Shown piece by piece: positions 1 to 64,000 of a stretch of 64,000 nt of DNA. The stretch spans positions 64,001 through 128,000 of the IMG/VR virus record IMGVR_UViG_3300028588_000015. One strand, given 5' to 3'. How positions within the stretch are numbered: the stretch's first letter is position 1; each line of letters starts with the position of its first letter. A program made the position numbers and the translations under genes. The notes below the pieces were generated by a model. The model was not told where the DNA came from and ran no database searches. It was given only the letters and a program-made list of their open reading frames with translations. The stretch comes from a virus (lineage: Duplodnaviria; Caudoviricetes).

Positions 1-633
1 GCCGAAGCTCTGCTGGAAGAAATGGGCAAGACCGATGGCAAGCTCGCCGACATCAAGACCGTACCGCTGCCGCAAGGCGCCGTCGCCAAGGTCAACAACC
101 CGAAGGGCGCGGGTTTCGCTGAGCCGGTCGCTGGCCTGTCCCTGTTCCGCGGCCCGGTGATGCTCGGCAACAAGGCCGTCATCGTCGAAGCGCCGAGCCA
201 AGCCCTGAGCGGCGAACAAGCGGTCACGCCGGCATCGAAAACCTCGATGGCCCTGGGCGCCTTCGACCCGAAAGCCAGCGAGCCGAGCGGCACCACCGTG
301 CATGTGATCGATGGTGGCAAGATCGCCGCCGTGGCCGATGAAGTCGACGCCATGATGACCGACGTCATCAAGTACCGCGCCAAGCTGGGCAAGTTCGGCG
401 ACCTGAAGTCGAAGATCGTCGCCGCCGCCGAGCGCGCCGGCAAGGATTCGAACACCGAAGAAAACAAGGACAAGGCCGCTTGGCACGGCGCGATGCAGAA
501 GATCGCGACCAACGTCGTGAACAACCTGGACCGCGGCCCGGCCGCCATGTCGATCTACGTGCTGAACACCGCCAAGGCCGCGCTGGACCTGGCCGAGCAG
601 TCGCTCAAGCAGTACACCGCCAACAAGAAGTAA
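1..633 (+). CDS. phiKZ-like internal head / ejection protein, 5'-truncated by window edge
   Basis: Frame is open from base 1 (AEALLEEMGK...). Very high GC3. Shares (P/V)MLGN..(V/I)(I/V)V and a C-terminal ..SL..Y ending with the next gene, so the two are paralogues. Confidence 0.65.
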   Translation, partial: AEALLEEMGKTDGKLADIKTVPLPQGAVAKVNNPKGAGFAEPVAGLSLFRGPVMLGNKAVIVEAPSQALSGEQAVTPASKTSMALGAFDPKASEPSGTTVHVIDGGKIAAVADEVDAMMTDVIKYRAKLGKFGDLKSKIVAAAERAGKDSNTEENKDKAAWHGAMQKIATNVVNNLDRGPAAMSIYVLNTAKAALDLAEQSLKQYTANKK

Positions 634-710
634 TCCTGTCTGATCCGGCCACGGGGTGGGCAAATCCCACCCCGGTCGATCTCTACCATTTAAATCCGCA
701 AAGGTAAAGC

Positions 711-2084
711 ATGCGCGCACTCCTGAATTCCGCAATGGAAGGCTTCTCGACTTCGACCAACAACCTGGTCCTGTCGCTGGAAGACGAACAAAACATGATC
801 GCCGAGGCCACCCAAGAAGGTGCCGAGATCAACACCGAACTGGGCGAAGTCGACCGCATGGCCGACATGTCGGACGCGCTGGAAGACCTGGCCGTGACCG
901 CCGACGCGATCGCGGGCACCGACGGCACCGGTGAAGCCACCGACAACGAAGCCAACCTGATGGACACCGCGGCCAACGCCGCCGTCGCCGGCACCGACAT
1001 CGAAGCGTCGGAAATCGTGCCAGCGCTGGAAAGCCATGGCGGCCGCCGCCGCTACTCGGCCGAATCGATCCGCGAGCGCGCCCGTTCGATCTGGGAAGCG
1101 ATCAAGAAGATCCTGAAGCATGTGTGGGAAAAGATCACCTCCTTCATGTACAAGATGTTCGGCACCATCCCGACCCTGCGCCGCCGCGTCCAGGACCTGA
1201 AGAAGCGCGTCGAGGACAACAGCAGCCGCACCATCGCCGAGAAGAAGGTCACCATCTCGTCGGGCGTCGCCTCGCTGTCGGCCAACTACAAAACCCCGTC
1301 CAACGAAGGCGAGCTGCGCAAGAACTATACGTACCTGCTGAACGCTGCGAAGGTCACCTACGGCGACAACTTCGATGAAATGATCGACGTGGGCGAGGCA
1401 GTCCACGAAGCCATTACCGACTTCGATGCCGATAAGCCGGCCGAGACGGCCGAATCGGGTCTGAAGAAGATCGAGGCCGCCATGGCCAAAGTCAAGCCGT
1501 CCGGTATCAGCCTGCATTCGGTCTCGGGCAACCGCTTCGGCGAACACGTTGACGCGCAGATGACGGAGCCGATGCTGGGCAACGTCAGTATCGTCGTCAA
1601 GAAGCCGACCTACATCAGCCACAAGGCCGGCGCCGGCTCGACCATCGGCAAGCTGGAACAGCTGCGCGGTTTCGGCGTCGAGATCGTCCAGACCTCGGAG
1701 AAACCGAAAGACACCCCGAACAACTTCGAGATGTCGACCGCCACCAACGCCGGCATGAAGTCGATGCTGGAAGACGTGCTGGAAATGCTGGACATCCTCG
1801 AGAAGTTCCAGCGCGGCAAGCGCGCCGACGAGATGAAGAAGCTGAAGACCAAGCTGGAATCGGCTTCCGACAAGGCCACCGCTTCGATGAAGAAGATCGA
1901 GGGCAAGGACGACAAGGACGAGATGAAGGCCGTCCCGTACTACCGCGCCCTGCTGAACTTCAACCAGGCGTACGCGCGCTGGGTGAAGGACCCGGCCCTG
2001 CCGATGGTCAGCTACGCCCTGGCGTCGTCGCGCGGTGTGATCAACGTCGTGCAGAAGTCGTTGTCGAACTACAAGACCGCGTAA
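711..2084 (+). CDS. phiKZ-like internal head / ejection protein with acidic propeptide
   Basis: Acidic N-terminal ~125 aa with AME, SLE, ALE and SAE motifs matching the S/A/G-x-E prohead protease consensus of phiKZ-like phages. Helical mature domain, strong codon bias. Confidence 0.75.
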   Translation: MRALLNSAMEGFSTSTNNLVLSLEDEQNMIAEATQEGAEINTELGEVDRMADMSDALEDLAVTADAIAGTDGTGEATDNEANLMDTAANAAVAGTDIEASEIVPALESHGGRRRYSAESIRERARSIWEAIKKILKHVWEKITSFMYKMFGTIPTLRRRVQDLKKRVEDNSSRTIAEKKVTISSGVASLSANYKTPSNEGELRKNYTYLLNAAKVTYGDNFDEMIDVGEAVHEAITDFDADKPAETAESGLKKIEAAMAKVKPSGISLHSVSGNRFGEHVDAQMTEPMLGNVSIVVKKPTYISHKAGAGSTIGKLEQLRGFGVEIVQTSEKPKDTPNNFEMSTATNAGMKSMLEDVLEMLDILEKFQRGKRADEMKKLKTKLESASDKATASMKKIEGKDDKDEMKAVPYYRALLNFNQAYARWVKDPALPMVSYALASSRGVINVVQKSLSNYKTA

Positions 2085-2110
2085 GCGCTCGGCCTGGTCT
2101 CGATGACATG

Positions 2111-2143
2111 AAAAGCCACCCGGTTCGTCCGGGTGGCTTTTTT
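2111..2143 (+). terminator. intrinsic terminator
   Basis: 13-bp perfect stem AAAAGCCACCCGG/CCGGGTGGCTTTT followed by a T-tract. Confidence 0.9.
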
Positions 2144-2218
2144 GCCGCAAACTCAAAACTGAAGAGTGCAATTTTATGTAATGGAGTTTTTCCCTAATCA
2201 ATACAAAGAAAGCGGAGC

Positions 2219-3754
2219 ATGCCTAAAATCATCCTGATGGTCCCCGAGACCGAGAGCACGATCACGCGTCCGATCGCCACTGAAGTTACGCGCACCTTGA
2301 TGGCGTTGACTGGCATCTCCGAAGACGCCACCCAAATCTTCTTCCCGAGCCCTTCTGGTCACGTGGCTCAGCCGGGTTCCACGTTGACAGGGGATGCACT
2401 TCCCAATAAGCTGGCAAGCGACCAGCGGATTAAGATCGAAGTCGACGAAGAAAGTAAAGCCGAAGACTTGCACCAACTCGTGACTCACCGTCCCGAGAAT
2501 CGCCTGATTTTCGTGGATAACGATTTGGACGTTGTTATCCGTCCTGTCTACGCTACGACCACCATGACGATCAATTTCACATACCGGGCTGCGGATAAGA
2601 CTGGTGCAGAACGCTGGCGCGACGGCATTAAGACCCGTATGGCAATGATGATGCAACCGCAACTGCTCAGTGTTGCGTACAACTTCGCTATTCCAGATGC
2701 AATGTTGGTCATTCTGGAAGAAATCCATCGCTTGCGTGAAGCCAAGCATGGATACGGCCAATCGTGGCCCAAGTATTTCAACGACAATTCATCCAAGCTC
2801 CTGTCGACACTGTCCAACCTGATCGGTGAACAACAGGTACTGGCCTTATCGGAAAGACAGACCCGGATACCGGGCATGTTCGATTTCGAAGCCGAACCCG
2901 AGAAAGGGCAGAAAGAAGGCGAGACGGAAGCATGGTCGATTTCGTTCAGCTACACCTTCCAATACGCCAAGGCGATTGCGTGCCAAATGGTGTACCCGTT
3001 GGTGGTGCATAATCAGCCGCTCACCAAATTCATTCCGACGGCACCGATGGAGACCCAAGAAGACCATCTGACGGGCTTTAGCGCGTCATCATGGGCTTTA
3101 GCGCACTTCGAGTCAGGTAGCTGGGGTCAACCCATCTCGCGCCGCCACGGTTACGCTATTCCAGCCTATGACGAATTCATTCCGCTCTTTGCGATGCCCG
3201 CCACCCAAAGGGTAGTCACCAGTCTTGTTTTGATCGACGATGCCGCCCCTAATCTGTTGATGAACTTGGCCGAGATAGACGATGATTTTGCATTCAAGCC
3301 CGAAGTCTTGGACTTCTTGAAGAGTGAAGTGGCTTCTCTTCCCAAGCCGTACCAGTCGATTTTCCACGTGTCATTGTACGGTAACGTCGATTTGATGCCG
3401 AACAGCATTCTTGAAGTGCGAAACAATCTGGATGTAGTGACCACCCGTCTGCTGTCGCCGCGTCAGTACTATCATGTCCGTTTGAGCCTAGTGGACGACC
3501 TGCGTCGCCTGGACCGAGACGCTCTAGAACGCGCCCGTATTCACGGTGTGGCTTTGGTCGAAATCCTCAAAGCGCTGGAGCCATCACTAGAAGAACGTGG
3601 CCTGTTGCCGCCGGTGACGAAACGTGGCCATATCCGCAGTGACGACTTGGAAGCGGTGATGCGTATCCTCGAACGCCCACTCCGTCTCACCGACGAAACG
3701 ACCATCAAGCAATTTAACACGGTACAAACCCTGTTCATTAAAGCGAGTAAGTGA
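2219..3754 (+). CDS. conserved phiKZ-like virion structural protein (511 aa)
   Basis: RBS GGAG; first gene of a tightly coupled four-gene block after the head genes. Family assignment from context and recalled resemblance only. Confidence 0.6.
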   Translation: MPKIILMVPETESTITRPIATEVTRTLMALTGISEDATQIFFPSPSGHVAQPGSTLTGDALPNKLASDQRIKIEVDEESKAEDLHQLVTHRPENRLIFVDNDLDVVIRPVYATTTMTINFTYRAADKTGAERWRDGIKTRMAMMMQPQLLSVAYNFAIPDAMLVILEEIHRLREAKHGYGQSWPKYFNDNSSKLLSTLSNLIGEQQVLALSERQTRIPGMFDFEAEPEKGQKEGETEAWSISFSYTFQYAKAIACQMVYPLVVHNQPLTKFIPTAPMETQEDHLTGFSASSWALAHFESGSWGQPISRRHGYAIPAYDEFIPLFAMPATQRVVTSLVLIDDAAPNLLMNLAEIDDDFAFKPEVLDFLKSEVASLPKPYQSIFHVSLYGNVDLMPNSILEVRNNLDVVTTRLLSPRQYYHVRLSLVDDLRRLDRDALERARIHGVALVEILKALEPSLEERGLLPPVTKRGHIRSDDLEAVMRILERPLRLTDETTIKQFNTVQTLFIKASK

Positions 3755-5118
3755 TGCCTGTATTTAACCCCAAACCCACTGCCCCGCCAGTCGCTGTCGA
3801 CAGTCCGGTACAATCCCTGGCACCGGAAAATAAAAACATCTTGGTCGATTCCCGTTACATCCCGATGACTGCCCTGCTTTCGCACGTCGAAGGCAGCCCG
3901 TGGATGTGCGACTACTATGCCCAGGTGCTCGACAAAGACACCGCGTTATCCGGGCAACAACTGAACCGTCTCGGCATTAACCAGCAGTACCGGTTGGTTC
4001 AACAGTTCGAACTGCGTGTCACTTCGCCTCTGCAAGGTGACCAAGACACGGAATCTAACGCCATGCCGCTTGAAGGTGTGTCCAACGTCTTCCCGTGCTT
4101 GGTGCCCAACGTGGGGGACATGTTCATCGCGGACATTGGCGATGGCCGCTTGGGTGTTTTCCAAGTGACTGAGTCCAAACGCAAATCGGTGATGAAAGAC
4201 ACCATCCACGAGATCAGCTATCAATGGGTGGCCTATGCGACGAAGGAGCGTCTTGACGATCTAAACAACAAGGTCGTCAAGAAGAATGTCTTTGTGCTTG
4301 ACTTGATGATCAACGACAAAGACCCGTTCTTGGCTGATGAAGACTACAAGAGCCGCTCGCAATTGGCGCAGGTCTATCGGGAATTGGTGCCGATGTATTT
4401 CCGCTCGTTCTACGACCACGAGTTCGCTACGCTTATGGTGCCGGATCAGGATTCGCCCACCTACGACCCCTTGTTGGTGGCGGCTGTGCTGTCCATTGTC
4501 GACACATCGCAAGCGCTCGAGATCGCCAAGGTGCGACGCCTGAACGTTGATGACGACGAAGCCCTGACGGCGGTGAACGTCTGGACGGTTTTGCTCGAAC
4601 GCAGCAAGATGCAACAACAGCGCGCCTTTACCCGGGCCTCAACCACGACCGCGCGCGCATTCATGCGTCTGGCCCAGTTCGAAGGTATCTACCACAGCGG
4701 CGTGCACTACGTGGTGTACCCGATCGACCCCGAGCGCTCGATCTCGCCCCGGCGGCTACTCAACAGCAAGGTGTTGACCGAACCCATTCAGCGCCCTGAA
4801 TACGACGATTTCGTCAATGGCTTCACCGTGCCCGTCCTGAGCGGTTTGGACAACGTTGAAGGACACGCCATTCAACCGAGCATCCCGGCAGCGGGTGCCA
4901 CGGATTACTATGTGTTCAGTGAAGCTTTCTACGATGGGCTGCGTAAAGACCAGTCGCGACTGGAAAACTTGGTGCAAGACTATATCGACGAAGTCGCGAT
5001 CGACCCAGCTGCTCTACTCAAAATCGTGCGCGATTATCCCAACTGGGCAACACTGGACCAGTTCTACTATGGACCAGTCGTCATGCTGTTGATGCGTCAC
5101 GTCGTGGAGCGTTTCTAA
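3754..5118 (+). CDS. conserved phiKZ-like virion structural protein (tail/neck candidate)
   Basis: TGATG stop/start overlap with the upstream gene; long ORF in the structural block. Confidence 0.6.
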   Translation: MPVFNPKPTAPPVAVDSPVQSLAPENKNILVDSRYIPMTALLSHVEGSPWMCDYYAQVLDKDTALSGQQLNRLGINQQYRLVQQFELRVTSPLQGDQDTESNAMPLEGVSNVFPCLVPNVGDMFIADIGDGRLGVFQVTESKRKSVMKDTIHEISYQWVAYATKERLDDLNNKVVKKNVFVLDLMINDKDPFLADEDYKSRSQLAQVYRELVPMYFRSFYDHEFATLMVPDQDSPTYDPLLVAAVLSIVDTSQALEIAKVRRLNVDDDEALTAVNVWTVLLERSKMQQQRAFTRASTTTARAFMRLAQFEGIYHSGVHYVVYPIDPERSISPRRLLNSKVLTEPIQRPEYDDFVNGFTVPVLSGLDNVEGHAIQPSIPAAGATDYYVFSEAFYDGLRKDQSRLENLVQDYIDEVAIDPAALLKIVRDYPNWATLDQFYYGPVVMLLMRHVVERF

Positions 5119-5726
5119 TGGCTTGGCTACCTGAAGATCAGCGCGACACCCGGTACTACCTGTGGGAACCGAAGTTTCTCTGTCGCATGCGGTATAGCGA
5201 CAGCATGACGATCGGCCAACTCAGAAGTCGCGGGATTTATACCAGCGGCGACCCGGTGGAAGACAAACGCATGATGAACAGTCAGACGAATTTCTACCTG
5301 TCTATCAACGACATGGTGGAGTATTTTCGTCAAGGGATTGTGGTGTCAGTACTGGACCGTGCGGACACGGCAACGATTTACGAGCACATCAGCAACCACA
5401 TCAATGCTTTCCGAGAGGAAATTAACAAAGCGTTCACGATGGACCACATCCCGCTGGATGACCTCGTGTTACTGGATCAGTTTGCCAGTACGGTTTACGA
5501 ACATGCCAAGCATGAATTTACCAAGGATGCAGCGCACAGCCTCATTGCGCGACGTATGGATGCGCTGGCCGGATTTACGCCGAGTAACATCCTGGGTGAA
5601 GAAAAGCGTGCTGCCGTGCCCGCCACCACTCCAGAGGGTGAAGAAGAGGACGATGGTTATCAGAAACGCGATAGTTTGGCGGATTACTTTACCGGTTTGA
5701 TCCGTTCGCAGCGTAGGGCCTTTTAA
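5118..5726 (+). CDS. conserved phiKZ-like protein (202 aa)
   Basis: TAATG overlap with the upstream gene; lies within the structural operon. Confidence 0.55.
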   Translation: MAWLPEDQRDTRYYLWEPKFLCRMRYSDSMTIGQLRSRGIYTSGDPVEDKRMMNSQTNFYLSINDMVEYFRQGIVVSVLDRADTATIYEHISNHINAFREEINKAFTMDHIPLDDLVLLDQFASTVYEHAKHEFTKDAAHSLIARRMDALAGFTPSNILGEEKRAAVPATTPEGEEEDDGYQKRDSLADYFTGLIRSQRRAF

Positions 5727-5728
5727 TC

Positions 5729-7087
5729 ATGGAGATTAAAGAATCTTCGTTGTATCAAGATGTGTTAGAAGTGGTTCAGAGTGGTGTCAAGCCGGTCCAC
5801 TACTCGTGGCAGGCAACCATTCATGCAGGTGAAACCGACGTTGCGGTATTGAAGGTATCGTCTCGCGACACCCTGATGGAGTTTGACACCAAGTATGCTG
5901 AGGAGATGATGCTCACGGTTGAACTTGGTCTTGGTACGTATGCATTCCAAGTGTACCCCAACCAAGACAAACTTGATATCACATTGACGCGCTACCCTAT
6001 CGGCGAGACTGGCGACGCCGTCGATGATAGTCAAGTGGTACAGTCGGAGCGGTACACTGCCATCTTGGTCGACAAGGGAGACATCAAGTTTGAACGCAAT
6101 GGCCCCAATACCCCCAGTGAAGAAGCCCTTAACCTGACGAAACTGGTGACGCTGGAATTCCAGATGATCAACAAGACACTGGAACAATTGCGTTTGAAAA
6201 CCGTGGGACTTAACTTACGCAACGTCTTGATCGAGGACGCAGTCAAAGCAGTGATGACTTCGTTCTCACAAGACATCAAGGTTGATGAGGACCAGCGGCC
6301 GAAGGGGGTGTCCATGGTCAAAGCCTCGAATGGCAACAAAATCCCGCACGTGGTGATCCCCCACACCGGGATACGCTTACCTCAAGTCCCGGCGTATCTG
6401 CAAGAGCACTACGGTATTTACAGCGCGGGTTTGGGCTACTTCTATCACGGGGGGTATTGGCACCTGTATCCCCGTTTTAACGTAGAGCGTTACCGCGATA
6501 CGCAAAACACCACTACCATCATCAATGTTCCCCGCAATCGGTTCATGGGGACAGAGCGGACCTACAAAAAGGATGGTTCGCACTTAACGATTTTGGCCAC
6601 TAGTGAAGTCATGCTGGAGGACCGCTCTACGTCCTTGCAGCTGAACGCGGGTAATGGCGTACGCTTTGCTGACGCCAAGCGATATATGGAGGATTTTGTT
6701 ACGGTAGAAGACAACAAAATGGTTGCTTCCCGAGCACGTAACAACAGTGAGTTCATGTCAGTCGAGCGTGAAAATGGCATGAACAATGTGCGGTTCAGCA
6801 GTAAACCCATTACGTCCAATGCCTACGTTGAGTACTCCAAGTTGGCCGAGCGTAATGGCGCCTACTTCTCGATGCGGTGGGAACACTCGGACCAATCCTT
6901 GATTGTACCCGGCATGGTCGTCAAAATCCTGTACTTGGATGGCGAGGAAATCAAAACCTTGTTCGGGTCACTCGTGAAGGTTCACCATTACGACCAGATG
7001 GCAGGAGCAGGTTACACCAACACACGCTACTACAGCCATTCAGTCCTGGTGTTTTTCGTTGAGCGTTCATTGCCCGACGAGACGTAA
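5729..7087 (+). CDS. phiKZ-like virion structural protein, baseplate-hub candidate
   Basis: 452 aa, beta-rich, with a YGIY..G.GYFY motif; last gene of the operon before a terminator. Function is inferred. Confidence 0.55.
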   Translation: MEIKESSLYQDVLEVVQSGVKPVHYSWQATIHAGETDVAVLKVSSRDTLMEFDTKYAEEMMLTVELGLGTYAFQVYPNQDKLDITLTRYPIGETGDAVDDSQVVQSERYTAILVDKGDIKFERNGPNTPSEEALNLTKLVTLEFQMINKTLEQLRLKTVGLNLRNVLIEDAVKAVMTSFSQDIKVDEDQRPKGVSMVKASNGNKIPHVVIPHTGIRLPQVPAYLQEHYGIYSAGLGYFYHGGYWHLYPRFNVERYRDTQNTTTIINVPRNRFMGTERTYKKDGSHLTILATSEVMLEDRSTSLQLNAGNGVRFADAKRYMEDFVTVEDNKMVASRARNNSEFMSVERENGMNNVRFSSKPITSNAYVEYSKLAERNGAYFSMRWEHSDQSLIVPGMVVKILYLDGEEIKTLFGSLVKVHHYDQMAGAGYTNTRYYSHSVLVFFVERSLPDET

Positions 7088-7121
7088 TAAAGGAGAGGGG
7101 AACCCCCTCTCCTTTATATGC
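7087..7121 (+). terminator. bidirectional intrinsic terminator
   Basis: 14-bp arms ATAAAGGAGAGGGG/CCCCTCTCCTTTAT. Confidence 0.85.
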
Positions 7122-7193
7122 CGTGTATAAATGACCCAAGTAAAAATCTATTTTATGCCTGATTACCTTTTCCGTTCACCTTTTTTCTAAAGG

Positions 7194-7721
7194 ATGATTG
7201 ACATGCTCAATCAAGAAAAGCTTTTGGTGGCATTGAATGCTTTGAATTCTCCTCCAGAGCCACTTACGCTGGACAGTGTGACGTTCATGCCACCCGTGCC
7301 CTATATTGGCGCAGACCCATGCAATACCAAGATCAGTGTTGTCGCAAAGCCTGCAAAAGGTTATTCGAGTACGCTAGATTTTTATTACCATCGCATTAGT
7401 TTGACGGAAATGGGTAAGCTGGAGTTTTCTTCCATGCAGCCTTACACCGTCGACAATTTGTTATTGATTCTTAATAACATGAACGCGGCGCCGCTTGACA
7501 AGACTGCTGAATTGGCGCTGACCGATTTGGAAGCGATTAAGTTACCGCAGTTTGCCGCGATCGGCGACGCACAAACGCTGGCAATCAAAGCGCACTCTGA
7601 CTCGATTGGTTGGGTCGGTGAAACCGAGATGCTGCTGGCATTCAATTTGCCAGACGTGTCTCGTCTCGAAATATTGTACAATGAAATATTGCCCGCTATC
7701 TTTCCTGCGGCTTCTTCTTAA
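7194..7721 (+). CDS. phiKZ-like virion structural protein (FYYHRI-motif family)
   Basis: NTKI.V.A...KG...FYYHRI.L motif shared with 22423-22953 (NTEI.V.A...RG...WYNRI.L). Confidence 0.6.
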   Translation: MIDMLNQEKLLVALNALNSPPEPLTLDSVTFMPPVPYIGADPCNTKISVVAKPAKGYSSTLDFYYHRISLTEMGKLEFSSMQPYTVDNLLLILNNMNAAPLDKTAELALTDLEAIKLPQFAAIGDAQTLAIKAHSDSIGWVGETEMLLAFNLPDVSRLEILYNEILPAIFPAASS

Positions 7722-7733
7722 AGGGATTTTTTC

Positions 7734-8204
7734 ATGTCCACCGTAACAGAAAGTATTCAGGCGATTATCGATGTCAGTGCCATTGCCGATAAATGGGCCA
7801 ATGGCTCGGCCAGTGAAACTGTGCAGACGAAAGCCGGTTCAATCAAAACATTGGCGGGGATCACTAATAGCGTTGTCGATGATTTGCTGTCGGTGCTGAG
7901 TGGCACCAGTAACTCGCAAGTCGTACTGTCAACTGGGGTCAAAACCTTTTTGACCCAACCCAATAAAGGCTTTAAAGCAGGGATGCTGATCTCGGCCACT
8001 GCGCCGGATGGCAGCTACATGTCGGGCACGGTGATCAGTTACGGCGTCAACACGCTCGTCATGAACGTTACCGCCAACAAAGGCAGCGGCACTTACAGCA
8101 GCTGGCAACTGACCTTCAGTGGACCGGCGGGTAACAGCCCTGAACCAATTCCGGACAACCTCGGTGTTGCCCCGACGTTTGTCACTAAGCTTCCTTGGGA
8201 GTGA
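7734..8204 (+). CDS. small tail-fibre-associated protein
   Basis: N-terminal WANG...VQT..G..KTLAG segment typical of tail-spike head regions, then a TG.KTF...YM.G.V.SY...L..NVT..GSG.Y..W module common in phage tail proteins. Confidence 0.55.
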   Translation: MSTVTESIQAIIDVSAIADKWANGSASETVQTKAGSIKTLAGITNSVVDDLLSVLSGTSNSQVVLSTGVKTFLTQPNKGFKAGMLISATAPDGSYMSGTVISYGVNTLVMNVTANKGSGTYSSWQLTFSGPAGNSPEPIPDNLGVAPTFVTKLPWE

Positions 8205-8206
8205 TT

Positions 8207-10045
8207 ATGGCCACAAATATTAAGCAAGTTACCCAAGCCCATCAGGGTGTGTTTTTCCCTCTGCGCGGCGATATGGGGATTGCTCTCGATTTTATTCCGA
8301 CAGACGGATTCGATGTGGGATTTGTTACCCACACCGATGAAGAATTCACCCTGACGAGTTCAGTTTCTCAAATCCGGCAACAAGACGGCACCCTTGCATC
8401 CGAGCTTGTAGTGGGCGGTCACGTAATGTTGTCGTTTATGTTGATTTACAACGCAGAAGACAATATCTGGGAAATCACTCTCAACAACGTGGCGGTGCAG
8501 TCTTCAAATGACAATGGTGCCACCGGCGCCGGCAATCGTCCCGAGATGCTGTTGGAACCAGATGAAACCAATACCATCACCCCCGATGGTTTGATTTCCA
8601 ATCGTTTTCGTTTTGTGATGCGATCCGATACGAAAATTGGTGACCCCATAAACTACACCAGTGCCGAACATCTTTATTTTACGGGTCACCAAGACGAAGT
8701 GGGAAATCGTAAACTGGAATTTGCTCGGTCGATGTTGCTGCTCGACGCGCTGCCGTATACTCCCCCTGCGGTACCAAAGGCGATATTCGTCATGGAAATG
8801 CGGCCCACTGTCAACGTTGACGACGGGTCGTTGAACTGGACAGTAAACGGCTCGCCTGATAAGGCATCGCGTGGTTTTGCCATGATCACTGAACTGGTAC
8901 AAATTGGTGACAAAACGTATTACACCGTTGCCAGCGCATTCGGTCCGGCGTATAACAACCTCCAAAATGGTGAAACTGCCATCATTCTCCGTAATGGCCG
9001 CGCCGCTGAAGCCACAGGCACCTTGGTGGGTACCGCAGGTGCAGTGTACTATATCTACGGCGTCCCGGTGCCCGCCAATGGCGCAGACCAACGACCGGTG
9101 CTTGAATTGTTGCAGACCGACTTTAGTTCGGGTGGTGCAAACCGACCAGCCTTCGGCAAAGCACTTCTGAACTTGGAGGGTTCTGGCACCACTTACGTAC
9201 GTGACCTGAAAGTCACCGGTGCCCGTAATGACAGCAGCGATGCACGTGGTATTTGCCACAATGATTCGGGCATGAAGTTGGTGACGAACAATGTGGAAAT
9301 TGCAAACTGCAACAACGGCATTCTGACAGGCAATGCCGCCACTTGCGGCGACACGGAAATGTACGACAGCATGATCACCAAGTGCGGTATCGGCGGTCCA
9401 GCGCCCGATGACCCAGCGCATGGCTATACCACAGTTGGTTTTACGCACAGCGTCTATTTCGGACATAACCCATCCACTGTCAGGATGGCTCGAGTATCGT
9501 TGCTCGACGCTGTCCAAGGCAACAATCTGAAGTGCCGCAGTGCCAGACTGTATGCCACCCAGATCGTCTGTACTGGCGCCAGTTTGGGTCGTGAGTTGGA
9601 ACTCCCTAACGGTGGCTGGGCAGAAATCGACAATTCGATTTTCTGGAAAAAGAATCAAGAAGGCACCGGTAACCTGGCCATGGTTGGTGGTAACGGGCAA
9701 GGCGTGAATATGGGTGAAGGCTTGGACACGACGCGTCCCCGCAAATACAAGTTCACCAACGTTCTGTTCCGCAGCGATTACGTCCTCAATGGCCGCGATG
9801 GCATGTTGGTGTGTAACCTCGATCATGAAGTGCCTCTCGAATTTATCGACTGCGACTTTCAAGGTCCAGCTGTTACCAACAACAGCAATGACCCGAATGA
9901 ACAACCCCTGTACGCTGGTACGACCACGGTAAATGGCATTCGTTACAAACCGAGCGCACCACCGGTGTACACTTACACGGGGGGTCCTATCGGCCCAGTG
10001 TTGACGCCAGGCGCTACTGTCCTTCCAATGACCCCGATTAACTGA
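8207..10045 (+). CDS. tail spike / depolymerase-like protein with right-handed beta-helix
   Basis: RBS GGGAG, ATG at 8207. C-terminal Asn/Gly-rich repeats (NNVEIANCNNGILTGN, HSVYFGH, GNNLKCRS) typical of pectin-lyase-like beta-helices. The N-terminal PLRGDM module is shared with the next gene. Confidence 0.6.
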   Translation: MATNIKQVTQAHQGVFFPLRGDMGIALDFIPTDGFDVGFVTHTDEEFTLTSSVSQIRQQDGTLASELVVGGHVMLSFMLIYNAEDNIWEITLNNVAVQSSNDNGATGAGNRPEMLLEPDETNTITPDGLISNRFRFVMRSDTKIGDPINYTSAEHLYFTGHQDEVGNRKLEFARSMLLLDALPYTPPAVPKAIFVMEMRPTVNVDDGSLNWTVNGSPDKASRGFAMITELVQIGDKTYYTVASAFGPAYNNLQNGETAIILRNGRAAEATGTLVGTAGAVYYIYGVPVPANGADQRPVLELLQTDFSSGGANRPAFGKALLNLEGSGTTYVRDLKVTGARNDSSDARGICHNDSGMKLVTNNVEIANCNNGILTGNAATCGDTEMYDSMITKCGIGGPAPDDPAHGYTTVGFTHSVYFGHNPSTVRMARVSLLDAVQGNNLKCRSARLYATQIVCTGASLGRELELPNGGWAEIDNSIFWKKNQEGTGNLAMVGGNGQGVNMGEGLDTTRPRKYKFTNVLFRSDYVLNGRDGMLVCNLDHEVPLEFIDCDFQGPAVTNNSNDPNEQPLYAGTTTVNGIRYKPSAPPVYTYTGGPIGPVLTPGATVLPMTPIN

Positions 10046-10047
10046 TC

Positions 10048-10080
10048 CACACTGGGTACGTCAATGTACCCAGTGTGTTT
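10048..10080 (+). terminator. intergenic hairpin (terminator or processing site)
   Basis: 12-bp perfect stem CACACTGGGTAC/GTACCCAGTGTG followed by TTT. Confidence 0.7.
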
Positions 10081-10091
10081 GGAGTGTATAC

Positions 10092-11477
10092 ATGGCACAA
10101 AACACATACGCAGTGACTGCGACTGACAATCAAAAGCGCATTCCCTTGCGTGGCGATATGGATGTTGCATTGAACACCGAGCAATTGCCCACTTTCATGG
10201 TGCAATTTATCACGTCTGACTTTGGTTTTTTCAAGTTCAAAACCACCCTCGGTATCCTGGATTTCGCGGGCAATGTTGTCAGTGAAATTTCCATTGGTGG
10301 GCGCCCCAATACCTACGTGGAGCTGATGTACGACGCCAGTAAATCACTGTGGCGCATTACTGGATCGAACGTTCCTGTCCCACGACGTTTCGCCCCTAAA
10401 TATCCGTGGGAACTCGATATTCTCGCGTCGGTCACGCTGACCGCCACACCGCTTTCCCGCGCGACGGCCGGGGATATTGTGTTGCGGGCAAATGTATTTT
10501 CCTTACTGCCAATTGCCAAGGTCGAATTCTTCTGCGATAACCTGTTGATTGACACGGATGTTTTGCCGCCGTACACGGGCAAGGACACCGTCAATTATAC
10601 CCACAACGGCAACCGTGTCTATACCGCAAAGGTTACAACCTTGCTCGGCATCACGGCTACCAGTGATCCGGTGATTGTGACGGTGAACATTGCAGCGCCA
10701 CCGGTGCCCGATACCACACCGCCCACTGTGGCCTTGAGTGCATCGCGCACAAGTGTTACGAGCGCTGGCACGGTCAAACTGACTGCGACGGCGAGTGATG
10801 ACCGAGCAGTGAGCCGCGTTGAGATCCTGCGGGGCGCTGCGGTGGTGGCCAATCTTACAGCGCCACCCTACACGCTGGACCAACTGTTCTCTTTGGCTGA
10901 GAATGGCACCATCAGCTACAGCGCACGTGCGTACGATGCGGCCAACAATGTCGGGCAAAGTAATGTTGTCGACGTCGTGGTCAACATTGCGCCGCCGGTT
11001 CAAGTGACGCAGATGGTGATCGACCCTGTGACTTTGGCCGAGATGTCAACCGCAGCCCTTGCGACAGCACTGGGTCCTAATCGTACTGAACGCCGTGCGG
11101 CAGTGGCCCAAGCCGTGATCGATGCATTCAAGCCGACTTATGTTCTCTATGTCTATCGCAATGGCGCTACCGTCTTTACCGTCCAGTTTGACAGCAGCTT
11201 GACCGTGGTAACCGAAGGCGTGGGTACGAATGCCGAAGTCTATATTGGCCTTGGCGACATCGTCAGCGGCCAGGCGGCCGTTGCTGCGGATATTAACACC
11301 GGCGCGTGGACGTTCTTGCTCGCTGGCGGTGCCGATGCCCAGCGCACCATCGCAGGTACGGTGGGTCCTGACGGGTCCGGCAAGAACATCACCCTGAGTG
11401 GGTCACCGTTTGTGGGTCAGGAATTTGACGCCACCGTGATGTTCCGGATCGATCGTTCCACTGACGGCCTGGCGTAA
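10092..11477 (+). CDS. virion protein with two bacterial Ig-like domains
   Basis: Two Ig-like repeats (e.g. DTTPPTVALSAS...LTATASDD..V.RVE...PY...NGT..YSARAYDAANNVG.S); N-terminal PLRGDM module. Confidence 0.7.
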   Translation: MAQNTYAVTATDNQKRIPLRGDMDVALNTEQLPTFMVQFITSDFGFFKFKTTLGILDFAGNVVSEISIGGRPNTYVELMYDASKSLWRITGSNVPVPRRFAPKYPWELDILASVTLTATPLSRATAGDIVLRANVFSLLPIAKVEFFCDNLLIDTDVLPPYTGKDTVNYTHNGNRVYTAKVTTLLGITATSDPVIVTVNIAAPPVPDTTPPTVALSASRTSVTSAGTVKLTATASDDRAVSRVEILRGAAVVANLTAPPYTLDQLFSLAENGTISYSARAYDAANNVGQSNVVDVVVNIAPPVQVTQMVIDPVTLAEMSTAALATALGPNRTERRAAVAQAVIDAFKPTYVLYVYRNGATVFTVQFDSSLTVVTEGVGTNAEVYIGLGDIVSGQAAVAADINTGAWTFLLAGGADAQRTIAGTVGPDGSGKNITLSGSPFVGQEFDATVMFRIDRSTDGLA

Positions 11478-11501
11478 CGCTTACCAAAAAAAGGATTGTT
11501 C

Positions 11502-14135
11502 ATGACCATCAAGACTGACCGCGTAACCTCCAATGAGTTGCGCAAAATTCCCACCCAGAAAGGGCAAGCCGAACACCTTGCCCAAGTGTTCGGTAACAGC
11601 CGTGTCTTTGTTATCCGCCAAGATACTTCTCCAACCGCCAAGTTTCCGATGCTGACTGGCGTCGAGAAAATCAACATCACCAACACGGGCGCCCTCGAAA
11701 TTAAAGCGGGCGCAGTATCGAACTTCGGCGTGCTGGCCACTGTCAACAAGTTTACCGCATTCGACGTCAGTGTCGGTAAAAGTGTGTTGCGTGTCTCGGG
11801 CAATGGCCGCTTTTATCAAGGCACGATTGGCACCACGCCCGATTGTGACTTTGTGGTGCCATTCAAGAACTTCGACCCAACCAACGGTTTGGCGTTTGAC
11901 GAAAGCGCTACACTCAGTGCTTACATGTACCGACCTTCAGGTACCGGTACACCGGCGCCTGATCGTACCGACGACATGGCGTACTCAGTCGAAATCTACA
12001 ACCACAGTCAAGGCGGTAAGGTCACACTTGACTGCACACTGACGATCGACACACGCGATGAAAACGTCGTGTTCGAAGACAAGGATCAAGCCCGTAACAT
12101 CGGCGACACCGCCATGTACCGCACATCGCAGGATGTGCAGTGGGGCAAGGTCGGCGTAGGGGCTACGCTGCTCATTTCTGACAAAAGCAACAGCGAGTCG
12201 GGTTTGGCGCCCTTGCAAGAACTCATTATCAATTTCGCCCGCAATGGTGCTTGGGTGTCCTACCCATTCACCACCACGTACCTGCGCAACCTGATGACCA
12301 TGACCTTGCCGCCGTTCAAGGCTATTTTGCGCAATCGGCGTGGTGAAATTCTCAACATCTTCCAGATGCACGGTGGCGAGGCCATTAACGATATGGCGTT
12401 GTTTTCGGGTAATCTTGCCCACGGCGGCCGTACCGAAGTGCGCCCCCTTCAGCCGCGTTTCAATTGCGCAATGGCTTTGTTCTGGGAAAGCGATCGGCCG
12501 GCACTGAATGACATGTACGACACGTACATGCCTGGGTTGGATCAATTCCGTGAATCGATGTGCAAAAACCAGTCGAGTTTTACGGAAACTGAACCATTGA
12601 TCACCGGTGGTTATGGCGGTAACTCGCTCAATGGCTCGAACCACATGTACTATGCAGGCCGTTGGCCAGAAGCCAATGTTTACAAACTAATCAATGACCC
12701 GTTCCTGGATGATTTCATGAACTCCAACGGTAGCTCAGCCTACCGCGCCGGTTGGATTAAAGGGTACGATGGCTCTGAACCTGGTGCGTATGCCGGCAGC
12801 AACTGGTACACGTCCCCTGGCGGTCCGCGTCCAGACCGATCGGTGTACCCATCGGTACTGGCCCTGTGGTTGGACAACCTCAATGGTGTACGCACACAAG
12901 ACAATGTCCCCTACAAGGACATGGCGCATGGTTTCTATCGTGGACTGTATAACCACAGCAACCATTTCATGAATAACGCCAGTACCATGGAAGGCATCAA
13001 CAAGAACGATTTGTTGTATGACCGCGTCACGGCTGAAAATACCTACTACGGCAACGATCCGCGTTCAATCGGGGTATCGTTCAATGGCGACCAGCGCGAT
13101 GGCACCGGTTCCTGGAATATGGACATCGATGGCGACATGATCATGTCCGGTTGGGCCCGCGATCCACTGCACGATCACGCACAGCGCGGTATGTTTGGTA
13201 TGCATGTCCGTAGTCCGGCATATGCACTCTGGGGGCGCTTTGACACCATGAGCGCCATGATGCTGCACCAGTTCCCTGAAACGGGTGTGCGGGGTCAATA
13301 CATGATCCGTACCATGGCTTGGCAGTGGTTCCAAATGCTGGTGGCGTGGAAGAATGCTACCAAACATGCCCGTGGTTTCTCGCGTGCTGAAATGGAAGCG
13401 TATTGGGTGCGGATGCTCGAAGGGGTGTACAAATACCATTACAAACCCGTTCACATCGACATGGAAGACTCGGGTTATGCACGCGGTGTTCGTAACCTCG
13501 GTATTGCCCTGCGTCAGCATGACAATGGCTATGGTTGGGCTGACCCGGGCGGTAAGCTCGGTTATTACATGGCATGGACGCTGCAACTCATGAAGCAAAC
13601 CGGCCTCTGGCATACCTTGATCGCCAAGAACGAGCGTTGCTCGCTGGCTTTGCATGGGCTGGTGCGCGACATGGACACCCATTGCTTCGGTCTGATGACG
13701 CAAGCCAATGGCGCTGTCCCTGGCAATTACCTGTACATCCCTGGTTGGCCGTCATTGGATGTGATTCCCGTGAGCTGGCCGGCATGGTATGCAGAGCACC
13801 TCAAAGACCCGGTGGGTGACAATGACTGGATCTACCGAAGCGGGTATAACGACGATGGTAGTGAGTACCACCGCCGCTACGAACCGAACCAAGATATTGC
13901 GTGGAACCACTTCGAGGCATATGCACGGATGCGCAAAAACTTCTTCCCGGAAATCGTGCACCCGCTGATGGACCAAGCGATCTCGGAATTCGATCGTTAC
14001 CGTGCAGATGTTACCGGTCGCGTCAACGCGGCTGCCACACCCACCGAGAAGCGAAACATGGACTACCCGTTCCGCTCAGCCGGGATTTGCCCGGTCAAGC
14101 CACCGGCACCCGGTAAGTTACGCATGCAGGCATAG
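11502..14135 (+). CDS. large hypothetical protein of the tail cassette (877 aa)
   Basis: RBS AAGGA, ATG at 11502. Beta-rich N half, aromatic-rich helical C half. No family recognised with confidence. Confidence 0.6.
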   Translation: MTIKTDRVTSNELRKIPTQKGQAEHLAQVFGNSRVFVIRQDTSPTAKFPMLTGVEKINITNTGALEIKAGAVSNFGVLATVNKFTAFDVSVGKSVLRVSGNGRFYQGTIGTTPDCDFVVPFKNFDPTNGLAFDESATLSAYMYRPSGTGTPAPDRTDDMAYSVEIYNHSQGGKVTLDCTLTIDTRDENVVFEDKDQARNIGDTAMYRTSQDVQWGKVGVGATLLISDKSNSESGLAPLQELIINFARNGAWVSYPFTTTYLRNLMTMTLPPFKAILRNRRGEILNIFQMHGGEAINDMALFSGNLAHGGRTEVRPLQPRFNCAMALFWESDRPALNDMYDTYMPGLDQFRESMCKNQSSFTETEPLITGGYGGNSLNGSNHMYYAGRWPEANVYKLINDPFLDDFMNSNGSSAYRAGWIKGYDGSEPGAYAGSNWYTSPGGPRPDRSVYPSVLALWLDNLNGVRTQDNVPYKDMAHGFYRGLYNHSNHFMNNASTMEGINKNDLLYDRVTAENTYYGNDPRSIGVSFNGDQRDGTGSWNMDIDGDMIMSGWARDPLHDHAQRGMFGMHVRSPAYALWGRFDTMSAMMLHQFPETGVRGQYMIRTMAWQWFQMLVAWKNATKHARGFSRAEMEAYWVRMLEGVYKYHYKPVHIDMEDSGYARGVRNLGIALRQHDNGYGWADPGGKLGYYMAWTLQLMKQTGLWHTLIAKNERCSLALHGLVRDMDTHCFGLMTQANGAVPGNYLYIPGWPSLDVIPVSWPAWYAEHLKDPVGDNDWIYRSGYNDDGSEYHRRYEPNQDIAWNHFEAYARMRKNFFPEIVHPLMDQAISEFDRYRADVTGRVNAAATPTEKRNMDYPFRSAGICPVKPPAPGKLRMQA

Positions 14136-14148
14136 CTGAATCAACAGC

Positions 14149-14184
14149 GCCAAGGCGGCTATTGTTCGCCGCCTTGGCTTTTTA
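14149..14184 (+). terminator. intrinsic terminator
   Basis: GCCAAGGCGG/CCGCCTTGGC stem plus T5. Confidence 0.85.
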
Positions 14185-14211
14185 AAGAATATATTAACGA
14201 GGCATAAACAC

Positions 14212-17200
14212 ATGAGCGATCCTGTATACAGCACACCAATGGGTGATCCGACTCGTTTGCGTGAGTTGGTGAAGGTGGTAGAAAGTGGCGCCGCCCCGAC
14301 CTGGGTGTATACGCCTGACAGTGGTGCGGATGCACCGGCCTACGGTCAGGGTGGACTTTTCCCAAGTTTTATCAAGGCCGGCACCGATGGCTCCATCGCG
14401 GTGCGCTTCACCGGTTTTCAAAACGCCACCATTGCGTTCATTTCCGACAAGACCAAGCGTTGGGATGGTGCGACGCCGTGGCGGATCGATACGTACCAAG
14501 CGGGGCACGCCTATAAGCCTGTACTGTACGGTAACTATCTGACCGATGGCCCAAATGTCAATGCGGAAGGCGGCGACATCGTACAAATGCGCCGCACCGG
14601 CACGACGGTTTATGCAGAAGTGTCGAAAGACAATGGCGCCACCTGGATCAACATTTACACTTGGCCGAATGTTGATCCGGACATGGATCTGTACGGTGAA
14701 GTGGGCGTGTTCTATTGGATGAGCCGCGCTGAGGGGGTATGGGCCAAAGGCTTGGATTCCCAAGTCAATCCAGTCGCGCCCACGCCCCCTGTGCTTGCTT
14801 CGGCCATTGCCTCAAACGTCGCCGGCATGGGACGGGTGGTGCTCAATTTCAATGAACCCATCGACAAGAGCAAGATTCCGGACAAGTCGGCGTTCAGTGT
14901 ATCAGGGCATACCGTCGCTGCGGCTACGAATATGGCAAGCTTGGCAAACGCTATCGCTCTCGACGTCACGGGTTTGATTGCCTTGGGTGAGGTTGTCACG
15001 GTCACCTACGTTGCGCCAGCCACCAACAGCATTATCGACCTCGACGGCACGCCCGGTAACAGCTTTGGCCCAGTGGTGGCAATCAATAACGTACCGCGCC
15101 CGCTTGGTGTTCGCCGACGCCTCGGTTATGTGCCGCCCGGTATCGCAGAAGGCGGGGTGGCGCCAAATTGGACCTATGCCAATACCGATGGCAATTACAC
15201 GACCTGGGCCAACACTGCCCAGGCACTGAATCGCATGCCAGCAGGTCGCGATGGATCGTTCGAACTTGTCATTGGCAACTACGCCAATGGTTCGTTCATT
15301 GGCCTCACGGCAAGTTCCCAAGTCAACACGCTCCCTGAATATTCTCTGAATATTTACCAGTTCGGCTACCCCTACACACTGTCTGCCGGTAGCGATGCGG
15401 CAGCAGTTGCTGTTTTGGCGGCGCCCGGCGATATCTGTCGTATGCGTCGTTTGGGTAACCGCATTTATGCAGAAGTGTCGAAAGACAATGGCGACAGTTA
15501 CACGGTGGTTGGCACCTGGTCGAACACACCCCAAGTTGATCTGTACGGCGAAGTTTCGTTGGCCTTCAATACGAACATCAGTGCAGTTTATAGCACTGGT
15601 TTCGTGGCAGCGACGGCTTACGACGTGTTTGTCGATAAAGCCCGAGACTTGGATCTGCGCGGAAAAAGCTGGACAGCAGAACAAGTCAGTTATCTGAACA
15701 CTTCGGTTGCCACCTTGGCGCCGGATGGCAGTGGCGGGTTGTACAAGCAATCCAATGCAGCCACCCTCGGTCTGGCGTGGACGCAGCGTAACGAGGACGC
15801 TGGTTCGGCGGTTTTCTTCACGCACGATGGCGGTAGTTACGCTGCCATTCCGCAATTGGTGGTGGCCAGCAACTTGCTGGAAACTTATACCGACGGTATC
15901 CGATGCTCGTTCACTGACGGTGGATTCTTGCTGGAAGAAATCACCAATGGTGCCGTAGGCGCCATGGTTTCCAATACGCTCGCCTTGGTGGCGGGCGAAA
16001 AGTATTGTTTGGAAATTGGCCAAGCCGATACGGTCAGTGACAAAGATTTTGTTTTGCGTATCAGCACCGTGGTCGCAGGTGAGCGCGGTTTGCTGGTGGC
16101 ATACGCCTTGCTCAATGCGCGAAACGCTCATCCGGGTAAGAACGCAGGGCTGCTGTCGAGCGCGGTCGATAGCGCTTTCGATACCGTCACGCGGATCGAA
16201 ACGCTGGCGCAGACAATCCCCGTGCGGATGGTCCCATCAAAGCTGCTCATCGAGGCGGCCTCGAATCAAGTGACGCAAGGATTTTCGCAACGTTTGACGG
16301 TACGGACTGACCAGTCTCTGGCGGCTTTTGAAAGCGTGGAAGTCAATATCACCGACAACGCTGGTGGCCAATTTGATGTGGCCAACTTCACGCTCTCGGG
16401 TACCAACCAGCTCCAGCAGGTTAACTGGCGGCCGAGCAACGTGATCGGTGCCCGTACGCTCACGGCCCAGCAAGTCACCGGTCTTGACGTGGACGACGGT
16501 TCGCTGCATTTCGAAGTGACCGTACCGATTCCGGCCAGCGCACTTGTTTACACCGGCGAAAAGGAAGTCGAACTAGGAAAGACGCTGAAGTTTGTGCTGT
16601 CTACCAACCAGCCACTGCTGGTGGGCGACACCGAAGCCTACACCGTGTCCCTCGTCGGTACTGGCAGTGTGGCACCAATGTCCGGTACCCTGAACAATGG
16701 GGACCTCAGTCAGGAACTGGAATTCACACCGCAAACGGTGGGTGTGACGAAGATTAAGTTCACCCCCATGGGTTCGCCTGTCCTTCCGGCCTTGGAAGTG
16801 CAAGTGACGGTGAAGCCCCGTTCACCGACGTTTGTCAAGGGTATCAACGTCTACGAAGTCGGCATTGGTCACCAGTTTGCAACTGCCAAACAGGCGTCCG
16901 CCTACATCGCCGACAAGAAGTTGGTCGATACCCAGGCAAAAGTCTATTTTGAGTACTACGGTGATCATTATTTTGATACCGACTTTGTTGCGGGTAACAC
17001 CAGCCAAGAGTACAACATCACTCACCGGCCGGCTGCGGGTGAAGGTTACCTGGACAAAGCTACTTCAGGTTTGTTCCATTATCCGGATGCTGGTACTGAG
17101 TTAACCTTCCCGGGTTCGTATGTCACTCTGCAACGCGGCACGGTGATGGAAAACTTCCGGATGAAGTTTGAAAACAATACGACACTGCTGTTCTCGCCCA

Positions 17201-20073
17201 GCAACGGCGCTGGCGGCCAAGCGGCAGACGCATACCTGCGCAATAACCGTATCCTGGTTCAGCGGCCGGGGACCAGTGAAGTGATCCAGTCCGGCGAGTA
17301 CGCCATCAACTGCCACGTACAAAACAATCTGTTCTTGTTGCAAACCCCGGGTATCTATATCAACCTGCGTGATAGCGCGGGTAATGTAACCGGTAACACA
17401 GTTATCGCGCAGGGAGCAGCATTGGGCAGTGCTGTATTTGCCATGAGTGGTAACTTCGATTACAACAATACGAAAGTGCAGAACAACGTCTTTATTGACG
17501 TAGGGGCAGTGCCGTTTAACATCGATGTGAACCGCCCAGCACCTGAACAGGTGTACAGTAACAACTTTACCAACGCAGCGATTAGCGCAGCGGTGGCGCC
17601 AGTGTACACAGTCAATACCGTCGCACCGTTTGTTGCAGATAAAGCAACCGATCTGCGGCCAGTGGTCAACGGTCCTTTGTTCGGAAAAGCGTCTGCGTAT
17701 GCGACTTCGACGATCGACGGCGCCGGCCAAAACCGGGGCTTTGCACCGGACGCAGGTGCATTCCAAGCAATTCCGGCCAGCAAATTGCCCATCGTTAAAT
17801 CGACTGGGCAAACCGTCAGCGGGCAGTATGTCCGTTATACGGTCAGTGTGCTCAACGAGATTGGTTCGTTGACGGCGCGCATGATCCCCGATGCTGTTGC
17901 GCCCGATGGCGCCCAAGAAGTCGGACCTCTGCCGTTTACCGTGAATGGCGGAACAGCGTATGTGGATATTCTGGTACCAAAGGCGGGTCTGTATGCCCCG
18001 GCAGAATTTGTCGCCAGCAATGATGGTGGCGTCGTCAAGTCGTATTCCGACCTGCCGCTGCGTGTGGTACCTTTGAAGTCGAGCGCAACATTCGACGATT
18101 TTGTCGGGGTGGCCGATGCTGTCGTGGCGGCTGGTCGACCGACGTTGCCGTTCTTCGGCACTGTCGTTGACTCCGGTGTAAATATCGTCAAGCCATTGGT
18201 GATCTTGTCAGTTGACAATGGTGACTTTTTCGCCGATGGCAGCGTTACGGTTACCGCAAGTGTTGCCAGCCCGATCGGGGTCGACCGGGTTGAACTTCTG
18301 CGTAACGGCGTGAAAGTCGACACGAAAACGCAGGCACCGTACGCGCTCACCCAGAACTTGACGCGCGCTGATAACGGTACTGTCGTCTACAGTGCCAAAG
18401 CGTACGACACCCAAGGTAACTTTACGGTAAGTGAAAACTTCCCAATCTATGTGAGGATACCCGCCGCTGGTGCCACGGTACCCACGGTCACGAGCATCGC
18501 ACTTGTCCCACCGAGTTACGATGGCGATGTGGCGCATCTTGAGATTAAGTTCTCGGAAGCGATGAATACCGCGCGTGAATTCGATTACAGCGGTGTTTGG
18601 AACTTCGGTATCGATGCTCACTTTACCACCGGCTTGACTGCATTCACGGATGCGACGACGCTGCGGATGAATTACGAATACGTGGCCCCCGTGTTGCCCG
18701 GGGAGCAGGCGTATTTCAGCTACCGTAAGGATTTTCTGCACGGCTGGCGTAGTGCGGCTGGGGTGTTGGTGGAATCGTTCGATGGGTTCCCTGTCGTAAA
18801 TAATCTGCCTGAACAAGGATCGCCCGGTGCGTATGAAACATTCACCAATGTGGCCGATGGGGCGAACGTGGCCAGTGTCGGTTGGGATGGCGGAGCGGAA
18901 GATACGCAACAAGTGTGGCATGCTTCTACGCAACTGGTGCGCGCGGCAGGCGCAGGTGGCGCGTATCCGGCCACCTCGGGACAAATCTTCGCCAGCTTCC
19001 GTCGGAAAGGACATGTTGCGCCTGGATGGGGGTATCGCGATGGCACCGGTGTGGCAGCGTTCTTTAAGTTAACTGCCGCTGGTCAGTCGCCTTACGGCAT
19101 CGCGATCATGTGTGACGATGGCAATGACGGCATCAGTAGTTTCGGCCTGGTTGCAGTGCGGGTTGAGGTGACGCCGGACGGCACGCTGCAATTCCGTCAC
19201 GCTAACAATCGTCGGCCGCCGCTCGCTTACCCGCCGAAAACCGGCGCAGCGCTCGATGTACTGCAAGAGTATGCGCTGGAGCTGGCCCGTGTTACCACGC
19301 AAGCTGAAACAACCTTTGCAATGCGGTTGTGGAAAGCCACCAATGGCGTTCGCACTAGCCTGATCAATTCGGCGTCCTGCGTAGTGAACTATAAGGCCAT
19401 CTTTAACGATGCGCCCATCGCGAAGCTGTATGTCACGGATGTGTCTGCACCACCGGCACTTCTGACCCGCGTGGAAGAGATCACGAATGCGTTCTCGGCG
19501 CGCGAAGTGGTGTCGCTGCTTCCTACCGGTAACCGCTCCACCTTGACCTCCATCCGTAACATTGTTGCGACCGGTTCCGGTGCTGACATGAGTTACGCGG
19601 GTAACGGCGCGGCGCTGTCGAGCCGGCCCGGCGGTATTTTCGCCATGCGTTTCTTAAATGTAGCGCAGCAATCGGGTATTTTTGCAGATGGCGGCGTATC
19701 GGCAGTAGTGGGTGCGGTAGTGGATAACATCTACCTGGGCGCATTCATCACGCCGTCGGCTGGTGTGTTCCCAACCGAACCTGTGGCCGCAGATAAGATG
19801 CACCTCGCTATCTGCGCGCCTGCCATCGGGCAAGCGTACCAGATTTACACGGAAGGCCGGAATCGTTTGCCCACTAAAAAGATGTTGGTGGCAGAGGGTG
19901 ACGTCATGCGTGTGCGTACTTGCGGTCTGGAGGTCTTCTTTGAAGTGAAGAAGAATGATGTCTGGACGCGCATCTTCCGTATCCGCAATGCAGCAGGTGG
20001 TCTGACCGACTATTACACTGCGGCGCAGTTGTTGTTGCCCGGTAATTCGGCAGTATCGGCGATTTACCAGTAA
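14212..20073 (+). CDS. 1953-aa modular adhesin / tail-fibre-like protein
   Basis: Three copies of a beta-sandwich motif (D..(Q/R)MRR.G...YAEVSK.NG...DLYGEV), SwmB-like domains (VVLNFNEPID...F.V...VTVTYVAP...DLDG), an Ig-like domain and an Asn-rich beta-helix segment. Confidence 0.7.
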   Translation: MSDPVYSTPMGDPTRLRELVKVVESGAAPTWVYTPDSGADAPAYGQGGLFPSFIKAGTDGSIAVRFTGFQNATIAFISDKTKRWDGATPWRIDTYQAGHAYKPVLYGNYLTDGPNVNAEGGDIVQMRRTGTTVYAEVSKDNGATWINIYTWPNVDPDMDLYGEVGVFYWMSRAEGVWAKGLDSQVNPVAPTPPVLASAIASNVAGMGRVVLNFNEPIDKSKIPDKSAFSVSGHTVAAATNMASLANAIALDVTGLIALGEVVTVTYVAPATNSIIDLDGTPGNSFGPVVAINNVPRPLGVRRRLGYVPPGIAEGGVAPNWTYANTDGNYTTWANTAQALNRMPAGRDGSFELVIGNYANGSFIGLTASSQVNTLPEYSLNIYQFGYPYTLSAGSDAAAVAVLAAPGDICRMRRLGNRIYAEVSKDNGDSYTVVGTWSNTPQVDLYGEVSLAFNTNISAVYSTGFVAATAYDVFVDKARDLDLRGKSWTAEQVSYLNTSVATLAPDGSGGLYKQSNAATLGLAWTQRNEDAGSAVFFTHDGGSYAAIPQLVVASNLLETYTDGIRCSFTDGGFLLEEITNGAVGAMVSNTLALVAGEKYCLEIGQADTVSDKDFVLRISTVVAGERGLLVAYALLNARNAHPGKNAGLLSSAVDSAFDTVTRIETLAQTIPVRMVPSKLLIEAASNQVTQGFSQRLTVRTDQSLAAFESVEVNITDNAGGQFDVANFTLSGTNQLQQVNWRPSNVIGARTLTAQQVTGLDVDDGSLHFEVTVPIPASALVYTGEKEVELGKTLKFVLSTNQPLLVGDTEAYTVSLVGTGSVAPMSGTLNNGDLSQELEFTPQTVGVTKIKFTPMGSPVLPALEVQVTVKPRSPTFVKGINVYEVGIGHQFATAKQASAYIADKKLVDTQAKVYFEYYGDHYFDTDFVAGNTSQEYNITHRPAAGEGYLDKATSGLFHYPDAGTELTFPGSYVTLQRGTVMENFRMKFENNTTLLFSPSNGAGGQAADAYLRNNRILVQRPGTSEVIQSGEYAINCHVQNNLFLLQTPGIYINLRDSAGNVTGNTVIAQGAALGSAVFAMSGNFDYNNTKVQNNVFIDVGAVPFNIDVNRPAPEQVYSNNFTNAAISAAVAPVYTVNTVAPFVADKATDLRPVVNGPLFGKASAYATSTIDGAGQNRGFAPDAGAFQAIPASKLPIVKSTGQTVSGQYVRYTVSVLNEIGSLTARMIPDAVAPDGAQEVGPLPFTVNGGTAYVDILVPKAGLYAPAEFVASNDGGVVKSYSDLPLRVVPLKSSATFDDFVGVADAVVAAGRPTLPFFGTVVDSGVNIVKPLVILSVDNGDFFADGSVTVTASVASPIGVDRVELLRNGVKVDTKTQAPYALTQNLTRADNGTVVYSAKAYDTQGNFTVSENFPIYVRIPAAGATVPTVTSIALVPPSYDGDVAHLEIKFSEAMNTAREFDYSGVWNFGIDAHFTTGLTAFTDATTLRMNYEYVAPVLPGEQAYFSYRKDFLHGWRSAAGVLVESFDGFPVVNNLPEQGSPGAYETFTNVADGANVASVGWDGGAEDTQQVWHASTQLVRAAGAGGAYPATSGQIFASFRRKGHVAPGWGYRDGTGVAAFFKLTAAGQSPYGIAIMCDDGNDGISSFGLVAVRVEVTPDGTLQFRHANNRRPPLAYPPKTGAALDVLQEYALELARVTTQAETTFAMRLWKATNGVRTSLINSASCVVNYKAIFNDAPIAKLYVTDVSAPPALLTRVEEITNAFSAREVVSLLPTGNRSTLTSIRNIVATGSGADMSYAGNGAALSSRPGGIFAMRFLNVAQQSGIFADGGVSAVVGAVVDNIYLGAFITPSAGVFPTEPVAADKMHLAICAPAIGQAYQIYTEGRNRLPTKKMLVAEGDVMRVRTCGLEVFFEVKKNDVWTRIFRIRNAAGGLTDYYTAAQLLLPGNSAVSAIYQ
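14609..14638 (+). repeat. 30-bp exact direct repeat, copy 1 (copy 2 at 15464-15493)
   Basis: TTTATGCAGAAGTGTCGAAAGACAATGGCG read at both positions. Confidence 0.9.
15464..15493 (+). repeat. 30-bp exact direct repeat, copy 2
   Basis: Identical to 14609-14638. Confidence 0.9.
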
Positions 20074-20082
20074 CTTGAAGTA

Positions 20083-20123
20083 ACCGCATAAAGGCCGGCC
20101 ATAGAGGCCGGCCTTTATGCGGT
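20083..20123. terminator. bidirectional terminator, 18-bp perfect inverted repeat
   Basis: ACCGCATAAAGGCCGGCC-ATAGA-GGCCGGCCTTTATGCGGT. Confidence 0.9.
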
Positions 20124-20140
20124 AATGGTTAGATTCAAAC

Positions 20141-20160
20141 AAAATATGGCCACATATTCT
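20141..20160 (+). promoter_or_regulatory. possible early phage promoter (partial match)
   Basis: GGCCACATATTCT resembles the CACATATYAC motif found at six other intergenic sites. Confidence 0.35.
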
Positions 20161-20215
20161 CCGTGTAGCATGAAGCACTATTGATGCTTCGACTACATTC
20201 ATTAGTTAGGAGGAG

Positions 20216-21337
20216 ATGGACATGAGTATCAAACAAACTATTGGACACCGTATTTCGATCCTGCGCACGCTCTTGATTTTGTGCGTTGTATTTCTTCACA
20301 CCGTACTTGCGCCGAACATCCTGAAGGTGGATTTGACCGATTTTCAAACTGTCTTATCCTGCATCTTTCAAGACCGCTTAGGGCGTTTTGCAGTGCCGAC
20401 CCTCACGATGATTTCGGCGTATCTGTTGTTCGGTGCGAATCTGGACCAAGCACCGGGTAAGCTCTATAAGAAGAAATTTGCAACGCTTGTGGTGCCGTTT
20501 TTCTTCTTCAATGTTTTGTACTTCGCTGTTGTGTATGCGGTGGCGACTGTAACGGGCATTGGTAGCTTGCAAGAGGTGGTCCATAAAAACCACGAACAGA
20601 TCATCAACGCATTAACCGGATACAACGGTATGCCACTCAATGGTGCCACGCATTTTCTGCGTGATTTGTTCGTACTGGTGCTGTTGACGCCGGTGTTCAG
20701 TTTCTTTCTGCGCCGCGCCCCGTTGGTTGGTTGCTTCCTTATTGGCTTGGTGTTTTTAACCAACATGGATGGTAACTTGATCCAGCGCAATACCATGGCA
20801 GTAATGTTCTATCTTGGCGGCTGGTGTGCGGTCAGCAAAACTGATGTCACGATACTGGACAAGCATGCGGCCTTGGCGTGTGTTATCCTGCTGTTGGCCT
20901 GCACACTGTCGGTGTTCCTGCGCATCGACAACCGGATGATTTATCTGCTCTCGCCTTTCTTGGTCTGGAGTGCAGCGTCGAAACTGGTTGGCACCGCGCT
21001 GGGTAACTGGGCGGCTAAAAACAGCAAATACAGCTTTTTTGTGTTTCTTGCCCATGCACCGATGCTGCACGTTTTGGACTTGCTGCACGTCAATTCGATT
21101 GCACCAAAACTGCCATTGGTTTCTTCTGCCATCGAAACTGCGGTTGTTTTTATCGTGCTGGCAGCAGTCTACGATATCGCAGCAAAACGTATGCCTTCAT
21201 TGTTTAACATCATGATCGGCGCACGTGTTAAAACCGTGGTCATCGCGGATCGTCGCCGTCAGCCACGTCCCGATGGTGCCCCGGTATTTTCCCCAGAATA
21301 CCGGACGTCGTTCATTTCCAATCTTTCTTTTCGTTAA
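20216..21337 (+). CDS. acyltransferase family 3 (OafA/ExoH-like) integral membrane protein
   Basis: RISILRTLLILCVVFLH, RFAVPTLTMISAYLLF, FLRDLFVLVLLTP and YSFFVFLAH motifs; ~10 hydrophobic segments; resembles the ExoH succinyltransferase pattern. Confidence 0.85.
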   Translation: MDMSIKQTIGHRISILRTLLILCVVFLHTVLAPNILKVDLTDFQTVLSCIFQDRLGRFAVPTLTMISAYLLFGANLDQAPGKLYKKKFATLVVPFFFFNVLYFAVVYAVATVTGIGSLQEVVHKNHEQIINALTGYNGMPLNGATHFLRDLFVLVLLTPVFSFFLRRAPLVGCFLIGLVFLTNMDGNLIQRNTMAVMFYLGGWCAVSKTDVTILDKHAALACVILLLACTLSVFLRIDNRMIYLLSPFLVWSAASKLVGTALGNWAAKNSKYSFFVFLAHAPMLHVLDLLHVNSIAPKLPLVSSAIETAVVFIVLAAVYDIAAKRMPSLFNIMIGARVKTVVIADRRRQPRPDGAPVFSPEYRTSFISNLSFR

Positions 21338-21483
21338 GGAGAATACCGTGAAAAAATGACCGCATAGCAATTGTCAGTTATTGCTTTAGTGTAAATTTTA
21401 ACTGACGTTTGTCTATAGTGTGGATGTATTCAACCGCCTGGTTGAGTACACTCTACTCCCTTCACCAGAACTAGGAGCTTTCC

Positions 21484-21942
21484 ATGCAAAAATCGCGCAC
21501 TCTGCGAGCGCGTACCTTCGTGGCCCTCGCCATGATTGCCGCGCTCGCGTTCTTCACCCATTCGCCGCCAGCCCAATCGACCAGCTCCGGCGCCGAGACC
21601 GTGAAATCCATCTACCCGACCCAGACCGAAGGTGCCGGCATCGCCGCCACCAAGATCGACATCGCACCGGCCGCGGCCGTGGCTGATCGCGCCGTGCCCC
21701 GAACGCCGGCCGCGAACATCGATCTGGAAAAAATGCTGACCTCGACCGACACCCTGGCCATCGTCTCGGGCGCCGAACCGGCCGCCGCGTTCGACTCCCG
21801 ATTGCGGGGCTCGACCAAGAGCGAATTGACCATGTACACCGACCTGTCGACCAACAGCATCCACAGCCACGGCGCCGGCGGTACGGAACCGGGCGGGCGA
21901 TTGCGCCGCTCGATCCTGCTGACCCGTACCGACCTGACCTGA
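21484..21942 (+). CDS. small exported or membrane-anchored protein (152 aa)
   Basis: RBS AGGAG; basic N-region plus hydrophobic stretch (signal-peptide-like); very high GC3. Confidence 0.7.
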   Translation: MQKSRTLRARTFVALAMIAALAFFTHSPPAQSTSSGAETVKSIYPTQTEGAGIAATKIDIAPAAAVADRAVPRTPAANIDLEKMLTSTDTLAIVSGAEPAAAFDSRLRGSTKSELTMYTDLSTNSIHSHGAGGTEPGGRLRRSILLTRTDLT

Positions 21943-21944
21943 CC

Positions 21945-22320
21945 TGCCGCCGGCCTGGGCCGCCGCGACGCCCGCGAGAGGGTTGCTCCCGGCTGTTCCA
22001 TTGCCACAAGTCCCTGTCCGCTGCTGTGGACAGGGCACCTTTCCTGGACCTCTGAAATAGGCCAGGTTCGACCGAACGCAGATGCCTTCTCGGGCTTGCG
22101 AGCCCCTGAACTGGGCGCTGCCGGTCAACTCGCGCAGCAGGCCGCGGCCGATCGGCGGAATCAATGTCGATGCGGTATCGCCGCCTACTGCGCGCGCTTC
22201 TCGACCAAATCCACTGTGACGGGACACAGTTCACCACCGAATCGGATTAGCTACCCGGTTCATAACGACAACCACTGAGGGTGATAGCCAAATCATGCCT
22301 CACGGGTTTTTGGAAACCAA
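21945..22320 (+). ncRNA. candidate structured non-coding RNA or long structured 3' UTR
   Basis: At least 10 hand-found stems, some nested (22012-19/22028-35, 22043-51/22059-66, 22092-96/22101-05, 22107-13/22227-33, 22131-41/22184-94). No credible RBS-led ORF. Confidence 0.55.
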
Positions 22321-22367
22321 ATAAAGGCCGAGAGACTACGCGTACATAGTCTCTCGGCCTTTATGCC
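22321..22367. terminator. bidirectional terminator, 18-bp perfect arms
   Basis: ATAAAGGCCGAGAGACTA/TAGTCTCTCGGCCTTTAT. Confidence 0.85.
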
Positions 22368-22422
22368 GCTTACCTATCCTATGTTAATTTACTCACCCTT
22401 TGCCTGGATAGATAGGTGCCCC

Positions 22423-22953
22423 ATGTTTGTTTCTGATTTCACCAAATCCCCTGAAGAAGTGGTGATCGACCTCATCAACTTCGACAATGGCAAGAACTTC
22501 ACACCGGCGACCTTGCGGATCGTAGATGTGCCGCTTGCTATCCCCAAATCCCCCCCGATTTTCCGCAACACCGAAATTGTGGTGACCGCCCCTGTCGCGG
22601 TAAAGAAGCGCGGTCAAGCGCGCCTCTGGTATAACCGCATTGATCTCAACACGGTGCCCGCCAATCGCAGCACGGTCTTTGAAACGCCCACAAAAATTAC
22701 CAAACTGAGCGAAGTCATCCCGGCCGTCAACGAACGGTATCGGATCAACCTCACGCCCGCTGATTATATCGACGTCCCGATGACAGTTCTGGATTTTGAA
22801 CCGGTGAAAGTGACGATTCAAACTGCACCTCACTCGTTGGTTTACATCGGTTATCTGGAAATCGATGTCGTGGCACTGCCGGTCGATGTACCACCTATCG
22901 GTTCGGTCTTCCTCAACCGCTTCTTGGACATCTTCAAGTACTTCGCCAAATAA
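22423..22953 (+). CDS. phiKZ-like virion structural protein (WYNRID-motif family)
   Basis: Start moved to the ATG at 22423 (AGGTG RBS), because the track start lies inside a terminator. Paralogue of 7194-7721. Confidence 0.65.
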   Translation: MFVSDFTKSPEEVVIDLINFDNGKNFTPATLRIVDVPLAIPKSPPIFRNTEIVVTAPVAVKKRGQARLWYNRIDLNTVPANRSTVFETPTKITKLSEVIPAVNERYRINLTPADYIDVPMTVLDFEPVKVTIQTAPHSLVYIGYLEIDVVALPVDVPPIGSVFLNRFLDIFKYFAK

Positions 22954-22958
22954 GTGTA

Positions 22959-22993
22959 ATAAAGAGACAGGGGCACCCCTGTCTCTTTATGCC
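22959..22993. terminator. bidirectional terminator
   Basis: ATAAAGAGACAGGG/CCCTGTCTCTTTAT. Confidence 0.85.
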
Positions 22994-23001
22994 GAATGAA
23001 A

Positions 23002-23036
23002 GAAAAATACTTTGCTCGGTTATCTAATGTGAAAGG
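23002..23036 (+). promoter_or_regulatory. possible middle promoter
   Basis: AAAAAATAC resembles the weak AAanntTAC motif reported for phiKZ middle promoters; similar motifs at ~39189, ~47468 and ~54962. Confidence 0.4.
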
Positions 23037-23063
23037 GTATAACCGCTATTTTTCTTTGGAGTC

Positions 23064-23432
23064 GTGATGCGTAAATTCATCAAAAACATGCGCCACTGGT
23101 GGCCAGAACTTAAGCTGTGGTGGCGTGTCAAAAGAACCCCACTCCAGATCATTGACACCGAAGAATACTACAGTGATTATGATCTGGAAATTCTGACACT
23201 GTGGGGCGCGCACGCCATTGTAGTGCACGAATATAAACTCATGGGTGCGATCATCCGTACCGAGGAAATGGTCAAGGTCAATCATCCGCAGTTGCTGCGC
23301 GATAAGACCATGGCGGCTGATTTTTTGATCAAGCACTATCAAAAGTTTCAGTTTGTTGTAAAGTCTGTTACTTTCCCGCAAAAGGACGGTAGCATGCTGT
23401 ATTTCCCTGTCGGTCTTCCGGCAGTTCATTAA
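23064..23432 (+). CDS. hypothetical protein
   Basis: RBS GGAG; first gene after a terminator. Confidence 0.6.
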   Translation: MMRKFIKNMRHWWPELKLWWRVKRTPLQIIDTEEYYSDYDLEILTLWGAHAIVVHEYKLMGAIIRTEEMVKVNHPQLLRDKTMAADFLIKHYQKFQFVVKSVTFPQKDGSMLYFPVGLPAVH

Positions 23433-23457
23433 CTATAAAGAAAGAGGAGTTTCAATC

Positions 23458-23922
23458 ATGTTTGGTCTTTTTAAACGCAACAAAATCAATCTCAACATCC
23501 GCTTCCATACGGCTTCGGCGGGCCTACCGGAACATGGTACCCTGTTGGTCACCCACCGCGACCATGGGCTGGAAAAGAAGCCGGTGCGTTTCTCGTTCGT
23601 CGACGTGGCCACGCCGCCGCAACTGGACCGCGCCGTGTTCAACTACATCTACGACAAGGCCGAGGCCGCAGGCTTCCAGGTGCACAGCTTGCACTCGTAC
23701 GCCAATGTGGCGGTGAGCACTGCCCAGAGAGCTGCTGCCCGGCAGGCAGTGCTCGACAGTCCGAACGCAAAAGCGATCCGGGCATGGGCGGAAGAACAAA
23801 AGCCCAAGGCACCGCCCAGCGAACAATCGAACATGCAGGGTTTTGGTCGAAGCGGCCAAGTCGATACGATCGGTGCCGGCGCCAAGGGTATGCCGTACGA
23901 TGAATTCAAGAAAGGGGCATGA
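23458..23922 (+). CDS. hypothetical protein
   Basis: RBS GAGGAG; high GC3. Confidence 0.7.
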   Translation: MFGLFKRNKINLNIRFHTASAGLPEHGTLLVTHRDHGLEKKPVRFSFVDVATPPQLDRAVFNYIYDKAEAAGFQVHSLHSYANVAVSTAQRAAARQAVLDSPNAKAIRAWAEEQKPKAPPSEQSNMQGFGRSGQVDTIGAGAKGMPYDEFKKGA

Positions 23923-23923
23923 T

Positions 23924-24313
23924 ATGCGAATGGCTTACCGCAACGATTTCACCGCCGTGCTCGACATCTTCATGATGCTCTTGACCTGGTTCTTCAAGTC
24001 GTTTGACAACACGGTCACGTTCGTCATGCATGTGTTCAATTTCAACGTGGTGGTCGGCTTTCACAGCAACCTCGACCCGAAGAAATGCTACGGCGTGGCG
24101 TTCTACAATACGCCGAATGGTACGCAGTCACGGCCCTTCACAGTGGACCGGCCGGAGAATCTGGACGAGCCGCCGCCAGTCACCATCAAGTCAATCTTTT
24201 CACAGATCAAGCAGATGGGTTACGACGTGGTCCAAATCGAGGTGCGAACGGACCGCGAACTTCGGGTGTATCGAGATGGTGTCGAGCGCCCGCTTTTAGT
24301 GCAGGAGCGTTAA
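23924..24313 (+). CDS. hypothetical protein
   Basis: Start reassigned to the ATG at 23924 after the AGGGG RBS; high GC3. Confidence 0.65.
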   Translation: MRMAYRNDFTAVLDIFMMLLTWFFKSFDNTVTFVMHVFNFNVVVGFHSNLDPKKCYGVAFYNTPNGTQSRPFTVDRPENLDEPPPVTIKSIFSQIKQMGYDVVQIEVRTDRELRVYRDGVERPLLVQER

Positions 24314-24323
24314 AGGAGGTAAT

Positions 24324-24749
24324 GTGGAAAAACGAATGGACGAAGATTTGGAAGCGGCCAACGCCGAGAAGAAGCGGGTGGAGAAGTTGTTGGGTTTGCC
24401 GCCTGGCCCCGAGTATATCGGCACCTTTTCGGTCGACCAAGCAACCCACCCTGACTTCAAGGATAAGACAGCGGTTGATTGGGCTGTCGAGTTTGCGGTG
24501 GATGGTATCCTTAATGACAGCACACGGGTCAAGCATCAGAAGCTCGACGATATCGCACGTGTGCTGAAAGGAACGCCTGTCGATGTTGTCGAAAAGCGCT
24601 GGGACGATGGCACAATCGAACACGTTCCAACGCTCGGTGCGCCATCTGAAGACTACATCAGTCTGCGCCAAGAACTGGCCAATCAAGGCTATAGCTTTCA
24701 GCTGGATGATGGCTTGCCAGAACCAAACGACGATGACGACGACCTGTAA
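24324..24749 (+). CDS. hypothetical acidic protein
   Basis: AAGGAGG RBS with GTG start (ATG at 24336 is an alternative); ends before a terminator. Confidence 0.6.
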   Translation: MEKRMDEDLEAANAEKKRVEKLLGLPPGPEYIGTFSVDQATHPDFKDKTAVDWAVEFAVDGILNDSTRVKHQKLDDIARVLKGTPVDVVEKRWDDGTIEHVPTLGAPSEDYISLRQELANQGYSFQLDDGLPEPNDDDDDL

Positions 24750-24762
24750 TAGGCCGTCATAC

Positions 24763-24795
24763 AAAGCTACCCGAGATTCGGGTAGCTTTTTTTCT
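24763..24795 (+). terminator. intrinsic terminator
   Basis: AAAGCTACCCGA/TCGGGTAGCTTT plus T-run. Confidence 0.9.
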
Positions 24796-24821
24796 TTGTT
24801 CTCAACTAGGGAAATAAAAAA

Positions 24822-26171
24822 ATGCTCGACACCTTTAGCTTTTATTTCACCGCGTATTCTAAAGCGGTGGCCAGTAACCCCATGTTGGCAGGCTTCGCCC
24901 TGTATTTCACGGGCGCACTCACATACCTTGCACGCAATCTCCCCAGGGCACTCTGGGACTGGCTGAGCCATGCGCTCACTACCAGCATGGAGATGAACAA
25001 CAGTGGCTACAGTGCGGAAGAGACCCACTTCAATTCCTTCCTCATCTGGTTCATGCAGTCTCGCTGGTCGAAGTGGAGCCGCAACATTTACAGCGGCGTG
25101 GGTCACACCAACAACACGTGGGGTTCTTTCATCGGCCCAGGCCGTGGGCGCCATTTTTTCTTTCTCAACGGCCGCCTGTTCTGGTTCTATAAACGCTCGG
25201 TGGATTCACAGGGCACCAACAAACAAAAAGAAGAAATCACGATCCACACACTGGGGCGCAAACAACAACCCTTGATCGACTTGATCAATCTCTTTGAAGT
25301 CAAAGAAACCGACGATACCACTGCGGTGTATTGTTACAGTAAAAATTCATGGGATTTGGTGGCGCGCATTCCAAAGCGAGGCTTCGAGACGGTCTGTATT
25401 GATCCGGAAATCAAGAGTCAGCTGATTGAGCGCCTCGACCGGTTCGACCAGAACGAAGCCTGGTACCGCAGTAAAGGTATCCCCTACAAATCGACCAACC
25501 TGCTCTATGGTCCCCCGGGCACCGGTAAAAGTACCATCACCAAAGCGGTGGCGAGTCGGTATAACCGTTCACTCTGTCTTCTCGATTTGAGTGCGATGAG
25601 TAACCGGATGCTGCAAGATGCACTGGCGTCGATGCCGAGTAAGGCAGTGCTGCTACTCGAAGACATCACGGAAGCCACCAATGCCGTAAAGGGCCAAGAC
25701 GGTGGCCGTCGCACCGGCGATCGCCCAAAAGCGGAAACAGACGAAAACGTAACGGTAACGGAAGATGCGCCGGCATTACCTAAAATACCTAGCAGTATCG
25801 ATGAAATGCTGGGTACGGGTTTGACTTTGTCCGGTATCCTTAACGCGCTCGACGGTATCATTCCACTCAACGACGTCATCGTCATGATGACCACCAACCA
25901 CTTCGAAAAGCTGGCAGGATCGCTAATTCGTGGTGGTCGGGTCGATCACAAGTATTACATCGGCTACATGACCAACGACGAAATTCACGAATACGTGGCA
26001 CTCATGTACCCGGGTCAAGCGTACGACCCCACGATCGTTTTCCAAAGAGCGCTCGGCTGCGATATCTTCACTGCCTTCATGGAAAGTCCACACGACCTCA
26101 AGAGCTTCCTCAAGGGAGTGTCTTATCTCCAACATGCGCCATCAAGCGCGGCGAGCGAAGCACTTTCGTAA
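24822..26171 (+). CDS. BCS1-like membrane-anchored AAA+ ATPase
   Basis: N-terminal TM segment, BCS1-N-like region (GPGRGRHFFFLNGR), Walker A GPPGTGKS, Walker B LLLEDI, TLSGILNALDG, and TTNH...LIRGGRVD. Confidence 0.85.
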   Translation: MLDTFSFYFTAYSKAVASNPMLAGFALYFTGALTYLARNLPRALWDWLSHALTTSMEMNNSGYSAEETHFNSFLIWFMQSRWSKWSRNIYSGVGHTNNTWGSFIGPGRGRHFFFLNGRLFWFYKRSVDSQGTNKQKEEITIHTLGRKQQPLIDLINLFEVKETDDTTAVYCYSKNSWDLVARIPKRGFETVCIDPEIKSQLIERLDRFDQNEAWYRSKGIPYKSTNLLYGPPGTGKSTITKAVASRYNRSLCLLDLSAMSNRMLQDALASMPSKAVLLLEDITEATNAVKGQDGGRRTGDRPKAETDENVTVTEDAPALPKIPSSIDEMLGTGLTLSGILNALDGIIPLNDVIVMMTTNHFEKLAGSLIRGGRVDHKYYIGYMTNDEIHEYVALMYPGQAYDPTIVFQRALGCDIFTAFMESPHDLKSFLKGVSYLQHAPSSAASEALS

Positions 26172-26189
26172 ACCAGAATAAAACAAATC

Positions 26190-26216
26190 GAGGTCACATA
26201 TTACCAAAGTGACCTC
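26190..26216 (+). promoter_or_regulatory. early-promoter motif embedded in an 8-bp inverted repeat
   Basis: GAGGTCAC-ATATTACCAAA-GTGACCTC. Confidence 0.6.
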
Positions 26217-26239
26217 TACTCTGTATTGGAGAATAAGAA

Positions 26240-26872
26240 ATGAACAAAGGCGTTTTGATTACCCTTGAAGGTCCCGATGCTTGCGGGAAGACCACCCAAT
26301 GTAACTACCTGGAAAAACTTTTAACCGACAAAGGCTATAAAGTGACTCGAAGCCGAGAACCGGGGGGAACAGAGGTGGCTGAAAAGCTTCGCGCTATCTT
26401 GCTACAAGAGTCTCTCACGCCGATGACAGAAATGTTCCTCTTCTTTGCGTGCCGCGCCGAGAATATCGAGAAAATCATTAAGCCGGCGATCAACCGTGGC
26501 GAGGTTGTGATCTTTGACCGATTCATCGATTCATCAGTGGCATTCCAAGGGTACGGTCGGGGCCTGATGGATCAAGTATACGAATTGAAATCGATGCTGT
26601 TCGAACGAACTAAAGTACGAATCGATCACACGCTTTTCTTCGACATCACGCAAGAAGAAAGTTTGAGGCGCTTGAAGAAGCGTAGCGGGGAAGATCGGTT
26701 TGAACTCGAAAACATGGAGTTTAAAGATCGCGTTTTTAAAGGGTATCAAGAAGTACTGGATGATGTTGGCCACCGAATCAGTAAAATTGACGCCAATGGT
26801 ACGATCGAAGAAGTGAAACGCCAAATCTTTGATTGGGTAGAAAAATTCACTGAACAGTACCCACTGCTGTAA
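26240..26872 (+). CDS. tmk: thymidylate (dTMP) kinase
   Basis: LITLEGPDACGKTTQ, REPGGT, EMFLFFACRA, DRFIDSSVAFQGYGRG. Confidence 0.95.
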   Translation: MNKGVLITLEGPDACGKTTQCNYLEKLLTDKGYKVTRSREPGGTEVAEKLRAILLQESLTPMTEMFLFFACRAENIEKIIKPAINRGEVVIFDRFIDSSVAFQGYGRGLMDQVYELKSMLFERTKVRIDHTLFFDITQEESLRRLKKRSGEDRFELENMEFKDRVFKGYQEVLDDVGHRISKIDANGTIEEVKRQIFDWVEKFTEQYPLL

Positions 26873-26905
26873 TGGATTATTAAAAAAGACAATAAAGGAA
26901 ATAAC

Positions 26906-27091
26906 ATGGGAACGTGGGTGGAAAATCCTAATGCCGATCAGGCATCTGCCAAGCAAACAGAAACTGATCGGTATCGTCGTCGGGAACAGGAATACAAACG
27001 CGATGGAAATAACAAATCGCACCGTTCCAAAGAAGAACGCACCTCACAGCGTAAGACGGCCAAAGCGGCAAGAAAGCGTAATCGAAAATAG
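26906..27091 (+). CDS. small basic hypothetical protein
   Basis: AAGGA RBS; fills the gap between genes; Arg/Lys-rich. Confidence 0.45.
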   Translation: MGTWVENPNADQASAKQTETDRYRRREQEYKRDGNNKSHRSKEERTSQRKTAKAARKRNRK

Positions 27092-27128
27092 AAAGCTCGT
27101 GTGGATATGAATTAACTAGGAGAAAAAC

Positions 27129-27341
27129 ATGAAACTATTTGTTTGGGCATCACCTTTCTTTGGTCACGACCATATCGCTGTTGTTGAGGAGACGGAGGAA
27201 AAGGCGCGCATTGCTGTCGAAAAGGGGCTTACGAAAGAAGGAACTCGTACCGTTGACGAACTCTCCGCATGGAGAGAAGGAAAGTACGAAGAACTCATTG
27301 TAAGTGAAGTGGGTGAACCAGTTTACTTTCCCAATTCGTAG
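27129..27341 (+). CDS. hypothetical protein
   Basis: AGGAG RBS. Confidence 0.6.
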   Translation: MKLFVWASPFFGHDHIAVVEETEEKARIAVEKGLTKEGTRTVDELSAWREGKYEELIVSEVGEPVYFPNS

Positions 27342-27356
27342 CAAAGGAGAAGAAGG

Positions 27357-27866
27357 ATGTATCGAAACCTGAGCAACGACGAGTTCTTGTTCTTCTTTGG
27401 GGCGGTCCATCCATTCTCCAATTGGAACCAAGAAGCGAGCTTTAAGCTGCGTGGGATTGAGTTCTCGTGCGGTGAGCAAGCGATGATGGCATGGAAGGCA
27501 AAGTTCTTTAACGACCATGTTACCTTTGAAAAAATCATGCAAGCTACCCACCCGAATGAGCAGAAAAGTTTGGGACGTGGCGTCACGCCGTACAACGATG
27601 CCACCTGGGATGCGGCGCGAGACCGCATGATGTTCATTATCTGCGTGGAGCGAGCGCGCCAAATCAAGGCAGTGGATTTGGCGCTCCAGCTGTCAAGAGA
27701 AAAAGAAATCGTTGAAGCATCGCCCTACGATAAAATCTGGGGTGTAGGATTGGGTGATTACGACGATCGCATTTTGGATCGTCGTAATTGGCGAGGTCAA
27801 AACCGACTCGGGAAAGCATGGATGCTGGCCCGGGAATTTAGAAAGAAAGAAAGGGGAATAAAATGA
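27357..27866 (+). CDS. NADAR (YbiA-like) family protein
   Basis: FSNW...F..GEQAMMA.KA.FF.D, KSLGR.V, IVEASPYDKIWG.G, G.NRLG..WM. Confidence 0.92.
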   Translation: MYRNLSNDEFLFFFGAVHPFSNWNQEASFKLRGIEFSCGEQAMMAWKAKFFNDHVTFEKIMQATHPNEQKSLGRGVTPYNDATWDAARDRMMFIICVERARQIKAVDLALQLSREKEIVEASPYDKIWGVGLGDYDDRILDRRNWRGQNRLGKAWMLAREFRKKERGIK

Positions 27867-28018
27867 AATTGAAGGCACGACTGGTTTACCTCCGGCACTG
27901 TCTTATCAATTTCTGGAAGGAGAAACTGCGTCGTCGGAATAACAAGAAAGAGTGGTTAGAACACTACCGTAAACAAGGCATTGTGCCAAGAAAGAAAGGA
28001 ATAAGAAAATGGAAATAG
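27863..28018 (+). CDS. small basic protein (51 aa, not in ORF track)
   Basis: Read by hand: MKLKARLVYLRHCLINFWKEK...; AGGGG RBS; overlaps both neighbours. Confidence 0.4.
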   Translation: MKLKARLVYLRHCLINFWKEKLRRRNNKKEWLEHYRKQGIVPRKKGIRKWK

Positions 28019-28539
28019 CAAAGATGCTGGGACTGGAGCAAAGCCTCGGGGTATTGGCCAAGCAGCTGGAAGAAGCCACGCTGGAGCCGCCGAAGGATAA
28101 AGGAACAGCCTTTACGCTGGCCTGCGGTGAGATGCTGTACTTCGATCATGCAGTATTGAATCATACGCAACGCGCACAGATGGTCGAGAAGTACCGTTCC
28201 TTTGCGCGTGAGTTGACACAGAAAATCGAAGTCTTGGCTGCCCACCAAGTGCCGGGTATTTACATCTCGCCCCAAGGTGTATCAATCATGGACGAGGCTG
28301 TCGGCCGCTCAACGTTTCGTATCCTCTCGCTCGATGCGCCCTACAAAGCGTGCTTCTCCCGAAAGCACGCTGTCATCGTGAAACTTTTTTATGGCGTGAT
28401 GAATCGGAAAGATAAACCGCCGATCCTGATGCTTGATGTACGCGCGGAAGAATGGATGGTGGTACGACGTAAAGGTGAAGATACGGAATTCATTCCAAAT
28501 GGTTTGCTCGAACGTGTGACTGGCGCAGAGAAAGGATAA
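28009..28539 (+). CDS. hypothetical protein
   Basis: Purine-rich RBS; operon context. Confidence 0.65.
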   Translation: MEIAKMLGLEQSLGVLAKQLEEATLEPPKDKGTAFTLACGEMLYFDHAVLNHTQRAQMVEKYRSFARELTQKIEVLAAHQVPGIYISPQGVSIMDEAVGRSTFRILSLDAPYKACFSRKHAVIVKLFYGVMNRKDKPPILMLDVRAEEWMVVRRKGEDTEFIPNGLLERVTGAEKG

Positions 28540-28545
28540 AAAATC

Positions 28546-28845
28546 ATGACCTCCCTAGACAAAGCAATGTTGGGCGGCATCTTCTTCATTACTTCGGTGG
28601 CGGCCAGCTTCGTGATGGATGCACGGAGAAGTGCCCAAGCGGCGCCACCAGAAATCAACTCGCAGGCTGCGATGGTCAATCCCAATCCGGCCCGCATCCT
28701 GAACCGCACAACAATAAAAATTGATGGCCGACAGTACGAACAAGTAACCACGGAAAATATACCCGGACTTGTTTGCGTGACGACTGTTCATATGCACGCG
28801 TCCATAGAAGCAATGCAGCCCGCCATCAGCTGCGTCCGTTACTGA
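28546..28845 (+). CDS. small protein with N-terminal signal or TM segment
   Basis: Hydrophobic LGGIFFITSVAASFV; RBS AAGGA. Confidence 0.6.
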   Translation: MTSLDKAMLGGIFFITSVAASFVMDARRSAQAAPPEINSQAAMVNPNPARILNRTTIKIDGRQYEQVTTENIPGLVCVTTVHMHASIEAMQPAISCVRY

Positions 28846-28868
28846 ATTCAACCTAAGAAAGAACAATC

Positions 28869-30491
28869 ATGAATACCATGCACCAGTACTACGACCTCAT
28901 CCGGAAAGTCATCACCGAAGGTAACATCCGTACCGACCGCACCAACACCGGTACCATTTCGTTATTCGGCCCGCAAATCGAATTCAACCTCGCCGACGGC
29001 TTCCCGCTCGACCCCAGCCGCCAAGTGTTCCTGCGCGGCGATCTGGAAGAACTCTTCTGGATGCTGCGTGGCTCGACTAACAATAACGAACTGACGGCCA
29101 AGAACGTCAACATCTGGACCCAGTGGGCAATCCGCCAAGAGCACGTAGAATACACCCAAGCCGAGCGTCTTGCCATGCTTCGCGAGAAGTTCATGCAAGA
29201 CACCGGCGATGGCGCCGCTGGCCAGACGGTTTATTTGTCAACGATGGCCGAAGCGATCGATATCGACAAGATGCTCGACGGTCACGGTATTCCGAAGGAA
29301 AAATACGCCAAGGAGCAGTTGGCCATGCTCTTCCAGAAGCTAGTGGAAAAGAACGGTTCCAAGGAAATTGCTCTATCCCACTACGACGCGATGTTCAAAG
29401 GCGGTGTGAGCCAAGAGCAGTTCAACACCATCATGAAGAACTACGGCATCCCCGGCGCCCCGAAGATCGGCGCCCTCGGTCCCATTTATGGCGAGCAGTG
29501 GTGTAAGTGGCCTGACCCAGAGAAAGACGAGACCAAGTTCTTTTCAGTACCAGAGCGCGTCCAGATGGCCGAAGATTATCTGGCCAGCGGCGCGGCTGAA
29601 AAGTTCACGCAGGCAGACTTGGACAGCGTCAAGGACCAGTACCAACAATACCTCGATGAGAAAAGTAATGGCGCCACTGGCTCGACGATGGAAGAACTGC
29701 TGCACGATGACATCGATACTTGGGGTATCCCCAACAAGGTCACGCGACGTACCACCCACAACCAAATCGCCAAGCTGATCGAGGACCTAAAGAAGCGACC
29801 CAATTCGCGGCGTCACATTGTCTCGACCTGGAACGTACCCTACCTGCCGGACGAATCGCTGTCGCCCCAGCAGAACATCATGCGTGGTAAAATGGCACTG
29901 GCGCCATGTCACACCCTCTTCCAGTATTACGTGGAAGGACGCGCGTCCATGGAAATGTGTAAGGAACTTACGACAGAGCAACTGGACGAGTACATGCAAT
30001 ATTGCAGAGAAAACGAGCTAGAAGTTCATGCTTTCCAATCGGATCAGCGCGGGTTTATCGACGATCCGAAGTACTGGGAAGTAATTTTCAATTTCGACAA
30101 GAAGAAGTTGGTCAATGACTGGTTCAAAGAACGTGGCATCAAAACCCAGAAGCTGTCCTGCAAGTTGTACCAGCGTTCGTGCGATCTCCTCGTCGGTGGC
30201 GCCTTTAACATTGCCGCCTATGCTGCACAAACCATGATGGTCGCCCAGTGCGTCGACATGGTCCCGGGCCGGTTCATCCATACATTCGGCGACGTCCACA
30301 TCTACAAGGACCACATGTTGCCTAACTCGGATGGCGACTCTGTGTTCACGCAGTTGGAACGTGAAGTGCGCGCGATGCCGGTCCTCTTGATTAACCCGGA
30401 AGTGAAAGACATCTTCGCCTTCAAGTACGAAGACTTCAAGTTGACCGATTATAACCCCCACAAAAAGATCAACTACAAAGTCGCGGTTTAA
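28869..30491 (+). CDS. thyA: thymidylate synthase with large helical insertions (540 aa)
   Basis: RTDRTNTGT, EELFW.LRG, NIW.QWA, GPIYG.QW, SRRHIVSTWN, catalytic LAPCH, LYQRSCDL..G..FNIAAY, FGDVHIYKDH. Confidence 0.95.
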   Translation: MNTMHQYYDLIRKVITEGNIRTDRTNTGTISLFGPQIEFNLADGFPLDPSRQVFLRGDLEELFWMLRGSTNNNELTAKNVNIWTQWAIRQEHVEYTQAERLAMLREKFMQDTGDGAAGQTVYLSTMAEAIDIDKMLDGHGIPKEKYAKEQLAMLFQKLVEKNGSKEIALSHYDAMFKGGVSQEQFNTIMKNYGIPGAPKIGALGPIYGEQWCKWPDPEKDETKFFSVPERVQMAEDYLASGAAEKFTQADLDSVKDQYQQYLDEKSNGATGSTMEELLHDDIDTWGIPNKVTRRTTHNQIAKLIEDLKKRPNSRRHIVSTWNVPYLPDESLSPQQNIMRGKMALAPCHTLFQYYVEGRASMEMCKELTTEQLDEYMQYCRENELEVHAFQSDQRGFIDDPKYWEVIFNFDKKKLVNDWFKERGIKTQKLSCKLYQRSCDLLVGGAFNIAAYAAQTMMVAQCVDMVPGRFIHTFGDVHIYKDHMLPNSDGDSVFTQLEREVRAMPVLLINPEVKDIFAFKYEDFKLTDYNPHKKINYKVAV

Positions 30492-30540
30492 CAACAAGAG
30501 CCACCTTCAGGGGTGGCTTCCTTTGCCCAAGAAAGTACGT

Positions 30541-30762
30541 ATGAAATTCAATAACATTGTTGTAATCGCAATCGTGGCACTTTGTTTTATTGGTCTTCTT
30601 GGTATTGTTATGGACCACTGGAGTAAAGTGGATGCGGATAACAATGCCTTTGCCAAAGAATGTAACGACCGTGGCGGCTACGCCGAGTTTGACGCATCGG
30701 CGCGCCAATGTTTGTTCTATAGTGGCGAAGGCTCGGTTAAAATCGAGGTGAAAGTAACATGA
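30541..30762 (+). CDS. small membrane protein
   Basis: TM segment IVVIAIVALCFIGLLGIV; ATGA overlap with DHFR. Confidence 0.6.
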   Translation: MKFNNIVVIAIVALCFIGLLGIVMDHWSKVDADNNAFAKECNDRGGYAEFDASARQCLFYSGEGSVKIEVKVT

Positions 30763-31265
30763 AACAGGTAACACTCATTGCCGCATTGGATTCCTGCGGC
30801 GGCATCGGCTTCAATAACAAACTTCCTTGGCGCATCCCCGCAGACTTAAAGTACTTCAAGGAAAAGACAGTCGGGGAGACGGTGATCATGGGCCGCAAGA
30901 CCTATGAATCGATCGGCAAGCCGCTGCCGAATCGCCACAACATCGTCTTGACCCGCAACTGGGTGGACTACTACACCGATAAAGGCGTCAGTACGGCGTC
31001 GTCGATTAAAGAAGCGATTTTGATGGCAGCGCTTGACACATCGGTATTCATCATCGGCGGCGGCGAAGTGTATCAGGAAGCATTGCCACTCGCTAATCAC
31101 ATGCTGCTCACGCACATCAAAGGCGATTTCAATTGCGATACCTTCTTCCCCAAGTTCAATCCAGGGGAATGGAATTGCTGGGAGCAAGCCGAAGAAGTGT
31201 GTGGGCGGTCCGGCCTGACGTATTCCTTTCAAACCTACATGCGTAAACCGGGGATGGTGCGCTAA
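30759..31265 (+). CDS. folA: dihydrofolate reductase
   Basis: IG.NNKLPWRIPADLKYFK, IMGRKTYESIGKPLPNR.NIVLTR, IIGGGEVY, DTFFP. Confidence 0.97.
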   Translation: MKQVTLIAALDSCGGIGFNNKLPWRIPADLKYFKEKTVGETVIMGRKTYESIGKPLPNRHNIVLTRNWVDYYTDKGVSTASSIKEAILMAALDTSVFIIGGGEVYQEALPLANHMLLTHIKGDFNCDTFFPKFNPGEWNCWEQAEEVCGRSGLTYSFQTYMRKPGMVR

Positions 31266-31553
31266 ATGAAAACCGATAATTCAATCAGGGAAGCCGTTGC
31301 CGGCATTATCAAAAACAGCGTAAAGCATCCTTACTATGCGGCCGGTGTCGAGGCTGCGAATGTCTGGCAGCTTCTGGGGCAGGGAAAACCGATGATCCCA
31401 GAAGACGATACGATTCGTCTCGGCCTAGATGCAATCAACCGCGACGTGTATCTGTCGTTTGCTGAAGTTTTCAACTACCGTTGCACGATCGCCAAAGAAG
31501 TCGAACCGGGCGTGGATGCGTGGCGTTTCTCCAAGCACCCGAATGCATCGTGA
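31266..31553 (+). CDS. hypothetical protein
   Basis: Abuts the folA stop; followed by hairpin 31561-31581. Confidence 0.6.
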   Translation: MKTDNSIREAVAGIIKNSVKHPYYAAGVEAANVWQLLGQGKPMIPEDDTIRLGLDAINRDVYLSFAEVFNYRCTIAKEVEPGVDAWRFSKHPNAS

Positions 31554-31611
31554 GTGTTGTCCGCTACCGTGAGGGTAGCGGATTCTTTCTATTTTTTCCG
31601 TGGAGTTAAGA

Positions 31612-32043
31612 ATGGACATTAACAATGAACCCACCTCGTGCCATTATTACAGCAAAGCGCAAGTACAAAACTTGAAGGATGCATGGCAGACGATGCGTAC
31701 TATTCCATCGATTGCCGATCAAGCTAACCCGTTTTCGGCATCGCGGTTTAAGCTAGGGGAAACGGTAAAGAAGTGGTTCTTTACAAGCGCGGGTCACCAC
31801 GCTGCATTGGGTGTTATCATTGAAGTCGATCTGATCGATTGCGGACATCAAGACATCATTGCTTATAAAATCGCTTTCCCTGTCGAAGACAGTGACGTTT
31901 ACTTGATGAGCCCGAATTTCATTGCACACATCAGTCCAGCAGACACCACTGCGCCTGAGTACCCGTATTACGCGTGGCCGCTGGAAGTGGTCAAAGATCG
32001 CACTCCAAAAATCAAAGGCAGTCACCTGTCGCTGGTAAAATAG
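31612..32043 (+). CDS. hypothetical protein
   Basis: GGAG RBS, ATG at 31612. Confidence 0.6.
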   Translation: MDINNEPTSCHYYSKAQVQNLKDAWQTMRTIPSIADQANPFSASRFKLGETVKKWFFTSAGHHAALGVIIEVDLIDCGHQDIIAYKIAFPVEDSDVYLMSPNFIAHISPADTTAPEYPYYAWPLEVVKDRTPKIKGSHLSLVK

Positions 32044-32118
32044 TTTCTGTTGTAAAAAATTAAATGTTCAAGAACTTGTATGAAAGTCCCTATTAACCAC
32101 AACAACTAAGGATGTCCT

Positions 32119-32703
32119 ATGCAATTCGCTATCGCTCGTCGTAACCGCAACATTGCAGTGGTACTTTATTTCGTATCGTTGGCGGCCCTGTTGTTCGCCA
32201 GCTATCAGGACCGGTCGATGTCGCACAATGTGGAGATCGCTCTCGTCGGCCACATCGCGGCGGTTATCCTCTTGATTGCGGCCATACGCATGCACGCTAT
32301 CGGTGAAGCGACCGAAGCTGGTCAGAACATCATCGCGTACACTTTCGGTGAACAAAACGAGGTGCGCATCCTCGTAGGCACTGCCTGCGGCTTCATCAAC
32401 CGTTTCCAAGGCGCAGCCGAGGAAAGCGTACAGTACTTGGCGATGAAAGGGCGTGATGGCTTGATCTACGCCGCAGGCAGTGCCCTGCTGCACGAGCATA
32501 TGCGCCAATATGTCAATGGCTTGAACCCGGGTCCGATCCGCAGCTACGGGTGGCTGACCAACACCGGACGATACATCGACAACGGCACCGCATGGGAACT
32601 TGCAGTGGACGCCGGTCAATTGCAAGGTACAAACGGTGACGCCGAAGGCGTGCTCTCGCCATTGCATCTCTGGCCCCAACTCTATCAACAAAAGACTGCA
32701 TAA
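32119..32703 (+). CDS. membrane-anchored protein with a conserved phage GWLTNTGRYID...LA..AGQ domain
   Basis: Two N-terminal TM segments; the C-terminal motif is recalled from widespread phage hypothetical proteins. Confidence 0.6.
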   Translation: MQFAIARRNRNIAVVLYFVSLAALLFASYQDRSMSHNVEIALVGHIAAVILLIAAIRMHAIGEATEAGQNIIAYTFGEQNEVRILVGTACGFINRFQGAAEESVQYLAMKGRDGLIYAAGSALLHEHMRQYVNGLNPGPIRSYGWLTNTGRYIDNGTAWELAVDAGQLQGTNGDAEGVLSPLHLWPQLYQQKTA

Positions 32704-32706
32704 ACT

Positions 32707-32826
32707 ATGTACTACCCTGCTGTTAGACTCATTCTGGTTTTCCTGTTGGCAACGCTTTGTGCGTGGTTCTATCACGAATATGCACAAGAAGAAGGCACTA
32801 ACAGGGGCCGTTTGGTGCAGCGATAA
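32707..32826 (+). CDS. 39-aa membrane peptide (not in ORF track)
   Basis: MYYPAVRLILVFLLATLCAWFYHEY...; ends just before terminator 32829-32850. Confidence 0.35.
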   Translation: MYYPAVRLILVFLLATLCAWFYHEYAQEEGTNRGRLVQR

Positions 32827-32828
32827 CG

Positions 32829-32854
32829 GCCACCCTTCGGGGTGGCTTTTATGC
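32829..32854 (+). terminator. intrinsic terminator (UUCG loop)
   Basis: GCCACCC-TTCG-GGGTGGC-TTTT. Confidence 0.85.
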
Positions 32855-32912
32855 TGCATTTTTTACTAGGTTGCTACACTTCTATGTGCACCTTTATCCA
32901 CTAGGAACTATC

Positions 32913-33488
32913 ATGCAAAATCAAGCCAGCATCACCATCGAAACCGACGAGTTCAAATTTGACATGGACGACCGTGCATTCTACGAGAAGCACATCTTTT
33001 CGCGCTATGCGCCGGCCTTCGCCAAGGCAGCCAAACTGATGCGGGAGACGATCGAGGTCGCCGAGATGCAACCGAAGTTCAGCGTGCAGGCCGCGCTGGC
33101 TGCAAACAAGGAAGGTGTCGGGGAAAACTACACTGTGTACTTCAAGCGCGATATGCCAGCCACTGCGCTCTTGTCTGTCGGCATCCAGCAAACCGGCGAT
33201 TCCTCTGACGACGGTGAAGTCTATCTGTCGAAAGAGAATGCACTGGCCAAGTTCGATGAATTCGTTGTAAAACACCACGGCATGGCACTGGTCTCGCAAG
33301 ACGGTATCGACAGCGTCGAGTTTGTTTCGCTGGCGCACAAGGTGCGGGTGTTCATGCGCCTGATCGATGAACGCAGCTGCATGATCGCGTGCGCGGTCGA
33401 CCTCGATGAAAATGAACCCTCGGTCACGGTGAGTTTCGATTTCGAGGAACCAGGCGCGCTCATCGTGTTTACCCTCTACGCTCGTTAA
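32913..33488 (+). CDS. hypothetical protein
   Basis: AGGA RBS, ATG at 32913; high GC3; followed by a UUCG terminator at 33497-33520. Confidence 0.7.
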   Translation: MQNQASITIETDEFKFDMDDRAFYEKHIFSRYAPAFAKAAKLMRETIEVAEMQPKFSVQAALAANKEGVGENYTVYFKRDMPATALLSVGIQQTGDSSDDGEVYLSKENALAKFDEFVVKHHGMALVSQDGIDSVEFVSLAHKVRVFMRLIDERSCMIACAVDLDENEPSVTVSFDFEEPGALIVFTLYAR

Positions 33489-33579
33489 GGCAACTGCCCC
33501 GCCTTCGGGTGGGGTTTTTATGCTTGGTTTTTTACTGAGGTAGCACTGGGTATAGACATTTACCACAGGAACTTTCGCG

Positions 33580-34806
33580 ATGAGTCATAAAAAACCAAGT
33601 GCTGAGCAATACCGTCAACTCGCCGGTGAGATTTATAAAGAAGCATCAACGGTCAATAACTTGGCACAGGTAATGTCGACCAAGTTCTCCCAAGCACTGC
33701 TGATGATCGCCACCAATTTGCCGGTAGAAGGGCGCCAGGCGTTGATGGCCTTACACGAAGAGTTCCTGATCGAGATGGACCCGTTCCGTGCGCACGAACG
33801 CTTGTCTTTCGACGAAGCTTTCTCGGGTCACGGCACGCTTGCCAGTTATCTGCGTGAAAAGACCGATCTGAGTAAGATCGCCCCGCTCTATCCCGAGCAT
33901 AACGGGGAAACTATCCTCGATGCAATCCGCGCCGATTTGGTCGATTTCGATTACGGCCTGTATCAGGACGAGAAAGAAATTGAAGAGTTCAAAGCATTCT
34001 TGTCGGATTTGCATAAGAACGCACATGAAATCATGCCGCCGTTTTTCAATAAGTGCGATGACTTCCGTGGGTTTCTGGGTGTATGCAATCAGGAAAAGAT
34101 GGTCAATATTGAAAAGGAATACGCATCGGGTTTTTATGAGGACACCGCGCGACCATGCCATCTCGATGGTTCGTTCCCTTGGATTCTCTTCATCAAGAAG
34201 ACCTTCTTCCCGCGAAGTAAACATGCGGTCCATGCAGTACTCCTCTTGCGGCAAGGTTGGGCGCCGCAAGTGCTTATCCAACACCCGTTGGAAGATTGCT
34301 GGTATGAATGGGATCAGTGTCATTTGATTCCGGGCATGACGGAAGCACTGCTGCGTGAATACACCTTCATCAGTATTCCGCTGATGAGCACTTCCGAACG
34401 GGGTTGGGATTTCGAAGCCTTATTGGCCCAGATCAAGAAAGACAATGGCGCCCGCCTACGCCAGCACGCTGTTTTACCGAAATCGCAGATCATGTTTCAA
34501 CGCGCTGCGGACAAACCGAAGCCGGTGTTTGGCGACTTTATGTTTGTCGACGGCAGCGCGCGACTGACTGTTACCGCAGGTAACGTCTGCCTTGTTATTT
34601 ACTGCTCCGAAGTCAATGGGCAGTGGGGAGAGGAAATTCGTTTTATCCGCCCGCAAAATCCGAACTGCCTTATCAGTATCCCCGTGGACTTGAAGGACAT
34701 CCCACTTCAACAGCAGCGCGTCTTGGTCCAACGCGCGTTCCACGCCATCGAGCGCAAGAACCAGCTGATTATCCAACACCAACAGAAAGAAAAGGAATCC
34801 ACATGA
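33580..34806 (+). CDS. hypothetical protein (408 aa)
   Basis: AGGA RBS; ATGA overlap with the next gene. Confidence 0.7.
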   Translation: MSHKKPSAEQYRQLAGEIYKEASTVNNLAQVMSTKFSQALLMIATNLPVEGRQALMALHEEFLIEMDPFRAHERLSFDEAFSGHGTLASYLREKTDLSKIAPLYPEHNGETILDAIRADLVDFDYGLYQDEKEIEEFKAFLSDLHKNAHEIMPPFFNKCDDFRGFLGVCNQEKMVNIEKEYASGFYEDTARPCHLDGSFPWILFIKKTFFPRSKHAVHAVLLLRQGWAPQVLIQHPLEDCWYEWDQCHLIPGMTEALLREYTFISIPLMSTSERGWDFEALLAQIKKDNGARLRQHAVLPKSQIMFQRAADKPKPVFGDFMFVDGSARLTVTAGNVCLVIYCSEVNGQWGEEIRFIRPQNPNCLISIPVDLKDIPLQQQRVLVQRAFHAIERKNQLIIQHQQKEKEST

Positions 34807-36263
34807 AAGTTAACTACGATATCAATAAGAAGCACCCGCAATCCATCCTGGGCTTTTTCAGCCAGTACTTCGAAGGCCGTTTTCATAACGGCTTGACCGA
34901 GTACCCGTACGAGCGGTTCTTGGAAGAGGTGTATCCCTACCATCTCACGGCCGAGCGCAACATGCTGGAAAACTGGGATGGCGTGCGTCAAGCGCTGCCC
35001 TGCGTAGCGATCCGACAGAAACGTCCGAACGGCGAAACGCAGTACTGGGGTTTCCGCCGCACTGACAAGGTCGGCGAGGCCCGCATCGCCGGCATGGTGG
35101 CCTGCTTCTGGGGTGGTCACGTCGATGCTGTCGACGTATCGTTTAACGACAAGTCGGTTCTCGCGCTGGATCTTACGCTCAAGGTTGGCCGTGACCGTGA
35201 ACAAGGTGAAGAATACCGCATCTTCCGTGAAGCCTCGCCCTTCGAGAAAGACTGGTCGATCAAGCTACCACTGACGCCAGCCAACCAATTCATCGCCAAC
35301 AGTACGGTTGAAGTCGATCGGCACCACGTGGCAATCATCTATACGGTCGACCTGCCGGAAGACCACGCGGTCGAAGTGCGCGAAGACGAACTGGAAGACG
35401 TGCCGCCGATGACGGCGCAAGAAGCTCTCGACGCGCACGAAGCCGGCCAGTTCGAACTGGAAAGCTGGGCGCTGATCTACTTCCGCCACGTGCGTGCCAA
35501 GGAACTGCTCGACTCTGGCGCCGTAGTCGCTATCGACCCCGTACCCGAGCGGCTGGCGGACGTTTCTCTGACCCCTTACAAGCGTAGTATCGCCGGCATC
35601 GTGAAAGACGGCGAGATCAGCGAGGCCGATAAAGCGCAGGGCTACAGCTGGCCTGTCAAAATCCAATTCGGCCAAGCTACCGACTGGGACCATGGCCCGT
35701 TGTACGACGCTTACGTAGCGCGCCGTGGCAAGAACTGGGACGAGTTTAAGCGCAAGGTGATCCTGATGTTCGGCATCGAAGGCAGCAAGAAAGTCTGGGA
35801 AACACCGGAAGACACGAATGCAACGGCACTCTTTCCGGCCGAGGCAGAAGCGTACCGAATGCTGTTCCGCTCGGCGGGTGTTGAACACACAGTCGGTCAG
35901 ATGCTGACGGTACTTGACCTCTTGGCGATGGACACGGTCAAAGCAATGACCCTCATCCATGTGCAGTTCGACGCCGACATGAATATCGTCGATGGCCCGT
36001 ACAAGCTCGTCAACGGCGAAAAGGTGCCCCATAAGTCGGTCGCTCTCGAAAGACCGCCGCAGGTGGTCCATGAAGAAGGTGGTGACGAGGATCTGGCAGC
36101 ACATACCCGCCAAGCGGCCGAAGCATGGTTCAGCGGCATCGATCATCCAGACATCGTTGAAATCCGCGAAGCCGTGATCGCCAAAATCTTGGAAAAGCAG
36201 CGGCTACAAGAATCCAAACCGGACGCATGGGATAACTTCAAGCCCAGCAAGTCAGTCGAATAA
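34803..36263 (+). CDS. hypothetical protein (486 aa)
   Basis: Start reassigned to the ATG at 34803 (AAGGA RBS, ATGA overlap); high GC3. Confidence 0.7.
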   Translation: MKVNYDINKKHPQSILGFFSQYFEGRFHNGLTEYPYERFLEEVYPYHLTAERNMLENWDGVRQALPCVAIRQKRPNGETQYWGFRRTDKVGEARIAGMVACFWGGHVDAVDVSFNDKSVLALDLTLKVGRDREQGEEYRIFREASPFEKDWSIKLPLTPANQFIANSTVEVDRHHVAIIYTVDLPEDHAVEVREDELEDVPPMTAQEALDAHEAGQFELESWALIYFRHVRAKELLDSGAVVAIDPVPERLADVSLTPYKRSIAGIVKDGEISEADKAQGYSWPVKIQFGQATDWDHGPLYDAYVARRGKNWDEFKRKVILMFGIEGSKKVWETPEDTNATALFPAEAEAYRMLFRSAGVEHTVGQMLTVLDLLAMDTVKAMTLIHVQFDADMNIVDGPYKLVNGEKVPHKSVALERPPQVVHEEGGDEDLAAHTRQAAEAWFSGIDHPDIVEIREAVIAKILEKQRLQESKPDAWDNFKPSKSVE

Positions 36264-36278
36264 ACTATCGGCATAAAA

Positions 36279-36300
36279 CCGCTACCTTCGGGTAGCGGGT
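36279..36300 (+). terminator. hairpin (UUCG loop), probable terminator
   Basis: CCGCTACC-TTCG-GGTAGCGG preceded by GCATAAAA. Confidence 0.6.
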
Positions 36301-36321
36301 ATTGACTAGGAAAAAATAAGA

Positions 36322-37080
36322 ATGGAAAAGAAGAAGGTTCCTTTGCTGTTGTTCTCGGGCGGTCTCGATTCGTCCTACATGTTGCAAACGTATCTGGAAA
36401 AGGGTGACGTTGAAACACTTTACGTCAAAGGAGCACAGCATCCAGACAAAGTCACGCTCGAATTGCGGGCTCGCACGCGCATCATTGCCGAACTGGAAAA
36501 GAAGACCGGCAATAGGGTTCTCAAGGACCGTGTCGTTAATCTCCACGATTTGTTCGAAGGCGACATGCCTGACCGTGCTTTTGTTCAACCCATCACCTGG
36601 ATCACCGGTGCGCTCCAAGTATCGAACGGAGAGAAGCATGCTCACCTTGCTATTGGCTATGTCAGTGGCGACCAAGTTTCTTCCGAAATTCCGTTCATAC
36701 ACGCTGCATGGGAAAACATACAGCACTTCACGAAGCAAAATACTATCCCGGTTGAGTTTCCATTGAAGGTCACCACCAAGCTGATGATCCTCGATAACAT
36801 CTGGCCTGAAGTGGTTCAGCACGTCTGGGTCTGTGAAATGCCCGAGCGGCGCGGTGACCGTATCGACGGCGTGGGTAGTAAAAAAAGACCAAAATCATGC
36901 GAATGGTGCGCAGCATGTCTTACACAGGCTGGCACCTTGGCGATGTGGAAACAGAAACACGGTGAGCCATACAGCCATAGATTCATCGCGCGGCTGCGTT
37001 GCAATAAGTTAAGAGAAGAAGATGCGTTAAAACGAGTACTACTGAAAGAAACTATCCCTCCAAGAGAAAATTCAAGATGA
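36322..37080 (+). CDS. QueC-like PP-loop ATP pyrophosphatase
   Basis: LLFSGGLDSS PP-loop, IGY..GD, FPL...K..I, and a four-Cys Zn site (WVC...C..C..C), in QueC order. Confidence 0.8.
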   Translation: MEKKKVPLLLFSGGLDSSYMLQTYLEKGDVETLYVKGAQHPDKVTLELRARTRIIAELEKKTGNRVLKDRVVNLHDLFEGDMPDRAFVQPITWITGALQVSNGEKHAHLAIGYVSGDQVSSEIPFIHAAWENIQHFTKQNTIPVEFPLKVTTKLMILDNIWPEVVQHVWVCEMPERRGDRIDGVGSKKRPKSCEWCAACLTQAGTLAMWKQKHGEPYSHRFIARLRCNKLREEDALKRVLLKETIPPRENSR

Positions 37081-37403
37081 AAATCAAACGTTTCGATATC
37101 CCTATCAAAATCTTCGTCACCCGTTTCTTCACGCCCTATCCCAAGAAAACAGTCGAACGTGAGCGCTCGACCGTCGAGACCCGAGAAGGTCGAATACGGG
37201 CACCGAAAGACATCGAAGACGAACTGATCAAGCTCCTCGCCGACGCCAAGGCATCCAATCTCGTGATTACGGTGACCCAACAGTCCGTGTTCCCGCCGGC
37301 GATGGGCCGCATCCAAGATCACATCGTGATTCGCGAGTCATATGAAGTTGCGCGCATGATCATGGAGCGCAAAGACTTCAACCAAGACAAGGAACAAGAG
37401 TGA
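37077..37403 (+). CDS. hypothetical protein (108 aa)
   Basis: ATGA overlap with the QueC-like gene; high GC3. Confidence 0.65.
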   Translation: MKIKRFDIPIKIFVTRFFTPYPKKTVERERSTVETREGRIRAPKDIEDELIKLLADAKASNLVITVTQQSVFPPAMGRIQDHIVIRESYEVARMIMERKDFNQDKEQE

Positions 37404-37404
37404 T

Positions 37405-37818
37405 ATGGACGATTCCTTGATTGTGCGTGAAATCTTCGCCCACCGCGTCGACGATCACGTGTCGCCGCTCAAGATCGAGTGCCTTGGGGTTGCGGCACAG
37501 GGCGGCGCACAGAACTATTACCGGATCACCGGTTTTAATTACGCAGCCGACGGCAAAACGGTCAATGCCCTGCCAATCTCTTTTCAGATTGGCAACCCCG
37601 AGGTGTTGGGCGTCAACGGTGTGACCATGGAAGCACTGCTGGCGGTGGTCATTGACCGCCTGTCAGGATTGCAAAAAGGGATGTACCCGTGTAGCGAAAA
37701 CAATATGGCTTTGGGGCATCTCGAAGCCAGCATGACTTACCTGCACGCACGGTCGCGCCGTATTCAACAGACGCTGTTTGAAATTGAAGCCATGCCTGAA
37801 CTGCCAGAAAAGAATTGA
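37405..37818 (+). CDS. Tad1-like anti-defence sponge protein
   Basis: GGA..Y.I...I.FQ.G....NGV..E.LL..V.DRL...Q.G.Y...EN..AL.HLE.....L..R matches the recalled Tad1 pattern (GPGGAYHEY..., [52 protein letters not shown]). Confidence 0.75.
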   Translation: MDDSLIVREIFAHRVDDHVSPLKIECLGVAAQGGAQNYYRITGFNYAADGKTVNALPISFQIGNPEVLGVNGVTMEALLAVVIDRLSGLQKGMYPCSENNMALGHLEASMTYLHARSRRIQQTLFEIEAMPELPEKN

Positions 37819-37924
37819 TGTAAATTATTACATTAATTTCCCTATGGTATGTTTAGTACTGGGTAACTCATTTTCCCCAACCTGAATAAAGGGTAACCGA
37901 TGAACAAACTCGAATAACCAAAAA

Positions 37925-38528
37925 CTATCTGATGATCCGTGAAAACCGGAGCCACGTGCTGAGCACTGTGCGAGGTGTCACCGTATCCAGCGGTGTGGTA
38001 CGTGGTTGGGATAATACCCCATGAAACCCGAGGGCTCCAGAAGTTGTTCTGGGATTGCTTCTGCCGGTTGACAGACCCTTCACGGAGTCTAACAACTGAG
38101 TGTGTGTGCCTCTGGTCATAGAACGTGACGTTTTTGGGTTACGGTACGTCGCATTTTCCTTTCCTAGGAAAAGATACCATGCAAGCTTCCAACTTGTGAA
38201 AACCGTACGGCCAAACTTTCTGGGTGGAACCAGTCATGTTTGGCAAGTTGTCCACATTCCCGTGGCGGCCCTCCCTTGGGCAGCGGACAGCGGGAAAGAG
38301 CATATTACCCCGGCCCGTGTGGAGTGTGGGTGGTTGGTGCCGCGGCCTGCGGCCAGTGCTCTGTGTGCAGCCTGTAACACCTTTCTCGTGTTGGCTGAAA
38401 ACAGCCGGCCTCTTTGGAACCCGCCAAAGATGATTCGCTCGATATTGGGATACCGACGGGATGTCGGGGTCGGGGGAATGCGTGTGAGGGTGTTACGGGA
38501 TGTACAGTGTTTTCATGGATCGTGATAG
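37925..38528 (+). ncRNA. candidate large ornate non-coding RNA (~600 nt)
   Basis: End-pairing helix 37932-37946/38509-38523 (15 bp, two GU), an 8-bp long-range pseudoknot 37961-68/38354-61, and more than 12 further stems. No credible long ORF; own terminator. Confidence 0.7.
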
Positions 38529-38545
38529 GGATGTCCGATCTTGAC

Positions 38546-38572
38546 AGTCACCCTTCGGGGTGACTTTTTTCC
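38546..38572 (+). terminator. intrinsic terminator closing the candidate ncRNA
   Basis: AGTCACCC-TTCG-GGGTGACT-TTTTT. Confidence 0.9.
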
Positions 38573-38594
38573 GACTACTAAAGAAAACGATACC

Positions 38595-39146
38595 ATGAAA
38601 CATTTACGATTGGCATTGGAGCATAACTCACCATTAGCTAACATGGAAGAGGTGAGGGCGGAACCAGAAGGAAATATGTGGTTTCGACACACCTCGCCGT
38701 ATGCGCTGGCTGAATTGAAACCGTTGAGTTACGATGAATTGGAAAAGGTTCGGCCCGATTACGATGTTGAGGCACGTAAAAGGACAGAAAAGAAATACCA
38801 TCGCTTGGCACACACGAATCCCGACACGAGTTTTCTTTACGCCACGATGGTGGGATTTCATCAGATGGAAGATGTGCTGTCTTACCCAGGTTACACATAT
38901 TTCTTCAAACTGGAACTATGGCAATTGCCCGAATGTATCTTTGATGTCGTCGATCAAAAGAAGTGGATGGAGCCGACCAAAGGTATTGCTGGATACACGC
39001 TGGCACGAGACATTTGGACGCGGCATCGGCGAGAATTTAAACCGTACGAGGAAGAAGGTCTCGGCACTATTGAACCACGTATCGAGCTTATCATTCCGTA
39101 TTCGGTAAAACCCAAACTCTATGTCCCGCAAGAAGAAGACCGTTAG
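38595..39146 (+). CDS. hypothetical protein, possible virion component
   Basis: ATG at 38595 (the track start lies in the terminator); N-terminal LRLALE contains an A-x-E motif. Confidence 0.65.
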   Translation: MKHLRLALEHNSPLANMEEVRAEPEGNMWFRHTSPYALAELKPLSYDELEKVRPDYDVEARKRTEKKYHRLAHTNPDTSFLYATMVGFHQMEDVLSYPGYTYFFKLELWQLPECIFDVVDQKKWMEPTKGIAGYTLARDIWTRHRREFKPYEEEGLGTIEPRIELIIPYSVKPKLYVPQEEDR

Positions 39147-39235
39147 AAGGCAGAGGGAGGCTAACGCCTCTCTTTATGCCGGATTGTGAAAAATACCGAG
39201 GCAAGATATTTCATAGTGAACACAGGGAGAAACAG

Positions 39236-39661
39236 ATGTGGCCGTCAGTCATCGTACTCGATACGCAGCGTATCATGAAAGCGTTTCGCGAACACGCGGA
39301 GCAGTCCGGTAAACCACTCGATTTTCCAGATGAAATGGTACGTGAGATTGTGGTCTGTCTTCGTCATGCAAGACGCGCGACGCTGCGCCTGGACCAACTC
39401 ATGTGGTGTATCTTGAGTAACGAATTCGAGCACCATTACGCAGCGTACGCGGATTCCACCGTATTGGTATTTATTGAAGAACTGGGCAATGTACTAATGG
39501 ATAGCATTATCCGACATAATCTCTACGACCAATACGGCACGCTGCACTATCGTTATCTAGAACCCCGAGTGGTTGATTTTAACTGTATCATTTTAAAGAG
39601 GAGTGAAAATGTTGGTAGCGACGACCCCCTCCCCAGCCCAACCCCCCGTTATCATTTTTGA
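39236..39661 (+). CDS. phiKZ-like hypothetical protein (paralogue family with 39609 and 63438)
   Basis: GGGAG RBS; VIVLD N-terminus and LYDQYG.L.Y.Y C-terminus. Confidence 0.65.
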   Translation: MWPSVIVLDTQRIMKAFREHAEQSGKPLDFPDEMVREIVVCLRHARRATLRLDQLMWCILSNEFEHHYAAYADSTVLVFIEELGNVLMDSIIRHNLYDQYGTLHYRYLEPRVVDFNCIILKRSENVGSDDPLPSPTPRYHF

Positions 39662-40016
39662 TATCAGTGAAGTGATGTGGGAGTACCGAGACTGCTTTGG
39701 TCCAGAGAGCGATGCAGGCATCGATATGGAGTATCTCTTCAATGATATTTTGCAAGCATTGAAAGTTCACCAGTATCACCCCAATGTACTCTTTATCTTG
39801 GCGAAGGCAGTGATTGCCAATAGCCGCGAGTACTTGCCTGTCGAAGAAAAAAGAATTGAAGAAGCCATCTTACAGTTGGGTGAGGTGATTCACAAGAAGT
39901 TACAGAGCAGCGGCTTTTACATCAACCAACAACACCCGTACCATTTACATCGTCTTTTCATGAACAACAGTTTGGTGCTTGCTCATGAAGGGTATTCGGA
40001 CTACGTGGAATTCTAA
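39609..40016 (+). CDS. phiKZ-like hypothetical protein (paralogue family)
   Basis: GAGGAG RBS; VIIFD and FYINQQHPYHL motifs. Confidence 0.6.
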   Translation: MLVATTPSPAQPPVIIFDISEVMWEYRDCFGPESDAGIDMEYLFNDILQALKVHQYHPNVLFILAKAVIANSREYLPVEEKRIEEAILQLGEVIHKKLQSSGFYINQQHPYHLHRLFMNNSLVLAHEGYSDYVEF

Positions 40017-40072
40017 TCGATGGGCCTTCAGGCTCATCTTTTTTTTTTGTCTGTTCAAGAACCATTAGAATT

Positions 40073-40092
40073 AATTACAGCAACATATTACA
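40073..40092 (+). promoter_or_regulatory. early phage promoter motif
   Basis: AATTACAGCAACATATTACA; resembles the phiKZ early TATTAC-type element. Confidence 0.65.
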
Positions 40093-40146
40093 AAGGGAGC
40101 ACAAGTGAATGTGACTCTTAACTAACTTGAAGAAAGAGGAAAGAAC

Positions 40147-40545
40147 ATGAAAATCGAAATTGCAGACTGCATGAAAGTCGCCAAAGACTTGGTGGAAATG
40201 ATGAAAAAGATCGATGGGTGTGACCCGCGCGACACTTCGCAATTAAGTGTTCGCATTAACCCTATTATGCTGGAAGACAACAATGGCACGGAACGGCCGG
40301 GTATTCAGGTGCTTAATACCGAGAATAGCTCAACCGTAAGTTACATGGTCGTGGGCGGTCATCCGAGATGTTTTACGATCGAATACATGATGCTGACGCT
40401 GGCGGAACACGAGTCTGAAGAAGAAGATTTTCCAAGTAATTTCTTGGACCTCGACCGCGACGGCATGGCTTTGTTTAGTTTGCACGTATTTAATTTCCTA
40501 GGATTCGGTGTGAAACCCACCGTACCTGGCGGCGAAGGCGATTAA
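40147..40545 (+). CDS. hypothetical protein
   Basis: GAGGA RBS; first gene after the early promoter. Confidence 0.7.
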   Translation: MKIEIADCMKVAKDLVEMMKKIDGCDPRDTSQLSVRINPIMLEDNNGTERPGIQVLNTENSSTVSYMVVGGHPRCFTIEYMMLTLAEHESEEEDFPSNFLDLDRDGMALFSLHVFNFLGFGVKPTVPGGEGD

Positions 40546-40619
40546 GAAAAAAGTACGAGAAGGGGGGCAATAATGTGATTGACCTCCCCATTGTTTTGTC
40601 TAACTGAAAGAGACTTATC

Positions 40620-40916
40620 ATGACTACCGCCTGTGCAGTTGCTCAAGAGTCGTATCGTATCAGGATGGACATCGGTATCAAAAGTGATAATGGCCATGTG
40701 CTCCTTCGTGCGAGGGAATATACGACCACGATCACGCCGCCGGTGCAGAAGTACACGACACATGCCGCAATCATGACGCGTTGTGAAAACCTCGCGCTGG
40801 CGGAATACGCCAAGCAATTTGAAACACAAATGGATGGCGACATGACCATCCAACGTCTGCTCCGTGGAAAAGATTGGAGCTTCTTCTACAAAGTCAATAC
40901 GTTTAAAAAGGAGTAA
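40620..40916 (+). CDS. hypothetical protein
   Basis: Operon context. Confidence 0.55.
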   Translation: MTTACAVAQESYRIRMDIGIKSDNGHVLLRAREYTTTITPPVQKYTTHAAIMTRCENLALAEYAKQFETQMDGDMTIQRLLRGKDWSFFYKVNTFKKE

Positions 40917-40920
40917 TACG

Positions 40921-41163
40921 GTGAAATCGAAAGAAATGATGATCAAGGATGCACGCATGTATTTGCGTTCGGCCAAAGCGGGGATTAGCGAGGATGGCGC
41001 TTCCCTTACGTTTATGGAAGCAATGGCGGCAGCTAAACAAGCCGAACAAGCCGCTGCCGAGCTTTATCGCTTGGCCGGGCGTATCGAAGTTGAAGCGGAC
41101 ATTAAACGAAAGAAGGCAATCGGCAGTGCCGCCGACGAATTGAAATACATCGTCGCGGCGTAA
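40921..41163 (+). CDS. small helical hypothetical protein
   Basis: AAGGAG RBS with GTG start at 40921. Confidence 0.55.
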   Translation: MKSKEMMIKDARMYLRSAKAGISEDGASLTFMEAMAAAKQAEQAAAELYRLAGRIEVEADIKRKKAIGSAADELKYIVAA

Positions 41164-41187
41164 ACAAATAAAAAGGAATAAGAAGAA

Positions 41188-41700
41188 ATGAGTACTCGTA
41201 AGAAAAAGGTTGAGGAGTTTAAGTACAAAGTCAAGACGACCCAAATTCCCGTGATGACACTTGAACAAAAGCAAGAAACGCTGGTACGCGAAGAACAAAG
41301 CAAACGCTTGCTTCGTATCCAGTGCTACATGGGGCTGGAGAAGATGCAACTCGGTATCGCCACACAGGCCGATTGGTATTTGATTCAGTTGCGTCTCAGC
41401 GTCGGTGACCGGATGGTGGATGTTTTGGAAAAGAACAACGTCGATCTGAGTACGGATGACATCCGCGATTTGAATACGGTTGCCGACGCCGGACTGAAAG
41501 CGTTATACGCGATCGGTGAGCGCATCAACGATAACTTGACGACGGAGTTCTATACCACGTTTGACGAGCGTGGAGATATCGAAGCCGCGCTGAACCTATC
41601 GGATGAACTTGAAGACCTCGTCACTGAGTTCTACGGCAGTGCGGTCTTCGCGCGTCTGTACTTGGACACCAAGAACCATTTGATCAGGATGCATCCATAG
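41188..41700 (+). CDS. hypothetical protein
   Basis: Purine-rich RBS; followed by hairpin ~41704-41729. Confidence 0.7.
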   Translation: MSTRKKKVEEFKYKVKTTQIPVMTLEQKQETLVREEQSKRLLRIQCYMGLEKMQLGIATQADWYLIQLRLSVGDRMVDVLEKNNVDLSTDDIRDLNTVADAGLKALYAIGERINDNLTTEFYTTFDERGDIEAALNLSDELEDLVTEFYGSAVFARLYLDTKNHLIRMHP

Positions 41701-41781
41701 CGTAAGGGAGGCCCATGCCTCCTTTATGCCGTGTGGTGAAAGTTTATTGGGTCGAGATTATTATTGAGGAGGGCATCTAAG

Positions 41782-42336
41782 ATGACAATCGCTATTATCG
41801 GTACTGCGGGACGCGACAAGACCAAACCCATGAGGCTTCCCCTCTACATGTGGATGTTGGGGGATGTCTATCAACGGGTTCCGAAAGGGGCGCACGTGAA
41901 GTCAGGTGGTGCAGCATGGGCCGACCACCTATCGGTCTCACTTTTTTTGTTCGGCCACGCAGGTGAAATCACATTGCATTTGCCGGCGCCGTTCGTGAAC
42001 GGGCGTTTCGTGGACAGTGGGTTCAAAAGCGCAGGTAGCGCGGCCAATTACTATCATGGTCTCTTCAGTCAAATCATTGGCCGTGATACCTTGGGACAAA
42101 TTGCTCAAGTTATTGAAATGGGGCAAGTGCAGGGAAACCGGTTTGTCCACATTGAATGTGAACCTGCTTCACCCGGAATCGGCGGCATGTTTGCCCGCAA
42201 TAGCAAAGTCGCAGTCGCTGATGAAATGCTGGCCTACACCTTCGGCAAAGGCGACATCCCGGCCGATGGCGGCACACTCGATACATGGAACAAATGTAAC
42301 GGTAAGAAGACGCACATTTCTTTGCCGTATCTTTAG
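41782..42336 (+). CDS. SLOG-superfamily (DprA/YspA-like) nucleotide-binding protein
   Basis: IAIIGTAGR, VKSGGAAWADH, FARNSKVA, and a terminal GGTLDTW motif. Confidence 0.6.
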   Translation: MTIAIIGTAGRDKTKPMRLPLYMWMLGDVYQRVPKGAHVKSGGAAWADHLSVSLFLFGHAGEITLHLPAPFVNGRFVDSGFKSAGSAANYYHGLFSQIIGRDTLGQIAQVIEMGQVQGNRFVHIECEPASPGIGGMFARNSKVAVADEMLAYTFGKGDIPADGGTLDTWNKCNGKKTHISLPYL

Positions 42337-42360
42337 GAATAGAAAAGAAAGGATAAGAAC

Positions 42361-43197
42361 ATGTTTCAAGTGATCAAACTCAATGACGGGACCAAGGTCG
42401 AATATTACAAAGACAGTCGTCCTTTCGTCCGTGGTTTCGGTACGGTGATCAAATCAATTCTGGGCCTCAATCACGTGCTGCACTGGAAACAGATGAAGCG
42501 TAATGAAGGGTTCGAATTGATGAAGAAGTATCCGCCCTTCATGAAGTTCTTTACACCACCCCGGCTAATCTTGGAAAAACGTAAAGAACTACGCGATGGC
42601 GAGATAGTTCACCCGTACTACTACGTCGACGAAACAATCTTCGTGCCAGCTGGACCATGGCCGACCTGCCCGATCCACCTCTGGATGCCGCTGGATACTG
42701 ACGCGTGGGTGCGTCAGCGTGTCGACATCATCGTCGACCACTGGAAGGGCGCCGAAACGGCCACAAGCGCAGAAGAATGGGTCATAACGGTGCATCAACG
42801 TACCAAGGTAGAGAAAATCTCTCCATCTTTCGAATGGGCCAGCTTTGACATACTCACAGCACGGTCCCAAGGAAAGTCGATCTATCAAGATTCTGCAAGC
42901 CGTCGGCAGTACGATGGTTCGTCGATGGCATGGCTGCGCGAACTGTTCGAGGCATCGAAAGAAGTCCCGGATCAGGAACTGCCATCGTCGTACCCGAACG
43001 TGCGTGCCAAGTGGCGCAGTCTCGCCAGCCAAGTATCCCTCGCATGGCGGCTGATCACAAAGGGCCTCACGCGAACGACCGACCTGTTCGTACTCAACAT
43101 GATGAACTGGACGTCAAAACCCAAGATCAGTCTGTCAAGCGCACTGTGGCAGCACGAACGCATGCACCATGTGCTTAATTGTATCATGCCGTACTGA
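42361..43197 (+). CDS. hypothetical protein
   Basis: AAGGA RBS; operon context. Confidence 0.65.
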   Translation: MFQVIKLNDGTKVEYYKDSRPFVRGFGTVIKSILGLNHVLHWKQMKRNEGFELMKKYPPFMKFFTPPRLILEKRKELRDGEIVHPYYYVDETIFVPAGPWPTCPIHLWMPLDTDAWVRQRVDIIVDHWKGAETATSAEEWVITVHQRTKVEKISPSFEWASFDILTARSQGKSIYQDSASRRQYDGSSMAWLRELFEASKEVPDQELPSSYPNVRAKWRSLASQVSLAWRLITKGLTRTTDLFVLNMMNWTSKPKISLSSALWQHERMHHVLNCIMPY

Positions 43198-43208
43198 AAG
43201 AGAAGACT

Positions 43209-43598
43209 ATGATCAAAGCAGCTATCGGCAATACCGCCATTCTTGGCTTGGAAGAGAAGAATATCGAGGCACTGCAACAAAATAAGCCCATGGTGGTCAA
43301 ACTCAAAGAAATTGGCTTGGCCGACATCGCAGTCGTCATTGCGTACATTGAAAGCGGGCGTGCACTAATGCCCCGGTTGCCGACTGGCGATGTTGCAGCC
43401 ATTGGGCTTGACACCAACGATATCGCAAAAATCAAGGCCGGTACGCCGGTCATGATCAAACTGAAAGACCTTGGTTTAGCCGACATTGTCGTCGGCATCA
43501 TCTACGGTACTACACAAGCGGATATCGTGGCGTACATGGAGAAAGAACTCGGTCTCAAAATGCCTGCAATCAATCCAATCGACAACAAACCCATCTAA
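43209..43598 (+). CDS. hypothetical protein with internal tandem duplication
   Basis: Two copies of (A/I)GL....I.......P..(V/I)KLK.(I/L)GLADI.V...Y. Confidence 0.65.
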   Translation: MIKAAIGNTAILGLEEKNIEALQQNKPMVVKLKEIGLADIAVVIAYIESGRALMPRLPTGDVAAIGLDTNDIAKIKAGTPVMIKLKDLGLADIVVGIIYGTTQADIVAYMEKELGLKMPAINPIDNKPI

Positions 43599-43613
43599 AC
43601 TAGAAAGAACAAC

Positions 43614-44441
43614 ATGTCCATTCTGAGCGACAAAACCATCCGTTCCCTGTGCGAGCACCCGATGGCGTACGTGATCTACTGCATCCAGGTGCCGGGCGCA
43701 GGTTTGAAAGAAGTAAAGGAGCCGGTCTATTTCCCGACCAACTGGGAAAGACTGAGCCACCGGGAATTGTTTGATCTCGCTTGGCCCGAAGGCCGCGCCA
43801 TCGCACAGAAGCGCGGCGCGGTGGGCACCGTTCAAGTGATGATGAGTGACTTCGCTACGCCCGTCATGGAAAACACCATGATCGAACCGTACGAGCCGCA
43901 GCAAGTGCGGGAACGGGATAAACCTATTCCCGATGGCAGCGACGGCGTCAAGCTCGTCATGGGGAGCGAGAAAATCGTCTCCTACGGTACCTCGTCCTAC
44001 GGCTACGACATCCGTTGCGGGCGCGAGTTTAAAGTATTCACGAATACGTATTCGGCTATCGTTGACCCCAAGAACTTCGATGAAAAGGCTTTCGTCGATG
44101 TAGTGGGCGACAAGTGCATTATCCCGCCGAATTCGTTCGCGCTGGCCCGTACGATGGAATACTTCCGTATCCCGCGCAACGTCCTGACCGTGTGTCTCGG
44201 CAAGTCGACCTATGCGCGCTGCGGTATCATCGTCAACGTGACGCCGTTCGAGCCGGAATGGGAAGGGTACGTGACGCTCGAGTTCTCCAACACCACGCCG
44301 CTGCCGGCCGTCATCTATGCCGGTGAAGGCTGCGCCCAAGTGCTGTTCTTCGAGGGCGACGAGCCGTGCGAAGTGTCGTACAAGGACCGCGGCGGTAAGT
44401 ACCAAGGCCAAGCGGCGCTGCCTGTGACGCCGAAGGTGTAA
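43614..44441 (+). CDS. dcd: dCTP deaminase with ~70-aa N-terminal insertion
   Basis: [79 protein letters not shown]. Confidence 0.95.
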
Positions 44442-44446
44442 GGAAT

Positions 44447-44477
44447 AAAAGGTGAGCTACTCTTGCTCACCTTTTCT
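44447..44477 (+). terminator. bidirectional terminator
   Basis: AAAAGGTGAGC/GCTCACCTTTT. Confidence 0.8.
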
Positions 44478-44508
44478 AAATAACTGAAAGGAAAGAAGGA
44501 GTACTATC

Positions 44509-44997
44509 ATGGCAATTGAAATGAAATCTGAAATTTCGGTATCCCGACCAACTGGTCGGGATGAAGAACGTCGTCAAGAAGTCCCGCATCCGAAGAAGGT
44601 CGGCTATTGGTACAACAAAGACGACTGCCGCAACTTTCCGATGCCGAAGGCGCACCCGATTGGCTGGGAAGGTCAAGCCGAGTTTCTCGCCAAGCTCGAT
44701 GCAATCGAAAAGCCACTGATAGAACACTACGCGGCGGTAAACCGGTTCAACAACACACAGTTGGACAAGCCGCGCGATGAACGCGAACCTCGAAAAGAAC
44801 ACGACGGCACGGTTGAAGGCTATCGTGGATCGTCGACCTGCCGCTGCTGCGGCCACCCGTGGAATGGCAGCCATGAATACAACTTCCAAGGCTGGACTTG
44901 GCCGTCGGGGTACATGCACTACCTGCGCGATCATAACGTACTGCCGGACGAGGGTTTCAAGCAATTCGTACTCAATTATGTCGAGGAACATTCGTGA
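44509..44997 (+). CDS. hypothetical protein with a YRG.S.CRCC...NGS.E...W.WP.G..HY...H putative metal-binding motif
   Basis: Cys/His motif recalled from widespread uncharacterised phage proteins. Confidence 0.65.
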   Translation: MAIEMKSEISVSRPTGRDEERRQEVPHPKKVGYWYNKDDCRNFPMPKAHPIGWEGQAEFLAKLDAIEKPLIEHYAAVNRFNNTQLDKPRDEREPRKEHDGTVEGYRGSSTCRCCGHPWNGSHEYNFQGWTWPSGYMHYLRDHNVLPDEGFKQFVLNYVEEHS

Positions 44998-45419
44998 AAA
45001 CCATCACCGACGACCAAAAGAAAACGGCGCGTGAGAAGTTGATCAAGGTCGTTTCTTCCGTGGTGCCGGAACTCACGCGAGTGGAAGCAAACCCGCAATT
45101 CGGGTACGGCGTGTTCTTGCTGTCCAATGCAGGCCACGCGCGCATTTATCGAGTGCAGCGTGGATTATCGAAAGCGCACAATGAAATCGCGCCGCCGCAA
45201 GAAGGTCGTTACGTGGCAGCGACTGTCACGCTGCTGAAGAAGAACGACCTCGTCCTCGCGTACGGCGAGTATCCGAAGGACGGGGGCGAAAGTGTGCACC
45301 TCGGCATGCTCAAGTATGACGATCACGAATACGATAAGATTCCCGACCATATCGTTGATTTCCTCGTGACCGGCAAAGTACCGATCGCCGACGATAACGC
45401 CCTACCCTTGACGTTGTAA
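44994..45419 (+). CDS. hypothetical protein
   Basis: GTGA overlap; GAGGA RBS. Confidence 0.6.
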   Translation: MKTITDDQKKTAREKLIKVVSSVVPELTRVEANPQFGYGVFLLSNAGHARIYRVQRGLSKAHNEIAPPQEGRYVAATVTLLKKNDLVLAYGEYPKDGGESVHLGMLKYDDHEYDKIPDHIVDFLVTGKVPIADDNALPLTL

Positions 45420-45441
45420 AACAGAAAAGAGGAGTCTGGTT

Positions 45442-45852
45442 TTGGAGAATGTTCCACAGTGGTTAATCCCAGTATTCAAGGGATTGCAAGAAAAAGCTTC
45501 ACTAGACCCGGCAGTAATTCGCCACGGTGTCTTTGATATAAAGACTCATAACCGCGTTATCAGTGAAGGCGTATTAACGGCTGACGATATCGTAATAGGT
45601 ATCAACCATGGTTTTGGTAAGTTTGCAGAAATGAGTTTCTACATCAATCGAGAACCGATGGGTAGTAACTATGGTGTAGTGTGTTTCAACATAGAAAAAG
45701 ATGGTGCTGATGTTTCTCTACTGGAAGGTAAATGCGATAGGGCGTTTGAAGAAGCACCTTCACGCACGGATGAAATCATCGATCACATTTGGGGTGTGTA
45801 CGTAGCCTGGCGTGGCGTCAACAAAATGCCGAGACTCAGCGTTGTAACTTAA
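45442..45852 (+). CDS. hypothetical protein, paralogue of 45869-46294
   Basis: GAGGAG RBS with TTG start; shared GI.HGFG and HIW motifs. Confidence 0.6.
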   Translation: MENVPQWLIPVFKGLQEKASLDPAVIRHGVFDIKTHNRVISEGVLTADDIVIGINHGFGKFAEMSFYINREPMGSNYGVVCFNIEKDGADVSLLEGKCDRAFEEAPSRTDEIIDHIWGVYVAWRGVNKMPRLSVVT

Positions 45853-45868
45853 AAAAAGGAGAAATGAA

Positions 45869-46294
45869 ATGAACCAAATCGAGCAACTGATTCCCGAATA
45901 TTTCCTCCCCGTCGTGGTGAACTTGCGCGCAAGGGCCATGGTCGACAACAGTGGTCTCGGTTACGGTGTCATCGACGTGCTGTCGCCGCCAGAAGAGAAA
46001 GACAGCAAGTACCTCGAACTCGGTATCAGCCATGGGTTCGGCCATTACTCGGTCCACTCCGTTCTCATCGAGAAAAAACCGGAAGAAGAATACTTTTGCA
46101 CGTTGCGGTTCCGGGACGTGACCGCGTCGATCATCGACAACGATCAACACATCGTGGGCACCAAAATATTCGGTATCCCACTTTCGGCCGCCGGGGTCCC
46201 TTCCTTTGCGCTGCGCCATGAAGAAGTGGCCAATCACATCTGGGACTGGTTCAATACGAGAATTTTCCGTACCCATCTCGACGACGCGGCATAA
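45869..46294 (+). CDS. hypothetical protein, paralogue of 45442-45852
   Basis: AAGGAG RBS; followed by hairpin CAATAGGGCG/CGCCCTATTG. Confidence 0.7.
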   Translation: MNQIEQLIPEYFLPVVVNLRARAMVDNSGLGYGVIDVLSPPEEKDSKYLELGISHGFGHYSVHSVLIEKKPEEEYFCTLRFRDVTASIIDNDQHIVGTKIFGIPLSAAGVPSFALRHEEVANHIWDWFNTRIFRTHLDDAA

Positions 46295-46352
46295 AACAAT
46301 AGGGCGGGGTGACTCGCCCTATTGTGCGCAATCTTAAACAAAGGAGAAAGAA

Positions 46353-46871
46353 ATGGTAGAGCACCCTAAGTGGCCAGCTTCGTGTGCGCGGCTGTATCAA
46401 AGCGTGCGCGAGGGCATGATTGAAGTCAGTTGTCGGCATAAAGAAAAAAGTGGCCTGACCTACCCGTCCTTTGACTTTGTCAACATCGGCAAAGATCGTG
46501 TTGTGTTCTCGATGACGTGCATGATCAAGTTCGTAAGGGATGCAACCGTCGAACAACAGAAGATGATGTTGCGCGGTCTTAACCACTACAACGAAAGGAT
46601 GGTGCCGCGCAAGGTCATGGTAAGTTTACCTGACCCGGGCATCTTACCGATACTGGGCCCGGCCAAGAATGTGGTCTGTATCACGTTTGAAAAAACAAAC
46701 GAATTGCCGGACCGTTTCGGTGTTCGCCCCACGCTGTCCTTCTTTTATGCCGATGACGGCGTTGAGAACAGCACACTGTGTTGGCCTTCATCCCAAGGTG
46801 GACCGCACATCACGGAATTTTTGACTCAGGGTACAATTAAGGGCAAAGACTTCTTACAACAACTGAAGTAA
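46353..46871 (+). CDS. hypothetical protein
   Basis: AAGGAG RBS. Confidence 0.65.
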   Translation: MVEHPKWPASCARLYQSVREGMIEVSCRHKEKSGLTYPSFDFVNIGKDRVVFSMTCMIKFVRDATVEQQKMMLRGLNHYNERMVPRKVMVSLPDPGILPILGPAKNVVCITFEKTNELPDRFGVRPTLSFFYADDGVENSTLCWPSSQGGPHITEFLTQGTIKGKDFLQQLK

Positions 46872-46901
46872 TCTAAACAACAAAGAAAGAAGGGAAAAGA
46901 A

Positions 46902-47462
46902 ATGAGTAGTTACTACGAATTGAGAGCCGACATACGGCTCAAGCCAGTCGAAGAAATCGGACTGGACATCCATGTGCTTTTGTTGCTATTGTTCAAAAGC
47001 CACGAAGCGCCGGAAGCTACGAATGTCAATGAGAAAGCATGCGAGTGGTTTCCCGACCATCCTTTCTGGAAACAGGAACGGTACATGAATATCGGGTACG
47101 CCGGAATCAGTAGTTTGTGGAACAACAACGATCGTCCGGATTACCAACACCCCCTACTGAAAGTAAGGTGTGAAATCAACTATGGGCGCCAAGAGATCCT
47201 GATGTTTCTCGACTGGTTGACGCCTTACGTTGATTCCATGGTGGAGCCCGGCGGTTACCACGATGAACACATGTACGACCGCTGCATCGAACGCACCGTC
47301 GTGACCTTTGAACCCGATCCCAGTGGCACGAAACGGTTCCTGTTCACAAAGCACAAGGTCGTTGATGGCGGTTGGGCGGGTCGAGAAACCAAGGAAGAGA
47401 AAGAGTGGATCGAAGACTATCGGTCGCCCAAACAAACACCTGACTACCGCCAGAAACGCTAG
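46902..47462 (+). CDS. hypothetical phage protein
   Basis: Purine-rich RBS. Confidence 0.65.
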   Translation: MSSYYELRADIRLKPVEEIGLDIHVLLLLLFKSHEAPEATNVNEKACEWFPDHPFWKQERYMNIGYAGISSLWNNNDRPDYQHPLLKVRCEINYGRQEILMFLDWLTPYVDSMVEPGGYHDEHMYDRCIERTVVTFEPDPSGTKRFLFTKHKVVDGGWAGRETKEEKEWIEDYRSPKQTPDYRQKR

Positions 47463-47507
47463 TCTTGAAAAAATACGATAGATGGTAATCAAATAAGGAG
47501 GAAGTTC

Positions 47508-47933
47508 ATGAGCACCCAAGATCAGAATCAAGAAGTCCAGTTTGACACGGAGAAAGTTAATGCGCTGCCGGTATGGAAAGCGGAAGACCAGCTCACATCC
47601 ATGGGCCTCGTCGCAGCATTCGCCAAAGAGTTCACGGCATCCGACGTTAGTGACGCCGAGCGACTCGCTGCGTTGGAAAGCATCGCCAAGACGGAACAAG
47701 CATTCGTCGATCAAGATACGCTCGTTGGGAAACTCGAGCTGGAGGTGTATTGTCAAGATCGCGCCGACCAGATGATCGCGCGTGAAGATGCACTTGCGCA
47801 GCTGGTGAGTGCTAAGAAAAGCCGGGCGTGGTTGAACATGCAAGGCCACGTACTCCAAGTGGTTATCGCGCTGGCCGATCTCGGTTACGGCGTGATCGAG
47901 TTGCCCAAGAAGGAATCCGGTAGCGATTCCTGA
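47508..47933 (+). CDS. hypothetical helical protein
   Basis: AAGGAGG RBS. Confidence 0.7.
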   Translation: MSTQDQNQEVQFDTEKVNALPVWKAEDQLTSMGLVAAFAKEFTASDVSDAERLAALESIAKTEQAFVDQDTLVGKLELEVYCQDRADQMIAREDALAQLVSAKKSRAWLNMQGHVLQVVIALADLGYGVIELPKKESGSDS

Positions 47934-47939
47934 TCAAAG

Positions 47940-47959
47940 AAGTTACGGTCACATATCAC
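47940..47959 (+). promoter_or_regulatory. early phage promoter motif
   Basis: AAGTTACGGTCACATATCAC. Confidence 0.7.
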
Positions 47960-47963
47960 CTGT

Positions 47964-48121
47964 TTGAGATGTAGCGCTCTTATTGCGATACAGTGCCCTT
48001 TGTGCACACACCCTATTTGGCGCACTGTCCCCGTGACGTGCGTTAAATCCCGAAGGCCCTTTGTCTTCGGTGTTAACCCAGGCTTACTCCGCACCGAGTC
48101 GGACGCAGTCATTACTCTCAA
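47964..48121 (+). ncRNA. structured 5' leader RNA (riboswitch-like multibranch fold)
   Basis: Stems 47964-74/48112-21, 47990-96/48022-28, 48034-43/48103-11 and 48050-55/48065-70; ends 2 nt before the RBS. Confidence 0.5.
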
Positions 48122-48133
48122 TGAGGAACTACC

Positions 48134-49015
48134 ATGCAAGCTATCAAAACCATCGATCTCCCGTTCATGTCGATCACGCTCACGTTGGCACCGGCCAAAG
48201 TGCAGCATCTCGACGAACTACCGGATTACGTCCTCCCCTTCAAGGCGACCCGTGTGAATTCCGCCACCGAAGGAAGAACCGAAGATGAATTCGGTATCGC
48301 GTTGGACTTCAACGACATCGACAAAGAGGTGTTCAAGGACGACCTCATTAAGTCAAATGGATTACAAGAAGAAGCGCTGTCATACAGCAGCAGCGCTTTT
48401 CTCCTGACCCAAGAAGCACTCAAGTACACGCTCAACAGTGCAGAAGTCGATAAGGCAATTCGCAACGCAGTGCGACTCGATAAAGGTCGTGTACCTGTTC
48501 TGAAATTCACTTCGCTTCAGAGCACGGTTCGGCGCCGTGGTACCGGCCGCGCAGTCCATGCACAAACGCTCATGCAGCAGATGTGGGAAGTGGCACGCGA
48601 TAAAGCCATACGTACGGACTTCACCCATATTAACTTCAAGGACAACGACAACGGTGTGCTTGAACCCACCATCACGATGAGCCTCACCGGCGGCGTTGTG
48701 CTTGTTAGCCGCAGTGTAGCAAACGTCGCCCCGCTGGATAGCGCTAATCGCATCACTGGGTTAATGTCGGTGGGCGGTAGAGAACAAAACTTCTACATCA
48801 CTCGCCCGCGCAATCCCTCGGTCTTCTTGAACTACCTCGAAGGCTATGGCGCACTGCAAGATGCCTACCAATTCGCCAAGGATGAAATCGAGGGGACAGT
48901 GATTGGTAAAGTACTACATCTTCCTGACCAGCTGATGTTTATCGGTACGCCCGACGTTAAGTTGGAGCCGGTCGCGGAAAACAAAGAAGGAAGCGACGAA
49001 GAATCTGCTGAGTAA
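48134..49015 (+). CDS. hypothetical early protein (293 aa)
   Basis: GAGGA RBS; followed by terminator ~49027-49055. Confidence 0.75.
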   Translation: MQAIKTIDLPFMSITLTLAPAKVQHLDELPDYVLPFKATRVNSATEGRTEDEFGIALDFNDIDKEVFKDDLIKSNGLQEEALSYSSSAFLLTQEALKYTLNSAEVDKAIRNAVRLDKGRVPVLKFTSLQSTVRRRGTGRAVHAQTLMQQMWEVARDKAIRTDFTHINFKDNDNGVLEPTITMSLTGGVVLVSRSVANVAPLDSANRITGLMSVGGREQNFYITRPRNPSVFLNYLEGYGALQDAYQFAKDEIEGTVIGKVLHLPDQLMFIGTPDVKLEPVAENKEGSDEESAE

Positions 49016-49093
49016 TCTGTAGTAATAAGAGCCGGGTTCGCTCGGCTCTTTATGCCCATTTGCATTTATCAATTAAAAAGAAAGCGTTAAACC

Positions 49094-49864
49094 ATGAAAC
49101 TTACGTTGAAAACTTTGCCGCGTTTTGAGGAGGATAAATTCGATCGTAACGTCCGTATTTTCCGTTACGTACTCGAAGGCGCTACGCTTCGCGCTGCATC
49201 CAACGCCGCCGGCGCCGGTACTGCGGTCGGCGCGGCAGTGATCAAAAAGATGACGGAAGTCATCTCGCTCTATGGCAAACACATGCAGTATGCTCATCCG
49301 TATTCGATCGAGAAGTATCCCTACATGTGGCACCACACCCGTTTCGATAAGACCGATTCGCCGCAAATTTGTTTCGGCGACATTACCACGGCAGACTTGC
49401 GCGCTGAAAAAGCCTACTGGTTCGATATGCTGGAACGTTTCGTCAAATTCCAGAAGATGCCGCCCAATACGTCAGTTCTGAACGAGGGATCGTCAGCCGC
49501 GCTTCTGAATCTGTCGTTCTTTTCGTACCGGGCAATCGAAAAGATCTTCACCCGACGCAATAAGGACATGACGATCGTTCCGGAAAGCTTACATGTGACC
49601 GTGGGCCAAGTTGTCGATGTTATCCAGAAAGCTCCGCACTGGACACCGAAGACGGAAATTCAAACGGGCTTGAGTAAAGTGGTGCACGAAGACATCAAGC
49701 AAGAACTTAAGAAACGTGGCTTTGACATCGACGCCAAGCCCGGCACCTACAGCATGCGTGAACTGATGGCCAAAGCACTCGACTTGATCGAACACGCCCA
49801 CATGTACAACAACCATCAGCGCCGTACCATTATCCACCTGCTGCGCGAAGCCACCAAAGAGTAA
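49094..49864 (+). CDS. putative transcription regulator (N-terminal HTH, degenerate alpha-CTD-like C-terminus)
   Basis: RNVRIF..VL.G.TL..A...G HTH-like segment; LNLS..SY.AI...TVGQV...GLSK....IKQEL..RGF. Confidence 0.45.
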   Translation: MKLTLKTLPRFEEDKFDRNVRIFRYVLEGATLRAASNAAGAGTAVGAAVIKKMTEVISLYGKHMQYAHPYSIEKYPYMWHHTRFDKTDSPQICFGDITTADLRAEKAYWFDMLERFVKFQKMPPNTSVLNEGSSAALLNLSFFSYRAIEKIFTRRNKDMTIVPESLHVTVGQVVDVIQKAPHWTPKTEIQTGLSKVVHEDIKQELKKRGFDIDAKPGTYSMRELMAKALDLIEHAHMYNNHQRRTIIHLLREATKE

Positions 49865-49961
49865 CTATCACCACAAGTCGATGCTTGTGCTTGTATTAAC
49901 TTCCCCCTCGCTCGGTGACATCGATAGCCGAGTCTTTTTTCTTATCATTACAAACTCTCCT

Positions 49962-50636
49962 ATGAACTTTCATCCTATCGTAACACCGTACGGCCGCCTC
50001 ACTATCGTCCCGCCCGATATGCCAGTCTATAACCCGCATGACATCCCAAATGCGATCATTCGCCTGACCAGGCATGACGGTGCAGATGAATCAACCGATC
50101 TCATGTTACCGTACAAGATCACCGGCATGAACCGCACCAACGTCAATAGTCAACGCGTGGTGCATGCCCTGACTGGACTTGTTAATGCGCAGATCGAAAG
50201 CCGGGAATTTGTAGCAGTCTATGGTCAATGCAGCCTTGGCAGTAAAAATAGGCAGTTGGCACGTGTGGGCGCAGCACTACAGCAGTCGCTGCCGGGTCGT
50301 ACAGGTATCCATTACCGCATCATGGACCCCGCCGCAAAAGACCGCGAGGTACGTAATTACCTCGTCTGCGCGGTGGTCAACGGGGTGGAGTTCCGTACTT
50401 GGCCTGACGAAGAAGAATACAAGAGCAAGACCAACAATGCCGTCCGCACCGAGATTCACGGCACCTGCCAAATCTTCGGCCGAAAAACGCGCTGCACACT
50501 CAAGCACGATTTCTTTTCGCTTGACTTGTTCTCGCCTGAAAAATGGGAAGAAGTCACGATGAAGCGTGTGAACGAATACTTTCCCTTCCTGTATGGTACC
50601 GGCCTGTTCAGTGACCTGATGTTCTCGGTCGGCTAA
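49962..50636 (+). CDS. hypothetical protein
   Basis: Start reassigned to the ATG at 49962; the track start lies in an intergenic hairpin region. Confidence 0.65.
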   Translation: MNFHPIVTPYGRLTIVPPDMPVYNPHDIPNAIIRLTRHDGADESTDLMLPYKITGMNRTNVNSQRVVHALTGLVNAQIESREFVAVYGQCSLGSKNRQLARVGAALQQSLPGRTGIHYRIMDPAAKDREVRNYLVCAVVNGVEFRTWPDEEEYKSKTNNAVRTEIHGTCQIFGRKTRCTLKHDFFSLDLFSPEKWEEVTMKRVNEYFPFLYGTGLFSDLMFSVG

Positions 50637-50658
50637 GCTTTTCGGTTATCTGCTCCGC

Positions 50659-50706
50659 GAGTGGTTCACTCGCTTTGATGCCCTGTAGTTCGGGGCATCT
50701 TTTTTC
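50659..50706 (+). terminator. tandem hairpins with T-tract
   Basis: GCGAGTG/CACTCGC and GATGCCC/GGGCATC-TTTTT. Confidence 0.75.
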
Positions 50707-50735
50707 TTTGGTTATTTGAAACAGGATTCAAGTCC

Positions 50736-50753
50736 TTTACAGTCACATATAAC
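50736..50753 (+). promoter_or_regulatory. early phage promoter motif
   Basis: TTTACAGTCACATATAAC. Confidence 0.65.
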
Positions 50754-50805
50754 CTGCCTGTACTGAGTCCAGTATTTCTATTAACCGTAAAGAAAGGAAG
50801 TAATC

Positions 50806-51087
50806 ATGAGCCAAGCCGCCGACCGTAACCTGACCTCCCATGACCTACTGCACGTTGGTATGTCGATGTTCGTATTCGGAAGCACCGACCAAAAACGCCT
50901 GCCGCCGTACATCCAAAATCAAGTGCGTGACGCCCGCGTCAACGAACTGAAAGCCAAGCAAGAACGTCTGCAAAATGCCGAGTGGACCATACCACGTTCG
51001 CTCTCTAAGGAAGAAGCCGAGGAACTCAAGACCCTGGAAGCCGAACAAGCTGCCAACCCCACCCGTACCCTTGCCGTCAAGCCGTAA
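50806..51087 (+). CDS. small early hypothetical protein
   Basis: AAGGA RBS; high GC3. Confidence 0.7.
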   Translation: MSQAADRNLTSHDLLHVGMSMFVFGSTDQKRLPPYIQNQVRDARVNELKAKQERLQNAEWTIPRSLSKEEAEELKTLEAEQAANPTRTLAVKP

Positions 51088-51194
51088 CGCTGTGAACCTC
51101 AGGAGTGACCCAATCGGGTCCTCCTGCTCGGGTAGTCATTTACTCAGTGATTGCCTTAGTTTTTTCTTGTTTGTTGACACAAAGGAAGTACATC

Positions 51195-51566
51195 ATGAAA
51201 GACAATATCCTTGCACAGATGAAAATCTGCTTGGCCGCTTTATTAACGGTCTGCACTGTCGTCATGTTTTTCAGTGGTCCACCGGGCGTCTTAGCGCTGT
51301 GTTATATATTCATGCCGTGGGTCAAGAGCACCTACAATTACGAACTCGCTTACGACCCGCAGTATTTTGCGGTCACCGACACATTCCAAAACGTATTGAC
51401 GGCCTCACTCGCCGTTGGCGTAGCGCTATTATTGGCGCGCATTGGATCGACCCATCCACGTTTCCGCTGGTGGGCGCATTTTGCTGTTTTAATGACGGCA
51501 GTAGTGACCATGGTCTTGATGCTGTGGAGTATTGGTCAAGGCGCAATTAAAACAGGTAGTTTTTAA
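51195..51566 (+). CDS. three-TM membrane protein
   Basis: AAGGA RBS, ATG at 51195; three hydrophobic segments; directly upstream of the second BCS1-like gene. Confidence 0.65.
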   Translation: MKDNILAQMKICLAALLTVCTVVMFFSGPPGVLALCYIFMPWVKSTYNYELAYDPQYFAVTDTFQNVLTASLAVGVALLLARIGSTHPRFRWWAHFAVLMTAVVTMVLMLWSIGQGAIKTGSF

Positions 51567-51584
51567 AGAAAAGGGAAAATCATC

Positions 51585-52865
51585 ATGCAGTCAACTTCGT
51601 TAATGAATGTCATCAGTCATTCGTCCAGTATCTGGACCATGCTTAGCAGTTTGTTACTGCTCTCCGGTGCTGGTTTACTCACCTACGCATTGCGGCGCAT
51701 TCCTAGTAAGATCGGCCGTTTTCTTTTGGCCCGCTTTACGGTCAGCCTGACGATGCATACGGCTGATCCGACTAGTACCATGATTTCGCAATCCTTTTTC
51801 ACTTGGTACATGAACAGCGCGGCGTCTAGACACATGCGGCGGTTCAGCTACGACACTGGTTGGAAAGATCGCGAACGGAATATGTCTGGCTCTGGACCTC
51901 GGCCTAACTCGGGCGTGTTCGCACCAGGTGTCGGGATTCATTTTTTCATGTTCAAGGGTACGCTGGCGTGGTTTACGCGCGAACGCAGCGCTAATTCGCT
52001 TAGCCCGAATACCCATGAAGTGGAAATCTATTTTGCAGGCACGCGCCGGCGGATTATCGAAGACTTCCTAGAAGAAATCAAACCAAAAGTCGACCGGCGC
52101 GATGTGCCGATCTACACACTTGGTCGCAAATACGGGGAAGCGAAGTGGGCCATGAGCCGCGTCAAGCGTAAACGCCAACTGGATTCGGTGGTCATTCGTC
52201 ACGACATCAAAGACATGGTTGTCAACACGATTGACGACTTTTACAAGCGCGAGCATTGGTATCTCGAACGCGGTATCACGTACAAACTGTCCTTTATCCT
52301 TCATGGGCAACCAGGTACCGGCAAAAGCAGTTTCATCTTCGCGCTGGCGTCGCACTTCAATCGTCCGGTGTATATGGTGAACATGAACGCACTGAACGAT
52401 ACCACCTTTCAATCTGTGCTCGATGAGGTAGGTGAAAACGCTTTCATCGTGATCGAGGATGTGGACGTCGGCACAGCCACCGCTGAGCGGGAAGAGGAAC
52501 CAGTCACCTTGGAAAAAGTAGTCAAGAACGGGGAAGAAAAGAAACAAGCCATTTCGATGAGCACGATTTTGAATACGCTTGACGGCATTGCCTCACTCAC
52601 GGGCAATGTGATTTTCCTGTCCACCAACCACTTGCAGAATCTCGACCGTGCATTGACCCGCCGTGGCCGGATTGACCACATCATCGAAATACCACCAATG
52701 CGCCACGAAGAAATTCAAGAATATGCGAGTTTGATGTACGAAAAAGAAGTCTTCCCGGTAGGCATCCACTTCAAGGACATGCCAGGCAGTGACGTCCAAG
52801 GGATTTTCTTGGACCACAAGGAAGACTTCGATGGCTTCGTGGCCGATATGTTGAAACACCAATAA
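51585..52865 (+). CDS. second BCS1-like membrane-anchored AAA+ ATPase
   Basis: N-terminal TM segment, FAPGVGIHFFMFKG, Walker A GQPGTGKSS, Walker B IVIEDVD, ILNTLDGI, STNH...LDRAL.RRGRID. Confidence 0.85.
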   Translation: MQSTSLMNVISHSSSIWTMLSSLLLLSGAGLLTYALRRIPSKIGRFLLARFTVSLTMHTADPTSTMISQSFFTWYMNSAASRHMRRFSYDTGWKDRERNMSGSGPRPNSGVFAPGVGIHFFMFKGTLAWFTRERSANSLSPNTHEVEIYFAGTRRRIIEDFLEEIKPKVDRRDVPIYTLGRKYGEAKWAMSRVKRKRQLDSVVIRHDIKDMVVNTIDDFYKREHWYLERGITYKLSFILHGQPGTGKSSFIFALASHFNRPVYMVNMNALNDTTFQSVLDEVGENAFIVIEDVDVGTATAEREEEPVTLEKVVKNGEEKKQAISMSTILNTLDGIASLTGNVIFLSTNHLQNLDRALTRRGRIDHIIEIPPMRHEEIQEYASLMYEKEVFPVGIHFKDMPGSDVQGIFLDHKEDFDGFVADMLKHQ

Positions 52866-52887
52866 ACTTTAAGAAAGAGGAAAGAAC

Positions 52888-53469
52888 ATGAGCAATATCG
52901 ATAAACTGATTCACGAGTCGGCGCTCAAAAAGATCAAAGCTGGCATCGCCAAGCGTGGCTTTGAATGCGTGACATTCATCTCGGATGAAAACGGTGAACA
53001 ACACCCGTACCACTATAGCGTGGGCTTGGCTGCCATGGGATTTGCCGAAATCTTCATCTCTGGCCGGCTGCCGCAAGAAACGGCCTACGCCTTCATCGAA
53101 AAGATGGTGGACACCTGGAAAGCCGAGAAAGGCGTGATGCTCGGTAAATTCGGCCCGTTCAAACGGCTGGTCGAAAAGGTGGCCCACAAAATGGTCAGCC
53201 GCAAGGCCACCGTAGTCGGTCACTTCCCGGCTGTTGCACGGCAGCGTAACGGTGCGGCTATCCCGATGACGGTACGCTGGGTATCGGTGGATGAACGTCG
53301 CCAAGCCGCCCCAAGTTTCATGTCGTTCGTCTACGAAGTGTTCCCGGACCAAAAGAACATCCCGGTGGTCCAGTTGCTGTGGCCGGATGACCATGGCCAA
53401 CTGCCAGACTCGCCGCATTACACAGGTGACGAAGAGTACAAGCAAGAGTTGCTGCCGGTTCGAACATAA
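52888..53469 (+). CDS. DUF4262-like protein
   Basis: Y.YSVGL...GFAEIFISG and VVQLLWPD..GQLP motifs. Confidence 0.7.
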   Translation: MSNIDKLIHESALKKIKAGIAKRGFECVTFISDENGEQHPYHYSVGLAAMGFAEIFISGRLPQETAYAFIEKMVDTWKAEKGVMLGKFGPFKRLVEKVAHKMVSRKATVVGHFPAVARQRNGAAIPMTVRWVSVDERRQAAPSFMSFVYEVFPDQKNIPVVQLLWPDDHGQLPDSPHYTGDEEYKQELLPVRT

Positions 53470-53478
53470 AGGAAAAAC

Positions 53479-53874
53479 ATGGCTTCCTACTATGAAGAAT
53501 TGGTAGACGAAGTCGGTCGGGGTGTGGCGACTATCATCGGCACCCCTGATACGGTGATTCGCTATCAATTGCAACCAGCGCGTGTTTTATTGTTTTTGAT
53601 CACTAGCGAGGACATGCGTGTCCGTATGGGTGCTGGCCATTTGAAGATGCGCGATCTGGGTTACTATGTGGTACTTCGCCCTACCTCAACTGCCGGCTAT
53701 GATCCTTTGGTATATCCATTCGAAGTGGAATACACGACCGGCCAGGAGATCAAGGGTGACCCGATGATTGTCGGGACATACTCCGAAGAAATCCTCGACA
53801 GAGTCATCGGTTATGTGGCGCGATACCTGACCACGGGTCAACACCCAAACTTGGAAAAAACCATGATTAATTAA
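53479..53874 (+). CDS. hypothetical protein
   Basis: AAGGA RBS. Confidence 0.65.
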   Translation: MASYYEELVDEVGRGVATIIGTPDTVIRYQLQPARVLLFLITSEDMRVRMGAGHLKMRDLGYYVVLRPTSTAGYDPLVYPFEVEYTTGQEIKGDPMIVGTYSEEILDRVIGYVARYLTTGQHPNLEKTMIN

Positions 53875-53886
53875 GGAATAAAGAAC

Positions 53887-54393
53887 ATGAATAAAGAAGA
53901 AAGCAATAAGAAAGAAGATAAAGACATGGCGGACAAACTGCAAGACATGCTTTTTGGCTGGGGCTTATATCTCCAGTATAAAGAGTGTATCGACCATCTT
54001 CTCCAGCTGTACGAAGTGTGGTGCGAAGAGAAAGTGTCCATCAGATTGTTCAGGGAGTACCTCGCGGCCGATCCTGACTTAGTGCGGGCAAGCTTTAAAC
54101 TCATGCATGTAGCGCATGAGTACGACTCAACAATCGCCCAGGCTACAATCAAAGCCGCGATCGACAACATGATTCACAGCGCGATCGGTTCTCGGTGTCG
54201 TGAATTGGACAAGCTGGGAAACTTTCCAATCTACACACTTTCTGTGGACAAAAAAACGTTCAGACTGGAAGTGGTAGGGTACCACTGGACGATGGTCGAT
54301 ACGCAGGGGCGTTTTCTCTTGGTAAAAACAGGGAACTACTTCCTGTCGAAAGAACATGCCCAAGCAGCAATTGCCCGCGCACTTGAGGAATAA
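53887..54393 (+). CDS. hypothetical protein
   Basis: AAGGA RBS (ATG at 53926 is an alternative start). Confidence 0.6.
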   Translation: MNKEESNKKEDKDMADKLQDMLFGWGLYLQYKECIDHLLQLYEVWCEEKVSIRLFREYLAADPDLVRASFKLMHVAHEYDSTIAQATIKAAIDNMIHSAIGSRCRELDKLGNFPIYTLSVDKKTFRLEVVGYHWTMVDTQGRFLLVKTGNYFLSKEHAQAAIARALEE

Positions 54394-54489
54394 CGTGTGA
54401 AGAAATACGGGTGCTCTGTAGATATTGAATGCTAGGCAGTAATTAAAATAGCGCAGAGCACCTCTTTCTTTCTCATCTCTAGGAGCATT

Positions 54490-54909
54490 ATGTCCGAAGC
54501 CATCACTCCGACCGATCTCGCAAAACGCATCAGTTTCATCGATGCCGCGCGGTCGCTGCAATCCTACATCGGGAACAACAACCCGACCCAATTGCCGCTG
54601 CTGATCGTTTACAGCCAAGACCAGAAGCGCATGTACATCGGTATCGTGAAACCCGGCTTCACGCCCGGCCCGATTCGGGACAATAAGTTCGCGGTTCGCG
54701 GTCATGTCTTCATCGTGTTCGATGCCAGCGAACTCTACCCCGATACCCCGATGGGCGTCATCTTCGATGATGAAAACCTCACCGAAGACCCGTCCAACGA
54801 GGTGCGCTATTACACGACACTTGACACAGTGGTCATGGGCAACACAGCAATGGCATATCTGGGCCTGATCGACGACAGTTCGCTGGCACCGGCAGGCCCC
54901 AGCGCGTAA
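54490..54909 (+). CDS. hypothetical protein
   Basis: AGGAG RBS; high GC3; followed by hairpin ACGGCTAGGG/CCCTAGCCGT. Confidence 0.7.
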   Translation: MSEAITPTDLAKRISFIDAARSLQSYIGNNNPTQLPLLIVYSQDQKRMYIGIVKPGFTPGPIRDNKFAVRGHVFIVFDASELYPDTPMGVIFDDENLTEDPSNEVRYYTTLDTVVMGNTAMAYLGLIDDSSLAPAGPSA

Positions 54910-55025
54910 ATACCACATACAACACGGCTAGGGTTACCCCTAGCCGTTATGCCGGATTCGTAAAAGATACTAGGTTAATTTAACTATGGGACGAGACACC
55001 GTCCGCAAAAAAAGAGGATAGAACA

Positions 55026-56054
55026 ATGAATGAAAATCGTAACCCTAAATTGGGTGTGTTTGTCGACGGTGTGCTTGCCTACTTACACCAACCGGCACAA
55101 CAACCCAAGCAACATGTGGCGGTGTCGTACAACGCGGACAACGACACCTACTGGTTTGTGTTGCAAAAAGAAGCAACACTGGTTGAAAACAAAACCAAAA
55201 CCGAACTGGAAAGCATGCGCGGCAAGCTTCCTCGGTTAGTCCAACTGGGGTACGTGGAAAACAACTCCGCCAAGCCTTTCCTTTTGCTTTTCATGAATGA
55301 ACGCGGCCCCTACAGCGACGGTACACCGCACACCCTCCCTTGCGCATCTTGCGACATAACCCAATCGCGCGACGCCATGAAGAGCATCTACAATTACTTA
55401 GTCGGTGGTCTCTTTACGCCGTCCTTAAGTTACGGAGCATACCGTCCCAGAGGGGCGGCCGACCCCAGTGTCGAGTATGTGAAAACAACAGACGCTGAGC
55501 CAGCAGTCATTGCTGCCCGGCGAGAACTCAAACAGAATCTGATGCGTGCCCAGCGCACCCGACTCATGACACGTGAACGCGCTATTTTCGCTGCCACGTA
55601 TTTCCTCGACTACTCCGGGTGGGAACCGTATAACAACGAGGACTACACCAAAGAAGAACTGGACGCCATCGAAGAAAGGTTCGAAAAGAATAGTATTCCC
55701 AAGTACAGTGAAGACATCAATGCGCAGCAGCGTCTTGCTATTTATCTTGTTCTGAACGACGCCATGAATGTGAACCATGCACTCCATGCGCAGATGCTCG
55801 CGCCAGTATTACTGGGTGCCAGTGTTCACGGGTTACGACTACGGACCCAATTGAAGAACCTCCTGACGTGGCATGGCATTTATTTTGTTGGCCAATTGAC
55901 TGAACGATTTGCCCACGAACTCATCCGGGCCGACGGTATTGGTAAAACGTCGATCGCGCAAATCGAACGCGAATTAGAGCGTGTCGGCCTGTCACTCAAG
56001 AAAACCCCCCTTCCCTTTAAAATTACTTCAAAAAGGAACAGAAAAAATGGCTGA
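55026..56054 (+). CDS. protein with a C-terminal RNA polymerase alpha-CTD-like domain
   Basis: APVLLGASVHGLRLRTQLKNLL...IYFVGQL.ER...EL...GIGKTSIAQI...L...GLSL aligns with RpoA-CTD ([21 protein letters not shown]...IHYIGDL.QR...ELL...NLGKKSLTEI..VL..RGLSL). Confidence 0.75.
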   Translation: MNENRNPKLGVFVDGVLAYLHQPAQQPKQHVAVSYNADNDTYWFVLQKEATLVENKTKTELESMRGKLPRLVQLGYVENNSAKPFLLLFMNERGPYSDGTPHTLPCASCDITQSRDAMKSIYNYLVGGLFTPSLSYGAYRPRGAADPSVEYVKTTDAEPAVIAARRELKQNLMRAQRTRLMTRERAIFAATYFLDYSGWEPYNNEDYTKEELDAIEERFEKNSIPKYSEDINAQQRLAIYLVLNDAMNVNHALHAQMLAPVLLGASVHGLRLRTQLKNLLTWHGIYFVGQLTERFAHELIRADGIGKTSIAQIERELERVGLSLKKTPLPFKITSKRNRKNG

Positions 56055-56847
56055 TACACCCTACAATCCAGATCGAGACCGGCAATTGATTCCCCACCAC
56101 TTACGTACCGTGCTAGCGGCAGCATGCTATAGCGTCATGAACATCGACAATGCTAGGACCCACGTGGGCGAAGCCCGTGAAGTTCTGGCGATGAACGCAC
56201 GCAAAGTGCCGGTCTGGGTGGACGAACTCACACCCGAGCAATGCACCATACTCCATGAATTCGTGGAGAGTAACAAGATTCCCGAAGGGTTCAAACGCCT
56301 GTCGCACGCGGTCCGGGCGGTCATCGCACAGAACTACTTCGACTGGGTGGTGGTCCTGTCAGCGCATGAAGAAGACCAGGTCATCGAGGCCAATGCAATG
56401 GATGCCATGGGTGTGCCGATGTTCGAGCATCAACTCAACAAGACGCAGCGCGAATATCTCGCACTTAACCCACTCGTCGAGATGGGAAGCGAACCCATCA
56501 AAAAGATACTCGCTGCGCCGGCGCCGTTGGAATCGCCCGAGGCCGTCGTCAAGAAAATGGCTGAGGCACTCACGACCGATCAACTCGACGATCTCATCGG
56601 CATCCTGAACCTGCGGCGTTCCGCTGTCAGTCACAACGCACAAAACGAACCGGGCAAGAAGTATGAGCTGCTCACCTGGGAACCGGACGAACAGGGCTTC
56701 ATTTCCGATGAACCGACCGTCGTCAGCAGCCATGCGACGCCTGACGAAGCCGATCTGGCAATGGAGCGCTTCAATGCCCGCCAAGTGTTCGCCGACATTT
56801 TGCTGTTCCAGAAAGACCTGAAAGAAGGTGGACGTGATGCTCAATGA
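56047..56847 (+). CDS. hypothetical protein
   Basis: Start reassigned to the ATG at 56047 (AAGGA RBS). Confidence 0.65.
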   Translation: MADTPYNPDRDRQLIPHHLRTVLAAACYSVMNIDNARTHVGEAREVLAMNARKVPVWVDELTPEQCTILHEFVESNKIPEGFKRLSHAVRAVIAQNYFDWVVVLSAHEEDQVIEANAMDAMGVPMFEHQLNKTQREYLALNPLVEMGSEPIKKILAAPAPLESPEAVVKKMAEALTTDQLDDLIGILNLRRSAVSHNAQNEPGKKYELLTWEPDEQGFISDEPTVVSSHATPDEADLAMERFNARQVFADILLFQKDLKEGGRDAQ

Positions 56848-57238
56848 AAGTCATATCGCCGCGCTTTGGGATCTTTTGCAAGAGCGCGCACCGCTGCGGG
56901 TCATTCGTAATGACGAAGATTACGCGGCAGTAAAAGCGACGGCCGATAGTCTGGCCGACCTAGTGGGGGATGATGTAAGCCATCCTCTCTTCCCGATGTT
57001 TGATTTGGCGATGGCCTTGATCGACAAGTGGAAAGAGTCCATCACGATTCCGGATGTCAAATCTAAATACGTTTTGATGCACTTGATGTTCGAGCATAAC
57101 CTGGCGCCGGCCCAGATGAAAGACATTGCTTCCGAGTCCCACATCATGGCGATTTTGAAAGGCAGTCGCCCCATCAGTAGCCGCTTGGCTAAAAAGTTGA
57201 CCAAGCGGTTTAATGTCGGTATCTCGGCATTCATTTAA
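56837..57238 (+). CDS. HigA-like antitoxin / HTH regulator, orphan
   Basis: IRNDEDY..V....D.L.D.VGDD..HPL..M.DL....ID.W, then L.HLM.EHNL....M...S...I..IL.G.R.IS...AKKL..RF.V...FI. Confidence 0.8.
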   Translation: MLNESHIAALWDLLQERAPLRVIRNDEDYAAVKATADSLADLVGDDVSHPLFPMFDLAMALIDKWKESITIPDVKSKYVLMHLMFEHNLAPAQMKDIASESHIMAILKGSRPISSRLAKKLTKRFNVGISAFI

Positions 57239-57262
57239 CTATCATAGAAAGAGGAAAGTACT

Positions 57263-57721
57263 ATGCTGAAAGTACAAGAACAAAACAACAACGAGTCGAT
57301 CCCGCAATACGTACGCGGCATCGTGGCGACCGTTATCGAAGAACTCAAGGGCGAGGAGAACGGCGAACTGCTGGTCAATCACAATATCGGTTCGCAGCAT
57401 ACCTGGCTGATGTTCTCCCTCGGCAACAATGAACATCACTACGTGGCCAAGCTGTCGCATGTCGTGTATCCAGAAGAAACGCTCGTCACTGTCTTCGAAG
57501 ACCGGCGCGATCCGAAGGTCATCCCGATGGAGGCAGGGAAACACCCTATTGTTCTTCCGACGACCAAGACCCGTCATTATCAGCCGAAGAAATACTTCGG
57601 CATGAGCGAACGCGGCGGCCTGAACAGCGCCGTCTACGTGACCGATGTGACGCGGCGCGATGAATCGTTCATGCCGGCCGACATCATCGGTTTCCTCCGC
57701 CACGGCGTGATGCCGAATTAA
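57263..57721 (+). CDS. hypothetical protein
   Basis: GAGGA RBS; high GC3. Confidence 0.7.
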   Translation: MLKVQEQNNNESIPQYVRGIVATVIEELKGEENGELLVNHNIGSQHTWLMFSLGNNEHHYVAKLSHVVYPEETLVTVFEDRRDPKVIPMEAGKHPIVLPTTKTRHYQPKKYFGMSERGGLNSAVYVTDVTRRDESFMPADIIGFLRHGVMPN

Positions 57722-57755
57722 TTTCAACCGCAGTCAACCACAGAGGAGTATTACC

Positions 57756-58268
57756 ATGACCATCGATAACAAAGAGAACGCACCACAAGAACCGATTCGC
57801 ATCATCGTGACGGGTCCCAGCGCCTCAGGCAAAACAGCGATCGTGGGCCTGATCGCTGAATTACTCGAGCGCACGGCGGGATTCACTGACATCGTCATCA
57901 CGAACCCAGAAGAAACGTTGAGTGGTATCCGGGAAAAGATGTCCGCGCTCGTCTCGGGCGAAATGAACGCCGTCTTCGATGTCTGCTCGCGCGCGGTCGA
58001 AATCTCGGAAACCGGGCCGCTGACATACGGTCTCGAACAAGACTTCCGCGGTCATGAACGAGCTACCGGTATCGCCTACCATGTGTGGGCGGGCGAGGAC
58101 GCCGGCAAAATGGTTTCGTCCAGGGAAGCGATGGATGCGGCACAGGGGGTCGCTGAAAAGATCGACAGCGTCGATTCGGCGACCAATAACTTCGACAACA
58201 ACGTCAACATCTGTAACCAATGGGCGATTCGCCAGGAGCATCTCGACAACTACGACGTAAAGAAATAA
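57756..58268 (+). CDS. small protein with Walker A (P-loop) motif
   Basis: IIVTGPSASGKTAIVGLIAELL; no clear Walker B. Confidence 0.6.
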   Translation: MTIDNKENAPQEPIRIIVTGPSASGKTAIVGLIAELLERTAGFTDIVITNPEETLSGIREKMSALVSGEMNAVFDVCSRAVEISETGPLTYGLEQDFRGHERATGIAYHVWAGEDAGKMVSSREAMDAAQGVAEKIDSVDSATNNFDNNVNICNQWAIRQEHLDNYDVKK

Positions 58269-58279
58269 GTAATCAAAAG

Positions 58280-58298
58280 AATTACGGGCACATATCAC
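58280..58298 (+). promoter_or_regulatory. early phage promoter motif
   Basis: AATTACGGGCACATATCAC. Confidence 0.7.
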
Positions 58299-58363
58299 CT
58301 AAGGGTAAGTGTAACCCACTTACTCTTGGGGTTTTTTAACAATCACAAAGAAGGGGAAGTATC

Positions 58364-58585
58364 ATGGCACTGACAATTGAAAATGGCGACAAATTCCGTA
58401 AAGCGCTGGCGGACAAGAAAATGACGCAAGGCGATTTGCATATTGCGATCGCTACGTATGTCGAAAAGAAAATCCATGCGGTTTCGCAGCGCGTGACAGC
58501 TGCGCACAATCTGCGTAAAGAACTGAGCCGAGGCGTGATGTCGGACAAGGTCCTCGCCAAGGGTCTCAAGATTATCGGCGCTTAA
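58364..58585 (+). CDS. small basic early protein
   Basis: AAGGGG RBS. Confidence 0.65.
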   Translation: MALTIENGDKFRKALADKKMTQGDLHIAIATYVEKKIHAVSQRVTAAHNLRKELSRGVMSDKVLAKGLKIIGA

Positions 58586-58619
58586 TTCAACAACCAATTA
58601 GAAAGAAAGAAAAAAGAAC

Positions 58620-60203
58620 ATGAACACGAACAAAAACAAAGAACTGTCGTACGAAGCCCGCATGTCGTTGGCCATCACTCTTTACGGTGCCGTCGACATC
58701 GCATCTGGCGCCATCTTCGGCAAGAACAGGGTGATCGAAAAAATGGACCAACTCGGTGTCCCGAAATTCGAATCCGAGCTTACCCCAAAACAACGACAAG
58801 TGCTGGAAGAAAAGGGCCACCTGATTCGCGAAGTGAATCTGGAAAACCCGAAGCAAAATATCCTGTTCGATCAAGAACCATCTGTCGGTGATTTCCGCGA
58901 CCGCGCGCAAAACCTTGAAAAGCCGCTCAACGACGGCGGCGTGTACCACCTCGACGTGTCGCATGGACCGAATGGTTGGCTAGTGGCGCACCATCTGTTT
59001 CATGCACTGAAAGTGCAGGGTGTTTCGATGGAACTGGCCGACGGTACTTTCGTCGATCCGACTGTCCTCGAAGCAGTGCTTGCTGAATCGGGCTGGAACT
59101 GGCAACAAAGCAAGTTCGTGATCGTGCTGCCGGTCTTGAAGGACATCAAAGAGAAGGCCGACGCGTACAACACAATGTACCGGGAAGCAGCCGAAGCGGC
59201 CAGCGCCCTCGAAGACGCCCAAGCGAAGTACACCGAAGCCATGCTCAAGCTGGGCAAAAACCCGGCGCCGGCGATGTTCAAGCCGCAATCCTCGGGCCAG
59301 CCTTTCACCGACGACAACCGTAAGCCGAGCTGGTTGGGTGATGCGCCGGCCAGCCAAGAACATCCCAGCTTCTTTGACGTTCCACGCACCAATTCTGAGA
59401 TCAATCGAGAATCGTTTAGGCACGTGCCGTTCGATGTGCTCGAGCGCGTATTTAAGACTCTTGATCGCGAGATGGTACTCAAAATGTACAGTTTGGAGCT
59501 GAACGAATACGAGGCCATCAAGGAAGCATTGAAGTGCGGTTTCCAGGTTCTCTGGCAAAAGAGTACCGCCATGTTGTATGTAACGGATATACCCATCTCG
59601 TCGCAGGCGGGCATTGAAGGCTTTGCGGCATATATCCAAGATACACGCAAGGCAGAACGTCGCCTGAATCAAGCAAGTCACCGTATTACCCGGCGCTTTA
59701 TTTTGAATGCTCGTCTTGATTCCATGCCAGTTCGCCGCATGGAATTGAATAACCTGCCGATTTCCATGGTGGTGAATGACTTCACGGGATGGCGGCGCGT
59801 TGCGGCGATGCGCTACTACGGTCTGAGCGAGGCAGAAGTCGGTGGCTTCCTGCGCAGCGTACGCAGCGGCTATCGTGCCATCATCAAGGCCGACGGTACG
59901 CTTGGCGGGGACAGCGTCATGCCGGTCGATAAGGAAAAAGGGTTCGGTGGTCACTTGGTGTACGAAAAGGGTGCCGGTCTTATCGGCGGCGACATCAGTC
60001 CTGAGCGACACCAAGAATTGATGTCGGCATTCCGGAAGATTCAGCAATATCCGACGGGCTTCTACATGAAGGAACCGGTTCCAACTCAGCCCGCTGATGT
60101 TAGCGATGATTTTCAGGGCGAGCAGTTGAATGGTACGATCGAATTGCCGGAGAAAGAAAATTTCGATAACCCGCCGACGCCAGAAGAACCGCCGCAATCG
60201 TAA
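58620..60203 (+). CDS. hypothetical protein (527 aa)
   Basis: Long ORF; internal repeat R.....Y.L...E........G(F/Y). Confidence 0.75.
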   Translation: MNTNKNKELSYEARMSLAITLYGAVDIASGAIFGKNRVIEKMDQLGVPKFESELTPKQRQVLEEKGHLIREVNLENPKQNILFDQEPSVGDFRDRAQNLEKPLNDGGVYHLDVSHGPNGWLVAHHLFHALKVQGVSMELADGTFVDPTVLEAVLAESGWNWQQSKFVIVLPVLKDIKEKADAYNTMYREAAEAASALEDAQAKYTEAMLKLGKNPAPAMFKPQSSGQPFTDDNRKPSWLGDAPASQEHPSFFDVPRTNSEINRESFRHVPFDVLERVFKTLDREMVLKMYSLELNEYEAIKEALKCGFQVLWQKSTAMLYVTDIPISSQAGIEGFAAYIQDTRKAERRLNQASHRITRRFILNARLDSMPVRRMELNNLPISMVVNDFTGWRRVAAMRYYGLSEAEVGGFLRSVRSGYRAIIKADGTLGGDSVMPVDKEKGFGGHLVYEKGAGLIGGDISPERHQELMSAFRKIQQYPTGFYMKEPVPTQPADVSDDFQGEQLNGTIELPEKENFDNPPTPEEPPQS

Positions 60204-60257
60204 TTCACCAGGAGGGACACCGAAATGTCCCTCCTTCTCATTAAGAAAGGAGAAAGC

Positions 60258-60569
60258 ATGTTTGACCTGAATGTATTGTTGGCGCAAATTCGCCAGTTTG
60301 AAGAAGTTACATGTATTCGCATTTTCCAGAAAGATGGCATTTACGATCTGGGGGGTATCAAAAACATCACTCTGCTGTCGGATGACTTTCGTGGTCTAGT
60401 CCATGCCATTTATCTTAACTTGATAATGTACGTGCGTGGACGCGATATCAGTTTCGTACAGGAACATGCAGATGAAATGGAGAACCACGGTTACTCCGTC
60501 CGTACTGAAGGCGAAGGAAGTGATCTGGTGTGCTTCCTGAAAACATCCGTTGGCGACCTGAAGTTCTAG
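60258..60569 (+). CDS. hypothetical protein
   Basis: AAGGAG RBS, ATG at 60258. Confidence 0.6.
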   Translation: MFDLNVLLAQIRQFEEVTCIRIFQKDGIYDLGGIKNITLLSDDFRGLVHAIYLNLIMYVRGRDISFVQEHADEMENHGYSVRTEGEGSDLVCFLKTSVGDLKF

Positions 60570-60571
60570 GC

Positions 60572-60605
60572 ATAAAAAGCAAGGGAGTTCCCTTGCTTTT
60601 TTTTC
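60572..60605. terminator. bidirectional terminator
   Basis: AAAAAGCAAGGGA/TCCCTTGCTTTTT. Confidence 0.85.
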
Positions 60606-60631
60606 TTTGTTCGTTTAAGTGATTGGAGAAT

Positions 60632-60649
60632 ATTGCGATCACATATCAT
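60632..60649 (+). promoter_or_regulatory. early phage promoter motif
   Basis: ATTGCGATCACATATCAT. Confidence 0.55.
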
Positions 60650-60698
60650 CGCCCTGTAATGACGATGGTGTCATTCTTTTTCAATCATTGGAGCAATC

Positions 60699-61142
60699 AT
60701 GGCCCGTGTTAACAAACAGTTCTCTATCCACCTGAATTTCAACTATGCGTTTCACGCTTGGTACGACATCATGCAAGAAGCCGAAGATGTCGCCACCTTG
60801 GCCAAAGCGTGCGAGCTTTACCGCGAGTTTGAAGAAGCCGACGAATTGGGGATGAAGGAACTCATTTCGGTAAACTCCGATAAACTCATGCGCCTGAGCG
60901 ACGAGGTAAGGCAGAAACATACCAGCACGTTGATGGTGCTTCGCACGCAGTGGGAGACAGTGGTCAAGTACAAGATTCAAGAAAGCTTGGACACCGACAA
61001 GACCATCACCCAGATCGAGGCCATTACGAAACTCACCAAACAGATCATTCGCGACGATCAACATTATCGTCACCGGATGTCCACCACGATGGCGATGCGC
61101 GTCGCACTGGAAGTGGGTTTGGAATTGATCAAGGCTCTTTGA
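60699..61142 (+). CDS. helical hypothetical protein
   Basis: GGAG RBS. Confidence 0.7.
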   Translation: MARVNKQFSIHLNFNYAFHAWYDIMQEAEDVATLAKACELYREFEEADELGMKELISVNSDKLMRLSDEVRQKHTSTLMVLRTQWETVVKYKIQESLDTDKTITQIEAITKLTKQIIRDDQHYRHRMSTTMAMRVALEVGLELIKAL

Positions 61143-61196
61143 GTAGTTACGTTTTCATTTGAAGTGAATTAATTAAAAAGAAAGAAGGAAAAAGAA

Positions 61197-61601
61197 ATGG
61201 CAAAGAACGTAAAGAAAGTAAGCGCACGCAAGACAGGCCCGATGCCCGTGGTGACCAACTTCTACGGGACCAGCGGCCGGGTGGTGCTGTGGACCAACCG
61301 CGCCTACGACGAAGAGAACGCCGTCGACCGCGCGTTCCGTTACATGCGACGCAATGAGTACGGCGCCTTTGTGGCCGAAGTGTCGAACTCAGAGACCGGT
61401 GAACTCTACGCCGTGATCATCCACTCGGTGGTGGGTGAAATCAGGGCCATCTTCCGCCGCGATCCGACCACGAAGGTGATCGTAACCGATTTCGATGTGC
61501 GCCTCGTGGAAAGCGCAAAGGGGGAAGATGTGGATCTCATCAATCTGATCCTCCAAGAGAGCCGGCTGGAAAAGAAGATCCAGGAGAAAGTCAATGGATA
61601 G
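61197..61601 (+). CDS. hypothetical protein
   Basis: AAGGA RBS; high GC3. Confidence 0.7.
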   Translation: MAKNVKKVSARKTGPMPVVTNFYGTSGRVVLWTNRAYDEENAVDRAFRYMRRNEYGAFVAEVSNSETGELYAVIIHSVVGEIRAIFRRDPTTKVIVTDFDVRLVESAKGEDVDLINLILQESRLEKKIQEKVNG

Positions 61602-62118
61602 GACTACTGAATCTGCGATCAAAAAAGCGCAACACTTATCAAAGCTAAATTTACCTCTATCCATAAGTGAAGCCGTGTACAAGTTGTATCTTCGGCTAAA
61701 GCAAATAAAGACAAAAGCAAAAAACGAAGGAAAGGACATCGCAGTCGACTTTGTTTTCAAAAGTGCCGAGAAAGACACCATGGCCGAGGTATATCTTCTC
61801 CCTAACGGGCTGGATAAAAATGAATATCACAATCACTGTCAACATGGTGTGCTAATTGCTTCGCTGCCTAGGAGAAATTCCGACTTGGTGATAGTTTTTA
61901 TGAAATTCCAAATCACCTCCGGCAAGCGGAAATTAATTAGCAATGAAAGAAAGCTCTATCCAACCAAACGCCCTAGGAAAGCGAATCTTGCTACCCAAGA
62001 AATTATTTGGGCTGCACAGAATCAAGTAACCTTAGGTGACATGAGTAAAATGGAAGATGATGTCTTGGATTTTTTGTTCAAAGACATCGAACCGCAACAA
62101 GGAGATATCAATGGATAA
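61594..62118 (+). CDS. hypothetical protein, paralogue of 62111-62605
   Basis: Shared MD....S....A..L..L.LP.S.S.AV; AT-rich coding sequence. Confidence 0.65.
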   Translation: MDRTTESAIKKAQHLSKLNLPLSISEAVYKLYLRLKQIKTKAKNEGKDIAVDFVFKSAEKDTMAEVYLLPNGLDKNEYHNHCQHGVLIASLPRRNSDLVIVFMKFQITSGKRKLISNERKLYPTKRPRKANLATQEIIWAAQNQVTLGDMSKMEDDVLDFLFKDIEPQQGDING

Positions 62119-62605
62119 AAGCTTTGGTTCGTTCTTGGAAACAGCAAAAGACTTAGCGGAATTACGGCTTCCACCCAGTGTATCGGACGCAGTGTTGGTA
62201 ATTCAAAACACCATGCAGGCGACCAAGAAAGCGTTTCGTGATCAAAACAAAGAGCATCACGCTCTCCTTTACATCGATCGTTTGGGTCCGGAATTCAAGC
62301 GCCCCGGTGTGTCGATCTGCTGGGTACCTGACGAGCGCAAAACATTTGGCTACGAGGCCAAAGCCGTGATCCATGTCACTGAAATTGATCCCTATACGAG
62401 TGACGTCATGCTGTTGGCGATGCGACTTAACATATCGCACCCCCTCGCTACGGTACGGTATCGCCGGTACTGCAAGGACGATTACCGTAACCTCTCACGT
62501 GCCGCAGCAACGCAAGCGGCGTCGCACGGGATTACGCTACACAACATGCAGGACATCGGCCAGTACGTAATCGCATACCTGATGAAAATCCAAGAAACCC
62601 CATAA
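62111..62605 (+). CDS. hypothetical protein, paralogue of 61594-62118
   Basis: AAGGAG RBS, ATG at 62111. Confidence 0.7.
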   Translation: MDKSFGSFLETAKDLAELRLPPSVSDAVLVIQNTMQATKKAFRDQNKEHHALLYIDRLGPEFKRPGVSICWVPDERKTFGYEAKAVIHVTEIDPYTSDVMLLAMRLNISHPLATVRYRRYCKDDYRNLSRAAATQAASHGITLHNMQDIGQYVIAYLMKIQETP

Positions 62606-62621
62606 CAGGAGATTTACAAGA

Positions 62622-63029
62622 ATGGCGCAGCCTATTATTGACCATCTGCTCAGCAGGATTAACAACTTAATGGAGCACACTGACAGCAATAAGTGCTGCG
62701 TCGCATCGCAGGACCCGCGTGATCTCAGCGGCATGACTGACCCTAGCTTTTTGGCTTGGCTTCGTAAGAAAGACAAGCCCACCGACAAGGTGTGCGGGCA
62801 GCATGGCGTAAAGCTAAGCTTACAGACCCGCCACGACAGCGCGGGTGAGAAAGCGTACGTATTGATGTTTGACGATAAAGATGAGATGCACTGCGCCATT
62901 CGTCAATACCGGGTCAGTGATGATGCAGTAAGCGTACTTGCTGGCACCAAAGATTTGTCGTCGATGATTGTCGACGTCGTTGCATTTTTGTTGTGGCGCA
63001 CCATGCCGGCTGCGCCACGCACGGATTAA
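62622..63029 (+). CDS. hypothetical protein
   Basis: AGGAG RBS. Confidence 0.65.
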   Translation: MAQPIIDHLLSRINNLMEHTDSNKCCVASQDPRDLSGMTDPSFLAWLRKKDKPTDKVCGQHGVKLSLQTRHDSAGEKAYVLMFDDKDEMHCAIRQYRVSDDAVSVLAGTKDLSSMIVDVVAFLLWRTMPAAPRTD

Positions 63030-63047
63030 CCCAAAGGAGATATTGAC

Positions 63048-63428
63048 ATGCAGCAGCATACTGACATCAATCGCGTCATCGACACCATCTACACCTTGGC
63101 CAATAACAAGATCCAGACGGTACCGAAGAACGCATCGGTGATCCGGGCCACTTCCAGCGAGGCGCTCCATGATCTCGCTATCGCGCAGTACGAGCGCGTG
63201 GCAATGATCTTTCCCGTGGAAGACGTGGCTCACGAAGTCGATCAAGTCGGTCTCGTCCTGTACACGAGCTACGGCGGCATGGAAATGACCAAGCAACTCA
63301 TTTTCATGCCAGCAGAAGAAAATGGGATGGTGAACTTTCCCTTGGCTGGGATGGACCGCCGTACCAACGCGCAGCTGGCGAACATCGTGACCGAGTTCAT
63401 CTGCACCGGGAATATGCCACCACAATAG
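63048..63428 (+). CDS. hypothetical protein
   Basis: AAGGAG RBS; high GC3. Confidence 0.7.
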   Translation: MQQHTDINRVIDTIYTLANNKIQTVPKNASVIRATSSEALHDLAIAQYERVAMIFPVEDVAHEVDQVGLVLYTSYGGMEMTKQLIFMPAEENGMVNFPLAGMDRRTNAQLANIVTEFICTGNMPPQ

Positions 63429-63437
63429 GAGTGGGTG

Positions 63438-63851
63438 ATGGACAATAAACCCAAGATCGTTATCCTCGATATCAAAAAAGAGTTCGATGCTTTTTGTAAG
63501 CGGGTCGAACCTTTGCTTGTGGGTACCGATTATACGCCAAGCGGACTCATCGAGTTCGTCTGGATAAGTTTCGGGGATCGCCAGATTATGGACGACATGA
63601 TCCCCGACGCTATCGATACCATTCTTCCCGAGGAAGAGTACGACGGTCCAATGTGCCATGAAAATGTGAGGCAACTGTCAAGTGAACTCTGGAACTTTTG
63701 TAGAACACTGGCTTTTCACCTCAACAGCAACGAACTCTACGGTAGCGATAACCTCATGCCGTATCACCTGCGTTTTCATCCGCATCTCGGTTTGTATCTC
63801 AAGTACGATACTGAATGGAAAAAGGAACTCGAAAAACTGCGTAGTTACTAA
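63438..63851 (+). CDS. phiKZ-like hypothetical protein (paralogue of 39236 and 39609)
   Basis: IVILD N-terminus and LYGSDNLMPYHL C-terminus; AGGAG RBS. Confidence 0.65.
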   Translation: MDNKPKIVILDIKKEFDAFCKRVEPLLVGTDYTPSGLIEFVWISFGDRQIMDDMIPDAIDTILPEEEYDGPMCHENVRQLSSELWNFCRTLAFHLNSNELYGSDNLMPYHLRFHPHLGLYLKYDTEWKKELEKLRSY

Positions 63852-63853
63852 TG

Positions 63854-63885
63854 AAAAGGCGTTACTTCGGTAACGCTTTTTATGC
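63854..63885 (+). terminator. intrinsic terminator (UUCG loop)
   Basis: GCGTTAC-TTCG-GTAACGC-TTTTT. Confidence 0.85.
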
Positions 63886-63912
63886 GTAAAAAATAAAGAA
63901 AAGGAAAGAAAA

Positions 63913-64000
63913 ATGGATAGGCATAGAACACTGTATCGCAACGAGCAGGTAGGTATTCTTCTGGTAGTTCCAGAGAAGACTTCGCCGACCACCGGCAAAA
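63913..64000 (+). CDS. hypothetical protein, 3'-truncated by window edge
   Basis: AAGGA RBS; open reading MDRHRTLYRNEQVGILLVVPEK... to the window end. Confidence 0.5.
   Translation, partial: MDRHRTLYRNEQVGILLVVPEKTSPTTGK

Follow-up and report, generated by a model that had tools for sequence, protein, structure and literature searches.

The locus considered here raises the question of whether a Tad1-family protein that lacks part of the contacts known to hold the ligand of its relatives would still act as an immune-signal sponge, and for which messenger. The gene lies in a stretch of 64,000 nucleotides (hereafter the window), corresponding to positions 64,001 to 128,000 of the IMG/VR virus record IMGVR_UViG_3300028588_000015 (Duplodnaviria; Caudoviricetes). 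A first-pass annotation, made from the sequence alone, had described its product as a Tad1-like sponge with a divergent C-terminus and possibly an altered ligand specificity. Sponge proteins are practical tools for the discovery of immune messengers, and published surveys indicate that specificity shifts within sponge families.

The gene and its genomic setting

The gene is a single open reading frame (ORF) belonging to a conserved run of three genes (Table 1). The first gene of the run, the 3′ end of which overlaps the start of the second by 4 nt, encodes a QueC-like protein matching phrog_1550 (1.6e-26, PHROG); against the Pfam QueC model it scored 19.7 bits, under the cut-off. The second is an orphan gene, predicted from the sequence to be translationally coupled to the Tad1 gene. 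Every large ORF of the window is on the + strand. The window is part of a 225.5-kb IMG/VR contig, estimated to be 85% complete, that also encodes a chimallin homologue, related to the phiKZ nuclear-shell protein gp54 (E 1.1e-17). Therefore, nucleus-forming jumbo phage is a fair description of the source, and the jumbo-phage setting assumed in the first-pass annotation is borne out. The copy studied here is the only Tad1-family gene found in this genome, in which no Tad2-like gene was found either. No cultured phage matched the region by megablast, and a scan for promoters and terminators gave no score above those of shuffled sequences.

Several observations concern the surroundings of the gene. 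The contigs of two metatranscriptome runs from leaf litter are confined to a gene-free interval behind it; the Tad1 gene itself has no coverage in these contigs, which says nothing about its expression. Further downstream, a hairpin with a T-run overlaps the TTG that is listed as the start of the following ORF, whose true start is probably an ATG located further downstream. The thymidylate synthase gene of the window encodes a protein of about twice the usual length, in which insertions break the Pfam match into pieces; neither an intein nor an endonuclease domain could be recognized in these insertions.

Table 1. Position of the features discussed, in window coordinates unless a contig is named, and correspondence of the ligand-binding residues with those of CbTad1
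Feature	Position	Strand	Remarks
Thymidylate synthase gene	28869-30491	+	540 aa
ORF of 546 aa	34623-36263	+	phrog_8902
QueC-like gene (252 aa)	36322..37080	+	First gene of the conserved three-gene run
Orphan gene (108 aa)	37077..37403	+	Stop 37401-37403, 1 nt before the Tad1 ATG
Lid-less Tad1-family protein (P0001, 137 aa)	37405..37818	+	ATG 37405, stop 37816-37818, single ORF
L89 (CbTad1 F82, adenine-stacking Phe)	37669..37671	+	Changed
Putative adenine/phosphate clamp codons, last helix (N99, R116, R119)	37699..37761	+	From alignment columns
N99 (CbTad1 N92)	37699-37701	+	Kept; N in 135/137 relatives
R116 (CbTad1 R109)	37750-37752	+	Kept; R in 136/137 relatives
R119 (CbTad1 R113)	37759-37761	+	Kept, one residue nearer R116; R in 125/137
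Variant C-terminal tail, I120 to N137	37762..37815	+	Replaces the R-G-V-E-G lid; from alignment and AlphaFold2 model
R85 (CbTad1 R78)			Kept
Y94 (CbTad1 F87)			Kept, conservative
G63 (CbTad1 G55)			Kept
N37 (CbTad1 H29, linkage-reading His)			Changed
P65 or N64 (CbTad1 R57)			Changed; Arg specific to CbTad1 in any case
CbTad1 G120, N122			No counterpart in the tail
S97 (CbTad1 R90, CmTad1 R88)			Changed; cyclic-trinucleotide site
G104 (CbTad1 T97, CmTad1 T95)			Changed; cyclic-trinucleotide site
Gene-free interval behind the Tad1 gene	38130-38491		Covered by metatranscriptome contigs
Hairpin with T-run	38546-38565		Overlaps a listed TTG start
Orphan, L006	L006:3663-3983
Orphan, L018	L018:3677-4000
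Orphan, L015	L015:3510-3893
Orphan, L019	L019:2501-2791
Orphan, L020	L020:1357-1671
Tad1 site, present	L018:3979-4377		399 bases
Tad1 site, absent	L019:2755-2786		Orphan kept
P0094, fusion gene	L015:4001-5230		409 aa, complete
Tad2-like gene	L015:5275-5913		Next gene after the fusion
DHH/DHHA1-like gene	L015:1568-2440		Upstream of the fusion; weak match
FLC9 gp131	L002:2377-3393		338 aa, annotated as hypothetical

Membership of the Tad1 family

The assignment to Tad1 proposed in the first-pass annotation is confirmed by sequence, by profile and by predicted fold, and all the motifs on which it relied occur in the ORF (GGAQNYYRI, ISFQIG and NGVTMEALLAVVIDRLSGLQKGMYPCSENNMALGHLE). Using phmmer against the PDB sequences, the best match is phiKZ gp184 (8y6v_I; E 2.7e-11, 31% identity over 124 residues), followed by the Tad1 chains 8kbb, 8kbh, 7uav and 8kbe (E 1.4e-6 to 7e-6). 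Beyond gp184, this single-sequence search finds only Tad1 chains, those of Clostridium botulinum and CmTad1. CbTad1, the Thoeris anti-defence 1 protein of a Clostridium botulinum prophage, is also retrieved from the PDB by a profile of 137 relatives (3.6e-27), together with gp184 (1.9e-28), CmTad1 (5.5e-24) and no other entries. The protein matches PHROG 2428 at 2.7e-18, and among 1.84 billion cluster representatives searched exhaustively with HMMER, 2229 relatives reach E <= 0.001. A precomputed annotation assigns it the Pfam domain PF24729 (Acb2_Tad1_hairpin). Despite this, neither a local Pfam scan of the protein nor a search of its own genome with PF24729 gave a match, a miss that is treated here as a matter of sensitivity or model version.

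An AlphaFold2 model built on the 137-relative alignment (pLDDT 94.7, pTM 0.82) starts with a four-stranded beta-sheet (E7-10, E23-27, E38-48 and E51-60) and continues with helices H75-91 and H97-129. The predicted chain has therefore the arrangement of Tad1, in which an N-terminal four-stranded antiparallel sheet precedes two long helices. The comparison with Tad1 structures by Foldseek, suggested in the first-pass annotation, gave 20 leading matches, all of them Tad1 at probability 1.00, the next match being at E 0.24. Using VIA-align, the model superimposes on 116/118 residues of 7uav_A with a Z of 11.6; the best row other than Tad1 reaches a Z of 7.4 and covers the hairpin of helices in the model and nothing else. 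CbTad1 (7UAV, 7UAW, 8SMD, 8KBE-8KBH) and CmTad1 (8KBB-8KBD) thus appear to have the same fold (TM 0.75-0.79) at about 25% sequence identity. Membership of the Tad1 family, as judged from predicted structure and alignment, is as well established as is possible by computation.

The nucleotide pocket

In CbTad1, eleven contacts to 1''-2' gcADPR have been described (10.1101/2022.05.03.490397). The adenine is stacked by F82 and R109 and its base is read by N92, whereas the diphosphate is held by R57, R109, R113 and the backbone of G120. F87 supports the ribose, and the hydroxyls where the two riboses are joined are contacted by H29, G55, R78 and N122. The lid is formed by residues 116-122, which close and supply contacts through G120 and N122 (10.1101/2022.05.03.490397). 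The same pocket also accommodates cyclic dinucleotides, and cyclic trinucleotides occupy a separate site at the three-fold interface of the hexamer, involving R90 and T97 (Li et al., 10.1101/2023.11.15.567273). Among Tad1 homologues, 12% were found to be substituted in the site for cyclic dinucleotides and gcADPR, and 6% in that for trinucleotides (Li et al., 10.1101/2023.11.15.567273).

These residues were mapped onto the window protein by means of a HMMER alignment and of the 137-row alignment (Table 1). All 22 nearly invariant columns of the latter are retained, with N99, R116, R119 and R85 among the residues kept, and the single fully invariant column, G72, is present as well. The counterparts of N92, R109 and R113 would form a clamp common to both proteins, accompanied by those of R78, F87 and G55. 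On the other side of the balance, about five of the eleven CbTad1 contacts are changed or missing (H29, F82, R57, G120 and N122). The column of L89 contains Phe in 121/137 sequences and Leu in 11/137; the clade to which the window protein belongs reads LLLL, with Leu in every member. Concerning the trinucleotide site, the R90 position is occupied by Arg in 21/137 nearest relatives and the T97 position by Thr in 27/137, so that this site appears to vary among these relatives. The residues of the CmTad1 hexamer interface, mapped by hand from the alignment, are mostly different in the window protein. One member of the clade, L006, has Ser at the R85 position. As far as the alignment can tell, the clamp for the adenine nucleotide survives, whereas three other elements are lost, namely the lid, the trinucleotide site and the half of the pocket that reads the linkage.

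The C-terminal tail and a lid-less clade

The CbTad1 chain terminates with R109-V-E-D-R113-I-E-R-N-V-L-G120-T-N122, and the consensus tail of the 137-row alignment is R-T-x-x-R-x-x-R-G-V-E-G-T. About two thirds of the relatives (88/137) combine the R-x-x-x-R spacing with a lid motif of the G-x-x-G type. The window protein reads R116-S-R-R119-I-Q-Q-T-L-F-E-I-E-A-M-P-E-L-P-E-K-N, without lid motif, and this tail is modelled by AlphaFold2 as a straight extension of helix alpha2 up to residue 129. Thus, where CbTad1 has its lid (R116-N-V-L-G120-T-N122), the window protein would have a helical tail, in addition to L89, N37, S97, G104 and closer arginines. The shortened R-x-x-R spacing is found in 14/137 nearest relatives, 12 of which lack the lid motif. 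The divergence of the C-terminus pointed out in the first-pass annotation is therefore real, and it falls on the CbTad1 lid residues 116-122. However, the tail is not peculiar to this gene but marks a small conserved clade.

In a maximum-likelihood tree, calculated on 137 columns for 142 rows and leaving most forks without resolution, the protein groups with P0008, P0009/L006, P0015 and P0094 (SH-aLRT 87). Cultured jumbo phages (phiKZ, phiHQ, FLC9) have versions that branch elsewhere and keep a G-x-E-G lid. The clade can be recognized by L89, by Y-P-C before E-N, by G-F-x-Y and by L-H-x-R-[ST]-x-R-[IM]. Orthologues sharing this signature and the gene order are carried by IMGVR_UViG_3300011871_000002 (L006), by a 224-kb Logan contig (L018) and by L020. 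They are 40-58% identical to the window protein and differ in tail length, the proteins having 123 to 148 aa; the longest, P0008 as completed from L020, has a helix-like tail. At this distance, N99, R116 and R119 are still kept together with a tail motif R-[IM]-[QE]-[QE]-T-[LF], an indication that the pocket end of the helix has remained under selection. Between the window protein and its L006 orthologue, segment 113-126 is 79% identical as compared to 41% overall, and only helix alpha1 is better conserved. Such a difference suggests a new constraint on the replacement tail rather than drift. Scans of viral and metagenome contigs with the single protein and with the orphan family added only L006 to the clade, and a second metagenome scan returned canonical-type relatives only.

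Proposed function

Considering these features, the reading that we hold to be the probable one, with some reserve, is that of a stand-alone Tad1-family sponge with an altered pocket, made in the cell by a nucleus-forming jumbo phage and not packaged. The protein would adopt the Tad1 fold, as modelled, and would pair head-to-tail by analogy with its solved relatives, which would place a nucleotide pocket at each end of the dimer. This pocket would grip an adenine nucleotide, with N99 reading the base, R116 stacking on it and binding phosphate, R119 binding phosphate, and R85, Y94 and the G63 backbone holding ribose. The parts that enclose and specify gcADPR would be missing, namely the His (N37), the stacking Phe (L89) and the Gly and Asn contacts of the lid, replaced by the extended helix. 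The Arg/Thr pair of the trinucleotide site would be missing too (S97, G104), and binding of cyclic trinucleotides would be lost with it. Because the clamp is kept while the gcADPR-specific parts and the trinucleotide site are not, sequence comparison designates the sequestration of an adenine-containing immune messenger, of the Thoeris or CBASS type, as the most likely job. With this messenger sequestered, effectors of abortive infection against which the phage nucleus is no barrier would be stopped, and the infection would be protected. Since contact residues have changed, an altered ligand specificity may be expected, as the first-pass annotation had it: the pocket is probably more open and its preference probably differs from that of CbTad1. 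A conserved Tad1 lineage having an adenine clamp but a rebuilt linkage-reading half may reasonably be considered as a candidate for a new specificity.

Some of the data count against a sponge. About five of eleven contacts are changed, the hexamer-interface residues are mostly different, and the Ser of L006 affects a ribose-holding position. A published survey of 84 sponges included 20 Tad1 homologues, for which it describes inhibition of CBASS and of type I Thoeris, individual sponges being highly specific. In the same survey, about a quarter of the tested sponge homologues were inactive against seven systems (PMC12393519), which also weighs on this side.

It is tempting to go one step further and to imagine that the lid-less clade as a whole has switched to another messenger, such as His-ADPR, N7-cADPR or an undescribed signal from its probable soil hosts, the tail and L89/N37 building the pocket. 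We regard this possibility as tentative, and rather doubtful as it stands. If true, the protein could serve as a bait to capture and identify the signal, as Tad1 and MoTad2 did for gcADPR and His-ADPR.

In the opposite direction, the protein could be an ordinary Tad1, binding 1''-3' and 1''-2' gcADPR and perhaps cyclic dinucleotides as CbTad1 or SBS Tad1 do, with a tail devoid of functional effect. The retention of the N99, R116 and R119 clamp plus R85, Y94 and G63 would fit such a view. Moreover, published tests on Tad1 homologues from distant branches found gcADPR binding in every case, and the missing R57 is not conserved in the family anyway. Nevertheless, G120 and N122 of the lid and H29, which coordinate the ribose-ribose linkage, are all absent, and a tail without effect accords poorly with its conservation within the clade. 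An ordinary Tad1 is therefore considered unlikely.

Jumbo-phage relatives and fusion forms

A sponge in a jumbo phage would have a precedent. phiKZ gp184 is a minor capsid protein (PMC11297242). A 2025 preprint names it Tad1 and describes it as non-essential; according to this work, the N-terminus is lodged in the capsid, and the C-terminal part is freed by the head protease and then injected (10.1101/2025.11.23.690004). According to a 2026 review, the phiKZ Tad1 blocks CBASS and Thoeris and is the sole anti-defence protein described in jumbo phages (PMC13282480). A jumbo-phage Tad1 is thus not new, since gp184 has already been published. Because gp184 is regarded as a working Tad1 in a phage that forms a nucleus, it counts for the sponge reading of the window protein, of which it is the nearest solved sequence and with which it shares this kind of phage. 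The two proteins differ in several respects. gp184 has 230 aa, about 100 of which form an N-terminal extension that is located in the capsid and cleaved by the head protease, whereas the window protein has 137 aa and no such extension, its Tad1 domain beginning at about residue 7 and the 108-aa ORF upstream being unrelated to the gp184 N-terminus. In addition, gp184 keeps a G-T-E-G lid motif that the window protein lacks, and it belongs to another branch of the tree and to a different gene neighbourhood.

The Tad1 family is already known, as are its jumbo-phage members and homologues with a variant pocket. The lid-less clade with its conserved substitute tail, the fixed orphan neighbour and an unfused, non-packaged form in a phage encoding chimallin were not found described in the literature.

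Fusions of the domain are encountered inside and outside the clade. P0094, a complete gene found on four contigs, starts with a lid-less Tad1 domain and ends with a part resembling the phiKZ major capsid family (PhiKZ_MCP-like, PF25620, 3e-16). On L015, the gene following this fusion is Tad2-like (PF11195, E 3.9e-4, below the cut-off) and a weakly matching DHH/DHHA1-like gene lies upstream. The three genes may together form an anti-signalling island, and the proximity of Tad2-like and DHH/DHHA1-like genes counts for a sponge. In the cultured Burkholderia jumbo phage FLC9, gp131 carries the Tad1 domain at its C-terminal end, its N-terminal 160 residues being a cyclophilin-type peptidyl-prolyl isomerase (PF00160, 2.5e-44).

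These fusions have a bearing on a further explanation, in which the Tad1 fold would have been re-used for a job other than signal trapping, for instance as a protein-binding or virion-associated module. The fusion of a clade member to a PhiKZ_MCP-like domain, and the fact that the nearest solved relative is a capsid protein, could point to such a role. So could the fusion in FLC9, as well as the loss of about half of the ligand contacts and of the lid. However, the residues most strictly kept are precisely those binding the nucleotide, gp184 is packaged and yet still regarded as a working sponge, and the window protein has no extension able to anchor it in a capsid. A re-used fold is thus held to be quite improbable, and an altered sponge remains the preferred reading.

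Two observations may be added on the gene located before the three-gene run. The product of the 546-aa ORF is 29% identical to that of a 318-aa gene preceding the orphan-Tad1 pair of L015. At the matching position, L018 encodes a 675-aa protein with a weak PhiKZ_MCP-like match.

The orphan neighbour and the presence of the Tad1 gene

A member of one orphan family (about 96-127 aa) lies directly upstream of every lid-less Tad1 gene of the clade, overlapping it or 1 nt away (Table 2).

Table 2. Gene order at the Tad1 site
Sequence	Length	Genes in order
Window	225.5 kb	QueC-like, orphan of about 108 aa, lid-less Tad1
L006	218.7 kb	QueC-like, orphan, lid-less Tad1
L018	224 kb	QueC-like, orphan, lid-less Tad1
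L020	2.5 kb	QueC-like, orphan, lid-less Tad1
L004, L005	short	Orphan, Tad1
L015	186 kb	Orphan, Tad1 (fusion form); no QueC-like gene

The members of this family have diverged to 28-56% identity. The orphan of the window has no match in Pfam, PHROG, PADLOC, NCBIfam or the PDB. Its AlphaFold2 model is unusable (pLDDT 46.5) and its ESM Atlas model is poor, with no usable structural look-alikes. Prediction of a complex between the orphan and the Tad1-like protein scored 0.00, which gives no answer either way.

Two possible origins were rejected. A weak BLAST match (E 0.09) prompted the idea that the orphan is a degenerate Tad1 half, but hhalign of the orphan family against the Tad1 family gave a probability of 0.1%. 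The 108-aa and 137-aa ORFs do not represent a split or frameshifted fusion of the gp184 type, as no similarity to the N-termini of gp184 or FLC9 was found and the two frames are related differently in the window (+1) and in L006 (-1), which is incompatible with a conserved frameshift joining them.

It may also be envisaged that the Tad1-like protein acts only together with the orphan as an adaptor, a regulator or a second binding subunit, a view that overlaps with the other readings; the tight adjacency of the genes (1 nt gap or 4-nt overlap) and the recurrence of the pair, despite the divergence of the orphan, in six sequences independent of one another, of which four are contigs of 186-225 kb and two are short, would favour it, but the orphan has no recognisable fold or family and at least can stand alone, as L019 has it without a Tad1 gene, so that an obligate two-protein unit appears very improbable. 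More generally, the linked orphan and the repeated Tad1 fusions (capsid anchor, MCP-like, cyclophilin) suggest that jumbo phages deliver or regulate sponges in several ways.

The case of L019 bears on the function of the Tad1 gene itself. On this contig, the QueC-like gene and the orphan are arranged as in L006, L018 and L020. L018 and L019, which are sister jumbo-phage contigs, show about 76% DNA identity on both flanks of the Tad1 site, and the gene is cleanly absent from the latter (Table 1). The orphan therefore does not strictly need the Tad1 gene. Such a clean presence and absence is as expected of an accessory counter-defence gene, and the two contigs constitute a natural knockout pair for the Tad1 gene, offering a natural comparison.

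What the first reader, a model, noticed from the sequence alone, without database searches (positions are those of the whole stretch)
37925..38572. Large, end-paired, pseudoknotted non-coding RNA (~600 nt) in a jumbo phage
Seen: in a genome packed with + strand genes, ~780 nt (37819-38594) has no RBS-led ORF of normal codon bias. Its two ends pair: ATGATCCGTGAAAAC (37932-46) with GTTTTCATGGATCGT (38509-23), 15 bp with two GU pairs, extended by CTAT/ATAG (37925-28/38525-28). Inside are AGCCACGTGC/GTACGTGGTT (37950-59/37998-38007, two GU), whose enclosed GAGCACTG (37961-68) is the exact complement of CAGTGCTC (38354-61), giving a long-range pseudoknot. Other stems: CACCG/CGGTG, CCAGAA/TTCTGG, TTTTCCT/AGGAAAA, CAACTTG/CAAGTTG beside GCCAAAC/GTTTGGC and CTGG/CCAG, GTAACACC/GGTGTTAC (38374-81/38489-96), GGCTG/CAGCC, TCTTTGG/CCAAAGA, CCGAC/GTCGG. 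GTGAAAACC occurs twice (37939, 38196). A UUCG terminator follows. GU pairs point to selection at the RNA level. Established: size and complexity are in the range of large ornate RNAs such as ROOL, GOLLD and OLE, some of which are phage-associated. Inference: a new or highly diverged large structured RNA or ribozyme. I could not match it to any known class.
Basis: partly seen in the sequence, partly recalled or inferred. Interest (0 to 1): 0.92.

Follow-up and report, generated by a model that had tools for sequence, protein, structure and literature searches.

The report
New large folded RNA of jumbo phages
The gene-free stretch is a real gene for a roughly 650-nucleotide, intricately folded, abundantly made non-coding RNA that matches no catalogued RNA family and recurs in a small group of nucleus-forming jumbo phages, three of them cultured, so its unknown job can now be tested at the bench.

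Summary
Window 37924-38571 (+) has no Rfam match, here or in any homologue. It has no conserved ORF and no codon-like substitution pattern on either strand.

I found homologues in 12 other sequences:
- four IMG/VR jumbo-phage contigs and three Logan/JGI contigs of the same clade;
- Burkholderia phage FLC9 and three FLC9-like IMG/VR contigs;
- Xanthomonas phages RTH11 and LucasX.

They are 50-66% identical within the clade, and conserved blocks alternate with helices that keep pairing through compensatory changes:
- 3' domain: 90% of cells paired against 73% in shuffles; 26 of 41 pairs compensatory; slid controls 33-46%.
- G-U outnumbers A-C 138 to 29, so the + strand is the RNA.

Two leaf-litter metatranscriptomes hold 100%-identical contigs only at 38130-38491 and nothing in 25 kb of flanking phage genes.

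The 15-bp "end helix" and the long-range pseudoknot occur only in this window and compete with covarying helices. Instead, ACUAU/AUAGA (37924-28/38118-22) closes a separate 5' domain, which one relative lacks.

Function is unknown. The best guess is a stable trans-acting scaffold RNA.

This scan has noted other large jumbo-phage RNAs on other DNA. A sequence look-up found no relatives of this one among them.

The parts
37848..37858 (+). Conserved upstream word TATGTT(T)AGTA, 36-76 nt before the 5' box in all full-length members of the window's clade. A possible promoter or transcript start (inference only).
   Evidence: Alignments. It is the only exact copy in the 64-kb window, so it is not a general promoter word.
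37886..37917 (+). ATAAAGGG (ribosome-binding-like) followed by a 5-codon mini-ORF (ATG 37900 to TAA 37917) that ends 11 nt before the 5' box. Five-codon equivalents with different codons occur in L008 and L015.
   Evidence: Read directly from the alignment. Not tested further.
37924..38122 (+). 5' domain (about 200 nt), closed by ACUAU/AUAGA (37924-28/38118-22). Its elements:
- invariant CUGAUGA (37929-35);
- a small hairpin CCG/CGG with loop UGAAAAC (37937-49);
- helix 37951-61/37997-38007;
- hairpin 37979-84/37990-95 with conserved loop UAYCCAG;
- hairpin GGG..CCC 38008-19;
- helix 38027-37/38104-15;
- GAAG/CUUC 38038-44/38057-63;
- helix 38064-70/38093-99.
   Evidence: RNAalifold on five full-length sequences gave 30 of 71 pairs with compensatory changes. 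All 7 pairs of 38064-70/38093-99 covary. The domain is missing from relative L038.
38136..38362 (+). Middle domain. Its elements:
- hairpin 38153-61/38166-73;
- hairpin 38181-85/38193-97 with loop CUUCCAA;
- a junction made of GUACG/UGUCC (38205-09/38249-53, UUGUAC in relatives) with an invariant G-U, GCCAA/UUGGC (38210-14/38240-44) and an inner hairpin at 38218-36;
- a sub-domain closed by AGAGC/GCUCU (38297-301/38358-62) that holds hairpins 38303-36 and 38338-54.
   Evidence: Model R3 on 12 sequences gave 89.5% of cells paired against 74% in shuffles (0 of 500 reached it) and 26-45% in slid controls.
38364..38506 (+). 3' domain. A 24-pair helix (38364-89/38481-506, including GTAACACC/GGTGTTAC) encloses:
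- hairpin GGCUG/CAGCC;
- hairpin 38409-17/38424-32 with the conserved loop GAACCCG;
- helix 38438-46/38466-75, which holds the conserved UGGGAUA and hairpin CCGAC/GUCGG.
   Evidence: Model R1 on 10 sequences gave 90.4% of cells paired against 72.7% in shuffles, 26 of 41 pairs compensatory, and 33-46% paired in slid controls.
38513..38544 (+). Local 3' hairpin. Its sequence varies but it is present in all seven clade sequences.
   Evidence: local folds of -9.5 to -12.1 kcal/mol in every sequence.
38546..38571 (+). Intrinsic terminator, AGUCACCC-UUCG-GGGUGACU plus a U tract. It is conserved, with compensatory changes, in all members of the window's clade.
38130..38491 (.). The part recovered as 348- and 360-nt contigs, 100% identical, from two metatranscriptomic runs.
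   Evidence: There were no contigs in the other 5.1 kb laid around it, nor in window 1-20000.
37405..37818 (+). Upstream neighbour, a Tad1-family (Thoeris anti-defence 1) protein. It is context only and not part of the RNA.
   Evidence: Sequence matches to solved structures: Tad1 entries at E 1e-6 to 7e-6 and gp184 at 2.7e-11. PHROG 2428.

Best explanation
Window 37924-38571 (+ strand) is an independent gene for a stable, highly structured non-coding RNA of about 650 nt, belonging to a previously uncatalogued family.

Shown:
- The RNA has three modules in series: a 5' domain closed by its own helix, a middle domain built round an invariant junction, and a 3' domain built on a 24-pair helix. 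A small hairpin and an intrinsic terminator follow.
- The family occurs once per genome in a patchy subset of phiKZ-like (Chimalliviridae-type) jumbo phages.
- The RNA accumulates far above the neighbouring mRNAs in environmental RNA samples.

Inferred: it acts in trans as a folded scaffold. It may bind phage or host proteins, or it may assemble with itself as the large ornate phage RNAs ROOL and GOLLD do. It is less likely to be a cis regulator or a messenger.

My confidence that it is a genuine structured RNA gene is about 0.93. My confidence in the scaffold mechanism is about 0.4. The figure given for this entry is a blend of the two.
For: Not a known family:
- No Rfam match in the window or the homologues.

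Homologues:
- L004, L003 and L017.
- IMG/VR contigs G001, G002 and G004.
- FLC9: R1 E 8e-5, R2 E 9e-9, plus collinear nhmmer blocks, all inside an annotated gap.
- RTH11 and LucasX, both inside annotated gaps.
- FLC9-like contigs L037 to L039.

Covariation:
- 64 of 113 RNAalifold pairs are compensatory on an alignment that was not fitted to any structure.

Strand: 138 G-U cells against 29 A-C cells.

Not coding:
- Stops in all frames in homologues.
- No three-base periodicity (p 0.93), whereas the neighbouring gene in the same genomes gives p 1e-20.

Expression:
- RNA-library contigs lie only on the element.

Independent unit:
- It has its own conserved terminator.
- The flanking genes differ between relatives.
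- There is one copy per genome.
Against: - No experiment and no bound partner is known, so the scaffold mechanism is an analogy.
- The RNA-library evidence is from assembled contigs of two small runs of one habitat. It gives no strand, no ends and no level.
- In the FLC9 group there is no terminator and the RNA abuts the ribosome-binding site of the next gene. That arrangement would also fit a cis or processing role.
- Covariation rests on 10-13 sequences from about 7 lineages, without a phylogeny-aware test such as R-scape.
- No conserved self-complementary loop was found that would point to self-assembly.
Confidence: 0.6

Rival explanations
1. Counter-defence decoy or sponge RNA. An abundant folded RNA soaks up a host RNA-binding or RNA-targeting immune or regulatory factor. 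It sits among accessory, anti-defence genes.
For: - It lies directly after a Tad1-family gene in the window and in L004/G002.
- In FLC9 a cyclophilin-Tad1 fusion and a cpYpsA SLOG protein lie within 1.5 kb.
- A QueC-like gene lies upstream in the window's clade.
- The RNA is abundant relative to the phage's mRNAs.
Against: - The Tad1 gene is absent next to the RNA in L008, L015, RTH11 and LucasX, so the linkage is partial.
- No repeated short binding motif is shared across the three groups. The UGGGAU and CCC loops are confined to the window's clade.
- An elaborate, conserved three-dimensional-looking architecture is more than a simple sponge needs.
Confidence: 0.2
2. A large ribozyme, or an RNA that processes itself. 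For example, the 5' domain might direct cleavage that releases the middle and 3' core.
For: - The size and the invariant junction nucleotides, including a G-U conserved in 12 of 12 sequences.
- The 5' domain is a separable module: it is absent in L038, and both RNA-library contigs start at 38130-38132, just after it.
- The invariant CUGAUGA word recalls the hammerhead core.
Against: - There is no hammerhead or other ribozyme match.
- The sequence after the small hairpin is GCC or GUC, not the GAAA a hammerhead needs.
- Contig ends are not RNA ends. The 3' ends, at 38477 and 38491, fall inside a helix strand, so they are assembly breaks.
Confidence: 0.1
3. A cis-acting element, meaning a giant leader or intercistronic structure that controls translation, stability or processing of the adjacent mRNA.
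For: - In FLC9, L037, L038 and L039 the RNA starts at the stop codon of one gene and ends about 25 nt before the start of the next, with no terminator.
- A short ORF with a ribosome-binding-like word precedes the RNA in three members of the window's clade.
- The first codons of the downstream genes are conserved (MxHLRxAL) although the proteins differ.
Against: - In the window's clade, and in RTH11 and LucasX, a strong conserved terminator separates the RNA from the next gene.
- The downstream gene differs between relatives.
- RNA-library contigs cover the RNA but not the neighbouring genes.
Confidence: 0.1
4. Not an RNA gene at all, but a decayed or unrecognised protein gene, or a DNA-level element such as an origin or packaging site.
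For: - Open frames of 100-167 codons exist on the minus strand in single sequences.
- Translations of those frames show weak similarity to one another.
- Fold z-scores are similar on both strands.
Against: - No frame stays open across homologues, and indels are not multiples of three.
- There is no codon periodicity (p 0.93), against p 1e-20 for a real gene in the same genomes.
- The excess of G-U over A-C pairs is specific to one strand.
- RNA libraries hold the element alone.
Confidence: 0.03

Closest known systems
ROOL (Rfam RF03087) and GOLLD (RF01998) large ornate RNAs
   Same: All are 500-800 nt and multi-domain, with heavy covariation. All are carried by phages or prophages as stand-alone genes of unknown function. 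GOLLD is reported to rise during lytic growth (from my own knowledge), and both form RNA-only cages in cryo-EM (PMC12286853, abstract).
   Different: - There is no sequence or covariance-model similarity.
- No tRNA genes lie nearby: none in the 64-kb window.
- The hosts here are nucleus-forming jumbo phages of Burkholderia, Xanthomonas and similar bacteria.
- No evidence for self-assembly was obtained.
OLE RNA (RF01071)
   Same: A large, highly structured and abundant non-coding RNA that works as a ribonucleoprotein scaffold.
   Different: OLE is chromosomal in extremophilic Firmicutes and has dedicated protein partners encoded next to it. Here there is no model match and no conserved protein neighbour.
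Hammerhead ribozyme
   Same: The invariant CUGAUGA is followed by a short hairpin, as at the hammerhead core between stems I and II.
   Different: The GAAA after stem II is absent, there is no cleavage-site context, and no Rfam hammerhead match appears at any threshold.
Bacterial RNase P RNA
   Same: Two short words resemble its most conserved regions: GAAAGCCGG (like GAAAGUCCGG) and AGAACCCG. This resemblance is recalled from memory.
   Different: - There is no RNase P model match.
- Here AACCCG is a hairpin loop closed by a covarying stem, not a strand of the P4 helix.
- The two words cannot pair with each other.
Other large jumbo-phage RNAs noted earlier by this scan (e1-121328, e1-147449)
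   Same: Uncatalogued, folded RNAs of 0.5-0.65 kb in jumbo phages.
   Different: Those are multi-copy, lie in RaK2/121Q-type enterobacterial phages, and also occur in bacterial islands. This family is single-copy. It was not found in bacterial genomes with two patterns. A sequence look-up found no shared words with other genomes.

Membership tests
ROOL / GOLLD / OLE (Rfam large ornate RNAs) | A match to the family covariance model | tested here: not met
   No match at gathering score in the whole window. None at E up to 10 in 37700-38700. None at E up to 5 in seven homologous loci.
ROOL / GOLLD | Frequent placement next to tRNA genes in phages or prophages | tested here: not met
   ARAGORN found no tRNA in the 64-kb window.
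ROOL / GOLLD / OLE | Homo-oligomeric RNA-only assembly | not testable with these tools
   This needs native gels, SEC-MALS or cryo-EM of the transcript.
Large structured non-coding RNA (generic) | Base pairs maintained by compensatory substitutions across homologues, above controls | tested here: met
   About 90% of cells are paired, against 73-74% in shuffles and 26-46% in slid controls. 26 of 41 and 9 of 15 pairs show two-sided changes.
Large structured non-coding RNA (generic) | No protein-coding signal on either strand | tested here: met
   with the positive control.
Large structured non-coding RNA (generic) | Transcribed as a discrete RNA | tested here: inconclusive
   Contigs from two metatranscriptomes cover only 38130-38491. 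Strand, ends and size are not shown.
Hammerhead ribozyme | CUGANGA, stem II, GAAA, stem III and a UH cleavage site | tested here: not met
   CUGAUGA and a short hairpin are present, but GCC or GUC follows instead of GAAA. There are no Rfam hammerhead hits.
RNase P RNA | Model match, and a P4 helix formed between conserved regions I and V | tested here: not met
   There is no model match. AACCCG lies in a hairpin loop.
Group I / group II intron | Model match, and exon continuity across the element | tested here: not met
   No Rfam match. The upstream gene ends with its own stop codon, and the flanking genes differ between relatives.
Intrinsic terminator (3' end of the unit) | A G+C-rich hairpin followed by a U tract | tested here: met
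   38546-38565 plus TTTTTT. It is conserved with compensatory changes.

The most novel reading that the evidence does not exclude
A new class of large RNA specific to nucleus-forming jumbo phages that does chemistry or builds an architecture of its own. It could be a new ribozyme, or an RNA-only or RNA-protein assembly needed during infection. It would have a dispensable 5' module and a conserved core of about 360 nt. It could be studied in the cultured phages FLC9, RTH11 and LucasX.
Probability: 0.2. Interest if true: 0.9.

Novelty: new variant of a known kind. Interest (0 to 1): 0.78.

Why it matters
Bacterial and phage RNAs longer than 500 nt with rich conserved structure are few: OLE, GOLLD, ROOL and a handful more. 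Each has turned out to be unusual, and the recent cage-like assemblies are an example.

This family adds one in a lineage whose biology is already exceptional, with a protein-shelled phage nucleus and transcription separated from translation. No such RNA turned up in my literature searches for this lineage.

Three members sit in cultured phages of plant-pathogen hosts, so deletion, RNA-seq, pull-down and cryo-EM are all feasible now. The modular build, with an optional 5' domain and a conserved core, gives an immediate design for constructs.

Tried and rejected
DNA and protein searches that led nowhere:
- blastn and megablast of the region and of 16 kb around it against 50,697 phage records found no match.
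- Close-relative scans of viral contigs with the two flanking proteins found nothing.
- The downstream protein has no relatives in cultured phages.

Pattern hits rejected as chance:
- L010/G003: only the pattern word aligns.
- L016: no model match.
- L018: the match lies inside a 196-codon ORF of a bacterial-looking contig next to a QueA-like gene.
- L034 to L036, from bacterial MAGs: no model match at the pattern site.

Genomes where the models found no copy:
- R2 and R3 found none in Xoo-sp14, RSL2, RP31, Eowyn or SL2; R3 alone (the only model run on them) found none in FLC8, FLC4-3B or phiHQ. Filters were strict, so weak copies could have been missed. LucasX was in fact missed by R3 and found by blastn and R1.

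Readings rejected:
- Hammerhead, RNase P and intron readings (see the membership tests).
- Coding on either strand.

Tools that did not help:
- mafft-qinsi could not run because MXSCARNA is missing.
- A naive all-against-all helix scan was too noisy to use.

Full report
**Where it lies.** The window is bases 64001-128000 of a 225.5-kb IMG/VR virus record. Its virion proteins place it among phiKZ-like jumbo phages. The nearest cultured relative is Burkholderia phage FLC9, at only 43% amino-acid identity, followed by Xanthomonas phages Xoo-sp14, RTH11 and LucasX at 34%. Genes run on the + strand. Between a 137-aa gene (37405-37818) and a 183-aa gene (38595-39146) lies a 776-nt gap.

**Checking the observation.**
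- The gap is richer in G+C than its flanks: 0.60 at 38200-38500 against about 0.46 downstream.
- It ends in a textbook terminator.
- Its predicted fold is about 3 standard deviations better than shuffles, but equally so on the opposite strand. Thermodynamics therefore cannot decide.
- Rfam 15 gives nothing at gathering scores for the whole window. At E up to 10 for the region it gives only three chance-level hits.

**Finding relatives.**
- DNA searches of cultured phages found nothing.
- The downstream protein had two relatives in the large protein collection. Their contigs, L003 and L004, carry the same non-coding stretch upstream.
- Invariant blocks from that alignment served as DNA patterns. 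These recovered three more jumbo-phage contigs of 219-224 kb (G001, G002, G004) and a JGI contig, L017.
- Several pattern hits were chance and were discarded after inspection. They are L010, L016, L018 (inside a bacterial ORF) and L034 to L036.
- Within this clade the RNAs are 50-66% identical. That range is ideal for covariation analysis.

**Reaching cultured phages.**
- A profile of the clade gave weak but collinear hits inside a 508-bp unannotated gap of FLC9.
- Two covariance models then hit the same gap in the right order. R1 covers the 3' domain and R2 the middle junction, with E 8e-5 and 9e-9.
- R2 and R1 likewise hit, in order and at the right spacing, an 850-bp gap of Xanthomonas phage RTH11.
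- blastn from RTH11 found the copy in LucasX.
- A pattern from the junction found three FLC9-like IMG/VR contigs, L037 to L039.
- There is one copy per genome.
- The models found none in Xoo-sp14, RSL2/FLC8, RP12-like, Eowyn or phiKZ-genus genomes. The family is therefore patchy within these phages. Strict filters mean that weak copies could have been missed.
- Two pattern scans of 185,579 bacterial and archaeal genomes gave no true copy.

**It is an RNA with a conserved fold.**
- On a plain MAFFT alignment, RNAalifold predicts 113 pairs, of which 64 keep pairing through changes on both sides.
- The 3' domain was aligned to model R1 with 10 sequences. 90.4% of cells pair, against 72.7% when partners are shuffled (0 of 500 shuffles reach it). 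With the partner slid by 1-3 columns only 33-46% pair. 26 of 41 pairs show two-sided changes.
- The middle junction, with 12 sequences, gives 89.5% against 74.0% in shuffles and 26-45% in slid controls. One G-U pair is invariant in all 12.
- The 5' domain, with five sequences, has 30 of 71 pairs with two-sided changes.
- Near-identical pairs also show clean double changes. Examples are L004 against L009 and RTH11 against LucasX.
- Across the predicted pairs there are 138 G-U cells but only 29 A-C cells. The + strand is therefore the functional strand.

**It is not coding.**
- The 141-aa ORF and every other frame are interrupted in the homologues, and gaps are mostly not multiples of three.
- Substitutions show no three-base rhythm: 88, 84 and 84 variable columns by phase, p 0.93.
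- The neighbouring 161-aa gene, in the same set of genomes, gives 63, 38 and 112, p 1e-20.
- The weak similarities between antisense translations are what homologous DNA gives in any frame.

**It is made as RNA.**
- Two metatranscriptomic runs from leaf litter, of about 100 million letters each and from different samples and studies, each hold one contig. The contigs are 360 and 348 nt, 100% identical, and lie at 38132-38491 and 38130-38477.
- Those runs hold nothing else in the 5.5 kb laid around the element, and nothing in 20 kb of structural genes. DNA contamination would not be confined in this way.
- These are assembled contigs. Strand, true ends and abundance are not shown, and the 3' ends fall inside a helix strand, so they are assembly breaks.

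- Most local stems he listed are right.
- The RNA is not closed by its two ends. The 5' CUAU pairs with AUAG at 38118-21. This pairing covaries: U-A to C-G, and A-U to G-C. It closes a 200-nt 5' domain.
- The 15-bp end helix is strong in the window (dG -26.5, z -4.7) but absent in the four other full-length sequences (z -1.9 to +1.5). Its 3' strand belongs to a local hairpin found in all seven sequences.
- The pseudoknot partner CAGUGCUC overlaps GCUCU. GCUCU pairs with AGAGC at 38297-301, and that pairing changes in step: AGAAC/GUUCU and AGAC/GUCU in relatives.
- The 5' domain is separable. L038 lacks it entirely while keeping the rest.
- Elements shared by all three phage groups:
  - the 5' word CUGAUGA (GUGAUGA in RTH11 and LucasX) with its small hairpin;
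  - a GGGG-UAA-CCC hairpin;
  - the junction CGURCGG ... AAGUUGUAC;
  - the long helix GCAGCCU ... GGRRUGC.
- Within the window's clade, two C-rich loops (UAYCCAG and GAACCCG) are complementary to two conserved UGGGAU tracts. These could form tertiary or intermolecular contacts. The variation available is too small to test this (inference).

**Context.**
- The upstream gene is a Tad1-family anti-Thoeris protein. A QueC-like gene and a small ORF precede it.
- The Tad1 gene is missing beside the RNA in L008 and L015, and the downstream gene differs between relatives.
- In FLC9 the RNA lies between two other genes, without a terminator. It is 1.4 kb from a cyclophilin-Tad1 fusion and next to a SLOG-domain protein.
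- In RTH11 and LucasX none of these neighbours recur.
- The RNA therefore sits in variable accessory regions, with only a loose link to anti-defence genes and no fixed protein partner.

**What it most likely does.**
- Shown: it is a conserved, abundant, independently terminated structured RNA.
- Inferred: it works in trans as a folded scaffold, in the manner of the large ornate phage RNAs.
- The rivals, with my odds, are a counter-defence decoy (0.2), a ribozyme or self-processing RNA (0.1) and a cis element (0.1). The cis reading is most plausible for the FLC9 arrangement.
- Literature searches found no report of this RNA in the papers on LucasX or the FLC phages, or in reviews of jumbo phages.

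**Verdict.** This is a real, new family of large structured phage RNA. It is filed as a new variant of the known kind 'large ornate non-coding RNAs of phages', and its membership in every named family was tested and not met.

Noticed in passing
window 37405-37818: The 137-aa protein just upstream is a Tad1-family (Thoeris anti-defence 1) homologue. It matches several solved Tad1 structures at E about 1e-6 and a 'gp184' chain at 2.7e-11.
   Followed up: partly
window 37886-37917; L008 and L015 equivalents: A ribosome-binding-like ATAAAGGG and a five-codon mini-ORF (MNKLE here, MKQNY and MNYTR in relatives) end 9-11 nt before the RNA's 5' box. The length is conserved but the codons are not.
   Followed up: no
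window 38572-38625; L003 390-430 and 780-815; L004, L008 and L015 equivalents: The leader and first codons after the terminator are conserved (TTTTTTCCG..CTAC..AAGGA..ATG, protein start MxHLRxAL) although the downstream proteins differ. They are 183 aa here and a different gene in L008 and L015. L003 has an extra 125-aa gene with a DxDGT motif typical of HAD phosphatases inserted there.
   Followed up: no
L038 (IMGVR_UViG_3300044683_000167), locus 5825-6800, minus strand: This FLC9-like copy of the RNA lacks the whole 5' domain (no CUGAUGA box) but keeps the middle and 3' domains.
   Followed up: partly
window 28869-30491: The thymidylate synthase is 540 aa, with the Pfam match split into two stretches. 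An insertion of roughly 200-260 aa interrupts the enzyme, and its nature was not examined.
   Followed up: no
L002 (FLC9) 1211-1759 and 3377-4393: Near the FLC9 copy, gp134 is a cpYpsA SLOG-family protein, and gp131 is a cyclophilin fused to a Tad1-like C-terminal part.
   Followed up: partly
window 36322-37080: A QueC-like protein (PHROG 1550; the Pfam QueC match is below threshold) is conserved upstream of the RNA in the window's clade (L008, L009, L015).
   Followed up: partly
L027 (RTH11) 1990-2012; L033 (LucasX) equivalent: An identical A+T-rich word TACGTATTTTTTTACAT lies about 10 nt before the RNA's 5' box in both Xanthomonas phages. It is a candidate promoter.
   Followed up: no

Follow-up and report, generated by a model that had tools for sequence, protein, structure and literature searches.

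The segment 37924-38571 on the + strand of the window (the whole 64,000-nt stretch of DNA that was analysed) is almost certainly a conserved gene for a structured non-coding RNA of approximately 650 nt, and this RNA gene occurs in one branch of the phiKZ-like jumbo phages. The RNA matches no curated family. Its 5' domain contains a hammerhead-like core, and we consider it fairly probable that the whole is an independent non-coding RNA unit in which this core cleaves off a 3' RNA of approximately 450 nt. A preliminary description, made from the sequence, had proposed a large structured RNA or ribozyme, either new or highly diverged, outside the known classes, and this core claim is supported by the results presented here.

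The window comprises bases 64001-128000 of a 225,547-bp IMG/VR viral contig whose large proteins have their matches in PHROGs of phiKZ-type jumbo phages, among them internal head proteins, phrog_3245 and phrog_3289, so that genome size and protein content both bear out the earlier assignment to a jumbo phage. The nearest GenBank phage is Burkholderia phage FLC9, with 43.5% amino-acid identity in a single conserved virion protein. The gene-free gap previously noted at 37819-38594 was confirmed; it spans 776 nt between the stop of the ORF at 37405-37818 and the ATG at 38595, and the ORFs within it are short or odd, the longest being a GTG-led frame of 141 aa at 38100-38525 (+). No tRNA or tmRNA was detected with ARAGORN in the window or in the genome, ruling out a tRNA association in this phage.

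No match for the region or for the surrounding 16 kb was obtained with blastn against GenBank phages, and single-protein locus searches with the two flanking genes found nothing. Two IMG/VR contigs (G001 and G002) were reached through a conserved virion protein (73-75% amino-acid identity), and a third related contig (G003) was reached through a neighbouring gene. All three carry a syntenic non-coding gap of approximately 760-820 nt downstream of a QueC-like gene, these gaps are joined by patchy nucleotide similarity (nhmmer on the G003 gap, E = 3.7e-70), and the metagenome fragment L032 carries the 3' half of the RNA. A metagenome pattern scan returned seven loci, six by chance and one a real fragment, and 10 of the 12 loci matching the exact 16-mer CTGATGATCCGTGAAA in IMG/VR were chance matches. 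The 137-aa gene upstream of the RNA is an extra gene in the window and is absent from G001 and G002. The downstream gene encodes 183 aa in the window, is replaced by a 124-125-aa gene of another type in G001 and G002, and is a 361-aa ORF in G003, so that the RNA is the conserved unit and not the leader of one gene. No conserved neighbouring protein partner was found; the 137-aa gene alone has a relative near the FLC9 copy.

Distant members were recovered with covariance models. Model R1, which represents the 3' domain and was built from the window clade only, scores 97-149 bits inside this clade and matches a 507-nt unannotated gap in FLC9 (E = 0.04) and an 848-nt unannotated gap in Xanthomonas phage RTH11 (E = 0.006); the equivalent unannotated locus in Xanthomonas phage LucasX was found by blastn from RTH11. 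Model R2, which represents the central domain and is independent of R1, matches the gaps of FLC9, RTH11 and LucasX upstream of the R1 match and on the same strand, and common motifs are visible by eye in all three gaps. Since a sequence-only nhmmer profile fails on these three phages, structure-aware models are needed. The broadened model R3 gave collinear matches in five further IMG/VR members, L068, L070, L071 and L073 among them (E = 3e-7 to 4e-6), as well as in L069 (E = 0.026). The R1 matches are collinear in FLC9, RTH11 and LucasX, and the central-domain matches are collinear in the same phages and in L068-L071 and L073. The gene contexts of FLC9, RTH11, LucasX and other distant members differ from that of the window. 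Weak R2 matches in RSL2 and Xoo-sp14, together with an off-locus match in LucasX, were rejected as false, being coding sequence or motif-free. Under strict filters, which make this weak evidence of absence, R3 found nothing in phiKZ, SL2, KpGz_1, RSF1, RP31, Xoo-sp14 and RSL2. No paper on the RNA was found in a literature search.

Folding statistics are consistent with a structured RNA on the + strand, and the preliminary description's expectations of a folding energy better than shuffled controls and of covariation in homologues were both borne out. Folded as a single sequence, the RNA reaches a minimum free energy of -272.2 kcal/mol; dinucleotide shuffles place this at z = -4.29, and the minus strand at z = -2.75. 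The helices given by RNAalifold agree between runs with three, four and five sequences, in which the pairs changed on both sides number 66, 63 and 56, respectively. The four-sequence consensus energy is -134.8 kcal/mol, compared with -30.8 +/- 5.3 kcal/mol in column shuffles (z = -19.7), and 65 compensatory pairs are present in this alignment, whereas in shuffles their number averages 22 and does not exceed 31. The consensus energy of the reverse strand is only -85.2 kcal/mol, which settles + as the RNA strand. In the central domain, 87.4% of the cells are paired when eight sequences are placed on the model, compared with 69.7% in shuffles (0/500 reach the observed value) and 33-43% with slid partners, and 20 of the 30 pairs have changed on both sides. 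Because the family has few independent lineages, these covariation statistics are below R-scape grade.

All of the stems quoted in the preliminary description are present where it had placed them, and the relatives divide these stems into two groups. The stems AGCCACGTGC/GTACGTGGTT, TTTTCCT/AGGAAAA, TCTTTGG/CCAAAGA and GCCAAAC/GTTTGGC with CTGG/CCAG are conserved with compensatory changes, as is GTAACACC/GGTGTTAC, which forms part of a 22-bp helix (38364-86/38484-506). Conservation of CCGAC/GTCGG is weak. The reported UUCG terminator was located at 38546-38565 plus a T-run and is conserved with compensation. The 15-bp helix said to join the two ends (37932-46/38509-23) is retained in the single-sequence fold, where its duplex energy of -28.6 kcal/mol is reached by 0.7% of shuffles, but it is not conserved: the energies seen in the relatives are equalled by 16-92% of shuffles, which is no better than chance. 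Its proposed CTAT/ATAG extension to 38525-28 gives way to a conserved pairing of the same CUAU with AUAG at 38118-21. The 5' half of the proposed pseudoknot GAGCACTG/CAGTGCTC lies in a variable insert, and GCUCU, in its 3' half, has a local partner, AGAGC at 38297-301. CCAGAA/TTCTGG is broken in G001 and G003, GAAG/CUUC (38040-44/38057-61) being kept instead, and CAACTTG/CAAGTTG is specific to the window. The end helix, its extension, the pseudoknot and the last two stems are therefore window-specific or chance, and the words "end-paired" and "pseudoknotted" in the original title find no support in the relatives. The repeat GTGAAAACC is indeed present in the window; the relatives share just AAANCCG. 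The hammerhead-like core was absent from the preliminary description.

Covariation supports three domains in the RNA, namely the 5', central and 3' domains. The parts of the RNA and of its proposed transcription unit are listed in the following table.

Table 1. Elements of the RNA locus in 5' to 3' order (positions in the window; stems numbered as in hammerhead ribozymes where this applies)
Element	Positions	Strand	Conservation or remark
Promoter-like element: AT-rich TTATTAC box, then TATGGTATG (two TATG motifs)	37825-37851	+	Conserved in G001, G002 and G003
5' leader	37852-37923	+	Deleted in G003
Stem I, 5' strand (A-CUAU), pairs with 38118-38122	37924-37928	+	5 pairs, 2 compensatory
Invariant CUGAUGA (hammerhead C3-A9)	37929-37935	+	Identical in window, G001-3, FLC9, L068-L074, L076 and L084
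Stem II hairpin (P2), 4 bp with 7-nt loop UGAAAAC	37936-37950	+	Covarying
P3 helix 37951-59/37998-38006 around variable-length insert	37951-38006	+	5 compensatory pairs in three-sequence fold
P4 hairpin (UGGG...CCCA), immediately 5' of GAAA	38007-38021	+	Present in every member
Invariant GAAA (hammerhead G12 A13 A14 A15.1)	38023-38026	+	Sole exception L072 (GAAG)
Stem III domain: 12-bp helix 38026-37/38104-16, opening with A38026-U38116	38026-38116	+	Covarying
Predicted self-cleavage site, GUC 38115-17, after C38117	38117-38118	+	Prediction
Stem I, 3' strand (AUAG-A)	38118-38122	+	Pairs with 37924-37928
Central domain	38133-38256	+	Models R2 and R3
Linker hairpins: 38274-94; AGAGC/GCUCU 38297-301/38358-62 around 38305-33 and 38338-54	38257-38362	+	Consensus fold
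3' domain: 22-bp helix 38364-86/38484-506 closing branched region	38364-38506	+	8 + 6 compensatory pairs
3' tail	38507-38545	+	Local hairpin possible, or 15-bp helix with 37932-46 in this phage only
Intrinsic terminator: 8-bp stem, UUCG loop, T-run	38546-38571	+	Conserved, 3 compensatory pairs

In the 225-kb genome, the pattern TT[TA]TTAC-N8-18-TATG was counted five times where 1.1 occurrences are expected; four of these sites lie elsewhere than at the RNA, at least three of them ahead of + strand ORFs. In late promoters of phiKZ, a TATG motif overlaps with the start site (PMC7598289), and the box ahead of the RNA fits published features of jumbo-phage promoters (PMC7598289), so that transcription may start here. 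The leader contains a mini-ORF of five codons (ATG 37900 to TAA 37917) behind AAAGGG at 37888-93; its ATG, TAA and length are kept in G001 and G002, while the peptide is not kept, and the deletion of this stretch in G003 suggests that the leader is probably dispensable. Within the 5' domain, stem I reads CUAU/AUAG, CUAC/GUAG, GCUCU/AGAGC, GGUA/UACC or GCUGU/ACAGC across lineages, and stem II reads UCCG/CGGA, CCCG/CGGG or GCCG/CGGC under a loop that is always 7 nt with the pattern U-G/U-N-A-A-G/A-Y. P4, of the form GGGU-loop-GCCCA, is found even in the minimal modules described below. The stem III domain has two sub-hairpins (38040-44/38057-61 and 38065-70/38093-98), with 4 + 0 + 6 compensatory pairs over the domain, and shrinks to a 20-23-nt hairpin in FLC9-type members. 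The central domain consists of the helix UUACGG/CCGUA (38137-45/38202-09) with two hairpins inside, a hairpin at 38210-14/38240-44 and the conserved AAGUUGU(A/C)C; a UUCCA/UGGAA loop-loop contact considered for this domain was dropped, as its UGG is taken up by pairing within a hairpin of its own. The 3' domain encloses the invariant hairpin GAACCCGC (38409-17/38424-32). In the tail, the local hairpin folds in each relative with a different sequence each time.

The 5' domain was compared with the type-I hammerhead consensus of PMC3088659. Its elements follow the order stem I, CUGAUGA, a 4-bp hairpin, P3, P4, one linker base, GAAA, a stem opened by an A-U pair, an unpaired base and the second strand of stem I. 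A script detected this full arrangement in the window, in G001-3 and in FLC9, and further IMG/VR members were retrieved with a pattern on the core plus stem II: four FLC9-like contigs (L070, L071 and L073 of approximately 310 kb, and L068 as a 61-kb fragment), L069 (a 272-kb contig) and L074 (a 243-kb contig). The complete arrangement is present in eleven sequences, a count that leaves out L072, from approximately six lineages, and stems I, II and III covary. Directly 3' of stem I stands the C3-U4-G5-A6-N7-G8-A9 strand (37929-35, after CUAU); G12-A13-A14 is followed by a stem III closed by A15.1-U16.1 (G-C in L072); and a single unpaired H17 (C38117) is never G, reading C, U, U, A, C, A, A, C, C, A and U in the eleven sequences. 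The cleavage triplet is the classic GUC in the window, L076 and L084, and CUU, GUA, CUC, CUA or AUU in other members; the triplet of L072 is ACC, which puts C at position 17. The departure from the consensus lies in stem II, which there is continuous, with 10.1-11.1 abutting both A9 and G12. In the window, stem II (37936-50) abuts A9, and 72 nt (P3, P4 and linkers) precede G12, this distance being 19-113 nt across members. As the linkers around P2, P3 and P4 measure zero or one base, a stacked four-way junction would be geometrically possible, in which stem II stays stacked on the core. We know of no description of hammerheads with hairpins inserted between position 11.1 and G12.

The module also occurs without the large 3' RNA, as free-standing copies of approximately 75-110 nt in L072, from a viral contig of 37 kb, and in two cases where the contigs are binned with archaeal genomes, L076 with one of Thaumarchaeota and L084 (approximately 75 nt) with one of Bathyarchaeia. 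The hammerhead descriptor alone is loose, with 0.4 chance matches per shuffled genome; a second match in this genome (minus strand, approximately 49.2-49.4 kb) lacks P2 and P4 and was rejected as chance, as were L067 and most pattern matches in genome contigs. The weight of the hammerhead reading lies in its conservation at orthologous sites.

The evidence makes it reasonably likely that the 5' domain self-cleaves after C38117. We propose that a transcription unit of approximately 37846-38571 (+), with its own phage-type promoter-like box and intrinsic terminator, would give a transcript that domain 1 (37924-38122) may cut after C38117, separating the leader, or the upstream mRNA in FLC9, from a 3' RNA of approximately 450 nt (38118-38571). 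The FLC9 copy starts directly after the upstream gene gp133, a position in which a processing ribozyme would make sense. The released RNA would begin with a 5'-OH and end in the terminator hairpin, and should therefore be stable; it would consist of the central and 3' domains, and our best guess is that it acts as a stable protein-binding or scaffold RNA during infection. A wider reading is a possibility somewhat short of probable: that this is a new class of large phage RNA with a dedicated role in infection for the 3' RNA of approximately 450 nt, for instance as a stable scaffold or decoy, and that its 5' domain is an active branched hammerhead with a four- or five-way junction (P2 plus P4), which also stands free on archaea-binned contigs. 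The phages concerned are phiKZ-like jumbo phages and presumably nucleus-forming.

The main competing explanation, which we regard as unlikely and still worth weighing, is that the hammerhead-like junction is an architectural fold only, built on tandem G.A pairs within a five-way junction, and that the product is a single RNA of approximately 650-720 nt. The branched stem II region is unlike that of known hammerheads, and the Rfam models Hammerhead_1, Hammerhead_3, Hammerhead_II, HH9 and HH10 gave no match at E <= 10 in the window and 12 related loci. The looseness of the descriptor and the G-C pair at 15.1-16.1 in L072 point the same way, as do RTH11 and LucasX, which keep UGAUGA and the P2 loop yet have GUGAUGA in place of CUGAUGA, with G at position 3 where C3 is expected; the comparison of their 5' domains comprises two sequences, too few for resolving the fold. 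However, the catalytic nucleotides are invariant in very different contexts while the flanking stems all covary, position 17 is never G and is part of GUC in three members, and the module stands alone as phage hammerheads do. Hammerheads are common in phage intergenic regions, and very weak stems II are tolerated (PMC3088659).

Other explanations of the locus fare far worse. A decayed or unusual protein-coding gene, whether sought in the 141-aa ORF, in an ORF of the minus strand or in recoding, is scarcely credible. The 141-aa GTG ORF does lie on the + strand, and minus-strand stop-free stretches of 116-172 aa occur in all four phages; however, the long minus-strand frames fit the low T content of the strand, and the 141-aa frame, whose conservation the preliminary description had named as evidence against an RNA, is not conserved and has no PHROG match. 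Substitutions show no 3-base periodicity in pairwise comparisons (p = 0.58-0.98), whereas the adjacent QueC-like gene shows it at the same divergence (p <= 2e-5), and of the 58 internal gap runs, 49 have a length that three does not divide. Six-frame comparison gave short matches in every frame over the conserved blocks and no conserved ORF, with a similarity that is equal across frames and below nucleotide identity. A long cis-acting leader, in the manner of a riboswitch or attenuator controlling the gene at 38595, is very improbable. The element does lie upstream of a + strand gene, a small upstream mini-ORF is conserved, and the GAUG/CAUC and P3 pairings are alternatives to each other; against this, the RNA ends in a conserved intrinsic terminator, the mini-ORF is missing from G003, the downstream gene is a different one in the window, in G001/G002 and in G003, and distant members lie in other gene contexts. 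There is similarly little chance that the RNA is the remnant of a group I or II intron, an ORF-less mobile intron or another inserted mobile RNA element. Introns occur in phiKZ-like phages, the size is similar and the neighbouring gene content is variable, but a search down to E <= 10 brought no match to an Rfam intron model, the RNA has its own terminator and no split host gene around it, and the same locus is occupied in four genomes.

The RNA shares features with each of its closest known systems and also differs from each. Rfam 15 gave no gathering-score match in the whole window and only noise in the region at E <= 10. The comparison suggested in the preliminary description, against ROOL, GOLLD, OLE, RNase P, tmRNA and introns, returned no match: the models of ROOL, GOLLD, OLE, HEARO and raiA had none at E <= 10, whether in the region or in homologues, and those of group I and II introns, RNase P and tmRNA had none in Rfam, the flanking genes being complete and different between phages. 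Like GOLLD, ROOL, OLE, HEARO and raiA, the RNA spans several hundred nucleotides in multiple domains with many covarying helices and invariant single-stranded patches; it is phage-borne, as are many copies of GOLLD and ROOL, and one family member lies near a tRNA gene (L074, at a distance of approximately 360 nt). Unlike them, it has a ribozyme-like domain and no Rfam 15 match to these families, and it is found in phiKZ-like jumbo phages whose hosts, where known, are proteobacteria. With type-I hammerheads it shares the order of elements, the open end in stem I, covarying stems, a GUC site in the window, L076 and L084, and a phage non-coding location. It differs from them in conserved hairpins between stem II and G12 (two, or a single one where the module is smallest), which give a four- or five-way junction, in a stem I of just 4-5 bp, in the lack of a score from Rfam hammerhead models, and in that the module here is the 5' third of an RNA of approximately 650 nt. 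Discontinuous or embedded hammerheads by which longer transcripts are processed, such as those beside prophage genes (PMC3088659), are likewise placed to split an upstream from a downstream transcript, whereas the downstream product here is a conserved structured non-coding RNA and not an mRNA.

To our knowledge, large structured RNAs form a very small group, with no member described so far in phiKZ-like jumbo phages. A non-coding RNA candidate of approximately 100 nt has been reported in phiKZ (PMC8545117), and a 2026 review mentions non-coding RNAs in one sentence (PMC13282480). If the 5' domain cleaves, the accepted hammerhead architecture would be widened, current covariance models would be missing a whole sub-class, and nature would offer an example of a large non-coding RNA matured by a ribozyme. 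If it does not cleave, the locus would be a striking case of a hammerhead core reused as a structural junction. Three cultured phages, FLC9, RTH11 and LucasX, carry the locus, which is unannotated in all three records, and the prediction can therefore be tested at the bench now.

Free-standing branched hammerhead-like modules were observed at three loci, and the order of elements in these modules is stem I, CUGAUGA, GCCG-UGCAAGU-CGGC, GGGU-loop-GCCCA, GAAA, stem III and GUC. The contig of L084 is binned with a Bathyarchaeia genome and that of L076 with a Thaumarchaeota genome; L072 comes from a viral contig of 37 kb, on which the module seems to be followed immediately by an ORF. Diverged copies of the RNA are present in three cultured phages, Burkholderia phage FLC9 and Xanthomonas phages RTH11 and LucasX, and are unannotated in all three GenBank records.

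Locations of features at the RNA locus and at related loci.
Feature	Location	Strand	Remark
Free-standing branched hammerhead-like module	L084:7925-8000	+	
Free-standing branched hammerhead-like module	L076:1251-1370	+	
Free-standing branched hammerhead-like module	L072:4290-4393	-	
tRNA gene	L074:2394-2475	+	Rfam, 39.9 bits
Unannotated stretch of FLC9 with an RNA family member	LC667451.1 137441-137947		
Unannotated stretch of RTH11 with an RNA family member	OQ790161.1 98422-99269		
Unannotated stretch of LucasX with an RNA family member	MW825358.1 174170-174976		
137-aa gene (phrog_2428)	window 37405-37818	+	between conserved 108-aa gene and the RNA
QueC-like gene (7-deazaguanine pathway)	window 36322-37080	+	
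Mini-ORF, 5 codons, ATG...TAA	window 37900-37917	+	in leader of the RNA
Promoter-like motif sites	G000:C1 13205, 17753, 96860	+	96860 = window 32860

The insertion of the phrog_2428 gene at the RNA locus is found in this phage only, and its single detected relative, with 41.5% identity over 118 aa, lies within gp131 of FLC9, at a distance of two genes on the downstream side of the RNA. In the window and in the related contigs G001 and G002, the QueC-like gene precedes the RNA by two to three genes, and no link between this gene and the RNA was found. A tRNA gene with a long insert in the anticodon region lies ~360 nt upstream of the family member L074, on a viral contig of 243 kb. No tRNA genes are present in the genome to which the window belongs.

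The mini-ORF in the RNA leader is preceded by an AAAGGG Shine-Dalgarno-like box. Its length and position are the same in G001 and G002, with a different peptide, and it is deleted in G003, a further related contig. A promoter-like motif, TTTTTTAC-N10-16-TATG, is repeated upstream of + strand ORFs of G000, the contig that contains the window, and the stretches of ~400 and ~220 nt that come after sites 13205 and 17753, respectively, are untranslated.

A thymidylate synthase ORF of 540 aa was also observed (window 28869-30491, +), in which an insertion of ~200-260 aa interrupts the Pfam and PHROG profiles. This insertion, which has no Pfam domain, could be an intein or other inserted element.

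Follow-up and report, generated by a model that had tools for sequence, protein, structure and literature searches.

Results

Gene, operon and phage

The gene lies at 55026–56054 on the + strand of the window, by which we mean the whole 64,000-nucleotide stretch of DNA that was analysed, bases 64001–128000 of a 225.5-kb IMG/VR virus record that is estimated to be 85% complete. From the list of open reading frames and the translation, it encodes a protein of 342 amino acids, here called P0001, with the stop codon at 56052–56054. The start codon was set by the N-terminus MxxNxNPKL, which in the alignment is common to the orthologues, and a Shine–Dalgarno-like GAGGA, read from the sequence, is located at 55014–55018 (+), 7 nt 5′ of the ATG. 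Two reverse-strand reading frames (81 and 120 amino acids) overlap the gene and were set aside as without support, the + frame being the one kept in the relatives of the gene. A gene for a 266-residue protein follows at 56047–56847 (+), its ATG overlapping the last 8 nt of the P0001 gene.

A PWM scan of the genome located 19 copies, all on the + strand, of a promoter-like motif (consensus ...AAAAAAATTACAGTCACATATyAC) in which a conserved A-tract sits directly upstream of the CACATATyAC core. These sites score 23.7–40.3, the next best site scores 11.3, and one of the copies is found 86 nt 5′ of the RNAP β-like ORF. The nearest copy upstream of P0001 (50723–50760, +, score 35.0) is 4.3 kb from the gene, which is the seventh of 11 genes between the motif copies at 50745 and 58290 and belongs to an operon spanning 50975–58268. 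In jumbo phages that encode RNAPs, early operons are preceded by a conserved AT-rich motif that serves as the early promoter of the virion RNAP (PMC7598289). By analogy, the copy at 50723–50760 is the probable early promoter of this operon, and P0001 is probably expressed early. The 116-nt spacer 5′ of the gene contains a 10-bp GC-rich hairpin (54924–54947, +) that is not followed by a run of T on the + strand; a private promoter for P0001 at 54914 (CACATACAAC, next to the hairpin) was considered and rejected on a PWM score of −3.9 (rank 645).

The neighbours in the operon encode a BCS1-type AAA ATPase, a DUF4262 protein, an HTH protein, a P-loop protein and unknowns, and three other jumbo-phage genomes keep the gene order around P0001. 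A leaf-litter metagenome run contains the whole DNA and may be its source. In a leaf-litter metatranscriptome, three short contigs fall on a 16-kb stretch, at 47517–47749 and 56460–56746; two of them are identical to the downstream 266-residue gene, with DNA carry-over a possibility. None falls on the P0001 gene, and contigs of this kind cannot show absence.

The record carries phiKZ-type internal head proteins and virion proteins (one of the latter 34–38% identical to those of the Ralstonia phages RP12, RSL2 and FLC4-3B and of Burkholderia FLC phages), split RNAP β- and β′-like genes, and a tubulin-like gene. Because of these genes, the phage is, as judged from its sequence, a distant phiKZ-like, uncultured jumbo phage and is probably nucleus-forming. 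Phages of the phiKZ type transcribe with RNAPs that lack α subunits (PMC7598289), and the suggestion of the first-pass annotation that P0001 belongs to such a phage, with an α-less RNAP of its own, is borne out by the split β and β′ genes, the tubulin-like gene and the identity of the virion protein. We found no α N-terminal domain in the phage genome record, and P0001 is its only match to the Pfam family PF03118 (RNA_pol_A_CTD).

Architecture and family of P0001

P0001 has four parts, all encoded on the + strand: a conserved N-terminal domain defined by the alignments (aa 1–140; 55026–55445), a variable and mostly helical linker that is modelled with low confidence (aa 141–259; 55446–55802), an RNA polymerase α-CTD-type HhH domain equivalent to residues 251–314 of Escherichia coli α (aa 260–324; 55803–55997), and a basic C-terminal tail with a net charge of +7 by a count of charges per segment (aa 325–342; 55998–56051). 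The interval singled out by the first-pass annotation, 55797–56001, corresponds to aa 258–325. What precedes it had been described as an uncharacterised domain of 270 residues; it is indeed uncharacterised, but the alignment resolves it into a conserved domain of about 140 residues and a variable linker of about 120.

An exhaustive search of 1.84 billion representative proteins returned only four full-length relatives (P0002, P0004, P0005 and P0006), and a domain search added P0083 as the sixth member of the family. The six are 29–48% identical, and four of them, including P0001, are encoded on jumbo-phage contigs of 218–225 kb, one of them a contig with terminal repeats that is rated complete. 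No member has a PHROGs family. When the P0001 gene, P0004 and P0003 (a second α-CTD protein, encoded by a related phage) were compared with 50,697 phage records by blastn and tblastn, no true phage homologue was found, and the matches of P0003 were only to rpoA in bacterial or contaminated records. A further candidate relative of the N-terminal domain, P0015 (2474 aa), was rejected as a chance match of 36 residues repeated in identical 140-residue repeats. On the sequences searched, the family is confined to six proteins from one clade of uncultured jumbo phages. Neither domain of P0001 was detected in phage 201phi2-1 or in Ralstonia phage FLC4-3B, in a search where an empty answer proves nothing. 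As none of the cultured phiKZ-like phages that were searched gave a match to the gene, we take it, on this distribution, to be accessory and to lie outside the core machinery for phage transcription.

The N-terminal domain has 29 invariant columns among sequences that are 39–49% identical over it, and these include residues of a loop with the invariant motif NERGxYxxGxPH (aa 91–102). Such conservation indicates a defined functional site, and the domain is presumed to bind a partner. It has no match in Pfam, PHROG, NCBIfam or the PDB sequences. The model shows a helix, an antiparallel β-sheet and a second helix arranged as an α+β sandwich, with pLDDT of 64–85 over most of aa 1–130 and below 50 in the loops at aa 23–27 and 93–102. 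It was compared as a chaperone/YbjN/frataxin-like α+β sandwich, and the fold matches (a Mediator subunit, Z = 7.4; frataxin, 6.1; PsiB, 5.8; the type III secretion chaperones SycH and SpcS, 5.1–5.4) lie in the background range of the tool. Foldseek with the whole-protein model found nothing in the PDB at E ≤ 1e-3. In BFVD there are weak matches to small uncharacterised proteins encoded by phages 201phi2-1 and Phabio, which we treat as no more than a lead, and the Atlas feature and structure searches likewise gave nothing usable for this domain beyond weak matches to small phage proteins. A homodimer prediction with two copies of the domain scored 0.11 against a mark of 0.42, on which the tool gives no verdict.

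The linker measures 121 residues in P0001, 109 in P0006 and 34–39 in the short orthologues. Within it, regex and HMM scans locate a module of about 35 residues (aa 209–245; 55650–55760, +) with the core IPKYSEDINAQQ and the general form GVPxFExxLTxxQ. The same module is found in the insert of P0006, twice in the 266-residue protein encoded immediately downstream, which is a conserved neighbour, and once in a 527-residue protein encoded at 58620; it is also recognised (E = 5e-4) in the 317-residue L002 orthologue, a sequence on which the model had not been trained.

The C-terminal domain

The PF03118 model (gathering score, 23.8 bits) matches aa 265–318 with 17.2 bits when the whole protein is used, 20.4 bits when the C-terminal piece (aa 255–342) is used and 20.2 bits in the genome scan. 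P0001 by itself is thus below the cut-off, which is passed by the orthologues P0004 (39.1 bits), P0083 (41.1 bits) and P0006 (26.7 bits). With phmmer, RpoA chains make up 38 of the 39 PDB matches (best E = 2.4e-4 with the whole protein and 4.5e-5 with aa 250–342), and a profile made from the five-member family alignment gives 50 PDB matches, all of them RpoA (best E = 3.1e-9). The generic HHH model PF00633 (cut-off, 24) is passed by P0005 (26.8 bits) and P0083 (24.8 bits) and has no match in P0001 itself, although the G-I-G hairpin is present there (G-I-G-K-T-S, aa 304–309).

The AlphaFold model of aa 252–332 has a mean pLDDT of 90.4; the 40-sequence alignment behind it consists of α-CTD-like domains, a caveat on the fold match. 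Foldseek gives 40 PDB matches at E ≤ 1e-3 for this model. Among the matches listed, every one is an RNA polymerase entry aligned at the α-CTD, and the top ones are all RpoA, including 1z3e_B (TM by target 0.93, rmsd 0.9 Å, 66 columns), 1lb2_E (0.90, 1.3 Å) and 8y5t (0.92, 0.7 Å). The first-pass annotation had reported a near gap-free alignment of the last ~70 residues to the RpoA CTD and had proposed the predicted fold as a check; we find the two sequences collinear except for a gap of one residue near aa 264, and the predicted fold is that of the α-CTD HhH domain. By sequence homology and modelled fold, we conclude that the C-terminus of P0001 is a genuine α-CTD-type HhH domain.

The remainder of α appears to be missing. 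No Pfam α N-terminal domain (RNA_pol_L or RNA_pol_A_bac) was found in aa 1–260 at E ≤ 10, and the NCBIfam rpoA models match aa 235–336 only, with 18–24 bits against cut-offs of 228–434. The HMMER alignment to RpoA reaches back to aa 234, as if the end of the α-NTD and its linker had been captured together with the domain. We rejected this possibility because the longer alignment scores no higher (23.2 bits for aa 234–324 against 25–26 bits for the domain alone) and because the stretch is instead the GVPxFE module of the neighbouring genes.

Residues at the contact surfaces

After the single-residue gap, the number of a residue in E. coli α is its number in P0001 minus 10. Three residues of interest are changed (R265 to Q275, C269 to L279, and K298 to T308), four are kept (N268 as N278, G296 as G306, K297 as K307, and S299 as S309), and the acidic DDLE stretch at 258–261 has become HGLR at 268–271. 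Where the first-pass annotation had mapped these residues (R265Q, K298T, DDLE to HGLR, with N268, G296 and S299 kept), its mapping agrees exactly with our alignment. The 265 determinant (R265, N268, C269, G296, K298 and S299) is therefore incomplete in P0001, which keeps three of its six residues (N268, G296 and S299).

R265 is the key minor-groove contact in E. coli α-CTD. At this position, four of the six family members have arginine, one has histidine and P0001 has glutamine. K298 is retained in the short forms and, among the five aligned members, in three (P0002, P0004 and P0005), as is N268 in three of the five; both are also present in P0083, read by eye. Among the 34 nearest α-CTD-like domains outside RpoA, only 19 have R265, while T298 occurs in eight and Q265 in two. 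Because both substitutions occur in these other domains, Q265 and T298 are, on the sequences compared, ordinary variation and neither a signature nor a family trait. They do mean that UP-element-type binding of the canonical kind may be weak in P0001, since the arginine and the lysine are both replaced.

The protein-contact surfaces fare no better. The 261 determinant (D258, D259 and E261), which contacts σ region 4 (PMC1874639), is absent in P0001 (H-G-(L)-R) and varies from orthologue to orthologue. The 287 determinant (T285, E286, V287 and neighbours), which contacts CRP and other activators (PMC1874639), is also absent (F-A-H) and is not conserved among the orthologues. The substitutions T263 to R and A267 to K, with the HGLR patch, add positive charge beside the DNA face, where R271, R273 and K277 of P0001 are the extra basic residues. 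The G-h-G hairpin of the HhH motif is invariant in the family, and the C-terminal tail carries a net charge of +6 to +7 in five of the six members, the exception being the tail-less P0006, whose domain itself has a charge of +9. HhH motifs are general binders of the nucleic-acid backbone. The conserved hairpin and the basic tails point to nucleic-acid binding as the likely property for which the sequence has been kept.

Discussion

We suggest that P0001 is an accessory early protein that would be docked on DNA by its C-terminal module and would present its N-terminal domain to a partner, and we put the chances of this reading at about even. The α-CTD-type HhH domain and the basic tail would dock on duplex DNA through contacts with the backbone and the minor groove, plausibly with a preference for AT-rich DNA. 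The long flexible linker would leave the N-terminal domain free to hold or position a protein partner through the NERGxYxxGxPH loop. The most likely arena would be the DNA of the host, or its transcription, while the phage takes over, where the protein might, for example, occupy DNA upstream of promoters. We infer its DNA binding, its partner binding, the timing of its expression and its target alike. Given that the gene is accessory and that the cultured phages searched gave no match to it, we think it more likely that P0001 is aimed at the host than that it is a subunit of the phage polymerase.

The first-pass annotation had gone further and proposed a decoy that reprogrammes host transcription by titrating activators or α-CTD partners of the host. 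In this reading, a free copy of the α-CTD with its DNA contacts disabled would titrate host proteins such as class I activators, σ region 4 or NusA, so that host transcription is shut down or reprogrammed. The genuine α-CTD fold, the presence of Q265 and T298 in P0001 and the probably early expression of the gene are all compatible with this proposal, and sabotage would cost the phage nothing, as it has no need of host RNAP (PMC7598289). The two substitutions are, however, not common to the orthologues and are frequent in other α-CTD-like domains, and the surfaces that a decoy would have to copy are the ones that have been lost: the 261 patch (HGLR in P0001) is different in every orthologue and the 287 patch reads F-A-H. 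Since the σ- and activator-contact patches are not conserved, protein mimicry is argued against. In addition, the domain is only about 30% identical to any RpoA, and a DNA-blind decoy would not be expected to keep basic tails and a canonical HhH hairpin. We therefore do not favour titration of host activators or α-CTD partners and consider it unlikely.

A second explanation, which we find slightly harder to accept, is that P0001 supplies in trans the α-CTD that the phage RNAP lacks: the N-terminal domain would dock on an RNAP subunit or factor and the module would bind the A-rich tract upstream of promoters, either stimulating transcription or silencing early promoters. The phage RNAPs are indeed without α (PMC7598289), the conserved A-tract lies directly upstream of the CACATATyAC core at all 19 sites, and the layout of domain, flexible linker and α-CTD copies the logic of the α subunit. 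Set against this, only a small clade of uncultured phages has the protein, and it was not detected in the cultured phages 201phi2-1 and FLC4-3B, which have the same types of RNAP; its N-terminal domain is unlike that of α, with no Pfam match and NCBIfam scores far below the cut-offs (18–24 bits against 228–434); and an early product could not be required when early genes are first transcribed unless it were packaged in the virion, of which we see no sign. Membership of the phage RNAP enzyme itself is unlikely because P0001 is without the α assembly domain and is missing from 201phi2-1 and FLC4-3B. The specific form of the idea, in which P0001 is a detachable α-CTD arm, or a feedback regulator, of the phage RNAP and its α-CTD-like module reads the A-tract directly upstream of the CACATATyAC core, we hold to be the least probable of all the proposals made here; if it were true, phiKZ-type transcription would have its first UP-element-like mechanism.

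A role outside transcription (as a protein of replication, repair or packaging that binds RNA or the DNA of the phage, or as a tether to the phage nucleus or the nucleoid) would suit the HhH motif as a general backbone binder, the matches of P0005 and P0083 to the generic HHH model, and neighbours (the BCS1-type AAA ATPase, DUF4262, P-loop and unknown proteins) that have no transcription signature, but we doubt it a little more than supply in trans, as the domain is specifically of the α-CTD subtype (50 of 50 PDB profile matches are RpoA) and a second α-CTD protein encoded nearby in one related phage hints at a theme linked to transcription.

We are left with the DNA-anchored adaptor as our preferred model. 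In bacterial RNA polymerase, UP elements are read by the α-CTD, which is also the target of most class I activators. As the phage has α-less polymerases of its own, either P0001 would interfere with the host or it would provide the phage enzyme with a function that it lacks, and each would be a new mechanism in phage–host transcription biology. The α-CTD domain itself is already known, as are phage proteins with an α-CTD, which are present in the databases and recur in uncultured phages. Full-text literature searches turned up neither a paper on an α-CTD copy encoded by a phage nor a DNA-binding measurement for any free-standing α-CTD-like protein. What is new is the partner N-terminal domain, together with a distribution limited to one uncultured clade of jumbo phages and a phage background in which host RNAP is not used. 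P0001 is small, modular and easy to express.

Comparison with known systems

The closest structural comparison is the α-CTD of RpoA (residues ~249–329; PDB 1LB2, 3K4G and 1Z3E), which has the same fold as P0001 (rmsd 0.7–1.3 Å over 64–66 residues) and is collinear with it, apart from the single-residue gap, with N268, G296, K297 and S299 in common. RpoA differs in having the α N-terminal assembly domain, which P0001 is without. Within the shared domain, P0001 has the hairpin G-I-G in place of N-L-G, an additional basic tail of 18 residues, the changes R265 to Q, C269 to L and K298 to T, and replaced 261 and 287 patches; the two are only about 30% identical, and no RpoA scores above 27 bits.

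T4 Alt and ModA ADP-ribosylate R265 of α. The Rac acetyltransferase of LUZ19 leads to cleavage of α, according to the part of PMC7824862 that draws on its reference 99. Early interference with the α-CTD/UP-element layer of the host is presumably a theme common to these proteins and P0001. They are, however, enzymes that modify host α, whereas P0001 shows no signature of an enzyme and brings its own copy of the domain. To our knowledge, no α-like component has been described for the RNAPs of phiKZ or AR9. These α-less multisubunit enzymes (PMC7598289) are built from split β and β′ homologues, which are also encoded by the phage of P0001.

Nearest to the domain in sequence are α-CTD-like proteins, free-standing or in tandem, that match PF03118 only and have no α N-terminal domain (for example P0064, P0066 and P0008); they score 35–37 bits in single-stretch matches, against at most 27 bits for any PDB RpoA. 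P0003, the second α-CTD protein of the related phage, is uncharacterised like these three, as is the α-CTD-like protein A0A6J5QDR9 (UniProt) of an uncultured Caudovirales phage. Such proteins have in common with P0001 that the α-CTD is a portable module outside RpoA, and positions 265 and 298 are equally variable in them. The P0001 family differs from them in the 140-residue partner domain with its NERGxYxxGxPH loop and in being encoded by a phage that is independent of host RNAP.

Neighbouring genes and a second alpha-CTD protein

Gene order around P0001, the 342-aa protein with a C-terminal alpha-CTD-type domain (window 55026-56054, + strand), is conserved in related jumbo phages. The window encodes a BCS1-type AAA ATPase (BCS1_N + AAA, 426 aa) with a DUF4262 protein directly after it (51585-53469); the ATPase is 63% identical to that of the related phage locus L002, and the DUF4262 protein 65-70% identical to those of the related loci L002 and L004. 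Between these two genes, the related complete jumbo phage at L002 has another alpha-CTD protein, P0003, of 202 aa (PF03118 score 35.7 bits; L002:3131-3739, corresponding to the G003:C1:115919-116089 region), the N-terminus of which appears HTH-like by eye and has no match in Pfam. At the syntenic position in the window (52865-52888), a counterpart of P0003 is missing. Two genes downstream of P0001 lies a 136-aa protein (56828-57238) with no Pfam or NCBIfam match at E <= 0.01; its L002 orthologue carries Pfam HTH_3. The spacer just upstream of the P0001 gene holds a GC-rich hairpin of 10 bp (54924-54947) that lacks a T-run. This hairpin might have a role in processing or stability, or might terminate transcription by a phage RNAP.

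A shared helix-loop-helix module

P0001 also contains (55650-55760) a helix-loop-helix module of approximately 35 aa, GVPxFExxLTxxQ, which is found twice in the 266-aa protein downstream (56206-56310 and 56413-56520) and once more in a 527-aa protein of the next operon (58722-58830). The module is present in the insert of P0006, the long-form orthologue of P0001, and in the 317-aa orthologue encoded by the related phage (L002:7153-8106). We suggest that it may serve as a common docking element.

Elsewhere in the window, 28869-30491 encodes a 540-aa homologue of thymidylate synthase. It matches a profile of 335 positions from end to end, so about 200 aa or more must be inserted in it.

Promoter-like motif and expression

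Identical short contigs for 47517-47749 and 56460-56746 occur in a leaf-litter metatranscriptome, a hint that the phage was active in a sampled community, though DNA carry-over may be their source. A PWM scan of the whole 225.5-kb virus record (G000) located a promoter-like motif (consensus ...AAAAAAATTACAGTCACATATyAC) in 19 nearly identical copies, every one of them on the + strand and scoring 23.7-40.3, compared to 11.3 for the next best site. Seven lie in the window (20152, 26196, 40083, 47951, 50745, 58290, and 60641), and the motif is often followed by CTAAGTG and a hairpin. By analogy with other RNAP-encoding jumbo phages (PMC7598289), we suggest that the motif probably represents the early promoter class of this phiKZ-like phage, used by the virion RNAP.
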